DNA of 64,000 nt from Laetmonice hystrix (lineage: Eukaryota): the NCBI GenBank assembly GCA_965235115.1, contig OZ249436.1:24306001-24370000 (forward strand), given 5' to 3'. The notes beneath the pieces were generated by a model that saw only the letters and a list, made by a program, of their open reading frames with translations, ran no database searches and was not told the origin of the DNA. Positions within the stretch are counted from its first letter, which is position 1. Each line of letters opens with the position of its first letter. Shown one piece after another: positions 1 through 64,000 of this stretch. The translations under genes and the position numbers were made by a program.

Positions 1-60
1 TCCGCCACAAGGCAAATTCAGTCAATGCAAGCTGGAAAATCGAATGTCAAACCTAATGCT

Positions 61-70
61 CCCCCCCCCC
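61..70 (+). repeat. Length-variable poly-C tract (C7-C12), one per monomer
   Basis: C10 in unit 1, C8 in unit 3, C11 in unit 6, C12 in units 14, 16, 23 and 28, C7 in unit 24. It accounts for most of the 1751-1756 length spread. Confidence 0.95.
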
Positions 71-131
71 AGCACGTTAACTGAAAAAAATCAACTAGCT
101 TGAAAACTAGAATATAGCTTTGTTTAGCTAA

Positions 132-371
132 CAATCTACTCTCCCAGCGCCATCAACTCGCATACAGGCGTAAAAGCAAACGCACTGCCCCATATAATGC
201 TCCCAGCCTAAGACGATGTTGCAATTAATTTAAGATTAACAAGATGCACTAGTAATCCGATCCAAGCCTAATTACGTCATTGCTAGTTTCATAACCAAAT
301 CTCACAGAAAATACCCCACCCGCGCACATAACCTGAAAATATTTAACTTTTATCTCCAATGTATCCCTGTG
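132..371. repeat. Degenerate ancestral ~220-bp subunit, copy 1 of half A
   Basis: caatctactctcccagcgccatcaactcgcatacaggcgtaaaagc (132) aligns without gaps to 562 and 785. Homology to the 785 copy continues ~210 bp, to gcacataacctgaaaatatt (324) versus gcacatgagctggagatatt (968). Confidence 0.8.
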
Positions 372-561
372 CACCTAGTAGCACACAAGCGGGCCCAATT
401 TTGACATCCCAACACAAATACCGCAAATACCCGCCTAATGGCACAAAAAACTTTCTACCCCGTTGCAAGTCACATTAGCGTGCTGCTTGTCGTAAAAAAT
501 GGTGCAGACCATTTCTAAAGTCACAGTACCCCACTCCCGGCCTAATATTACGTTTCAGTAT

Positions 562-784
562 CCATATACGCTGCAAGCGGCAGGAACTCGAATACAGGCC
601 TAAAAGTAACCCCAGTCTAGCAATATCATACTCTCATGCCATATACGAGCTTGTAATTATCTTTAATTAATGGGCTCCGCAGCACCAACCCACTGCATTA
701 ACATTTGTTTAACAGCTTAACGCACCTTGTAAAAAATTTTCAAGTGCGTAAAAATGCGTGTCCACCTCCACATACTTTAAAAAT
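562..784. repeat. Degenerate ancestral ~220-bp subunit, copy 3 of half A (paralogue in half B starts at 1441)
   Basis: ccatatacgctgcaagcggcaggaactcgaatacaggcctaaaagt...acgagcttgtaatta matches the 132 and 785 modules over ~105 bp. The 3' part is more diverged. Confidence 0.7.
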
Positions 785-1025
785 CACTATACCCACCCAG
801 CGACATTCACTCTAATACACGCCTAAGAGGAACTTCACTGTCCCATTTGATTCTCCAGCACGTATAGGATGTTTCAAGTAACATTTATCCACGGTCTGGC
901 CCAATAACGTGCAACAAGGCATAGTAAGTCAATGCGACCTCGCATGTCAAACCTAACCCGCCCCCCAGCACATGAGCTGGAGATATTCAAATAGCTTGAA
1001 AACTAGAATATAGCTTTGCTTAATA
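785..1025. repeat. Degenerate ancestral ~220-bp subunit, copy 4 of half A (paralogue in half B starts at 1690)
   Basis: cactatacccacccagcgacattcactctaatacacgcctaagagg...cactgtcccatttgattctccagcacgtataggatgtttcaagtaa versus cactgccccatataatgctcccagcctaagacgatgttgcaattaa in the 132 copy. Confidence 0.8.
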
Positions 1026-1849
1026 CCATTATACCATCAACTCGCATTACAGGCCTAATGCGAAGCTCCCAGCCTAAAACGAGTTTCCAATTAATTTAAA
1101 GTTAACAAGATGCACTAATAATCGATTCCAAGCCTAATTAGGCCATTGCTAGTTGGATAACCAAATCTCATACAAAATACACCCTCCCGGCAGATGACCT
1201 GAGAATATTCAACTCTTATGTCCGATATATCCCTGTCCGCTTAGTAGCACCCAGCCGGGCCCCCATTTTGACATTGCAACACCAATACAGCAAGTGCCCA
1301 GCTAACAGCACAAATAACAGGATTCAGGGCTTCCTACCACGTTACAAGTCACAATAGATTGCTGCCTGTCGTAAAAATATACCAGACCATTTTAAAAAGT
1401 CACAGAACCCCAATCCGGCCCTAATATGTCACTCCCAGTACCAATAGACGCTGGAAGCACCATCAACTGAAATTCAGGCCTAGAACCCACCTCTCTCTAC
1501 CAATATCATGCACCTAGTCCGTATACGAGGTTGTAATTTACTTTAATCAACGGGCTGCGCCGCAGCAACCCACTCTGGTCTTTGCAATCTTTTTCAATAT
1601 GCGTTAACATTTGTGACCAGCTCAACGCGCCTTGTAAAATTTTTCAAAGTGCGTAAAAGTGTGTGTCCACCCCGACACGCTTTCCAAACCACTATACCCA
1701 CCGAGCGACATCCACTCAAATACAGGCTTCGACCGATCCTCACTGTGCCAATAATCCGCCACAAGGCAAATTCAGTCAATGCAAGCTGGAAAATCGAATG
1801 TCAAACCTAATGCTCCCCCCCCCCAGCACGTTAACTGAAAATAATCAAC
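992..1849. repeat. Sub-repeat half B (~858 bp), diverged paralogue of half A
   Basis: About 75 substitutions over ~387 hand-aligned gap-free positions (~80% identity), plus block indels. B lacks most of A 844-900 and part of A 175-198, and has extra sequence near 1576-1600 and 1315-1328. Confidence 0.95.
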
Positions 1850-3508
1850 TAGCTTGAAAACTAGAATATAGCTTTGTTAAGCTAACAATCTACTCTCCCA
1901 GCGCCATCAACTCGCATACAGGCGTAAAAGCAAACGCACTGCCCCATATAATGCTCCCAGCCTAAAACGATGTTGCAATTAATTTAAAATTAACAAGATG
2001 CACTAGTAATCCGATCCAAGCCTAATTACGTCATTGCTAGTTTCATAACCAAATCTCACAGAAAATACCCCACCCGCGCACATAACCTGAAAATATTCAA
2101 CTTTTATCTCCAATGTATCCCTGTGCACCTAGTAGCACCCAAGCGGGCCCAATTTTGACATTCCAACACAAATACCGCAAATACCCGCCTAATGGCACAA
2201 AAAACTTTCTACCCCGTTGCAAGTCACATTAGCTTGCTGCTTGTCGTAAAAAATGGTGCAGACCATTTCTAAAGTCACAGTACCCCACTCCCGGCCTAAT
2301 ATTACGTTTCAGTATCCATATACGCTGCAAGCGGCAGGAACTCGAATACAGGCCTAAAAGTAACCCCAGTCTAGCAATATCATACTCTCATGCCATATAC
2401 GAGCTTGTAATTATCTTTAATTAATGGGCTCCGCAGCACCAACCCACTGCATTAACATTTGTTTAACAGCTTAACGCACCTTGTAAAAAATTTTCAAGTG
2501 CGTAAAAATGCGTGTCCACCTCCACATACTTTAAACATCACTATACCCACCCAGCGACATTCACTCTAATACACGCCTAAGAGGAACTTCACTGTCCCAT
2601 TTGATTCTCCAGCACGTATAGGATGTTTCAAGTAACATTTATCCACGGTCTGGCCCAATAACGTGCAACAAGGCATAGTAAGTCAATGCGACCTCGCATG
2701 TCAAACCTAACCCGCCCCCCAGCACATGAGCTGGAGATATTCAAATAGCTTGAAAACTAGAATATAGCTTTGCTTAATACCATTATACCATCAACTCGCA
2801 TTACAGGCCTAATGCGAAGCTCCCAGCCTAAAACGAGTTTCCAATTAATTTAAAGTTAACAAGATGCACTAATAATCGATTCCAAGCCTAATTAGGCCAT
2901 TGCTAGTTGGATAACCAAATCTCATACAAAATACACCCTCCCGGCAGATGACCTGAGAATATTCAACTCTTATGTCCGATATATCCCTGTCCGCTTAGTA
3001 GCACCCAGCCGGGCCCCCATTTTGACATTGCAACACCAATACAGCAAGTGCCCAGCTAACAGCACAAATAACAGGATTCAGGGCTTCCTACCACGTTACA
3101 AGTCACAATAGATTGCTGCCTGTCGTAAAAATATACCAGACCATTTTAAAAAGTCACAGAACCCCAATCCGGCCCTAATATGTCACTCCCAGTACCAATA
3201 GACGCTGGAAGCACCATCAACTGAAATTCAGGCCTAGAACCCACCTCTCTCTACCAATATCATGCACCTAGTCCGTATACGAGGTTGTAATTTACTTTAA
3301 TCAACGGGCTGCGCCGCAGCAACCCACTCTGGTCTTTGCAATCTTTTTCAATATGCGTTAACATTTGTGACCAGCTCAACGCGCCTTGTAAAATTTTTCA
3401 AAGTGCGTAAAAGTGTGTGTCCACCCCGACACGCTTTCCAAACCACTATACCCACCGAGCGACATCCACTCAAATACAGGCTTCGACCGATCCTCACTGT
3501 GCCAATAA

Positions 3509-6500
3509 TCCGCCACAAGGCAAATTCAGTCAATGCAAGCTGGAAAATCGAATGTCAAACCTAATGCTCCCCCCCCAGCACGTTAACTGAAAAAAATCAA
3601 CTAGCTTGAAAACTAGAATATAGCTTTGTTTAGCTAACAATCTACTCTCCCAGCGCCATCAACTCGCATACAGGCGTAAAAGCAAACGCACTGCCCCATA
3701 TAATGCTCCCAGCCTAAGACGATGTTGCAATTAATTTAAGATTAACAAGATGCACTAGTAATCCGATCCAAGCCTAATTACGTCATTGCTAGTTTCATAA
3801 CCAAATCTCACAGAAAATACCCCACCCGCGCACATAACCTGAAAATATTCAACTTTTATCTCCAATGTATCCCTGTGCACCTAGTAGCACCCAAGCGGGC
3901 CCAATTTTGACATTCCAACACAAATACCGCAAATACCCGCCTAATGGCACAAAAAAACTTTCTACCCCGTTGCAAGTCACATTAGCTTGCTGCTTGTCGT
4001 AAAAAATGGTGCAGACCATTTCTAAAGTCACAGTACCCCACTCCCGGCCTAATATTACGTTTCAGTATCCATATACGCTGCAAGCGGCAAGAACTCGAAT
4101 ACAGGCCTAAAAGTAACCCCAGTCTAGCAATATCATACTCTCATGCCATATACGAGCTTGTAATTATCTTTAATTAATGGGCTCCGCAGCACCAACCCAC
4201 TGCATTAACATTTGTTTAACAGCTTGACGCACCTTGTAAAAAATTTTCAAGTGCGTAAAAATGCGTGTCCACCTCCACATACTTTAAAAATCACTATACC
4301 CACCCAGCGACATTCACTCTAATACACGCCTAAGAGGAACTTCACTGTCCCATTTGATTCTCCAGCACGTATAGGATGTTTCAAGTAACATTCATCCACG
4401 GTCTGGCCCAATAACGTGCAACAAGGCATAGTAAGTCAATGCGAGCTCGCATGTCAAACCTAACCCGCCCCCCAGCACATGAGCTGAAAATATTCAAATA
4501 GCTTGAAAACTAGAATATAGCTTTGCTTAATACCATTATACCATCAACTCGCATTACAGGCCTAATGCGAAGCTCCCAGCCTAAAACGAGTTTCCAATTA
4601 ATTTAAAGTTAACAAGATGCACTAATAATCGATTCCAAGCCTAATTAGGCCATTGCTAGTTGGATAACCAAATCTCATACAAAATACACCCTCCCGGCAG
4701 ATGACCTGAGAATATTCAACTCTTATGTCCGATATATCCCTGTCCGCTTTGTAGCACCCAGCCGGGCCCCCATTTTGACATTGCAACACCAATACAGCAA
4801 GTGCCCAGCTAACAGCACAAATAACAGGATTCAGGGCTTCCTACCACGTTACAAGTCACAATAGATTGCTGCCTGTCGTAAAAATATACCAGACCATTTT
4901 AAAAAGTCACAGAACCCCAATCCGGCCCTAATATGTCACTCCCAGTACCAATACACTCTGGAAGCACCATCAACTGAAATTCAGGCCTAGAACCCACCTC
5001 TCTCTACCAATATCATGCACCTAGTCCGTATACGAGGTTGTAATTTACTTTAATCAACGGGCTGCGCCGCAGCAACCCACTCTGGTCTTTGCAATCTTTT
5101 TCAATATGCGTTAACATTTGTAACCAGCTCAACGCGCCTTGTAAAATTTTTCAAAGTGCGTAAAAGTGTGTGTCCACCCCGACACGCTTTCCAAACCACT
5201 ATACCCACCGAGCGACATCCACTCAAATACAGGCTTCGACCGATCCTCACTGTGCCAATAATCCGCCACAAGGCAAATTCAGTCAATGCAAGCTGGAAAA
5301 TCGAATGTCAAACCTAATACTCCCCCCCCCAGCACGTTAACTGAAAATAATCAACTAGCTTGAAAACTAGAATATAGCTTTGTTTAGCTAACAATCTACT
5401 CTCCCAGCGCCATCAACTCGCATACAGGCGTAAAAGCAAACGCACTGCCCCATATAATGCTCCCAGCCTAAAACGATGTTGCAATTAATTTAAAATTAAC
5501 AAGATGCACTAGTAATCCGATCCAAGCTTAATTACGTCATTGCTAGTTTCATAACCAAATCTCACAGAAAATACCCCACCCGCGCACATAACCTGAAAAT
5601 ATTCAACTTTTATCTCCAATGTATCCCTGTGCACCTAGTAGCACCCAAGCGGGCCCAATTTTGACATCCCAACACAAATACCGCAAATACCCGCCTAATG
5701 GCACAAAAAACTTTCTACCCCGTTGCAAGTCACATTAGCGTGCTGCTTGTCGTAAAAAATGGTGCAGACCATTTCTAAAGTCACAGTACCCCACTCCCGG
5801 CCTAATATTACGTTTCAGTATCCATATACGCTGCAAGCGGCAGGAACTCGAATACAGGCCTAAAAGTAACCTCAGTCTAGCAATATCATACTCCCATGCC
5901 ATATACGAGCTTGTAATTATCTTTAATTAATGGGCTCCGCAGCACCAACCCACTGCATTAACATTTGTTTAACAGCTTAACACACCTTGTAAAATTTTTT
6001 CAAGTGCGTAAAAATGCGTGTCCACCTCCACATACTTTAAAAATCACTATACCCACCCAGCGACATCCACTCTAATACACGCCTAAAAGGAACTTCACTG
6101 TCCCATTTGATTCTCCAGCACGTATAGGATGTTTCAAGTAACATTCATCCACGGTCTGGCCCAATAACGTGCAACAAGGCATAGTAAGTCAATGCGAGCT
6201 CGCATGTCAAACCTAACCCGCCCCCAAGCACATGAGCTGAAATATTCAAATAGCTTGAAAACTAGAATATAGCTTTGCTTAATACCATTATACCATCAAC
6301 TCGCATTACAGGCCTAATGCGAAGCTCCCAGCCTAAAACGAGTTTCCAATTAATTTAAAGTTAACAAGATGCACTAATAATCGATTCCAAGCCTAATTAG
6401 GCCATTGCTAGTTGGATAACCAAATCTCATACAAAATACACCCTCCCGGCAGATGACCTGAGAATATTCAACTCTTATGTCCGATATATCCCTGTCCGCT

Positions 6501-9500
6501 TAGTAGCACCCAGCCGGGTCCCCATTTTGACATTGCAACACCAATACAGCAAGTGCCCAGCTAACAGCACAAATAACAGGATTCAGGGCTTCCTACCACG
6601 TTACAAGTCACAATAGATTGCTGCCTGTCGTAAAAATATACCAGACCATTTTAAAAAGTCACAGAACCCCAATCCGGCCCTAATATGTCACTCCCAGTAC
6701 CAATAGACGCTGGAAGCACCATCAACTGAAATTCAGGCCTAGAACCCACCTCTCTCTACCAATATCATGCACCTAGTCCGTATACGAGGTTGTAATTTAC
6801 TTTAATCAACGGGCTGCGCCGCAGCAACCCACTCTGGTCTTTGCAATCTTTTTCAATATGCGTTAACATTTGTGACCAGCTCAACGCGCCTTGTAAAATT
6901 TTTCAAAGTGTGTAAAAGTGTGTGTCCACCCCGACACGCTTTCCAAACCACTATACCCACCGAGCGACATCCACTCAAATACAGGCTTCGACCGATCCTC
7001 ACTGTGCCAATAATCCGCCACAAGGCAAATTCAGTCAATGCAAGCTGGAAAATCGAATGTCAAACCTAATGCTCCCCCCCCCAGCACGTTAACTGAAAAA
7101 AATCAACTAGCTTGAAAACTAGAATATAGCTTTGTTTAGCTAACAATCTACTCTCCCAGCGCCATCAACTCGCATACAGGCGTAAAAGCAAACGCACTGC
7201 CCCATATAATGCTCCCAGCATAAAACGATGTTGCAATTAATTTAAAATTAACAAGATGCACTAGTAATCCGATCCAAGCTTAATTACGTCATTGCTAGTT
7301 TCATAACCAAATCTCACAGAAAATACCCCACCCGGGCACATAACCTGAAAATATTCAACTTTTATCTCCAATGTATCCCTGTGCACCTAGTAGCACCCAA
7401 GCGGGCCCAATTTTGACATTCCAACACAAATACCGCAAATACCCGCCTAATGGCACAAAAAACTTTCTACCCCGTTGCAAGTCACATTAGCTTGCTGCTT
7501 GTCGTAAAAAATGGTGCAGACCATTTCTAAAGTCACAGTACCCCACTCCCGGCCTAATATTACGTTTCAGTATCCATATACGCTGCAAGCGGCAGGAACT
7601 CGAATACAGGCCTAAAAGTAACCCCAGTCTAGCAATATCATACTCTCATGCCATATACGAGCTTGTAATTATCTTTAATTAATGGGCTCCGCAGCACCAA
7701 CCCACTGCATTAACATTTGTTTAACAGCTTAACGCACCTTGTAAAAAAATTTTCAAGTGCGTAAAAATGCGTGTCCACCTCCACATACTTTAAAAATCAC
7801 TATACCCACCCAGCGACATTCACTCTAATACACGCCTAAGAGGAACTTCACTGTCCCATTTGATTCTCCAGCACGTATAGGATGTTTCAAGTAACATTTA
7901 TCCACGGTCTGGCCCAATAACGTGCAACAAGGCATAGTAAGTCAATGCGAGCTCGCATGTCAAACCTAACCCGCCCCCCAGCACATGAGCTGAAAATATT
8001 CAAATAGCTTGAAAACTAGAATATAGCTTTGCTTAATACCATTATACCATCAACTCGCATTACAGGCCTAATGCGAAGCTCCCAGCCTAAAACGAGTTTC
8101 CAATTAATTTAAAGTTAACAAGATGCACTAATAATCGATTCCAAGCCTAATTAGGCCATTGCTAGTTGGATAACCAAATCTCATACAAAATACACCCTCC
8201 CGGCAGATGACCTGAGAATATTCAACTCTTATGTCCGATATATCCCTGTCCGCTTAGTAGCACCCAGCCGGGCCCCCATTTTGACATTGCAACACCAATA
8301 CAGCAAGTGCCCAGCTAACAGCACAAATAACAGGATTCAGGGCTTCCTACCACGTTACAAGTCACAATAGATTGCTGCCTGTCGTAAAAATATACCAGAC
8401 CATTTTAAAAAGTCACAGAACCCCAATCCGGCCCTAATATGTCACTCCCAGTACCAATACACGCTGGAAGCACCATCAACTGAAATTCAGGCCTAGAACC
8501 CACCTCTCTCTACCAATATCATGCACCTAGTCCGTATACGAGGTTGTAATTTACTTTAATCAACGGGCTGCGCCGCAGCAACCCACTCTGGTCTTTGCAA
8601 TCTTTTCAATATGCGTTAACATTTGTAACCAGCTCAACGCGCCTTGTAAAATTTTTCAAAGTGCGTAAAAGTGTGTGTCCACCCCGACACGCTTTCCAAA
8701 CCACTATACCCACCGAGCGACATCCACTCAAATACAGGCTTCGACCGATCCTCACTGTGCCAATAATCCGCCACAAGGCAAATTCAGTCAATGCAAGCTG
8801 GAAAATCGAATGTCAAACCTAATGCTCCCCCCCCCCCAGCACGTTAACTGAAAATAATCAACTAGCTTGAAAACTAGAATATAGCTTTGTTAAGCTAACA
8901 ATCTACTCTCCCAGCGCCATCAACTCGCATACAGGCGTAAAAGCAAACGCACTGCCCCATATAATGCTTCCAGCCTAAAACGATGTTGCAATTAATTTAA
9001 AATTAACAAGATGCACTAGTAATCCGATCCAAGCCTAATTACGTCATTGCTAGTTTCATAACCAAATCTCACAGAAAATACCCCACCCGCGCACATAACC
9101 TGAAAATATTCAACTTTTATCTCCAATGTATCCCTGTGCACCTAGTAGCACCCAAGCGGGCCCAATTTTGACATTCCAACACAAATACCGCAAATACCCG
9201 CCTAATGGCACAAAAAACTTTCTACCCCGTTGCAAGTCACATTAGCTTGCTGCTTGTCGTAAAAAATGGTGCAGACCATTTCTAAAGTCACAGTACCCCA
9301 CTCCCGGCCTAATATTACGTTTCAGTATCCATATACGCTGCAAGCGGCAGGAACTCGAATACAGGCCTAAAAGTAACCCCAGTCTAGCAATATCATACTC
9401 TCATGCCATATACGAGCTTGTAATTATCTTTAATTAATGGGCTCCGCAGCACCAACCCACTGCATTAACATTTGTTTAACAGCTTAACGCACCTTGTAAA

Positions 9501-10521
9501 AAATTTTCAAGTGCGTAAAAATGCGTGTCCACCTCCACATACTTTAAAAATCACTATACCCACCCAGCGACATTCACTCTAATACACGCCTAAGAGGAAC
9601 TTCACTGTCCCATTTGATTCTCCAGCACGTATAGGATGTTTCAAGTAACATTTATCCACGGTCTGGCCCAATAACGTGCAACAAGGCATAGTAAGTCAAT
9701 GCGACCTCGCATGTCAAACCTAACCCGCCCCCCAGCACATGAGCTGGAGATATTCAAATAGCTTGAAAACTAGAATATAGCTTTGCTTAATACCATTATA
9801 CCATCAACTCGCATTACAGGCCTAATGCGAAGCTCCCAGCCTAAAACGAGTTTCCAATTAATTTAAAGTTAACAAGATGCACTAATAATCGATTCCAAGC
9901 CTAATTAGGCCATTGCTAGTTGGATAACCAAATCTCATACAAAATACACCCTCCCGGCAGATGACCTGAGAATATTCAACTCTTATGTCCGATATATCCC
10001 TGTCCGCTTAGTAGCACCCAGCCGGGCCCCCATTTTGACATTGCAACACCAATACAGCAAGTGCCCAGCTAACAGCACAAATAACAGGATTCAGGGCTTC
10101 CTACCACGTTACAAGTCACAATAGATTGCTGCCTGTCGTAAAAATATACCAGACCATTTTAAAAAGTCACAGAACCCCAATCCGGCCCTAATATGTCACT
10201 CCCAGTACCAATAGACGCTGGAAGCACCATCAACTGAAATTCAGGCCTAGAACCCACCTCTCTCTACCAATATCATGCACCTAGTCCGTATACGAGGTTG
10301 TAATTTACTTTAATCAACGGGCTGCGCCGCAGCAACCCACTCTGGTCTTTGCAATCTTTTTCAATATGCGTTAACATTTGTGACCAGCTCAACGCGCCTT
10401 GTAAAATTTTTCAAAGTGCGTAAAAGTGTGTGTCCACCCCGACACGCTTTCCAAACCACTATACCCACCGAGCGACATCCACTCAAATACAGGCTTCGAC
10501 CGATCCTCACTGTGCCAATAA
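3509..10521. repeat. Four-monomer higher-order block D-E-F-G, copy 1 (units 3-6)
   Basis: Ordered diagnostic haplotypes. D: A7 in gcacaaaaaaac, gcggcaagaa, cttgacg, gctttgtag, tacactctg. E: ctaatact, aagctta, aacctcag, taacacacc. F: agcataaaa, cgggcac, tcttttcaa. G: atgcttccag. Confidence 0.9.
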
Positions 10522-13500
10522 TCCGCCACAAGGCAAATTCAGTCAATGCAAGCTGGAAAATCGAATGTCAAACCTAATGCTCCCCCCCCCCAGCACGTTA
10601 ACTGAAAATAATCAACTAGCTTGAAAACTAGAATATAGCTTTGTTAAGCTAACAATCTACTCTCCCAGCGCCATCAACTCGCATACAGGCGTAAAAGCAA
10701 ACGCACTGCCCCATATAATGCTCCCAGCCTAAAACGATGTTGCAATTAATTTAAAATTAACAAGATGCACTAGTAATCCGATCCAAGCCTAATTACGTCA
10801 TTGCTAGTTTCATAACCAAATCTCACAGAAAATACCCCACCCGCGCACATAACCTGAAAATATTCAACTTTTATCTCCAATGTATCCCTGTGCACCTAGT
10901 AGCACCCAAGCGGGCCCAATTTTGACATTCCAACACAAATACCGCAAATACCCGCCTAATGGCACAAAAAACTTTCTACCCCGTTGCAAGTCACATTAGC
11001 TTGCTGCTTGTCGTAAAAAATGGTGCAGACCATTTCTAAAGTCACAGTACCCCACTCCCGGCCTAATATTACGTTTCAGTATCCATATACGCTGCAAGCG
11101 GCAGGAACTCGAATACAGGCCTAAAAGTAACCCCAGTCTAGCAATATCATACTCTCATGCCATATACGAGCTTGTAATTATCTTTAATTAATGGGCTCCG
11201 CAGCACCAACCCACTGCATTAACATTTGTTTAACAGCTTAACGCACCTTGTAAAAAATTTTCAAGTGCGTAAAAATGCGTGTCCACCTCCACATACTTTA
11301 AACATCACTATACCCACCCAGCGACATTCACTCTAATACACGCCTAAGAGGAACTTCACTGTCCCATTTGATTCTCCAGCACGTATAGGATGTTTCAAGT
11401 AACATTTATCCACGGTCTGGCCCAATAACGTGCAACAAGGCATAGTAAGTCAATGCGACCTCGCATGTCAAACCTAACCCGCCCCCCAGCACATGAGCTG
11501 GAGATATTCAAATAGCTTGAAAACTAGAATATAGCTTTGCTTAATACCATTATACCATCAACTCGCATTACAGGCCTAATGCGAAGCTCCCAGCCTAAAA
11601 CGAGTTTCCAATTAATTTAAAGTTAACAAGATGCACTAATAATCGATTCCAAGCCTAATTAGGCCATTGCTAGTTGGATAACCAAATCTCATACAAAATA
11701 CACCCTCCCGGCAGATGACCTGAGAATATTCAACTCTTATGTCCGATATATCCCTGTCCGCTTAGTAGCACCCAGCCGGGCCCCCATTTTGACATTGCAA
11801 CACCAATACAGCAAGTGCCCAGCTAACAGCACAAATAACAGGATTCAGGGCTTCCTACCACGTTACAAGTCACAATAGATTGCTGCCTGTCGTAAAAATA
11901 TACCAGACCATTTTAAAAAGTCACAGAACCCCAATCCGGCCCTAATATGTCACTCCCAGTACCAATAGACGCTGGAAGCACCATCAACTGAAATTCAGGC
12001 CTAGAACCCACCTCTCTCTACCAATATCATGCACCTAGTCCGTATACGAGGTTGTAATTTACTTTAATCAACGGGCTGCGCCGCAGCAACCCACTCTGGT
12101 CTTTGCAATCTTTTTCAATATGCGTTAACATTTGTGACCAGCTCAACGCGCCTTGTAAAATTTTTCAAAGTGCGTAAAAGTGTGTGTCCACCCCGACACG
12201 CTTTCCAAACCACTATACCCACCGAGCGACATCCACTCAAATACAGGCTTCGACCGATCCTCACTGTGCCAATAATCCGCCACAAGGCAAATTCAGTCAA
12301 TGCAAGCTGGAAAATCGAATGTCAAACCTAATGCTCCCCCCCCCCAGCACGTTAACTGAAAATAATCAACTAGCTTGAAAACTAGAATATAGCTTTGTTA
12401 AGCTAACAATCTACTCTCCCAGCGCCATCAACTCGCATACAGGCGTAAAAGCAAACGCACTGCCCCATATAATGCTCCCAGCCTAAAACGATGTTGCAAT
12501 TAATTTAAAATTAACAAGATGCACTAGTAATCCGATCCAAGCCTAATTACGTCATTGCTAGTTTCATAACCAAATCTCACAGAAAATACCCCACCCGCGC
12601 ACATAACCTGAAAATATTCAACTTTTATCTCCAATGTATCCCTGTGCACCTAGTAGCACCCAAGCGGGCCCAATTTTGACATTCCAACACAAATACCGCA
12701 AATACCCGCCTAATGGCACAAAAAACTTTCTACCCCGTTGCAAGTCACATTAGCTTGCTGCTTGTCGTAAAAAATGGTGCAGACCATTTCTAAAGTCACA
12801 GTACCCCACTCCCGGCCTAATATTACGTTTCAGTATCCATATACGCTGCAAGCGGCAGGAACTCGAATACAGGCCTAAAAGTAACCCCAGTCTAGCAATA
12901 TCATACTCTCATGCCATATACGAGCTTGTAATTATCTTTAATTAATGGGCTCCGCAGCACCAACCCACTGCATTAACATTTGTTTAACAGCTTAACGCAC
13001 CTTGTAAAAAATTTTCAAGTGCGTAAAAATGCGTGTCCACCTCCACATACTTTAAACATCACTATACCCACCCAGCGACATTCACTCTAATACACGCCTA
13101 AGAGGAACTTCACTGTCCCATTTGATTCTCCAGCACGTATAGGATGTTTCAAGTAACATTTATCCACGGTCTGGCCCAATAACGTGCAACAAGGCATAGT
13201 AAGTCAATGCGACCTCGCATGTCAAACCTAACCCGCCCCCCAGCACATGAGCTGGAGATATTCAAATAGCTTGAAAACTAGAATATAGCTTTGCTTAATA
13301 CCATTATACCATCAACTCGCATTACAGGCCTAATGCGAAGCTCCCAGCCTAAAACGAGTTTCCAATTAATTTAAAGTTAACAAGATGCACTAATAATCGA
13401 TTCCAAGCCTAATTAGGCCATTGCTAGTTGGATAACCAAATCTCATACAAAATACACCCTCCCGGCAGATGACCTGAGAATATTCAACTCTTATGTCCGA

Positions 13501-16500
13501 TATATCCCTGTCCGCTTAGTAGCACCCAGCCGGGCCCCCATTTTGACATTGCAACACCAATACAGCAAGTGCCCAGCTAACAGCACAAATAACAGGATTC
13601 AGGGCTTCCTACCACGTTACAAGTCACAATAGATTGCTGCCTGTCGTAAAAATATACCAGACCATTTTAAAAAGTCACAGAACCCCAATCCGGCCCTAAT
13701 ATGTCACTCCCAGTACCAATAGACGCTGGAAGCACCATCAACTGAAATTCAGGCCTAGAACCCACCTCTCTCTACCAATATCATGCACCTAGTCCGTATA
13801 CGAGGTTGTAATTTACTTTAATCAACGGGCTGCGCCGCAGCAACCCACTCTGGTCTTTGCAATCTTTTTCAATATGCGTTAACATTTGTGACCAGCTCAA
13901 CGCGCCTTGTAAAATTTTTCAAAGTGCGTAAAAGTGTGTGTCCACCCCGACACGCTTTCCAAACCACTATACCCACCGAGCGACATCCACTCAAATACAG
14001 GCTTCGACCGATCCTCACTGTGCCAATAATCCGCCACAAGGCAAATTCAGTCAATGCAAGCTGGAAAATCGAATGTCAAACCTAATGCTCCCCCCCCCAG
14101 CACGTTAACTGAAAAAAATCAACTAGCTTGAAAACTAGAATATAGCTTTGTTTAGCTAACAATCTACTCTCCCAGCGCCATCAACTCGCATACAGGCGTA
14201 AAAGCAAACGCACTGCCCCATATAATGCTCCCAGCCTAAGACGATGTTGCAATTAATTTAAGATTAACAAGATGCACTAGTAATCCGATCCAAGCCTAAT
14301 TACGTCATTGCTAGTTTCATAACCAAATCTCACAGAAAATACCCCACCCGGGCACATAACCTGAAAATATTCAACTTTTATCTCCAATGTATCCCTGTGC
14401 ACCTAGTAGCACCCAAGCGGGCCCAATTTTGACATCCCAACACAAATACCGCAAATACCCGCCTAATGGCACAAAAAACTTTCTACCCCGTTGCAAGTCA
14501 CATTAGCGTGCTGCTTGTCGTAAAAAATGGTGCAGACCATTTCTAAAGTCACAGTACCCCACTCCCGGCCTAATATTACGTTTCAGTATCCATATACGCT
14601 GCAAGCGGCAGGAACTCGAATACAGGCCTAAAAGTAACCTCAGTCTAGCAATATCATACTCCCATGCCATATACGAGCTTGTAATTATCTTTAATTAATG
14701 GGCTCCGCAGCACCAACCCACTGCATTAACATTTGTTTAACAGCTTAACACACCTTGTAAAATTTTTTCAAGTGCGTAAAAATGCGTGTCCACCTCCACA
14801 TACTTTAAAAATCACTATACCCACCCAGCGACATCCACTCTAATACACGCCTAAAAGGAACTTCACTGTCCCATTTGATTCTCCAGCACGTATAGGATGT
14901 TTCAAGTAACATTCATCCACGGTCTGGCCCAATAACGTGCAACAAGGCATAGTAAGTCAATGCGAGCTCGCATGTCAAACCTAACCCGCCCCCAAGCACA
15001 TGAGCTGAAAATATTCAAATAGCTTGAAAACTAGAATATAGCTTTGCTTAATACCATTATACCATCAACTCGCATTACAGGCCTAATGCGAAGCTCCCAG
15101 CCTAAAACGAGTTTCCAATTAATTTAAAGTTAACAAGATGCACTAATAATCGATTCCAAGCCTAATTAGGCCATTGCTAGTTGGATAACCAAATCTCATA
15201 CAAAATACACCCTCCCGGCAGATGACCTGAGAATATTCAACTCTTATGTCCGATATATCCCTGTCCGCTTAGTAGCACCCAGCCGGGCCCCCATTTTGAC
15301 ATTGCAACACCAATACAGCAAGTGCCCAGCTAACAGCACATATAACAGGATTCAGGGCTTCCTACCACGTTACAAGTCACAATAGATTGCTGCCTGTCGT
15401 AAAAATATACCAGACCATTTTAAAAAGTCACAGAACCCCAATCCGGCCCTAATATGTCACTCCCAGTACCAATAGACGCTGGAAGCACCATCAACTGAAA
15501 TTCAGGCCTAGAACCCACCTCTCTCTACCAATATCATGCACCTAGTCCGTATACGAGGTTGTAATTTACTTTAATCAACGGGCTGCGCCGCAGCAACCCA
15601 CTCTGGTCTTTGCAATCTTTTTCAATATGCGTTAACATTTGTGACCAGCTCAACGCGCCTTGTAAAATTTTTCAAAGTGCGTAAAAGTGTGTGTCCACCC
15701 CGACACGCTTTCCAAACCACTATACCCACCGAGCGACATCCACTCAAATACAGGCTTCGACCGATCCTCACTGTGCCAATAATCCGCCACAAGGCAAATT
15801 CAGTCAATGCAAGCTGGAAAATCGAATGTCAAACCTAATGCTCCCCCCCCAGCACGTTAACTGAAAAAAATCAACTAGCTTGAAAACTAGAATATAGCTT
15901 TGTTTAGCTAACAATCTACTCTCCCAGCGCCATCAACTCGCATACAGGCGTAAAAGCAAACGCACTGCCCCATATAATGCTCCCAGCATAAAACGATGTT
16001 GCAATTAATTTAAAATTAACAAGATGCACTAGTAATCCGATCCAAGCTTAATTACGTCATTGCTAGTTTCATAACCAAATCTCACAGAAAATACCCCACC
16101 CGGGCACATAACCTGAAAATATTCAACTTTTATCTCCAATGTATCCCTGTGCACCTAGTAGCACCCAAGCGGGCCCAATTTTGACATTCCAACACAAATA
16201 CCGCAAATACCCGCCTAATGGCACAAAAAACTTTCTACCCCGTTGCAAGTCACATTAGCTTGCTGCTTGTCGTAAAAAATGGTGCAGACCATTTCTAAAG
16301 TCACAGTACCCCACTCCCGGCCTAATATTACGTTTCAGTATCCATATACGCTGCAAGCGGCAGGAACTCGAATACAGGCCTAAAAGTAACCCCAGTCTAG
16401 CAATATCATACTCTCATGCCATATACGAGCTTGTAATTATCTTTAATTAATGGGCTCCGCAGCACCAACCCACTGCATTAACATTTGTTTAACAGCTTAA

Positions 16501-19500
16501 CGCACCTTGTAAAAAAATTTTCAAGTGCGTAAAAATGCGTGTCCACCTCCACATACTTTAAAAATCACTATACCCACCCAGCGACATTCACTCTAATACA
16601 CGCCTAAGAGGAACTTCACTGTCCCATTTGATTCTCCAGCACGTATAGGATGTTTCAAGTAACATTTATCCACGGTCTGGCCCAATAACGTGCAACAAGG
16701 CATAGTAAGTCAATGCGACCTCGCATGTCAAACCTAACCCGCCCCCCAGCACATGAGCTGGAGATATTCAAATAGCTTGAAAACTAGAATATAGCTTTGC
16801 TTAATACCATTATACCATCAACTCGCATTACAGGCCTAATGCGAAGCTCCCAGCCTAAAACGAGTTTCCAATTAATTTAAAGTTAACAAGATGCACTAAT
16901 AATCGATTCCAAGCCTAATTAGGCCATTGCTAGTTGGATAACCAAATCTCATACAAAATACACCCTCCCGGCAGATGACCTGAGAATATTCAACTCTTAT
17001 GTCCGATATATCCCTGTCCGCTTAGTAGCACCCAGCCGGGCCCCCATTTTGACATTGCAACACCAATACAGCAAGTGCCCAGCTAACAGCACAAATAACA
17101 GGATTCAGGGCTTCCTACCACGTTACAAGTCACAATAGATTGCTGCCTGTCGTAAAAATATACCAGACCATTTTAAAAAGTCACAGAACCCCAATCCGGC
17201 CCTAATATGTCACTCCCAGTACCAATACACGCTGGAAGCACCATCAACTGAAATTCAGGCCTAGAACCCACCTCTCTCTACCAATATCATGCACCTAGTC
17301 CGTATACGAGGTTGTAATTTACTTTAATCAACGGGCTGCGCCGCAGCAACCCACTCTGGTCTTTGCAATCTTTTTCAATATGCGTTAACATTTGTGACCA
17401 GCTCAACGCGCCTTGTAAAATTTTTCAAAGTGCGTAAAAGTGTGTGTCCACCCCGACACGCTTTCCAAACCACTATACCCACCGAGCGACATCCACTCAA
17501 ATACAGGCTTCGACCGATCCTCACTGTGCCAATAATCCGCCACAAGGCAAATTCAGTCAATGCAAGCTGGAAAATCGAATGTCAAACCTAATGCTCCCCC
17601 CCCCCAGCACGTTAACTGAAAATAATCAACTAGCTTGAAAACTAGAATATAGCTTTGTTAAGCTAACAATCTACTCTCCCAGCGCCATCAACTCGCATAC
17701 AGGCGTAAAAGCAAACGCACTGCCCCATATAATGCTCCCAGCCTAAAACGATGTTGCAATTAATTTAAAATTAACAAGATGCACTAGTAATCCGATCCAA
17801 GCCTAATTACGTCATTGCTAGTTTCATAACCAAATCTCACAGAAAATACCCCACCCGCGCACATAACCTGAAAATATTCAACTTTTATCTCCAATGTATC
17901 CCTGTGCACCTAGTAGCACCCAAGCGGGCCCAATTTTGACATTCCAACACAAATACCGCAAATACCCGCCTAATGGCACAAAAAACTTTCTACCCCGTTG
18001 CAAGTCACATTAGCTTGCTGCTTGTCGTAAAAAATGGTGCAGACCATTTCTAAAGTCACAGTACCCCACTCCCGGCCTAATATTACGTTTCAGTATCCAT
18101 ATACGCTGCAAGCGGCAGGAACTCGAATACAGGCCTAAAAGTAACCCCAGTCTAGCAATATCATACTCTCATGCCATATACGAGCTTGTAATTATCTTTA
18201 ATTAATGGGCTCCGCAGCACCAACCCACTGCATTAACATTTGTTTAACAGCTTAACGCACCTTGTAAAAAATTTTCAAGTGCGTAAAAATGCGTGTCCAC
18301 CTCCACATACTTTAAACATCACTATACCCACCCAGCGACATTCACTCTAATACACGCCTAAGAGGAACTTCACTGTCCCATTTGATTCTCCAGCACGTAT
18401 AGGATGTTTCAAGTAACATTTATCCACGGTCTGGCCCAATAACGTGCAACAAGGCATAGTAAGTCAATGCGACCTCGCATGTCAAACCTAACCCGCCCCC
18501 CAGCACATGAGCTGGAGATATTCAAATAGCTTGAAAACTAGAATATAGCTTTGCTTAATACCATTATACCATCAACTCGCATTACAGGCCTAATGCGAAG
18601 CTCCCAGCCTAAAACGAGTTTCCAATTAATTTAAAGTTAACAAGATGCACTAATAATCGATTCCAAGCCTAATTAGGCCATTGCTAGTTGGATAACCAAA
18701 TCTCATACAAAATACACCCTCCCGGCAGATGACCTGAGAATATTCAACTCTTATGTCCGATATATCCCTGTCCGCTTAGTAGCACCCAGCCGGGCCCCCA
18801 TTTTGACATTGCAACACCAATACAGCAAGTGCCCAGCTAACAGCACAAATAACAGGATTCAGGGCTTCCTACCACGTTACAAGTCACAATAGATTGCTGC
18901 CTGTCGTAAAAATATACCAGACCATTTTAAAAAGTCACAGAACCCCAATCCGGCCCTAATATGTCACTCCCAGTACCAATAGACGCTGGAAGCACCATCA
19001 ACTGAAATTCAGGCCTAGAACCCACCTCTCTCTACCAATATCATGCACCTAGTCCGTATACGAGGTTGTAATTTACTTTAATCAACGGGCTGCGCCGCAG
19101 CAACCCACTCTGGTCTTTGCAATCTTTTTCAATATGCGTTAACATTTGTGACCAGCTCAACGCGCCTTGTAAAATTTTTCAAAGTGCGTAAAAGTGTGTG
19201 TCCACCCCGACACGCTTTCCAAACCACTATACCCACCGAGCGACATCCACTCAAATACAGGCTTCGACCGATCCTCACTGTGCCAATAATCCGCCACAAG
19301 GCAAATTCAGTCAATGCAAGCTGGAAAATCGAATGTCAAACCTAATGCTCCCCCCCCCAGCACGTTAACTGAAAAAAATCAACTAGCTTGAAAACTAGAA
19401 TATAGCTTTGTTTAGCTAACAATCTACTCTCCCAGCGCCATCAACTCGCATACAGGCGTAAAAGCAAACGCACTGCCCCATATAATGCTCCCAGCCTAAG

Positions 19501-22500
19501 ACGATGTTGCAATTAATTTAAGATTAACAAGATGCACTAGTAATCCGATCCAAGCCTAATTACGTCATTGCTAGTTTCATAACCAAATCTCACAGAAAAT
19601 ACCCCACCCGCGCACATAACCTGAAAATATTTAACTTTTATCTCCAATGTATCCCTGTGCACCTAGTAGCACACAAGCGGGCCCAATTTTGACATCCCAA
19701 CACAAATACCGCAAATACCCGCCTAATGGCACAAAAAACTTTCTACCCCGTTGCAAGTCACATTAGCGTGCTGCTTGTCGTAAAAAATGGTGCAGACCAT
19801 TTCTAAAGTCACAGTACCCCACTCCCGGCCTAATATTACGTTTCAGTATCCATATACGCTGCAAGCGGCAGGAACTCGAATACAGGCCTAAAAGTAACCC
19901 CAGTCTAGCAATATCATACTCTCATGCCATATACGAGCTTGTAATTATCTTTAATTAATGGGCTCCGCAGCACCAACCCACTGCATTAACATTTGTTTAA
20001 CAGCTTAACGCACCTTGTAAAAAATTTTCAAGTGCGTAAAAATGCGTGTCCACCTCCACATACTTTAAAAATCACTATACCCACCCAGCGACATTCACTC
20101 TAATACACGCCTAAGAGGAACTTCACTGTCCCATTTGATTCTCCAGCACGTATAGGATGTTTCAAGTAACATTTATCCACGGTCTGGCCCAATAACGTGC
20201 AACAAGGCATAGTAAGTCAATGCGACCTCGCATGTCAAACCTAACCCGCCCCCCAGCACATGAGCTGGAGATATTCAAATAGCTTGAAAACTAGAATATA
20301 GCTTTGCTTAATACCATTATACCATCAACTCGCATTACAGGCCTAATGCGAAGCTCCCAGCCTAAAACGAGTTTCCAATTAATTTAAAGTTAACAAGATG
20401 CACTAATAATCGATTCCAAGCCTAATTAGGCCATTGCTAGTTGGATAACCAAATCTCATACAAAATACACCCTCCCGGCAGATGACCTGAGAATATTCAA
20501 CTCTTATGTCCGATATATCCCTGTCCGCTTAGTAGCACCCAGCCGGGCCCCCATTTTGACATTGCAACACCAATACAGCAAGTGCCCAGCTAACAGCACA
20601 AATAACAGGATTCAGGGCTTCCTACCACGTTACAAGTCACAATAGATTGCTGCCTGTCGTAAAAATATACCAGACCATTTTAAAAAGTCACAGAACCCCA
20701 ATCCGGCCCTAATATGTCACTCCCAGTACCAATAGACGCTGGAAGCACCATCAACTGAAATTCAGGCCTAGAACCCACCTCTCTCTACCAATATCATGCA
20801 CCTAGTCCGTATACGAGGTTGTAATTTACTTTAATCAACGGGCTGCGCCGCAGCAACCCACTCTGGTCTTTGCAATCTTTTTCAATATGCGTTAACATTT
20901 GTGACCAGCTCAACGCGCCTTGTAAAATTTTTCAAAGTGCGTAAAAGTGTGTGTCCACCCCGACACGCTTTCCAAACCACTATACCCACCGAGCGACATC
21001 CACTCAAATACAGGCTTCGACCGATCCTCACTGTGCCAATAATCCGCCACAAGGCAAATTCAGTCAATGCAAGCTGGAAAATCGAATGTCAAACCTAATG
21101 CTCCCCCCCCCCAGCACGTTAACTGAAAATAATCAACTAGCTTGAAAACTAGAATATAGCTTTGTTAAGCTAACAATCTACTCTCCCAGCGCCATCAACT
21201 CGCATACAGGCGTAAAAGCAAACGCACTGCCCCATATAATGCTCCCAGCCTAAAACGATGTTGCAATTAATTTAAAATTAACAAGATGCACTAGTAATCC
21301 GATCCAAGCCTAATTACGTCATTGCTAGTTTCATAACCAAATCTCACAGAAAATACCCCACCCGCGCACATAACCTGAAAATATTCAACTTTTATCTCCA
21401 ATGTATCCCTGTGCACCTAGTAGCACCCAAGCGGGCCCAATTTTGACATTCCAACACAAATACCGCAAATACCCGCCTAATGGCACAAAAAACTTTCTAC
21501 CCCGTTGCAAGTCACATTAGCTTGCTGCTTGTCGTAAAAAATGGTGCAGACCATTTCTAAAGTCACAGTACCCCACTCCCGGCCTAATATTACGTTTCAG
21601 TATCCATATACGCTGCAAGCGGCAGGAACTCGAATACAGGCCTAAAAGTAACCCCAGTCTAGCAATATCATACTCTCATGCCATATACGAGCTTGTAATT
21701 ATCTTTAATTAATGGGCTCCGCAGCACCAACCCACTGCATTAACATTTGTTTAACAGCTTAACGCACCTTGTAAAAAATTTTCAAGTGCGTAAAAATGCG
21801 TGTCCACCTCCACATACTTTAAACATCACTATACCCACCCAGCGACATTCACTCTAATACACGCCTAAGAGGAACTTCACTGTCCCATTTGATTCTCCAG
21901 CACGTATAGGATGTTTCAAGTAACATTTATCCACGGTCTGGCCCAATAACGTGCAACAAGGCATAGTAAGTCAATGCGACCTCGCATGTCAAACCTAACC
22001 CGCCCCCCAGCACATGAGCTGGAGATATTCAAATAGCTTGAAAACTAGAATATAGCTTTGCTTAATACCATTATACCATCAACTCGCATTACAGGCCTAA
22101 TGCGAAGCTCCCAGCCTAAAACGAGTTTCCAATTAATTTAAAGTTAACAAGATGCACTAATAATCGATTCCAAGCCTAATTAGGCCATTGCTAGTTGGAT
22201 AACCAAATCTCATACAAAATACACCCTCCCGGCAGATGACCTGAGAATATTCAACTCTTATGTCCGATATATCCCTGTCCGCTTAGTAGCACCCAGCCGG
22301 GCCCCCATTTTGACATTGCAACACCAATACAGCAAGTGCCCAGCTTACAGCACAAATAACAGGATTCAGGGCTTCCTACCACGTTACAAGTCACAATAGA
22401 TTGCTGCCTGTCGTAAAAATATACCAGACCATTTTAAAAAGTCACAGAACCCCAATCCGGCCCTAATATGTCACTCCCAGTACCAATAGACGCTGGAAGC

Positions 22501-24552
22501 ACCATCAACTGAAATTCAGGCCTAGAACCCACCTCTCTCTACCAATATCATGCACCTAGTCCGTATACGAGGTTGTAATTTACTTTAATCAACGGGCTGC
22601 GCCGCAGCAACCCACTCTGGTCTTTGCAATCTTTTTCAATATGCGTTAACATTTGTGACCAGCTCAACGCGCCTTGTAAAATTTTTCAAAGTGCGTAAAA
22701 GTGTGTGTCCACCCCGACACGCTTTCCAAACCACTATACCCACCGAGCGACATCCACTCAAATACAGGCTTCGACCGATCCTCACTGTGCCAATAATCCG
22801 CCACAAGGCAAATTCAGTCAATGCAAGCTGGAAAATCGAATGTCAAACCTAATGCTCCCCCCCCCCCCAGCACGTTAACTGAAAAAAATCAACTAGCTTG
22901 AAAACTAGAATATAGCTTTGTTTAGCTAACAATCTACTCTCCCAGCGCCATCAACTCGCATACAGGCGTAAAAGCAAACGCACTGCCCCATATAATGCTC
23001 CCAGCCTAAGACGATGTTGCAATTAATTTAAGATTAACAAGATGCACTAGTAATCCGATCCAAGCCTAATTACGTCATTGCTAGTTTCATAACCAAATCT
23101 CACAGAAAATACCCCACCCGCGCACATAACCTGAAAATATTTAACTTTTATCTCCAATGTATCCCTGTGCACCTAGTAGCACACAAGCGGGCCCAATTTT
23201 GACATCCCAACACAAATACCGCAAATACCCGCCTAATGGCACAAAAAACTTTCTACCCCGTTGCAAGTCACATTAGCGTGCTGCTTGTCGTAAAAAATGG
23301 TGCAGACCATTTCTAAAGTCACAGTACCCCACTCCCGGCCTAATATTACGTTTCAGTATCCATATACGCTGCAAGCGGCAGGAACTCGAATACAGGCCTA
23401 AAAGTAACCTCAGTCTAGCAATATCATACTCCCATGCCATATACGAGCTTGTAATTATCTTTAATTAATGGGCTCCGCAGCACCAACCCACTGCATTAAC
23501 ATTTGTTTAACAGCTTAACGCACCTTGTAAAATTTTTTCAAGTGCGTAAAAATGCGTGTCCACCTCCACATACTTTAAAAATCACTATACCCACCCAGCG
23601 ACATCCACTCTAATACACGCCTAAAAGGAACTTCACTGTCCCATTTGATTCTCCAGCACGTATAGGATGTTTCAAGTAACATTCATCCACGGTCTGGCCC
23701 AATAACGTGCAGCAAGGCATAGTAAGTCAATGCGAGCTCGCATGTCAAACCTAACCCGCCCCCAAGCACATGAGCTGAAAATATTCAAATAGCTTGAAAA
23801 CTAGAATATAGCTTTGCTTAATACCATTATACCATCAACTCGCATTACAGGCCTAATGCGAAGCTCCCAGCCTAAAACGAGTTTCCAATTAATTTAAAGT
23901 TAACAAGATGCACTAATAATCGATTCCAAGCCTAATTAGGCCATTGCTAGTTGGATAACCAAATCTCATACAAAATACACCCTCCCGGCAGATGACCTGA
24001 GAATATTCAACTCTTATGTCCGATATATCCCTGTCCGCTTAGTAGCACCCAGCCGGGCCCCCATTTTGACATTGCAACACCAATACAGCAAGTGCCCAGC
24101 TAACAGCACAAATAACAGGATTCAGGGCTTCCTACCACGTTACAAGTCACAATAGATTGCTGCCTGTCGTAAAAATATACCAGACCATTTTAAAAAGTCA
24201 CAGAACCCCAATCCGGCCCTAATATGTCACTCCCAGTACCAATACACGCTGGAAGCACCATCAACTGAAATTCAGGCCTAGAACCCACCTCTCTCTACCA
24301 ATATCATGCACCTAGTCCGTATACGAGGTTGTAATTTACTTTAATCAACGGGCTGCGCCGCAGCAACCCACTCTGGTCTTTGCAATCTTTTTCAATATGC
24401 GTTAACATTTGTGACCAGCTCAACGCGCCTTGTAAAATTTTTCAAAGTGCGTAAAAGTGTGTGTCCACCCCGACACGCTTTCCAAACCACTATACCCACC
24501 GAGCGACATCCACTCAAATACAGGCTTCGACCGATCCTCACTGTGCCAATAA

Positions 24553-27500
24553 TCCGCCACAAGGCAAATTCAGTCAATGCAAGCTGGAAAATCGAATGTC
24601 AAACCTAATGCTCCCCCCCCAGCACGTTAACTGAAAAAAATCAACTAGCTTGAAAACTAGAATATAGCTTTGTTTAGCTAACAATCTACTCTCCCAGCGC
24701 CATCAACTCGCATACAGGCGTAAAAGCAAACGCACTGCCCCATATAATGCTCCCAGCCTAAGACGATGTTGCAATTAATTTAAGATTAACAAGATGCACT
24801 AGTAATCCGATCCAAGCCTAATTACGTCATTGCTAGTTTCATAACCAAATCTCACAGAAAATACCCCACCCGCGCACATAACCTGAAAATATTCAACTTT
24901 TATCTCCAATGTATCCCTGTGCACCTAGTAGCACCCAAGCGGGCCCAATTTTGACATTCCAACACAAATACCGCAAATACCCGCCTAATGGCACAAAAAA
25001 ACTTTCTACCCCGTTGCAAGTCACATTAGCTTGCTGCTTGTCGTAAAAAATGGTGCAGACCATTTCTAAAGTCACAGTACCCCACTCCCGGCCTAATATT
25101 ACGTTTCAGTATCCATATACGCTGCAAGCGGCAAGAACTCGAATACAGGCCTAAAAGTAACCCCAGTCTAGCAATATCATACTCTCATGCCATATACGAG
25201 CTTGTAATTATCTTTAATTAATGGGCTCCGCAGCACCAACCCACTGCATTAACATTTGTTTAACAGCTTGACGCACCTTGTAAAAAATTTTCAAGTGCGT
25301 AAAAATGCGTGTCCACCTCCACATACTTTAAAAATCACTATACCCACCCAGCGACATTCACTCTAATACACGCCTAAGAGGAACTTCACTGTCCCATTTG
25401 ATTCTCCAGCACGTATAGGATGTTTCAAGTAACATTCATCCACGGTCTGGCCCAATAACGTGCAACAAGGCATAGTAAGTCAATGCGAGCTCGCATGTCA
25501 AACCTAACCCGCCCCCCAGCACATGAGCTGAAAATATTCAAATAGCTTGAAAACTAGAATATAGCTTTGCTTAATACCATTATACCATCAACTCGCATTA
25601 CAGGCCTAATGCGAAGCTCCCAGCCTAAAACGAGTTTCCAATTAATTTAAAGTTAACAAGATGCACTAATAATCGATTCCAAGCCTAATTAGGCCATTGC
25701 TAGTTGGATGACCAAATCTCATACAAAATACACCCTCCCGGCAGATGACCTGAGAATATTCAACTCTTATGTCCGATATATCCCTGTCCGCTTTGTAGCA
25801 CCCAGCCGGGCCCCCATTTTGACATTGCAACACCAATACAGCAAGTGCCCAGCTAACAGCACAAATAACAGGATTCAGGGCTTCCTACCACGTTACAAGT
25901 CACAATAGATTGCTGCCTGTCGTAAAAATATACCAGACCATTTTAAAAAGTCACAGAACCCCAATCCGGCCCTAATATGTCACTCCCAGTACCAATACAC
26001 TCTGGAAGCACCATCAACTGAAATTCAGGCCTAGAACCCACCTCTCTCTACCAATATCATGCACCTAGTCCGTATACGAGGTTGTAATTTACTTTAATCA
26101 ACGGGCTGCGCCGCAGCAACCCACTCTGGTCTTTGCAATCTTTTTCAATATGCGTTAACATTTGTAACCAGCTCAACGCGCCTTGTAAAATTTTTCAAAG
26201 TGCGTAAAAGTGTGTGTCCACCCCGACACGCTTTCCAAACCACTATACCCACCGAGCGACATCCACTCAAATACAGGCTTCGACCGATCCTCACTGTGCC
26301 AATAATCCGCCACAAGGCAAATTCAGTCAATGCAAGCTGGAAAATCGAATGTCAAACCTAATACTCCCCCCCCCCCCAGCACGTTAACTGAAAATAATCA
26401 ACTAGCTTGAAAACTAGAATATAGCTTTGTTTAGCTAACAATCTACTCTCCCAGCGCCATCAACTCGCATACAGGCGTAAAAGCAAACGCACTGCCCCAT
26501 ATAATGCTCCCAGCCTAAAACGATGTTGCAATTAATTTAAAATTAACAAGATGCACTAGTAATCCGATCCAAGCTTAATTACGTCATTGCTAGTTTCATA
26601 ACCAAATCTCACAGAAAATACCCCACCCGCGCACATAACCTGAAAATATTCAACTTTTATCTCCAATGTATCCCTGTGCACCTAGTAGCACCCAAGCGGG
26701 CCCAATTTTGACATCCCAACACAAATACCGCAAATACCCGCCTAATGGCACAAAAAACTTTCTACCCCGTTGCAAGTCACATTAGCGTGCTGCTTGTCGT
26801 AAAAAATGGTGCAGACCATTTCTAAAGTCACAGTACCCCACTCCCGGCCTAATATTACGTTTCAGTATCCATATACGCTGCAAGCGGCAGGAACTCGAAT
26901 ACAGGCCTAAAAGTAACCTCAGTCTAGCAATATCATACTCCCATGCCATATACGAGCTTGTAATTATCTTTAATTAATGGGCTCCGCAGCACCAACCCAC
27001 TGCATTAACATTTGTTTAACAGCTTAACACACCTTGTAAAATTTTTTCAAGTGCGTAAAAATGCGTGTCCACCTCCACATACTTTAAAAATCACTATACC
27101 CACCCAGCGACATCCACTCTAATACACGCCTAAAAGGAACTTCACTGTCCCATTTGATTCTCCAGCACGTATAGGATGTTTCAAGTAACATTCATCCACG
27201 GTCTGGCCCAATAACGTGCAACAAGGCATAGTAAGTCAATGCGAGCTCGCATGTCAAACCTAACCCGCCCCCAAGCACATGAGCTGAAAATATTCAAATA
27301 GCTTGAAAACTAGAATATAGCTTTGCTTAATACCATTATACCATCAACTCGCATTACAGGCCTAATGCGAAGCTCCCAGCCTAAAACGAGTTTCCAATTA
27401 ATTTAAAGTTAACAAGATGCACTAATAATCGATTCCAAGCCTAATTAGGCCATTGCTAGTTGGATAACCAAATCTCATACAAAATACACCCTCCCGGCAG

Positions 27501-30500
27501 ATGACCTGAGAATATTCAACTCTTATGTCCGATATATCCCTGTCCGCTTAGTAGCACCCAGCCGGGCCCCCATTTTGACATTGCAACACCAATACAGCAA
27601 GTGCCCAGCTAACAGCACAAATAACAGGATTCAGGGCTTCCTACCACGTTACAAGTCACAATAGATTGCTGCCTGTCGTAAAAATATACCAGACCATTTT
27701 AAAAAGTCACAGAACCCCAATCCGGCCCTAATATGTCACTCCCAGTACCAATAGACGCTGGAAGCACCATCAACTGAAATTCAGGCCTAGAACCCACCTC
27801 TCTCTACCAATATCATGCACCTAGTCCGTATACGAGGTTGTAATTTACTTTAATCAACGGGCTGCGCCGCAGCAACCCACTCTGGTCTTTGCAATCTTTT
27901 TCAATATGCGTTAACATTTGTGACCAGCTCAACGCGCCTTGTAAAATTTTTCAAAGTGCGTAAAAGTGTGTGTCCACCCCGACACGCTTTCCAAACCACT
28001 ATACCCACCGAGCGACATCCACTCAAATACAGGCTTCGACCGATCCTCACTGTGCCAATAATCCGCCACAAGGCAAATTCAGTCAATGCAAGCTGGAAAA
28101 TCGAATGTCAAACCTAATGCTCCCCCCCCCCAGCACGTTAACTGAAAAAAATCAACTAGCTTGAAAACTAGAATATAGCTTTGTTTAGCTAACAATCTAC
28201 TCTCCCAGCGCCATCAACTCGCATACAGGCGTAAAAGCAAACGCACTGCCCCATATAATGCTCCCAGCATAAAACGATGTTGCAATTAATTTAAAATTAA
28301 CAAGATGCACTAGTAATCCGATCCAAGCTTAATTACGTCATTGCTAGTTTCATAACCAAATCTCACAGAAAATACCCCACCCGGGCACATAACCTGAAAA
28401 TATTCAACTTTTATCTCCAATGTATCCCTGTGCACCTAGTAGCACCCAAGCGGGCCCAATTTTGACATTCCAACACAAATACCGCAAATACCCGCCTAAT
28501 GGCACAAAAAACTTTCTACCCCGTTGCAAGTCACATTAGCTTGCTGCTTGTCGTAAAAAATGGTGCAGACCATTTCTAAAGTCACAGTACCCCACTCCCG
28601 GCCTAATATTACGTTTCAGTATCCATATACGCTGCAAGCGGCAGGAACTCGAATACAGGCCTAAAAGTAACCCCAGTCTAGCAATATCATACTCTCATGC
28701 CATATACGAGCTTGTAATTATCTTTAATTAATGGGCTCCGCAGCACCAACCCACTGCATTAACATTTGTTTAACAGCTTAACGCACCTTGTAAAAAAATT
28801 TTCAAGTGCGTAAAAATGCGTGTCCACCTCCACATACTTTAAAAATCACTATACCCACCCAGCGACATTCACTCTAATACACGCCTAAGAGGAACTTCAC
28901 TGTCCCATTTGATTCTCCAGCACGTATAGGATGTTTCAAGTAACATTTATCCACGGTCTGGCCCAATAACGTGCAACAAGGCATAGTAAGTCAATGCGAG
29001 CTCGCATGTCAAACCTAACCCGCCCCCCAGCACATGAGCTGAAAATATTCAAATAGCTTGAAAACTAGAATATAGCTTTGCTTAATACCATTATACCATC
29101 AACTCGCATTACAGGCCTAATGCGAAGCTCCCAGCCTAAAACGAGTTTCCAATTAATTTAAAGTTAACAAGATGCACTAATAATCGATTCCAAGCCTAAT
29201 TAGGCCATTGCTAGTTGGATAACCAAATCTCATACAAAATACACCCTCCCGGCAGATGACCTGAGAATATTCAACTCTTATGTCCGATATATCCCTGTCC
29301 GCTTAGTAGCACCCAGCCGGGCCCCCATTTTGACATTGCAACACCAATACAGCAAGTGCCCAGCTAACAGCACAAATAACAGGATTCAGGGCTTCCTACC
29401 ACGTTACAAGTCACAATAGATTGCTGCCTGTCGTAAAAATATACCAGACCATTTTAAAAAGTCACAGAACCCCAATCCGGCCCTAATATGTCACTCCCAG
29501 TACCAATACACGCTGGAAGCACCATCAACTGAAATTCAGGCCTAGAACCCACCTCTCTCTACCAATATCATGCACCTAGTCCGTATACGAGGTTGTAATT
29601 TACTTTAATCAACGGGCTGCGCCGCAGCAACCCACTCTGGTCTTTGCAATCTTTTCAATATGCGTTAACATTTGTAACCAGCTCAACGCGCCTTGTAAAA
29701 TTTTTCAAAGTGCGTAAAAGTGTGTGTCCACCCCGACACGCTTTCCAAACCACTATACCCACCGAGCGACATCCACTCAAATACAGGCTTCGACCGATCC
29801 TCACTGTGCCAATAATCCGCCACAAGGCAAATTCAGTCAATGCAAGCTGGAAAATCGAATGTCAAACCTAATGCTCCCCCCCCCCCAGCACGTTAACTGA
29901 AAATAATCAACTAGCTTGAAAACTAGAATATAGCTTTGTTAAGCTAACAATCTACTCTCCCAGCGCCATCAACTCGCATACAGGCGTAAAAGCAAACGCA
30001 CTGCCCCATATAATGCTTCCAGCCTAAAACGATGTTGCAATTAATTTAAAATTAACAAGATGCACTAGTAATCCGATCCAAGCCTAATTACGTCATTGCT
30101 AGTTTCATAACCAAATCTCACAGAAAATACCCCACCCGCGCACATAACCTGAAAATATTCAACTTTTATCTCCAATGTATCCCTGTGCACCTAGTAGCAC
30201 CCAAGCGGGCCCAATTTTGACATTCCAACACAAATACCGCAAATACCCGCCTAATGGCACAAAAAACTTTCTACCCCGTTGCAAGTCACATTAGCTTGCT
30301 GCTTGTCGTAAAAAATGGTGCAGACCATTTCTAAAGTCACAGTACCCCACTCCCGGCCTAATATTACGTTTCAGTATCCATATACGCTGCAAGCGGCAGG
30401 AACTCGAATACAGGCCTAAAAGTAACCCCAGTCTAGCAATATCATACTCTCATGCCATATACGAGCTTGTAATTATCTTTAATTAATGGGCTCCGCAGCA

Positions 30501-31570
30501 CCAACCCACTGCATTAACATTTGTTTAACAGCTTAACGCACCTTGTAAAAAATTTTCAAGTGCGTAAAAATGCGTGTCCACCTCCACATACTTTAAAAAT
30601 CACTATACCCACCCAGCGACATTCACTCTAATACACGCCTAAGAGGAACTTCACTGTCCCATTTGATTCTCCAGCACGTATAGGATGTTTCAAGTAACAT
30701 TTATCCACGGTCTGGCCCAATAACGTGCAACAAGGCATAGTAAGTCAATGCGACCTCGCATGTCAAACCTAACCCGCCCCCCAGCACATGAGCTGGAGAT
30801 ATTCAAATAGCTTGAAAACTAGAATATAGCTTTGCTTAATACCATTATACCATCAACTCGCATTACAGGCCTAATGCGAAGCTCCCAGCCTAAAACGAGT
30901 TTCCAATTAATTTAAAGTTAACAAGATGCACTAATAATCGATTCCAAGCCTAATTAGGCCATTGCTAGTTGGATAACCAAATCTCATACAAAATACACCC
31001 TCCCGGCAGATGACCTGAGAATATTCAACTCTTATGTCCGATATATCCCTGTCCGCTTAGTAGCACCCAGCCGGGCCCCCATTTTGACATTGCAACACCA
31101 ATACAGCAAGTGCCCAGCTAACAGCACAAATAACAGGATTCAGGGCTTCCTACCACGTTACAAGTCACAATAGATTGCTGCCTGTCGTAAAAATATACCA
31201 GACCATTTTAAAAAGTCACAGAACCCCAATCCGGCCCTAATATGTCACTCCCAGTACCAATAGACGCTGGAAGCACCATCAACTGAAATTCAGGCCTAGA
31301 ACCCACCTCTCTCTACCAATATCATGCACCTAGTCCGTATACGAGGTTGTAATTTACTTTAATCAACGGGCTGCGCCGCAGCAACCCACTCTGGTCTTTG
31401 CAATCTTTTTCAATATGCGTTAACATTTGTGACCAGCTCAACGCGCCTTGTAAAATTTTTCAAAGTGCGTAAAAGTGTGTGTCCACCCCGACACGCTTTC
31501 CAAACCACTATACCCACCGAGCGACATCCACTCAAATACAGGCTTCGACCGATCCTCACTGTGCCAATAA
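24553..31570. repeat. Four-monomer higher-order block D-E-F-G, copy 2 (units 15-18)
   Basis: Same ordered variants. The marker ORFs at 24893 (60 aa) and 29644 (75 aa) mirror those at 3849 and 8595. Confidence 0.9.
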
Positions 31571-34500
31571 TCCGCCACAAGGCAAATTCAGTCAATGCAA
31601 GCTGGAAAATCGAATGTCAAACCTAATACTCCCCCCCCCAGCACGTTAACTGAAAATAATCAACTAGCTTGAAAACTAGAATATAGCTTTGTTTAGCTAA
31701 CAATCTACTCTCCCAGCGCCATCAACTCGCATACAGGCGTAAAAGCAAACGCACTGCCCCATATAATGCTCCCAGCCTAAAACGATGTTGCAATTAATTT
31801 AAAATTAACAAGATGCACTAGTAATCCGATCCAAGCTTAATTACGTCATTGCTAGTTTCATAACCAAATCTCACAGAAAATACCCCACCCGGGCACATAA
31901 CCTGAAAATATTCAACTTTTATCTCCAATGTATCCCTGTGCACCTAGTAGCACCCAAGCGGGCCCAATTTTGACATCCCAACACAAATACCGCAAATACC
32001 CGCCTAATGGCACAAAAAACTTTCTACCCCGTTGCAAGTCACATTAGCGTGCTGCTTGTCGTAAAAAATGGTGCAGACCATTTCTAAAGTCACAGTACCC
32101 CACTCCCGGCCTAATATTACGTTTCAGTATCCATATACGCTGCAAGCGGCAGGAACTCGAATACAGGCCTAAAAGTAACCTCAGTCTAGCAATATCATAC
32201 TCCCATGCCATATACGAGCTTGTAATTATCTTTAATTAATGGGCTCCGCAGCACCAACCCACTGCATTAACATTTGTTTAACAGCTTAACACACCTTGTA
32301 AAATTTTTTCAAGTGCGTAAAAATGCGTGTCCACCTCCACATACTTTAAAAATCACTATACCCACCCAGCGACATCCACTCTAATACACGCCTAAAAGGA
32401 ACTTCACTGTCCCATTTGATTCTCCAGCACGTATAGGATGTTTCAAGTAACATTCATCCACGGTCTGGCCCAATAACGTGCAACAAGGCATAGTAAGTCA
32501 ATGCGAGCTCGCATGTCAAACCTAACCCGCCCCCAAGCACATGAGCTGAAAATATTCAAATAGCTTGAAAACTAGAATATAGCTTTGCTTAATACCATTA
32601 TACCATCAACTCGCATTACAGGCCTAATGCGAAGCTCCCAGCCTAAAACGAGTTTCCAATTAATTTAAAGTTAACAAGATGCACTAATAATCGATTCCAA
32701 GCCTAATTAGGCCATTGCTAGTTGGATAACCAAATCTCATACAAAATACACCCTCCCGGCAGATGACCTGAGAATATTCAACTCTTATGTCCGATATATC
32801 CCTGTCCGCTTAGTAGCACCCAGCCGGGCCCCCATTTTGACATTGCAACACCAATACAGCAAGTGCCCAGCTAACAGCACATATAACAGGATTCAGGGCT
32901 TCCTACCACGTTACAAGTCACAATAGATTGCTGCCTGTCGTAAAAATATACCAGACCATTTTAAAAAGTCACAGAACCCCAATCCGGCCCTAATATGTCA
33001 CTCCCAGTACCAATAGACGCTGGAAGCACCATCAACTGAAATTCAGGCCTAGAACCCACCTCTCTCTACCAATATCATGCACCTAGTCCGTATACGAGGT
33101 TGTAATTTCCTTTAATCAACGGGCTGCGCCGCAGCAACCCACTCTGGTCTTTGCAATCTTTTTCAATATGCGTTAACATTTGTGACCAGCTCAACGCGCC
33201 TTGTAAAATTTTTCAAAGTGCGTAAAAGTGTGTGTCCACCCCGACACGCTTTCCAAACCACTATACCCACCGAGCGACATCCACTCAAATACAGGCTTCG
33301 ACCGATCCTCACTGTGCCAATAATCCGCCACAAGGCAAATTCAGTCAATGCAAGCTGGAAAATCGAATGTCAAACCTAATGCTCCCCCCCCAGCACGTTA
33401 ACTGAAAAAAATCAACTAGCTTGAAAACTAGAATATAGCTTTGTTTAGCTAACAATCTACTCTCCCAGCGCCATCAACTCGCATACAGGCGTAAAAGCAA
33501 ACGCACTGCCCCATATAATGCTCCCAGCATAAAACGATGTTGCAATTAATTTAAAATTAACAAGATGCACTAGTAATCCGATCCAAGCTTAATTACGTCA
33601 TTGCTAGTTTCATAACCAAATCTCACAGAAAATACCCCACCCGGGCACATAACCTGAAAATATTCAACTTTTATCTCCAATGTATCCCTGTGCACCTAGT
33701 AGCACCCAAGCGGGCCCAATTTTGACATTCCAACACAAATACCGCAAATACCCGCCTAATGGCACAAAAAACTTTCTACCCCGTTGCAAGTCACATTAGC
33801 TTGCTGCTTGTCGTAAAAAATGGTGCAGACCATTTCTAAAGTCACAGTACCCCACTCCCGGCCTAATATTACGTTTCAGTATCCATATACGCTGCAAGCG
33901 GCAGGAACTCGAATACAGGCCTAAAAGTAACCCCAGTCTAGCAATATCATACTCTCATGCCATATACGAGCTTGTAATTATCTTTAATTAATGGGCTCCG
34001 CAGCACCAACCCACTGCATTAACATTTGTTTAACAGCTTAACGCACCTTGTAAAAAAATTTTCAAGTGCGTAAAAATGCGTGTCCACCTCCACATACTTT
34101 AAAAATCACTATACCCACCCAGCGACATTCACTCTAATACACGCCTAAGAGGAACTTCACTGTCCCATTTGATTCTCCAGCACGTATAGGATGTTTCAAG
34201 TAACATTTATCCACGGTCTGGCCCAATAACGTGCAACAAGGCATAGTAAGTCAATGCGAGCTCGCATGTCAAACCTAACCCGCCCCCCAGCACATGAGCT
34301 GAAAATATTCAAATAGCTTGAAAACTAGAATATAGCTTTGCTTAATACCATTATACCATCAACTCGCATTACAGGCCTAATGCGAAGCTCCCAGCCTAAA
34401 ACGAGTTTCCAATTAATTTAAAGTTAACAAGATGCACTAATAATCGATTCCAAGCCTAATTAGGCCATTGCTAGTTGGATAACCAAATCTCATACAAAAT

Positions 34501-37500
34501 ACACCCTCCCGGCAGATGACCTGAGAATATTCAACTCTTATGTCCGATATATCCCTGTCCGCTTAGTAGCACCCAGCCGGGCCCCCATTTTGACATTGCA
34601 ACACCAATACAGCAAGTGCCCAGCTAACAGCACAAATAACAGGATTCAGGGCTTCCTACCACGTTACAAGTCACAATAGATTGCTGCCTGTCGTAAAAAT
34701 ATACCAGACCATTTTAAAAAGTCACAGAACCCCAATCCGGCCCTAATATGTCACTCCCAGTACCAATACACGCTGGAAGCACCATCAACTGAAATTCAGG
34801 CCTAGAACCCACCTCTCTCTACCAATATCATGCACCTAGTCCGTATACGAGGTTGTAATTTACTTTAATCAACGGGCTGCGCCGCAGCAACCCACTCTGG
34901 TCTTTGCAATCTTTTTCAATATGCGTTAACATTTGTAACCAGCTCAACGCGCCTTGTAAAATTTTTCAAAGTGCGTAAAAGTGTGTGTCCATCCCGACAC
35001 GCTTTCCAAACCACTATACCCACCGAGCGACATCCACTCAAATACAGGCTTCGACCGATCCTCACTGTGCCAATAATCCGCCACAAGGCAAATTCAGTCA
35101 ATGCAAGCTGGAAAATCGAATGTCAAACCTAATGCTCCCCCCCCCAGCACGTTAACTGAAAATAATCAACTAGCTTGAAAACTAGAATATAGCTTTGTTA
35201 AGCTAACAATCTACTCTCCCAGCGCCATCAACTCGCATACAGGCGTAAAAGCAAACGCACTGCCCCATATAATGCTCCCAGCCTAAAACGATGTTGCAAT
35301 TAATTTAAAATTAACAAGATGCACTAGTAATCCGATCCAAGCTTAATTACGTCATTGCTAGTTTCATAACCAAATCTCACAGAAAATACCCCACCCGCGC
35401 ACATAACCTGAAAATATTCAACTTTTATCTCCAATGTATCCCTGTGCACCTAGTAGCACCCAAGCGGGCCCAATTTTGACATCCCAACACAAATACCGCA
35501 AATACCCGCCTAATGGCACAAAAAACTTTCTACCCCGTTGCAAGTCACATTAGCGTGCTGCTTGTCGTAAAAAATGGTGCAGACCATTTCTAAAGTCACA
35601 GTACCCCACTCCCGGCCTAATATTACGTTTCAGTATCCATATACGCTGCAAGCGGCAGGAACTCGAATACAGGCCTAAAAGTAACCTCAGTCTAGCAATA
35701 TCATACTCCCATGCCATATACGAGCTTGTAATTATCTTTAATTAATGGGCTCCGCTGCACCAACCCACTGCATTAACATTTGTTTAACAGCTTAACACAC
35801 TTTGTAAAATTTTTTCAAGTGCGTAAAAATGCGTGTCCACCTCCACATACTTTAAAAATCACTATACCCACCCAGCGACATCCACTCTAATACACGCCTA
35901 AAAGGAACTTCACTGTCCCATTTGATTCTCCAGCACGTATAGGATGTTTCAAGTAACATTCATCCACGGTCTGGCCCAATAACGTGCAACAAGGCATAGT
36001 AAGTCAATGCGAGCTCGCATGTCAAACCTAACCCGCCCCCAAGCACATGAGCTGAAAATATTCAAATAGCTTGAAAACTAGAATATAGCTTTGCTTAATA
36101 CCATTATACCATCAACTCGCATTACAGGCCTAATGCGAAGCTCCCAGCCTAAAACGAGTTTCCAATTAATTTAAAGTTAACAAGATGCACTAATAATCGA
36201 TTCCAAGCCTAATTAGGCCATTGCTAGTTGGATAACCAAATCTCATACAAAATACACCCTCCCGGCAGATGACCTGAGAATATTCAACTCTTATGTCCGA
36301 TATATCCCTGTCCGCTTAGTAGCACCCAGCCGGGCCCCCATTTTGACATTGCAACACCAATACAGCAAGTGCCCAGCTAACAGCACAAATAACAGGATTC
36401 AGGGCTTCCTACCACGTTACAAGTCACAATAGATTGCTGCCTGTCGTAAAAATATACCAGACCATTTTAAAAAGTCACAGAACCCCAATCCGGCCCTAAT
36501 ATGTCACTCCCAGTACCAATAGACGCTGGAAGCACCATCAACTGAAATTCAGGCCTAGAACCCACCTCTCTCTACCAATATCATGCACCTAGTCCGTATA
36601 CGAGGTTGTAATTTACTTTAATCAACGGGCTGCGCCGCAGCAACCCACTCTGGTCTTTGCAATCTTTTTCAATATGCGTTAACATTTGTGACCAGCTCAA
36701 CGCGCCTTGTAAAATTTTTCAAAGTGCGTAAAAGTGTGTGTCCACCCCGACACGCTTTCCAAACCACTATACCCACCGAGCGACATCCACTCAAATACAG
36801 GCTTCGACCGATCCTCACTGTGCCAATAATCCGCCACAAGGCAAATTCAGTCAATGCAAGCTGGAAAATCGAATGTCAAACCTAATGCTCCCCCCCCCAG
36901 CACGTTAACTGAAAAAAATCAACTAGCTTGAAAACTAGAATATAGCTTTGTTTAGCTAACAATCTACTCTCCCAGCGCCATCAACTCGCATACAGGCGTA
37001 AAAGCAAACGCACTGCCCCATATAATGCTCCCAGCATAAAACGATGTTGCAATTAATTTAAAATTAACAAGATGCACTAGTAATCCGATCCAAGCTTAAT
37101 TACATCATTGCTAGTTTCATAACCAAATCTCACAGAAAATACCCCACCCGGGCACATAACCTGAAAATATTCAACTTTTATCTCCAATGTATCCCTGTGC
37201 ACCTAGTAGCACCCAAGCGGGCCCAATTTTGACATTCCAACACAAATACCGCAAATACCCGCCTAATGGCACAAAAAACTTTCTACCCCGTTGCAAGTCA
37301 CATTAGCTTGCTGCTTGTCGTAAAAAATGGTGCAGACCATTTCTAAAGTCACAGTACCCCACTCCCGGCCTAATATTACGTTTCAGTATCCATATACGCT
37401 GCAAGCGGCAGGAACTCGAATACAGGCCTAAAAGTAACCCCAGTCTAGCAATATCATACTCTCATGCCATATACGAGCTTGTAATTATCTTTAATTAATG

Positions 37501-40500
37501 GGCTCCGCAGCACCAACCCACTGCATTAACATTTGTTTAACAGCTTAACGCACCTTGTAAAAAAATTTTCAAGTGCGTAAAAATGCGTGTCCACCTCCAC
37601 ATACTTTAAAAATCACTATACCCACCCAGCGACATTCACTCTAATACACGCCTAAGAGGAACTTCACTGTCCCATTTGATTCTCCAGCACGTATAGGATG
37701 TTTCAAGTAACATTTATCCACGGTCTGGCCCAATAACGTGCAACAAGGCATAGTAAGTCAATGCGAGCTCGCATGTCAAACCTAACCCGCCCCCCAGCAC
37801 ATGAGCTGAAAATATTCAAATAGCTTGAAAACTAGAATATAGCTTTGCTTAATACCATTATACCATCAACTCGCATTACAGGCCTAATGCGAAGCTCCCA
37901 GCCTAAAACGAGTTTCCAATTAATTTAAAGTTAACAAGATGCACTAATAATCGATTCCAAGCCTAATTAGGCCATTGCTAGTTGGATAACCAAATCTCAT
38001 ACAAAATACACCCTCCCGGCAGATGACCTGAGAATATTCAACTCTTATGTCCGATATATCCCTGTCCGCTTAGTAGCACCCAGCCGGGCCCCCATTTTGA
38101 CATTGCAACACCAATACAGCAAGTGCCCAGCTAACAGCACAAATAACAGGATTCAGGGCTTCCTACCACGTTACAAGTCACAATAGATTGCTGCCTGTCG
38201 TAAAAATATACCAGACCATTTTAAAAAGTCACAGAACCCCAATCCGGCCCTAATATGTCACTCCCAGTACCAATACACGCTGGAAGCACCATCAACTGAA
38301 ATTCAGGCCTAGAACCCACCTCTCTCTACCAATATCATGCACCTAGTCCGTATACGAGGTTGTAATTTACTTTAATCAACGGGCTGCGCCGCAGCAACCC
38401 ACTCTGGTCTTTGCAATCTTTTCAATATGCGTTAACATTTGTAACCAGCTCAACGCGCCTTGTAAAATTTTTCAAAGTGCGTAAAAGTGTGTGTCCACCC
38501 CGACACGCTTTCCAAACCACTATACCCACCGAGCGACATCCACTCAAATACAGGCTTCGACCGATCCTCACTGTGCCAATAATCCGCCACAAGGCAAATT
38601 CAGTCAATGCAAGCTGGAAAATCGAATGTCAAACCTAATGCTCCCCCCCCCCCCAGCACGTTAACTGAAAATAATCAACTAGCTTGAAAACTAGAATATA
38701 GCTTTGTTAAGCTAACAATCTACTCTCCCAGCGCCATCAACTCGCATACAGGCGTAAAAGCAAACGCACTGCCCCATATAATGCTTCCAGCCTAAAACGA
38801 TGTTGCAATTAATTTAAAATTAACAAGATGCACTAGTAATCCGATCCAAGCCTAATTACGTCATTGCTAGTTTCATAACCAAATCTCACAGAAAATACCC
38901 CACCCGCGCACATAACCTGAAAATATTCAACTTTTATCTCCAATGTATCCCTGTGCACCTAGTAGCACCCAAGCGGGCCCAATTTTGACATTCCAACACA
39001 AATACCGCAAATACCCGCCTAATGGCACAAAAAACTTTCTACCCCGTTGCAAGTCACATTAGCTTGCTGCTTGTCGTAAAAAATGGTGCAGACCATTTCT
39101 AAAGTCACAGTACCCCACTCCCGGCCTAATATTACGTTTCAGTATCCATATACGCTGCAAGCGGCAGGAACTCGAATACAGGCCTAAAAGTAACCCCAGT
39201 CTAGCAATATCATACTCTCATGCCATATACGAGCTTGTAATTATCTTTAATTAATGGGCTCCGCAGCACCAACCCACTGCATTAACATTTGTTTAACAGC
39301 TTAACGCACCTTGTAAAAAATTTTCAAGTGCGTAAAAATGCGTGTCCACCTCCACATACTTTAAAAATCACTATACCCACCCAGCGACATCCACTCTAAT
39401 ACACGCCTAAAAGGAACTTCACTGTCCCATTTGATTCTCCAGCACGTATAGGATGTTTCAAGTAACATTCATCCACGGTCTGGCCCAATAACGTGCAACA
39501 AGGCATAGTAAGTCAATGCGAGCTCGCATGTCAAACCTAACCCGCCCCCAAGCACATGAGCTGAAAATATTCAAATAGCTTGAAAACTAGAATATAGCTT
39601 TGCTTAATACCATTATACCATCAACTCGCATTACAGGCCTAATGCGAAGCTCCCAGCCTAAAACGAGTTTCCAATTAATTTAAAGTTAACAAGATGCACT
39701 AATAATCGATTCCAAGCCTAATTAGGCCATTGCTAGTTGGATAACCAAATCTCATACAAAATACACCCTCCCGGCAGATGACCTGAGAATATTCAACTCT
39801 TATGTCCGATATATCCCTGTCCGCTTAGTAGCACCCAGCCGGGCCCCCATTTTGACATTGCAACACCAATACAGCAAGTGCCCAGCTAACAGCACATATA
39901 ACAGGATTCAGGGCTTCCTACCACGTTACAAGTCACAATAGATTGCTGCCTGTCGTAAAAATATACCAGACCATTTTAAAAAGTCACAGAACCCCAATCC
40001 GGCCCTAATATGTCACTCCCAGTACCAATAGACGCTGGAAGCACCATCAACTGAAATTCAGGCCTAGAACCCACCTCTCTCTACCAATATCATGCACCTA
40101 GTCCGTATACGAGGTTGTAATTTCCTTTAATCAACGGGCTGCGCCGCAGCAACCCACTCTGGTCTTTGCAATCTTTTTCAATATGCGTTAACATTTGTGA
40201 CCAGCTCAACGCGCCTTGTAAAATTTTTCAAAGTGCGTAAAAGTGTGTGTCCACCCCGACACGCTTTCCAAACCACTATACCCACCGAGCGACATCCACT
40301 CAAATACAGGCTTCGACCGATCCTCACTGTGCCAATAATCCGCCACAAGGCAAATTCAGTCAATGCAAGCTGGAAAATCGAATGTCAAACCTAATGCTCC
40401 CCCCCAGCACGTTAACTGAAAAAAATCAACTAGCTTGAAAACTAGAATATAGCTTTGTTAAGCTAACAATCTACTCTCCCAGCGCCATCAACTCGCATAC

Positions 40501-43500
40501 AGGCGTAAAAGCAAACGCACTGCCCCATATAATGCTTCCAGCCTAAAACGATGTTGCAATTAATTTAAAATTAACAAGATGCACTAGTAATCCGATCCAA
40601 GCCTAATTACGTCATTGCTAGTTTCATAACCAAATCTCACAGAAAATACCCCACCCGCGCACATAACCTGAAAATATTCAACTTTTATCTCCAATGTATC
40701 CCTGTGCACCTAGTAGCACCCAAGCGGGCCCAATTTTGACATTCCAACACAAATACCGCAAATACCCGCCTAATGGCACAAAAAACTTTCTACCCCGTTG
40801 CAAGTCACATTAGCTTGCTGCTTGTCGTAAAAAATGGTGCAGACCATTTCTAAAGTCACAGTACCCCACTCCCGGCCTAATATTACGTTTCAGTATCCAT
40901 ATACGCTGCAAGCGGCAGGAACTCGAATACAGGCCTAAAAGTAACCCCAGTCTAGCAATATCATACTCTCATGCCATATACGAGCTTGTAATTATCTTTA
41001 ATTAATGGGCTCCGCAGCACCAACCCACTGCATTAACATTTGTTTAACAGCTTAACGCACCTTGTAAAAAATTTTCAAGTGCGTAAAAATGCGTGTCCAC
41101 CTCCACATACTTTAAAAATCACTATACCCACCCAGCGACATTCACTCTAATACACGCCTAAGAGGAACTTCACTGTCCCATTTGATTCTCCAGCACGTAT
41201 AGGATGTTTCAAGTAACATTTATCCACGGTCTGGCCCAATAACGTGCAACAAGGCATAGTAAGTCAATGCGACCTCGCATGTCAAACCTAACCCGCCCCC
41301 CAGCACATGAGCTGGAGATATTCAAATAGCTTGAAAACTAGAATATAGCTTTGCTTAATACCATTATACCATCAACTCGCATTACAGGCCTAATGCGAAG
41401 CTCCCAGCCTAAAACGAGTTTCCAATTAATTTAAAGTTAACAAGATGCACTAATAATCGATTCCAAGCCTAATTAGGCCATTGCTAGTTGGATAACCAAA
41501 TCTCATACAAAATACACCCTCCCGGCAGATGACCTGAGAATATTCAACTCTTATGTCCGATATATCCCTGTCCGCTTAGTAGCACCCAGCCGGGCCCCCA
41601 TTTTGACATTGCAACACCAATACAGCAAGTGCCCAGCTAACAGCACAAATAACAGGATTCAGGGCTTCCTACCACGTTACAAGTCACAATAGATTGCTGC
41701 CTGTCGTAAAAATATACCAGACCATTTTAAAAAGTCACAGAACCCCAATCCGGCCCTAATATGTCACTCCCAGTACCAATAGACGCTGGAAGCACCATCA
41801 ACTGAAATTCAGGCCTAGAACCCACCTCTCTCTACCAATATCATGCACCTAGTCCGTATACGAGGTTGTAATTTACTTTAATCAACGGGCTGCGCCGCAG
41901 CAACCCACTCTGGTCTTTGCAATCTTTTTCAATATGCGTTAACATTTGTGACCAGCTCAACGCGCCTTGTAAAATTTTTCAAAGTGCGTAAAAGTGTGTG
42001 TCCACCCCGACACGCTTTCCAAACCACTATACCCACCGAGCGACATCCACTCAAATACAGGCTTCGACCGATCCTCACTGTGCCAATAATCCGCCACAAG
42101 GCAAATTCAGTCAATGCAAGCTGGAAAATCGAATGTCAAACCTAATGCTCCCCCCCCCAGCACGTTAACTGAAAATAATCAACTAGCTTGAAAACTAGAA
42201 TATAGCTTTGTTAAGCTAACAATCTACTCTCCCAGCGCCATCAACTCGCATACAGGCGTAAAAGCAAACGCACTGCCCCATATAATGCTCCCAGCCTAAA
42301 ACGATGTTGCAATTAATTTAAAATTAACAAGATGCACTAGTAATCCGATCCAAGCCTAATTACGTCATTGCTAGTTTCATAACCAAATCTCACAGAAAAT
42401 ACCCCACCCGCGCACATAACCTGAAAATATTCAACTTTTATCTCCAATGTATCCCTGTGCACCTAGTAGCACCCAAGCGGGCCCAATTTTGACATTCCAA
42501 CACAAATACCGCAAATACCCGCCTAATGGCACAAAAAACTTTCTACCCCGTTGCAAGTCACATTAGCTTGCTGCTTGTCGTAAAAAATGGTGCAGACCAT
42601 TTCTAAAGTCACAGTACCCCACTCCCGGCCTAATATTACGTTTCAGTATCCATATACGCTGCAAGCGGCAGGAACTCGAATACAGGCCTAAAAGTAACCC
42701 CAGTCTAGCAATATCATACTCTCATGCCATATACGAGCTTGTAATTATCTTTAATTAATGGGCTCCGCAGCACCAACCCACTGCATTAACATTTGTTTAA
42801 CAGCTTAACGCACCTTGTAAAAAATTTTCAAGTGCGTAAAAATGCGTGTCCACCTCCACATACTTTAAACATCACTATACCCACCCAGCGACATTCACTC
42901 TAATACACGCCTAAGAGGAACTTCACTGTCCCATTTGATTCTCCAGCACGTATAGGATGTTTCAAGTAACATTTATCCACGGTCTGGCCCAATAACGTGC
43001 AACAAGGCATAGTAAGTCAATGCGACCTCGCATGTCAAACCTAACCCGCCCCCCAGCACATGAGCTGGAGATATTCAAATAGCTTGAAAACTAGAATATA
43101 GCTTTGCTTAATACCATTATACCATCAACTCGCATTACAGGCCTAATGCGAAGCTCCCAGCCTAAAACGAGTTTCCAATTAATTTAAAGTTAACAAGATG
43201 CACTAATAATCGATTCCAAGCCTAATTAGGCCATTGCTAGTTGGATAACCAAATCTCATACAAAATACACCCTCCCGGCAGATGACCTGAGAATATTCAA
43301 CTCTTATGTCCGATATATCCCTGTCCGCTTAGTAGCACCCAGCCGGGCCCCCATTTTGACATTGCAACACCAATACAGCAAGTGCCCAGCTAACAGCACA
43401 AATAACAGGATTCAGGGCTTCCTACCACGTTACAAGTCACAATAGATTGCTGCCTGTCGTAAAAATATACCAGACCATTTTAAAAAGTCACAGAACCCCA

Positions 43501-45597
43501 ATCCGGCCCTAATATGTCACTCCCAGTACCAATAGACGCTGGAAGCACCATCAACTGAAATTCAGGCCTAGAACCCACCTCTCTCTACCAATATCATGCA
43601 CCTAGTCCGTATACGAGGTTGTAATTTACTTTAATCAACGGGCTGCGCCGCAGCAACCCACTCTGGTCTTTGCAATCTTTTTCAATATGCGTTAACATTT
43701 GTGACCAGCTCAACGCGCCTTGTAAAATTTTTCAAAGTGCGTAAAAGTGTGTGTCCACCCCGACACGCTTTCCAAACCACTATACCCACCGAGCGACATC
43801 CACTCAAATACAGGCTTCGACCGATCCTCACTGTGCCAATAATCCGCCACAAGGCAAATTCAGTCAATGCAAGCTGGAAAATCGAATGTCAAACCTAATG
43901 CTCCCCCCCCCCCAGCACGTTAACTGAAAATAATCAACTAGCTTGAAAACTAGAATATAGCTTTGTTAAGCTAACAATCTACTCTCCCAGCGCCATCAAC
44001 TCGCATACAGGCGTAAAAGCAAACGCACTGCCCCATATAATGCTCCCAGCCTAAAACGATGTTGCAATTAATTTAAAATTAACAAGATGCACTAGTAATC
44101 CGATCCAAGCCTAATTACGTCATTGCTAGTTTCATAACCAAATCTCACAGAAAATACCCCACCCGCGCACATAACCTGAAAATATTCAACTTTTATCTCC
44201 AATGTATCCCTGTGCACCTAGTAGCACCCAAGCGGGCCCAATTTTGACATTCCAACACAAATACCGCAAATACCCGCCTAATGGCACAAAAAACTTTCTA
44301 CCCCGTTGCAAGTCACATTAGCTTGCTGCTTGTCGTAAAAAATGGTGCAGACCATTTCTAAAGTCACAGTACCCCACTCCCGGCCTAATATTACGTTTCA
44401 GTATCCATATACGCTGCAAGCGGCAGGAACTCGAATACAGGCCTAAAAGTAACCCCAGTCTAGCAATATCATACTCTCATGCCATATACGAGCTTGTAAT
44501 TATCTTTAATTAATGGGCTCCGCAGCACCAACCCACTGCATTAACATTTGTTTAACAGCTTAACGCACCTTGTAAAAAATTTTCAAGTGCGTAAAAATGC
44601 GTGTCCACCTCCACATACTTTAAACATCACTATACCCACCCAGCGACATTCACTCTAATACACGCCTAAGAGGAACTTCACTGTCCCATTTGATTCTCCA
44701 GCACGTATAGGATGTTTCAAGTAACATTTATCCACGGTCTGGCCCAATAACGTGCAACAAGGCATAGTAAGTCAATGCGACCTCGCATGTCAAACCTAAC
44801 CCGCCCCCCAGCACATGAGCTGGAGATATTCAAATAGCTTGAAAACTAGAATATAGCTTTGCTTAATACCATTATACCATCAACTCGCATTACAGGCCTA
44901 ATGCGAAGCTCCCAGCCTAAAACGAGTTTCCAATTAATTTAAAGTTAACAAGATGCACTAATAATCGATTCCAAGCCTAATTAGGCCATTGCTAGTTGGA
45001 TAACCAAATCTCATACAAAATACACCCTCCCGGCAGATGACCTGAGAATATTCAACTCTTATGTCCGATATATCCCTGTCCGCTTAGTAGCACCCAGCCG
45101 GGCCCCCATTTTGACATTGCAACACCAATACAGCAAGTGCCCAGCTAACAGCACAAATAACAGGATTCAGGGCTTCCTACCACGTTACAAGTCACAATAG
45201 ATTGCTGCCTGTCGTAAAAATATACCAGACCATTTTAAAAAGTCACAGAACCCCAATCCGGCCCTAATATGTCACTCCCAGTACCAATAGACGCTGGAAG
45301 CACCATCAACTGAAATTCAGGCCTAGAACCCACCTCTCTCTACCAATATCATGCACCTAGTCCGTATACGAGGTTGTAATTTACTTTAATCAACGGGCTG
45401 CGCCGCAGCAACCCACTCTGGTCTTTGCAATCTTTTTCAATATGCGTTAACATTTGTGACCAGCTCAACGCGCCTTGTAAAATTTTTCAAAGTGCGTAAA
45501 AGTGTGTGTCCACCCCGACACGCTTTCCAAACCACTATACCCACCGAGCGACATCCACTCAAATACAGGCTTCGACCGATCCTCACTGTGCCAATAA

Positions 45598-48500
45598 TCC
45601 GCCACAAGGCAAATTCAGTCAATGCAAGCTGGAAAATCGAATGTCAAACCTAATGCTCCCCCCCCCAGCACGTTAACTGAAAAAAATCAACTAGCTTGAA
45701 AACTAGAATATAGCTTTGTTTAGCTAACAATCTACTCTCCCAGCGCCATCAACTCGCATACAGGCGTAAAAGCAAACGCACTGCCCCATATAATGCTCCC
45801 AGCCTAAGACGATGTTGCAATTAATTTAAGATTAACAAGATGCACTAGTAATCCGATCCAAGCCTAATTACGTCATTGCTAGTTTCATAACCAAATCTCA
45901 CAGAAAATACCCCACCCGCGCACATAACCTGAAAATATTCAACTTTTATCTCCAATGTATCCCTGTGCACCTAGTAGCACCCAAGCGGGCCCAATTTTGA
46001 CATTCCAACACAAATACCGCAAATACCCGCCTAATGGCACAAAAAAACTTTCTACCCCGTTGCAAGTCACATTAGCTTGCTGCTTGTCGTAAAAAATGGT
46101 GCAGACCATTTCTAAAGTCACAGTACCCCACTCCCGGCCTAATATTACGTTTCAGTATCCATATACGCTGCAAGCGGCAAGAACTCGAATACAGGCCTAA
46201 AAGTAACCCCAGTCTAGCAATATCATACTCTCATGCCATATACGAGCTTGTAATTATCTTTAATTAATGGGCTCCGCAGCACCAACCCACTGCATTAACA
46301 TTTGTTTAACAGCTTGACGCACCTTGTAAAAAATTTTCAAGTGCGTAAAAATGCGTGTCCACCTCCACATACTTTAAAAATCACTATACCCACCCAGCGA
46401 CATTCACTCTAATACACGCCTAAGAGGAACTTCACTGTCCCATTTGATTCTCCAGCACGTATAGGATGTTTCAAGTAACATTCATCCACGGTCTGGCCCA
46501 ATAACGTGCAACAAGGCATAGTAAGTCAATGCGAGCTCGCATGTCAAACCTAACCCGCCCCCCAGCACATGAGCTGAAAATATTCAAATAGCTTGAAAAC
46601 TAGAATATAGCTTTGCTTAATACCATTATACCATCAACTCGCATTACAGGCCTAATGCGAAGCTCCCAGCCTAAAACGAGTTTCCAATTAATTTAAAGTT
46701 AACAAGATGCACTAATAATCGATTCCAAGCCTAATTAGGCCATTGCTAGTTGGATAACCAAATCTCATACAAAATACACCCTCCCGGCAGATGACCTGAG
46801 AATATTCAACTCTTATGTCCGATATATCCCTGTCCGCTTTGTAGCACCCAGCCGGGCCCCCATTTTGACATTGCAACACCAATACAGCAAGTGCCCAGCT
46901 AACAGCACAAATAACAGGATTCAGGGCTTCCTACCACGTTACAAGTCACAATAGATTGCTGCCTGTCGTAAAAATATACCAGACCATTTTAAAAAGTCAC
47001 AGAACCCCAATCCGGCCCTAATATGTCACTCCCAGTACCAATACACTCTGGAAGCACCATCAACTGAAATTCAGGCCTAGAACCCACCTCTCTCTACCAA
47101 TATCATGCACCTAGTCCGTATACGAGGTTGTAATTTACTTTAATCAACGGGCTGCGCCGCAGCAACCCACTCTGGTCTTTGCAATCTTTTTCAATATGCG
47201 TTAACATTTGTAACCAGCTCAACGCGCCTTGTAAAATTTTTCAAAGTGCGTAAAAGTGTGTGTCCACCCCGACACGCTTTCCAAACCACTATACCCACCG
47301 AGCGACATCCACTCAAATACAGGCTTCGACCGATCCTCACTGTGCCAATAATCCGCCACAAGGCAAATTCAGTCAATGCAAGCTGGAAAATCGAATGTCA
47401 AACCTAATACTCCCCCCCCCCCCAGCACGTTAACTGAAAATAATCAACTAGCTTGAAAACTAGAATATAGCTTTGTTTAGCTAACAATCTACTCTCCCAG
47501 CGCCATCAACTCGCATACAGGCGTAAAAGCAAACGCACTGCCCCATATAATGCTCCCAGCCTAAAACGATGTTGCAATTAATTTAAAATTAACAAGATGC
47601 ACTAGTAATCCGATCCAAGCTTAATTACGTCATTGCTAGTTTCATAACCAAATCTCACAGAAAATACCCCACCCGCGCACATAACCTGAAAATATTCAAC
47701 TTTTATCTCCAATGTATCCCTGTGCACCTAGTAGCACCCAAGCGGGCCCAATTTTGACATCCCAACACAAATACCGCAAATACCCGCCTAATGGCACAAA
47801 AAACTTTCTACCCCGTTGCAAGTCACATTAGCGTGCTGCTTGTCGTAAAAAATGGTGCAGACCATTTCTAAAGTCACAGTACCCCACTCCCGGCCTAATA
47901 TTACGTTTCAGTATCCATATACGCTGCAAGCGGCAGGAACTCGAATACAGGCCTAAAAGTAACCTCAGTCTAGCAATATCATACTCCCATGCCATATACG
48001 AGCTTGTAATTATCTTTAATTAATGGGCTCCGCAGCACCAACCCACTGCATTAACATTTGTTTAACAGCTTAACACACCTTGTAAAATTTTTTCAAGTGC
48101 GTAAAAATGCGTGTCCACCTCCACATACTTTAAAAATCACTATACCCACCCAGCGACATCCACTCTAATACACGCCTAAAAGGAACTTCACTGTCCCATT
48201 TGATTCTCCAGCACGTATAGGATGTTTCAAGTAACATTCATCCACGGTCTGGCCCAATAACGTGCAACAAGGCATAGTAAGTCAATGCGAGCTCGCATGT
48301 CAAACCTAACCCGCCCCCAAGCACATGAGCTGAAAATATTCAAATAGCTTGAAAACTAGAATATAGCTTTGCTTAATACCATTATACCATCAACTCGCAT
48401 TACAGGCCTAATGCGAAGCTCCCAGCCTAAAACGAGTTTCCAATTAATTTAAAGTTAACAAGATGCACTAATAATCGATTCCAAGCCTAATTAGGCCATT

Positions 48501-51500
48501 GCTAGTTGGATAACCAAATCTCATACAAAATACACCCTCCCGGCAGATGACCTGAGAATATTCAACTCTTATGTCCGATATATCCCTGTCCGCTTAGTAG
48601 CACCCAGCCGGGCCCCCATTTTGACATTGCAACACCAATACAGCAAGTGCCCAGCTAACAGCACAAATAACAGGATTCAGGGCTTCCTACCACGTTACAA
48701 GTCACAATAGATTGCTGCCTGTCGTAAAAATATACCAGACCATTTTAAAAAGTCACAGAACCCCAATCCGGCCCTAATATGTCACTCCCAGTACCAATAG
48801 ACGCTGGAAGCACCATCAACTGAAATTCAGGCCTAGAACCCACCTCTCTCTACCAATATCATGCACCTAGTCCGTATACGAGGTTGTAATTTACTTTAAT
48901 CAACGGGCTGCGCCGCAGCAACCCACTCTGGTCTTTGCAATCTTTTTCAATATGCGTTAACATTTGTGACCAGCTCAACGCGCCTTGTAAAATTTTTCAA
49001 AGTGCGTAAAAGTGTGTGTCCACCCCGACACGCTTTCCAAACCACTATACCCACCGAGCGACATCCACTCAAATACAGGCTTCGACCGATCCTCACTGTG
49101 CCAATAATCCGCCACAAGGCAAATTCAGTCAATGCAAGCTGGAAAATCGAATGTCAAACCTAATGCTCCCCCCCCCAGCACGTTAACTGAAAAAAATCAA
49201 CTAGCTTGAAAACTAGAATATAGCTTTGTTTAGCTAACAATCTACTCTCCCAGCGCCATCAACTCGCATACAGGCGTAAAAGCAAACGCACTGCCCCATA
49301 TAATGCTCCCAGCATAAAACGATGTTGCAATTAATTTAAAATTAACAAGATGCACTAGTAATCCGATCCAAGCTTAATTACGTCATTGCTAGTTTCATAA
49401 CCAAATCTCACAGAAAATACCCCACCCGGGCACATAACCTGAAAATATTCAACTTTTATCTCCAATGTATCCCTGTGCACCTAGTAGCACCCAAGCGGGC
49501 CCAATTTTGACATTCCAACACAAATACCGCAAATACCCGCCTAATGGCACAAAAAACTTTCTACCCCGTTGCAAGTCACATTAGCTTGCTGCTTGTCGTA
49601 AAAAATGGTGCAGACCATTTCTAAAGTCACAGTACCCCACTCCCGGCCTAATATTACGTTTCAGTATCCATATACGCTGCAAGCGGCAGGAACTCGAATA
49701 CAGGCCTAAAAGTAACCCCAGTCTAGCAATATCATACTCTCATGCCATATACGAGCTTGTAATTATCTTTAATTAATGGGCTCCGCAGCACCAACCCACT
49801 GCATTAACATTTGTTTAACAGCTTAACGCACCTTGTAAAAAAATTTTCAAGTGCGTAAAAATGCGTGTCCACCTCCACATACTTTAAAAATCACTATACC
49901 CACCCAGCGACATTCACTCTAATACACGCCTAAGAGGAACTTCACTGTCCCATTTGATTCTCCAGCACGTATAGGATGTTTCAAGTAACATTTATCCACG
50001 GTCTGGCCCAATAACGTGCAACAAGGCATAGTAAGTCAATGCGAGCTCGCATGTCAAACCTAACCCGCCCCCCAGCACATGAGCTGAAAATATTCAAATA
50101 GCTTGAAAACTAGAATATAGCTTTGCTTAATACCATTATACCATCAACTCGCATTACAGGCCTAATGCGAAGCTCCCAGCCTAAAACGAGTTTCCAATTA
50201 ATTTAAAGTTAACAAGATGCACTAATAATCGATTCCAAGCCTAATTAGGCCATTGCTAGTTGGATAACCAAATCTCATACAAAATACACCCTCCCGGCAG
50301 ATGACCTGAGAATATTCAACTCTTATGTCCGATATATCCCTGTCCGCTTAGTAGCACCCAGCCGGGCCCCCATTTTGACATTGCAACACCAATACAGCAA
50401 GTGCCCAGCTAACAGCACAAATAACAGGATTCAGGGCTTCCTACCACGTTACAAGTCACAATAGATTGCTGCCTGTCGTAAAAATATACCAGACCATTTT
50501 AAAAAGTCACAGAACCCCAATCCGGCCCTAATATGTCACTCCCAGTACCAATACACGCTGGAAGCACCATCAACTGAAATTCAGGCCTAGAACCCACCTC
50601 TCTCTACCAATATCATGCACCTAGTCCGTATACGAGGTTGTAATTTACTTTAATCAACGGGCTGCGCCGCAGCAACCCACTCTGGTCTTTGCAATCTTTT
50701 CAATATGCGTTAACATTTGTAACCAGCTCAACGCGCCTTGTAAAATTTTTCAAAGTGCGTAAAAGTGTGTGTCCACCCCGACACGCTTTCCAAACCACTA
50801 TACCCACCGAGCGACATCCACTCAAATACAGGCTTCGACCGATCCTCACTGTGCCAATAATCCGCCACAAGGCAAATTCAGTCAATGCAAGCTGGAAAAT
50901 CGAATGTCAAACCTAATGCTCCCCCCCCCCAGCACGTTAACTGAAAATAATCAACTAGCTTGAAAACTAGAATATAGCTTTGTTAAGCTAACAATCTACT
51001 CTCCCAGCGCCATCAACTCGCATACAGGCGTAAAAGCAAACGCACTGCCCCATATAATGCTTCCAGCCTAAAACGATGTTGCAATTAATTTAAAATTAAC
51101 AAGATGCACTAGTAATCCGATCCAAGCCTAATTACGTCATTGCTAGTTTCATAACCAAATCTCACAGAAAATACCCCACCCGCGCACATAACCTGAAAAT
51201 ATTCAACTTTTATCTCCAATGTATCCCTGTGCACCTAGTAGCACCCAAGCGGGCCCAATTTTGACATTCCAACACAAATACCGCAAATACCCGCCTAATG
51301 GCACAAAAAACTTTCTACCCCGTTGCAAGTCACATTAGCTTGCTGCTTGTCGTAAAAAATGGTGCAGACCATTTCTAAAGTCACAGTACCCCACTCCCGG
51401 CCTAATATTACGTTTCAGTATCCATATACGCTGCAAGCGGCAGGAACTCGAATACAGGCCTAAAAGTAACCCCAGTCTAGCAATATCATACTCTCATGCC

Positions 51501-52614
51501 ATATACGAGCTTGTAATTATCTTTAATTAATGGGCTCCGCAGCACCAACCCACTGCATTAACATTTGTTTAACAGCTTAACGCACCTTGTAAAAAATTTT
51601 CAAGTGCGTAAAAATGCGTGTCCACCTCCACATACTTTAAAAATCACTATACCCACCCAGCGACATTCACTCTAATACACGCCTAAGAGGAACTTCACTG
51701 TCCCATTTGATTCTCCAGCACGTATAGGATGTTTCAAGTAACATTTATCCACGGTCTGGCCCAATAACGTGCAACAAGGCATAGTAAGTCAATGCGACCT
51801 CGCATGTCAAACCTAACCCGCCCCCCAGCACATGAGCTGGAGATATTCAAATAGCTTGAAAACTAGAATATAGCTTTGCTTAATACCATTATACCATCAA
51901 CTCGCATTACAGGCCTAATGCGAAGCTCCCAGCCTAAAACGAGTTTCCAATTAATTTAAAGTTAACAAGATGCACTAATAATCGATTCCAAGCCTAATTA
52001 GGCCATTGCTAGTTGGATAACCAAATCTCATACAAAATACACCCTCCCGGCAGATGACCTGAGAATATTCAACTCTTATGTCCGATATATCCCTGTCCGC
52101 TTAGTAGCACCCAGCCGGGCCCCCATTTTGACATTGCAACACCAATACAGCAAGTGCCCAGCTAACAGCACAAATAACAGGATTCAGGGCTTCCTACCAC
52201 GTTACAAGTCACAATAGATTGCTGCCTGTCGTAAAAATATACCAGACCATTTTAAAAAGTCACAGAACCCCAATCCGGCCCTAATATGTCACTCCCAGTA
52301 CCAATAGACGCTGGAAGCACCATCAACTGAAATTCAGGCCTAGAACCCACCTCTCTCTACCAATATCATGCACCTAGTCCGTATACGAGGTTGTAATTTA
52401 CTTTAATCAACGGGCTGCGCCGCAGCAACCCACTCTGGTCTTTGCAATCTTTTTCAATATGCGTTAACATTTGTGACCAGCTCAACGCGCCTTGTAAAAT
52501 TTTTCAAAGTGCGTAAAAGTGTGTGTCCACCCCGACACGCTTTCCAAACCACTATACCCACCGAGCGACATCCACTCAAATACAGGCTTCGACCGATCCT
52601 CACTGTGCCAATAA
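45598..52614. repeat. Four-monomer higher-order block D-E-F-G, copy 3 (units 27-30)
   Basis: Same ordered variants; marker ORFs at 45939 and 50689. Confidence 0.9.
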
Positions 52615-55600
52615 TCCGCCACAAGGCAAATTCAGTCAATGCAAGCTGGAAAATCGAATGTCAAACCTAATGCTCCCCCCCCCAGCACGTTAACTGAAAA
52701 TAATCAACTAGCTTGAAAACTAGAATATAGCTTTGTTAAGCTAACAATCTACTCTCCCAGCGCCATCAACTCGCATACAGGCGTAAAAGCAAACGCACTG
52801 CCCCATATAATGCTCCCAGCCTAAAACGATGTTGCAATTAATTTAAAATTAACAAGATGCACTAGTAATCCGATCCAAGCCTAATTACGTCATTGCTAGT
52901 TTCATAACCAAATCTCACAGAAAATACCCCACCCGCGCACATAACCTGAAAATATTCAACTTTTATCTCCAATGTATCCCTGTGCACCTAGTAGCACCCA
53001 AGCGGGCCCAATTTTGACATTCCAACACAAATACCGCAAATACCCGCCTAATGGCACAAAAAACTTTCTACCCCGTTGCAAGTCACATTAGCTTGCTGCT
53101 TGTCGTAAAAAATGGTGCAGACCATTTCTAAAGTCACAGTACCCCACTCCCGGCCTAATATTACGTTTCAGTATCCATATACGCTGCAAGCGGCAGGAAC
53201 TCGAATACAGGCCTAAAAGTAACCCCAGTCTAGCAATATCATACTCTCATGCCATATACAAGCTTGTAATTATCTTTAATTAATGGGCTCCGCAGCACCA
53301 ACCCACTGCATTAACATTTGTTTAACAGCTTAACGCACCTTGTAAAAAATTTTCAAGTGCGTAAAAATGCGTGTCCACCTCCACATACTTTAAACATCAC
53401 TATACCCACCCAGCGACATTCACTCTAATACACGCCTAAGAGGAACTTCACTGTCCCATTTGATTCTCCAGCACGTATAGGATGTTTCAAGTAACATTTA
53501 TCCACGGTCTGGCCCAATAACGTGCAACAAGGCATAGTAAGTCAATGCGACCTCGCATGTCAAACCTAACCCGCCCCCCAGCACATGAGCTGGAGATATT
53601 CAAATAGCTTGAAAACTAGAATATAGCTTTGCTTAATACCATTATACCATCAACTCGCATTACAGGCCTAATGCGAAGCTCCCAGCCTAAAACGAGTTTC
53701 CAATTAATTTAAAGTTAACAAGATGCACTAATAATCGATTCCAAGCCTAATTAGGCCATTGCTAGTTGGATAACCAAATCTCATACAAAATACACCCTCC
53801 CGGCAGATGACCTGAGAATATTCAACTCTTATGTCCGATATATCCCTGTCCGCTTAGTAGCACCCAGCCGGGCCCCCATTTTGACATTGCAACACCAATA
53901 CAGCAAGTGCCCAGCTAACAGCACAAATAACAGGATTCAGGGCTTCCTACCACGTTACAAGTCACAATAGATTGCTGCCTGTCGTAAAAATATACCAGAC
54001 CATTTTAAAAAGTCACAGAACCCCAATCCGGCCCTAATATGTCACTCCCAGTACCAATAGACGCTGGAAGCACCATCAACTGAAATTCAGGCCTAGAACC
54101 CACCTCTCTCTACCAATATCATGCACCTAGTCCGTATACGAGGTTGTAATTTACTTTAATCAACGGGCTGCGCCGCAGCAACCCACTCTGGTCTTTGCAA
54201 TCTTTTTCAATATGCGTTAACATTTGTGACCAGCTCAACGCGCCTTGTAAAATTTTTCAAAGTGCGTAAAAGTGTGTGTCCACCCCGACACGCTTTCCAA
54301 ACCACTATACCCACCGAGCGACATCCACTCAAATACAGGCTTCGACCGATCCTCACTGTGCCAATAATCCGCCACAAGGCAAATTCAGTCAATGCAAGCT
54401 GGAAAATCGAATGTCAAACCTAATGCTCCCCCCCCAGCACGTTAACTGAAAAAAATCAACTAGCTTGAAAACTAGAATATAGCTTTGTTTAGCTAACAAT
54501 CTACTCTCCCAGCGCCATCAACTCGCATACAGGCGTAAAAGCAAACGCACTGCCCCATATAATGCTCCCAGCCTAAGACGATGTTGCAATTAATTTAAGA
54601 TTAACAAGATGCACTAGTAATCCGATCCAAGCCTAATTACGTCATTGCTAGTTTCATAACCAAATCTCACAGAAAATACCCCACCCGCGCACATAACCTG
54701 AAAATATTTAACTTTTATCTCCAATGTATCCCTGTGCACCTAGTAGCACACAAGCGGGCCCAATTTTGACATCCCAACACAAATACCGCAAATACCCGCC
54801 TAATGGCACAAAAAACTTTCTACCCCGTTGCAAGTCACATTAGCGTGCTGCTTGTCGTAAAAAATGGTGCAGACCATTTCTAAAGTCACAGTACCCCACT
54901 CCCGGCCTAATATTACGTTTCAGTATCCATATACGCTGCAAGCGGCAGGAACTCGAATACAGGCCTAAAAGTAACCTCAGTCTAGCAATATCATACTCCC
55001 ATGCCATATACGAGCTTGTAATTATCTTTAATTAATGGGCTCCGCAGCACCAACCCACTGCATTAACATTTGTTTAACAGCTTAACGCACCTTGTAAAAT
55101 TTTTTCAAGTGCGTAAAAATGCGTGTCCACCTCCACATACTTTAAAAATCACTATACCCACCCAGCGACATCCACTCTAATACACGCCTAAAAGGAACTT
55201 CACTGTCCCATTTGATTCTCCAGCACGTATAGGATGTTTCAAGTAACATTCATCCACGGTCTGGCCCAATAACGTGCAGCAAGGCATAGTAAGTCAATGC
55301 GAGCTCGCATGTCAAACCTAACCCGCCCCCAAGCACATGAGCTGAAAATATTCAAATAGCTTGAAAACTAGAATATAGCTTTGCTTAATACCATTATACC
55401 ATCAACTCGCATTACAGGCCTAATGCGAAGCTCCCAGCCTAAAACGAGTTTCCAATTAATTTAAAGTTAACAAGATGCACTAATAATCGATTCCAAGCCT
55501 AATTAGGCCATTGCTAGTTGGATAACCAAATCTCATACAAAATACACCCTCCCGGCAGATGACCTGAGAATATTCAACTCTTATGTCCGATATATCCCTG

Positions 55601-58600
55601 TCCGCTTAGTAGCACCCAGCCGGGCCCCCATTTTGACATTGCAACACCAATACAGCAAGTGCCCAGCTAACAGCACAAATAACAGGATTCAGGGCTTCCT
55701 ACCACGTTACAAGTCACAATAGATTGCTGCCTGTCGTAAAAATATACCAGACCATTTTAAAAAGTCACAGAACCCCAATCCGGCCCTAATATGTCACTCC
55801 CAGTACCAATACACGCTGGAAGCACCATCAACTGAAATTCAGGCCTAGAACCCACCTCTCTCTACCAATATCATGCACCTAGTCCGTATACGAGGTTGTA
55901 ATTTACTTTAATCAACGGGCTGCGCCGCAGCAACCCACTCTGGTCTTTGCAATCTTTTTCAATATGCGTTAACATTTGTGACCAGCTCAACGCGCCTTGT
56001 AAAATTTTTCGAAGTGCGTAAAAGTGTGTGTCCACCCCGACACGCTTTCCAAACCACTATACCCACCGAGCGACATCCACTCAAATACAGGCTTCGACCG
56101 ATCCTCACTGTGCCAATAATCCGCCACAAGGCAAATTCAGTCAATGCAAGCTGGAAAATCGAATGTCAAACCTAATGCTCCCCCCCCAGCACGTTAACTG
56201 AAAAAAATCAACTAGCTTGAAAACTAGAATATAGCTTTGTTTAGCTAACAATCTACTCTCCCAGCGCCATCAACTCGCATACAGGCGTAAAAGCAAACGC
56301 ACTGCCCCATATAATGCTCCCAGCCTAAGACGATGTTGCAATTAATTTAAGATTAACAAGATGCACTAGTAATCCGATCCAAGCCTAATTACGTCATTGC
56401 TAGTTTCATAACCAAATCTCACAGAAAATACCCCACCCGCGCACATAACCTGAAAATATTCAACTTTTATCTCCAATGTATCCCTGTGCACCTAGTAGCA
56501 CCCAAGCGGGCCCAATTTTGACATCCCAACACAAATACCGCAAATACCCGCCTAATGGCACAAAAAACTTTCTACCCCGTTGCAAGTCACATTAGCGTGC
56601 TGCTTGTCGTAAAAAATGGTGCAGACCATTTCTAAAGTCACAGTACCCCACTCCCGGCCTAATATTACGTTTCAGTATCCATATACGCTGCAAGCGGCAG
56701 GAACTCGAATACAGGCCTAAAAGTAACCTCAGTCTAGCAATATCATACTCCCATGCCATATACGAGCTTGTAATTATCTTTAATTAATGGGCTCCGCAGC
56801 ACCAACCCACTGCATTAACATTTGTTTAACAGCTTAACACACCTTGTAAAATTTTTTCAAGTGCGTAAAAATGCGTGTCCACCTCCACATACTTTAAAAA
56901 TCACTATACCCACCCAGCGACATCCACTCTAATACACGCCTAAAAGGAACTTCACTGTCCCATTTGATTCTCCAGCACGTATAGGATGTTTCAAGTAACA
57001 TTCATCCACGGTCTGGCCCAATAACGTGCAACAAGGCATAGTAAGTCAATGCGAGCTCGCATGTCAAACCTAACCCGCCCCCAAGCACATGAGCTGAAAA
57101 TATTCAAATAGCTTGAAAACTAGAATATAGCTTTGCTTAATACCATTATACCATCAACTCGCATTACAGGCCTAATGCGAAGCTCCCAGCCTAAAACGAG
57201 TTTCCAATTAATTTAAAGTTAACAAGATGCACTAATAATCGATTCCAAGCCTAATTAGGCCATTGCTAGTTGGATAACCAAATCTCATACAAAATACACC
57301 CTCCCGGCAGATGACCTGAGAATATTCAACTCTTATGTCCGATATATCCCTGTCCGCTTAGTAGCACCCAGCCGGGCCCCCATTTTGACATTGCAACACC
57401 AATACAGCAAGTGCCCAGCTAACAGCACAAATAACAGGATTCAGGGCTTCCTACCACGTTACAAGTCACAATAGATTGCTGCCTGTCGTAAAAATATACC
57501 AGACCATTTTAAAAAGTCACAGAACCCCAATCCGGCCCTAATATGTCACTCCCAGTACCAATAGACGCTGGAAGCACCATCAACTGAAATTCAGGCCTAG
57601 AACCCACCTCTCTCTACCAATATCATGCACCTAGTCCGTATACGAGGTTGTAATTTCCTTTAATCAACGGGCTGCGCCGCAGCAACACACTCTGGTCTTT
57701 GCAATCTTTTTCAATATGCGTTAACATTTGTGACCAGCTCAACGCGCCTTGTAAAATTTTTCAAAGTGCGTAAAAGTGTGTGTCCACCCCGACACGCTTT
57801 CCAAACCACTATACCCACCGAGCGACATCCACTCAAATACAGGCTTCGACCGATCCTCACTGTGCCAATAATCCGCCACAAGGCAAATTCAGTCAATGCA
57901 AGCTGGAAAATCGAATGTCAAACCTAATGCTCCCCCCCCCAGCACGTTAACTGAAAATAATCAACTAGCTTGAAAACTAGAATATAGCTTTGTTAAGCTA
58001 ACAATCTACTCTCCCAGCGCCATCAACTCGCATACAGGCGTAAAAGCAAACGCACTGCCCCATATAATGCTCCCAGCCTAAAACGATGTTGCAATTAATT
58101 TAAAATTAACAAGATGCACTAGTAATCCGATCCAAGCCTAATTACGTCATTGCTAGTTTCATAACCAAATCTCACAGAAAATACCCCACCCGCGCACATA
58201 ACCTGAAAATATTCAACTTTTATCTCCAATGTATCCCTGTGCACCTAGTAGCACCCAAGCGGGCCCAATTTTGACATTCCAACACAAATACCGCAAATAC
58301 CCGCCTAATGGCACAAAAAACTTTCTACCCCGTTGCAAGTCACATTAGCTTGCTGCTTGTCGTAAAAAATGGTGCAGACCATTTCTAAAGTCACAGTACC
58401 CCACTCCCGGCCTAATATTACGTTTCAGTATCCATATACGCTGCAAGCGGCAGGAACTCGAATACAGGCCTAAAAGTAACCCCAGTCTAGCAATATCATA
58501 CTCTCATGCCATATACGAGCTTGTAATTATCTTTAATTAATGGGCTCCGCAGCACCAACCCACTGCATTAACATTTGTTTAACAGCTTGACGCACCTTGT

Positions 58601-61376
58601 AAAAAATTTTCAAGTGCGTAAAAATGCGTGTCCACCTCCACATACTTTAAAAATCACTATACCCACCCAGCGACATTCACTCTAATACACGCCTAAGAGG
58701 AACTTCACTGTCCCATTTGATTCTCCAGCACGTATAGGATGTTTCAAGTAACATTCATCCACGGTCTGGCCCAATAACGTGCAACAAGGCATAGTAAGTC
58801 AATGCGAGCTCGCATGTCAAACCTAACCCGCCCCCCAGCACATGAGCTGAAAATATTCAAATAGCTTGAAAACTAGAATATAGCTTTGCTTAATACCATT
58901 ATACCATCAACTCGCATTACAGGCCTAATGCGAAGCTCCCAGCCTAAAACGAGTTTCCAATTAATTTAAAGTTAACAAGATGCACTAATAATCGATTCCA
59001 AGCCTAATTAGGCCATTGCTAGTTGGATAACCAAATCTCATACAAAATACACCCTCCCGGCAGATGACCTGAGAATATTCAACTCTTATGTCCGATATAT
59101 CCCTGTCCGCTTTGTAGCACCCAGCCGGGCCCCCATTTTGACATTGCAACACCAATACAGCAAGTGCCCAGCTAACAGCACAAATAACAGGATTCAGGGC
59201 TTCCTACCACGTTACAAGTCACAATAGATTGCTGCCTGTCGTAAAAATATACCAGACCATTTTAAAAAGTCACAGAACCCCAATCCGGCCCTAATATGTC
59301 ACTCCCAGTACCAATAGACGCTGGAAGCACCATCAACTGAAATTCAGGCCTAGAACCCACCTCTCTCTACCAATATCATGCACCTAGTCCGTATACGAGG
59401 TTGTAATTTCCTTTAATCAACGGGCTGCGCCGCAGCAACACACTCTGGTCTTTGCAATCTTTTTCAATATGCGTTAACATTTGTGACCAGCTCAACGCGC
59501 CTTGTAAAATTTTTCAAAGTGCGTAAAAGTGTGTGTCCACCCCGACACGCTTTCCAAACCACTATACCCACCGAGCGACATCCACTCAAATACAGGCTTC
59601 GACCGATCCTCACTGTGCCAATAATCCGCCACAAGGCAAATTCAGTCAATGCAAGCTGGAAAATCGAATGTCAAACCTAATGCTCCCCCCCCAGCACGTT
59701 AACTGAAAATAATCAACTAGCTTGAAAACTAGAATATAGCTTTGTTAAGCTAACAATCTACTCTCCCAGCGCCATCAACTCGCATACAGGCGTAAAAGCA
59801 AACGCACTGCCCCATATAATGCTCCCAGCCTAAAACGATGTTGCAATTAATTTAAAATTAACAAGATGCACTAGTAATCCGATCCAAGCCTAATTACGTC
59901 ATTGCTAGTTTCATAACCAAATCTCACAGAAAATACCCCACCCGCGCACATAACCTGAAAATATTCAACTTTTATCTCCAATGTATCCCTGTGCACCTAG
60001 TAGCACCCAAGCGGGCCCAATTTTGACATTCCAACACAAATACCGCAAATACCCGCCTAATGGCACAAAAAACTTTCTACCCCGTTGCAAGTCACATTAG
60101 CTTGCTGCTTGTCGTAAAAAATGGTGCAGACCATTTCTAAAGTCACAGTACCCCACTCCCGGCCTAATATTACGTTTCAGTATCCATATACGCTGCAAGC
60201 GGCAGGAACTCGAATACAGGCCTAAAAGTAACCCCAGTCTAGCAATATCATACTCTCATGCCATATACGAGCTTGTAATTATCTTTAATTAATGGGCTCC
60301 GCAGCACCAACCCACTGCATTAACATTTGTTTAACAGCTTGACGCACCTTGTAAAAAATTTTCAAGTGCGTAAAAATGCGTGTCCACCTCCACATACTTT
60401 AAAAATCACTATACCCACCCAGCGACATTCACTCTAATACACGCCTAAGAGGAACTTCACTGTCCCATTTGATTCTCCAGCACGTATAGGATGTTTCAAG
60501 TAACATTCATCCACGGTCTGGCCCAATAACGTGCAACAAGGCATAGTAAGTCAATGCGAGCTCGCATGTCAAACCTAACCCGCCCCCCAGCACATGAGCT
60601 GAAAATATTCAAATAGCTTGAAAACTAGAATATAGCTTTGCTTAATACCATTATACCATCAACTCGCATTACAGGCCTAATGCGAAGCTCCCAGCCTAAA
60701 ACGAGTTTCCAATTAATTTAAAGTTAACAAGATGCACTAATAATCGATTCCAAGCCTAATTAGGCCATTGCTAGTTGGATAACCAAATCTCATACAAAAT
60801 ACACCCTCCCGGCAGATGACCTGAGAATATTCAACTCTTATGTCCGATATATCCCTGTCCGCTTTGTAGCACCCAGCCGGGCCCCCATTTTGACATTGCA
60901 ACACCAATACAGCAAGTGCCCAGCTAACAGCACAAATAACAGGATTCAGGGCTTCCTACCACGTTACAAGTCACAATAGATTGCTGCCTGTCGTAAAAAT
61001 ATACCAGACCATTTTAAAAAGTCACAGAACCCCAATCCGGCCCTAATATGTCACTCCCAGTACCAATACACTCTGGAAGCACCATCAACTGAAATTCAGG
61101 CCTAGAACCCACCTCTCTCTACCAATATCATGCACCTAGTCCGTATACGAGGTTGTAATTTACTTTAATCAACGGGCTGCGCCGCAGCAACCCACTCTGG
61201 TCTTTGCAATCTTTTTCAATATGCGTTAACATTTGTAACCAGCTCAACGCGCCTTGTAAAATTTTTCAAAGTGCGTAAAAGTGTGTGTCCACCCCGACAC
61301 GCTTTCCAAACCACTATACCCACCGAGCGACATCCACTCAAATACAGGCTTCGACCGATCCTCACTGTGCCAATAA

Positions 61377-63079
61377 TCCGCCACAAGGCAAATTCAGTCA
61401 ATGCAAGCTGGAAAATCGAATGTCAAACCTAATACTCCCCCCCCCCAGCACGTTAACTGAAAATAATCAACTAGCTTGAAAACTAGAATATAGCTTTGTT
61501 TAGCTAACAATCTACTCTCCCAGCGCCATCAACTCGCATACAGGCGTAAAAGCAAACGCACTGCCCCATATAATGCTCCCAGCCTAAAACGATGTTGCAA
61601 TTAATTTAAAATTAACAAGATGCACTAGTAATCCGATCCCCCACCCGGGCACATAACCTGAAAATATTCAACTTTTATCTCCAATGTATCCCTGTGCACC
61701 TAGTAGCACCCAAGCGGGCCCAATTTTGACATCCCAACACAAATACCGCAAATACCCGCCTAATGGCACAAAAAACTTTCTACCCCGTTGCAAGTCACAT
61801 TAGCGTGCTGCTTGTCGTAAAAAATGGTGCAGACCATTTCTAAAGTCACAGTACCCCACTCCCGGCCTAATATTACGTTTCAGTATCCATATACGCTGCA
61901 AGCGGCAGGAACTCGAATACAGGCCTAAAAGTAACCTCAGTCTAGCAATATCATACTCCCATGCCATATACGAGCTTGTAATTATCTTTAATTAATGGGC
62001 TCCGCAGCACCAACCCACTGCATTAACATTTGTTTAACAGCTTAACACACCTTGTAAAATTTTTTCAAGTGCGTAAAAATGCGTGTCCACCTCCACATAC
62101 TTTAAAAATCACTATACCCACCCAGCGACATCCACTCTAATACACGCCTAAAAGGAACTTCACTGTCCCATTTGATTCTCCAGCACGTATAGGATGTTTC
62201 AAGTAACATTCATCCACGGTCTGGCCCAATAACGTGCAACAAGGCATAGTAAGTCAATGCGAGCTCGCATGTCAAACCTAACCCGCCCCCAAGCACATGA
62301 GCTGAAAATATTCAAATAGCTTGAAAACTAGAATATAGCTTTGCTTAATACCATTATACCATCAACTCGCATTACAGGCCTAATGCGAAGCTCCCAGCCT
62401 AAAACGAGTTTCCAATTAATTTAAAGTTAACAAGATGCACTAATAATCGATTCCAAGCCTAATTAGGCCATTGCTAGTTGGATAACCAAATCTCATACAA
62501 AATACACCCTCCCGGCAGATGACCTGAGAATATTCAACTCTTATGTCCGATATATCCCTGTCCGCTTAGTAGCACCCAGCCGGGCCCCCATTTTGACATT
62601 GCAACACCAATACAGCAAGTGCCCAGCTAACAGCACAAATAACAGGATTCAGGGCTTCCTACCACGTTACAAGTCACAATAGATTGCTGCCTGTCGTAAA
62701 AATATACCAGACCATTTTAAAAAGTCACAGAACCCCAATCCGGCCCTAATATGTCACTCCCAGTACCAATAGACGCTGGAAGCACCATCAACTGAAATTC
62801 AGGCCTAGAACCCACCTCTCTCTACCAATATCATGCACCTAGTCCGTATACGAGGTTGTAATTTCCTTTAATCAACGGGCTGCGCCGCAGCAACACACTC
62901 TGGTCTTTGCAATCTTTTTCAATATGCGTTAACATTTGTGACCAGCTCAACGCGCCTTGTAAAATTTTTCAAAGTGCGTAAAAGTGTGTGTCCACCCCGA
63001 CACGCTTTCCAAACCACTATACCCACCGAGCGACATCCACTCAAATACAGGCTTCGACCGATCCTCACTGTGCCAATAA
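61377..63079. repeat. Shortened monomer (unit 36, 1,703 bp) with a 51-bp internal deletion at ~61639
   Basis: Reads atccgatcccccacccgggc. Other E-type units read atccgatcc-aagcttaattacgtcattgctagtttcataaccaaatctcacagaaaata-ccccacccg. Confidence 0.97.
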
Positions 63080-64000
63080 TCCGCCACAAGGCAAATTCAG
63101 TCAATGCAAGCTGGAAAATCGAATGTCAAACCTAATGCTCCCCCCCCCAGCACGTTAACTGAAAATAATCAACTAGCTTGAAAACTAGAATATAGCTTTG
63201 TTAAGCTAACAATCTACTCTCCCAGCGCCATCAACTCGCATACAGGCGTAAAAGCAAACGCACTGCCCCATATAATGCTCCCAGCCTAAAACGATGTTGC
63301 AATTAATTTAAAATTAACAAGATGCACTAGTAATCCGATCCAAGCCTAATTACGTCATTGCTAGTTTCATAACCAAATCTCACAGAAAATACCCCACCCG
63401 CGCACATAACCTGAAAATATTCAACTTTTATCTCCAATGTATCCCTGTGCACCTAGTAGCACCCAAGCGGGCCCAATTTTGACATTCCAACACAAATACC
63501 GCAAATACCCGCCTAATGGCACAAAAAACTTTCTACCCCGTTGCAAGTCACATTAGCTTGCTGCTTGTCGTAAAAAATGGTGCAGACCATTTCTAAAGTC
63601 ACAGTACCCCACTCCCGGCCTAATATTACGTTTCAGTATCCATATACGCTGCAAGCGGCAGGAACTCGAATACAGGCCTAAAAGTAACCCCAGTCTAGCA
63701 ATATCATACTCTCATGCCATATACGAGCTTGTAATTATCTTTAATTAATGGGCTCCGCAGCACCAACCCACTGCATTAACATTTGTTTAACAGCTTAACG
63801 CACCTTGTAAAAAATTTTCAAGTGCGTAAAAATGCGTGTCCACCTCCACATACTTTAAACATCACTATACCCACCCAGCGACATTCACTCTAATACACGC
63901 CTAAGAGGAACTTCACTGTCCCATTTGATTCTCCAGCACGTATAGGATGTTTCAAGTAACATTCATCCACGGTCTGGCCCAATAACGTGCAACAAGGCAT

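What the first reader, a model, noticed from the sequence alone, without database searches (positions are those of the whole stretch)
72..1790. Hidden deeper layer: each half is about four degenerate ~220-bp units, so the monomer is roughly an 8-mer
A module aligns without gaps at 132, 562 and 785: caatctactctcccagcgccatcaactcgcatacaggcgtaaaag / ccatatacgctgcaagcggcaggaactcgaatacaggcctaaaag / cactatacccacccagcgacattcactctaatacacgcctaagag. It recurs at ~1026, 1441 and 1690, with a weak fourth start at ~372 (cacctagtagcacacaagcg). A second motif (gcaNNtNaNctgNNaNaNtNaa) lies at 72, 324, 968 and 1190. Spacings are 190-250 bp and 1754/8 = 219. Inference: the hierarchy is ~220 -> ~880 -> 1754 -> ~7000 bp, starting from a roughly nucleosome-scale unit. 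The 372 copy is the least certain.
Basis: partly seen in the sequence, partly recalled or inferred. Interest (0 to 1): 0.7.

Follow-up and report, generated by a model that had tools for sequence, protein, structure and literature searches.

The report
Layered satellite DNA with hidden subunits
A long non-coding tandem repeat keeps traces of the shorter repeats it was built from by successive duplications, an ordinary and well-known way for satellite DNA to grow, here with a clear 10-base rhythm that may help it wrap on nucleosomes.

Summary
The hidden layer is real, but it is not a clean 8-mer of 220 bp. The window is one array of about 36.5 copies of a 1,754-bp satellite (0.76% mean divergence), made of two ~880-bp halves. 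Each half holds three old subunits (55-69% alike; the two best-kept are 240-241 bp). Only four slots carry a full-length subunit. The proposed start at 372 is background. A fourth subunit, if real, starts near 397/1264 (borderline). The '~7000-bp' top layer is wrong: similarity recurs at 5, 12 and 24 monomers, not 4. This is a new member of a known kind, a multi-level higher-order satellite. It is plausibly centromeric, untested. Earlier scan notes call the genome a probable marine annelid (unverified); no look-alike was found on other DNA in the scan.

The parts
1..64000 (+). Uninterrupted head-to-tail array, 36 whole monomers of 1751-1757 bp (one of 1702) plus partial ends
   Evidence: 64000 of 64000 bases covered at 95% identity or more, no minus-strand hit; lengths; mean pairwise difference 13.3 substitutions, 0.76%
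132..1885 (+). First whole monomer (1754 bp), a dimer of halves A and B; carries the 10.0-bp periodicity
132..1025 (+). Half A (894 bp)
   Evidence: 70-75% identical to half B with gaps; 645 of 803 aligned columns
1026..1885 (+). Half B (860 bp)
132..371 (+). Subunit 1, full length: front module 132-250 plus rear module 251-371 (second motif at 324)
   Evidence: 62% over 217 columns to subunit at 785
372..561 (+). Slot 2 of half A: no significant match at 372; best candidate for a degenerate fourth subunit starts at 397
   Evidence: PWM top non-training hit at 397, 1.8 bits; null best-in-190 95th/99th percentile -1.6/2.7, best-in-1754 95th 5.2; profile p 0.003-0.16 by null
562..784 (+). Subunit 3: front module 562-676 is homologous; tail 677-784 has no held-out match to the rear module
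785..1025 (+). Subunit 4, full length (second motif at 968)
1026..1236 (+). Subunit 5 (B copy of subunit 1), head shortened by deletions of about 11 and 19 bp (second motif at 1190)
   Evidence: 86% to subunit 1; indels
1237..1441 (+). Slot 6 (B copy of slot 2, 79% alike); candidate start 1264, in register with 397
1442..1689 (+). Subunit 7 (B copy of subunit 3); its tail holds a 50-bp internal duplication, 1580-1638 against 1630-1688, 41 of 59 identical
1690..1885 (+). Subunit 8 (B copy of subunit 4) with a 58-bp internal deletion and a length-variable C run near 1815-1824 (second motif at 1826)
3638..10652 (+). Monomers 3-6, which recur nearly unchanged as monomers 15-18 (24682-31700) and 27-30 (45728-52744): loose 12-monomer (~21 kb) superstructure
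   Evidence: at most 4 differences per monomer pair; lags 5, 12 and 24 significant in 5000 permutations
61638..61639 (+). Junction of a 51-bp deletion unique to monomer 36

Best explanation
This is a heterochromatic, plausibly (peri)centromeric satellite of a marine animal, built by rounds of 'diverge, then duplicate a block', as in Smith-type unequal exchange or break-induced replication. (1) Inferred: an old array of ~240-bp monomers drifted to 55-69% identity. (2) Inferred from the tree: three neighbouring monomers and a fourth stretch, either a badly eroded monomer or foreign DNA, were fixed as one ~880-bp unit; one tail was rebuilt by a 50-bp duplication. (3) Shown: that unit exists as two copies, A and B, 80% alike on aligned columns, with deletions of 11-58 bp. 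(4) Shown: the 1754-bp A-B dimer is the unit that is now amplified and homogenised; its copies recombine and are copied in blocks of 5 and 12. (5) Shown: a 10.0-bp rhythm of A/T pairs, out of phase with G/C pairs, runs through parts that no longer align with each other. Inferred: it sets the rotational position of nucleosomes, as described for centromeric satellites. The subunits are most likely fossils of the duplication history, not eight equal nucleosome seats.
For: Held-out HMM hits in 6 slots, 36 of 36 monomers. Identity ladder 55-69% between slots, 74-86% between A/B copies of a slot, 99.2% between monomers. Tree pairs slots across halves with support 96-100. 249 of 630 informative site pairs show all four gametes, and lags 5, 12 and 24 are significant. 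Periodicity: period 9.9-10.0, bootstrap 9.7-10.1 for A, AA and WW; p at most 0.005 against 400 simulated hierarchical repeats of each of two kinds; p 0.003 in a non-redundant piece. In run X1, 2830 of 4402 laid contigs are under 95% alike. 20 of the 29 listed differences that no window copy carries are the other half's letter (40 of 145 rows were shown), as expected of sister arrays near the A/B ancestor. No stop-to-stop frame over 87 aa, no Rfam match, no tRNA in 1-3700. Precedent: HORs in 76 of 171 species and frozen dimers becoming new monomers (PMC4053949); 10-bp WW periodicity in many satellites (PMC8997354; PMC3053214).
Against: The fourth subunit is borderline and the tails of subunits 3 and 7 do not match the rear module. 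The periodicity is uneven. With all periods allowed it is significant in only 2 of 8 single slots (372-561 and 1441-1689), and p is 0.25 in the non-redundant B piece. A/B conservation is not 10-bp periodic. TT runs out of phase with AA, and 10.0 is below the 10.4 quoted for nucleosomal DNA (PMC3117857). The support for 10-bp-multiple indels depends on how they are parsed (p 0.03-0.4). Contigs of one half laid on the other (488 of 4402 fit two places) may explain part of the 'intermediate' letters.
Confidence: 0.72

Rival explanations
1. True degenerate 8-mer, as the first reader thought but re-registered: all four slots per half descend from one monomer, with the fourth starting at 397/1264 and the 562/1442 tails being eroded rear modules.
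For: 397 is the best non-training PWM hit in the monomer and its B copy peaks in exact register at 1264. Front-module profile against slot 2/6: z 2.0-3.5 under column and 5-base shuffles. The four-slot profile aligns to subunits 3/7 out to column 189-242.
Against: With 10- and 20-base block shuffles p is 0.02-0.16. The PWM score is below the 95th percentile of a whole-monomer null. HMMs give no hit. Rear module against the 3/7 tails scores z below 0.
Confidence: 0.5
2. The ~240-bp subunit began as the central tandem repeat of a non-autonomous Helentron (HINE) or another transposon and escaped into a long array.
For: In oyster, satellite-like repeats are central repeats of HINEs and some are related to classical satellites (PMC7492417, passages). 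Earlier scan notes report Helentron nests 141 kb and 494 kb before this window (unchecked).
Against: No flanking module or interruption in 64 kb. The oyster arrays average 3-5 monomers of 140-180 bp. No look-alike among noted windows (near-identical DNA only).
Confidence: 0.15
3. The ground layer is a 10-bp (or telomere-like 5-6-bp) simple repeat, and the 10.0-bp rhythm is its remnant rather than a product of nucleosome-related selection.
For: The period is the integer 10.0, and 10.4 lies outside the bootstrap range. Strong constant strand skew, GC -0.30 and AT +0.14. One hexamer occurs 9 times against 0.8 expected. Held-out gain of +5.0 and +2.7 bits for two of four module classes at period 10.
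Against: Cross-validated cyclic HMMs give a negative total at every period tried: 8 periods, 16. No 5- or 6-bp autocorrelation. No 60-bp layer. The hexamer count is inflated by the duplications.
Confidence: 0.15
4. Assembly or concatemer artefact of one circular 1754-bp molecule.
For: Very high identity and no flanks in the window.
Against: 46 variable columns, 36 informative and shared in patterned blocks. The monomer junction 1885-132 is bridged by contigs in 4 of 4 runs from four studies. Earlier notes place the window over 24 Mb into one piece with genes (unchecked).
Confidence: 0.02

Closest known systems
Human alpha-satellite higher-order repeats (PMC8997354, passages read)
   Same: Monomers within the unit only 50-70% alike, copies of the multimer nearly identical; longer units built from shorter multimers, with irregular monomers
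   Different: Base unit about 240 bp, not 171; far more eroded (slots 165-265 bp, one in four barely recognisable); no CENP-B-box-like site (motif recalled); no kinship tested or implied; centromere role not shown
Frozen dimers and truncated-monomer HORs: New World monkey 343-bp repeat, sorghum AB dimer, switchgrass 792- and 1,131-bp HORs (PMC4053949, section 11 and passages)
   Same: A multimer of an older monomer has become the repeating unit, and its parts have their own substitutions and indels
   Different: Here two nested freezes (3-4 monomers, then a dimer) plus a loose 5/12-monomer layer are visible in one array
Supra-nucleosomal satellites with heterogeneous HORs in the 325-genome centromere atlas (bioRxiv 10.64898/2026.09.17.752431, sections 4, 6, 9 read)
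   Same: 103 of 263 families have monomers of 201 bp to 5 kb; HORs are prevalent, regimented or heterogeneous. The 5/12 pattern here is of the heterogeneous type with partial period
   Different: The sections read do not dissect eroded internal subunits; 'annelid' does not occur in its main text. Its supplementary family table was not seen and could list this repeat
Maize CentC and bovid SAT1.723 10-bp periodicity (PMC3053214, PMC6475130; passages)
   Same: About 10-bp dinucleotide rhythm in a satellite; in CentC nucleosomes follow the rhythm rather than the monomer
   Different: Shown with CENH3 ChIP in maize; here from sequence only, with AA and TT out of phase

Membership tests
Satellite DNA | Long head-to-tail tandem array | tested here: met
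   64000 of 64000 bases, one strand
Satellite DNA | Non-coding, no known RNA gene | tested here: met
   longest stop-to-stop frame 87 aa; 0 Rfam matches at E up to 1; 0 tRNA, all on 1-3700, two monomers
Higher-order-repeat satellite | Identity between adjacent multimers far above identity between the monomers inside (criterion of PMC4053949) | tested here: met
   99.2% between 1754-bp units against 80% between halves and 55-69% between slots
Higher-order-repeat satellite | Monomer types cluster by position, not by neighbour | tested here: met
   three slot pairs, support 96-100 in the whole-subunit tree
   6 of 8 shown; slots 2 and 6 borderline at 397/1264, not at 372/1237
   lag 4 z +0.9; lags 5, 12, 24 significant
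Centromeric satellite | Bound by CENP-A / at the primary constriction | not testable with these tools
   no ChIP or FISH data
Centromeric satellite | Large arrays shared by most chromosomes; among the most abundant repeats | tested here: inconclusive
Centromeric satellite | About 10-bp WW periodicity (common, not defining) | tested here: met
Primate alpha satellite | 171-bp monomer and CENP-B box | tested here: not met
   slots 165-265 bp, best-kept 240-241; no site within 1 mismatch of the recalled box core, 5 at 2 mismatches, about what chance gives by my estimate
HINE/Helentron central repeat | Short array between two terminal modules | tested here: not met
   no interruption in 64 kb; array ends lie outside the window, so origin from such an element is untested
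Telomere-derived satellite | 5- or 6-bp ground periodicity | tested here: not met
   autocorrelation at lags 5 and 6 within 1 SD of null; cyclic HMM negative

The most novel reading that the evidence does not exclude
This is the functional centromeric satellite of a marine annelid, a group whose centromere sequences my searches found almost undescribed. Its 10.0-bp rhythm has outlived sequence homology between modules because substitutions and indels (11, 19, 12, 58, 11, 51 and a 50-bp duplication, near whole helical turns) are filtered for rotational nucleosome phasing. The family, with its intermediate sister arrays in the same genome, would then be a dated natural series for testing whether selection acts on DNA shape rather than sequence in centromere satellites.
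Probability: 0.2. Interest if true: 0.55.

Novelty: new member of a known kind. Interest (0 to 1): 0.3.

Why it matters
Nested higher-order satellites and 10-bp periodicity are both well described, so the architecture would not surprise a specialist. The value is as a specimen. Four time layers are readable in one array (about 65%, 80%, 99.2% identity, and near-identical blocks). Sister variants exist in public data. If the host is a marine annelid, little is in print: 0 papers for polychaete + satellite + tandem repeat + centromer, 1 for annelid genome + the same terms. If CENP-A binds it, it gives a centromere marker for that group and a test of shape-level constraint.

Tried and rejected
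Start at 372: background. 4-monomer top layer: rejected. A ~60-bp layer suggested by eye from a recurring hexamer: profile self-comparisons of the front and rear modules gave p 0.35-0.51. Ancestral 5-60-bp simple repeat: all cross-validated totals negative (one search stopped on time after 8 of 16 periods). Rear module in the tails of subunits 3/7: no held-out support. 10-bp periodic conservation between halves: absent. Indel lengths as multiples of 10: p 0.03-0.4 depending on parsing and period, so not counted as evidence. CpG-driven mutation: 5 of 27 transitions at CpG-compatible sites against 21% of sites, no excess. Dyad-symmetry excess: 35 against 33 +/- 7; 15 short inverted pairs, none notable. 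Tandem Repeats Finder: 0 rows, period limit 500. Coding, Rfam, tRNA: nothing. Collection scans: 0 matches in metagenome contigs, viral contigs, genome contigs. No long listed piece spans the monomer. Scan look-ups: nothing near, by sequence, by relatives or by words. Paper searches found no description of this repeat; they cannot match sequence, and the atlas preprint's supplements were not seen.

Full report
What the window is. All 64,000 bases are one head-to-tail array on one strand: 64000 of 64000 are covered by monomer 1 at 95% identity or more. There are 37 starts and 36 whole monomers of 1751-1757 bp, one of 1702. GC is 43-44% with constant skews. In 1-3700 there is no stop-to-stop frame over 87 aa, no Rfam match and no tRNA. 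Public runs holding it are three runs of one sample of coded organism A (66-75% of words), two marine metagenomes (68%, 26%) and coded organism B (35%). Earlier scan notes on the same piece call the animal a probable annelid or marine worm. I did not test that.

Checking the observation. The quoted modules are at 132, 562 and 785 and match without gaps at 31-34 of 44 bases. 1690 and 1442 match them at 27-35 of 44. 372 matches at 12-19 of 44, and 1026 at 13-17 because its head is deleted. Low-stringency BLAST shows the A/B diagonal (70-75%) and further diagonals at 62-70%, E down to 3e-13. The pattern is identical in 36 of 36 monomers.

Anatomy. A front module of about 115 bp stands in six slots (132, 562, 785, 1026, 1442, 1690), 55-69% alike between slots and 74-81% between A/B copies. 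An HMM of it finds nothing else in the monomer. The tails of the 562 and 1442 units are different, and the 1442 tail holds a 50-bp duplication (41 of 59). Slots 372-561 and 1237-1440 are 79% alike to each other and reach z of at most 2.3 against the other six. Their best candidate start is 397, the top non-training PWM hit (1.8 bits), with its B copy peaking in register at 1264. That is near the 99th percentile of a slot-sized null but below the 95th of a monomer-sized null. Profile alignment gives p 0.003-0.04 with column or 5-base shuffles, 0.02-0.05 with 10-base blocks and 0.06-0.16 with 20-base blocks, over five gap settings. I rate a fourth subunit about even. The two slots that align end to end are 240 and 241 bp; their B copies are shortened by deletions of about 11, 19 and 58 bp. 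So 219 bp is an average of eroded slots.

Order of events. Trees of all six subunits pair 132/1026, 562/1442 and 785/1690 with support 96-100; the front-module tree leaves 562/1442 unresolved (slots 2 and 6 were left out as unalignable). The multi-subunit ~880-bp unit therefore predates the A/B duplication. Public contigs agree. In X1, 2830 of 4402 laid contigs are under 95% alike, low-depth joints skip 867-896 bases in X1, X3 and X6, and loose ends in all four runs show a complete front module where half B has a truncated one. Of the 40 differences shown (of 145), 11 are polymorphic in the window; 20 of the other 29 are the letter of the opposite half. This points to sister arrays close to the A/B ancestor. 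Mis-laying between halves (488 of 4402 fit two places) may contribute, and I could not read the sister sequences whole.

Top layer. Monomers differ by 13.3 substitutions on average (46 variable columns). In 5000 permutations lags 5, 12 and 24 are more alike than chance (p 0.001, 0.0006, 0.0006; 24 lags tested), and lag 4 is not (z +0.9). Monomers 3-6 recur as 15-18 and 27-30. 249 of 630 informative site pairs show four gametes, so copies recombine or convert. This is a heterogeneous pattern with a loose 12-monomer period, not ~7000 bp.

Base autocorrelation peaks at 10, 19-20, 40 and 50-51 with troughs between; the periodogram gives 7.7 at 9.75-10 against a null maximum of 5.0. It survives nulls that mimic the duplication hierarchy (p 0.0025 and 0.005) and holds in a non-redundant piece and at lags under 46 (p 0.003). 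WW and AA are in phase; SS, GC, CG and also TT are 4-5 bases out of phase. The period is 9.9-10.0, bootstrap 9.7-10.1 for A, AA and WW. Against over-reading: with all periods allowed it is significant in 2 of 8 single slots and not in the non-redundant B piece (p 0.25); conservation between halves is not 10-periodic; and indel lengths are only suggestive. No shared decamer or other short ancestral repeat passes cross-validation, and no 60-bp layer appears.

How it most likely works. Shown: three nested levels of duplication, ongoing homogenisation of the 1754-bp unit with block copying, and the 10-bp rhythm. Inferred: unequal exchange or break-induced replication as the engine (models in PMC8997354, passages); rotational nucleosome phasing from the rhythm (same paper; PMC5844345 and PMC3053214, passages); and a heterochromatic or centromeric location. 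I put a centromeric or pericentromeric location at about 0.55, from length, homogeneity, abundance and periodicity only. Slots of 165-265 bp argue against one nucleosome per subunit; in maize CentC nucleosomes follow the 10-bp rhythm, not the monomer.

Comparison with what is known. It meets the HOR criterion of PMC4053949 (section 11 read), which found HORs in 76 of 171 species and described frozen dimers becoming new monomers. The 325-genome atlas (bioRxiv 10.64898/2026.09.17.752431; abstract, passages and sections 4, 6, 9 read) lists 103 of 263 families at 201 bp to 5 kb and finds HORs prevalent. It works like alpha satellite but is not a member. For annelids, one preprint (10.1101/2024.05.16.594344, passages) calls centromeres monocentric and found no predominant satellite at putative centromeres. 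PMC7492417, PMC6475130 and PMC3117857 were read as passages. Eight searches found no description of this repeat, but they cannot match sequence and the atlas's supplementary tables were not seen.

Verdict. Observation partly confirmed, interpretation partly supported. New member of a known kind, interest 0.3. The most novel reading left open, a shape-constrained annelid centromere satellite, has probability 0.2.

Noticed in passing
window 132-1885: 10.0-bp periodicity of A, T, AA, TT and WW; AA and TT out of phase; strongest in slot 372-561 and unit 1441-1689
   Followed up: yes
window 3638-52744: Loose 12-monomer (~21 kb) superstructure with 5-monomer sub-spacing; monomer types recur as a block at monomers 3, 15 and 27
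   Followed up: yes
window 132-1885, runs X1, X3, X5, X6: Sister variants 80-95% alike that carry letters of both halves and a complete front module; summed depth in X1 is about tenfold higher over 1135-1252 than over 1548-1724
   Followed up: partly
window 807 and 827: 25 of 36 window monomers carry a letter that only about 7% of X1 depth carries, suggesting a locally amplified variant
   Followed up: partly
window 196-1025 against 1062-1885: A/B conservation shows a peak at period about 14 bp (z 3.9, 64 periods tested); unexplained, may be chance
   Followed up: no
window 1-64000: Constant strand skew (GC -0.30, AT +0.14) and a hexamer over-represented 9 against 0.8 per monomer; resembles a telomere C-strand by recall, but no 5-6-bp period
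   Followed up: partly
window 1815-1824: C run varies by up to 5 bases among monomers and accounts for most of the 1751-1757 length spread
   Followed up: partly
window 61638-61639: 51-bp deletion found only in monomer 36
   Followed up: partly
runs X3, X5, X6: The repeat occurs at low depth in two marine metagenomes and in a run of a second coded organism; relative, prey or contamination not distinguished
   Followed up: no
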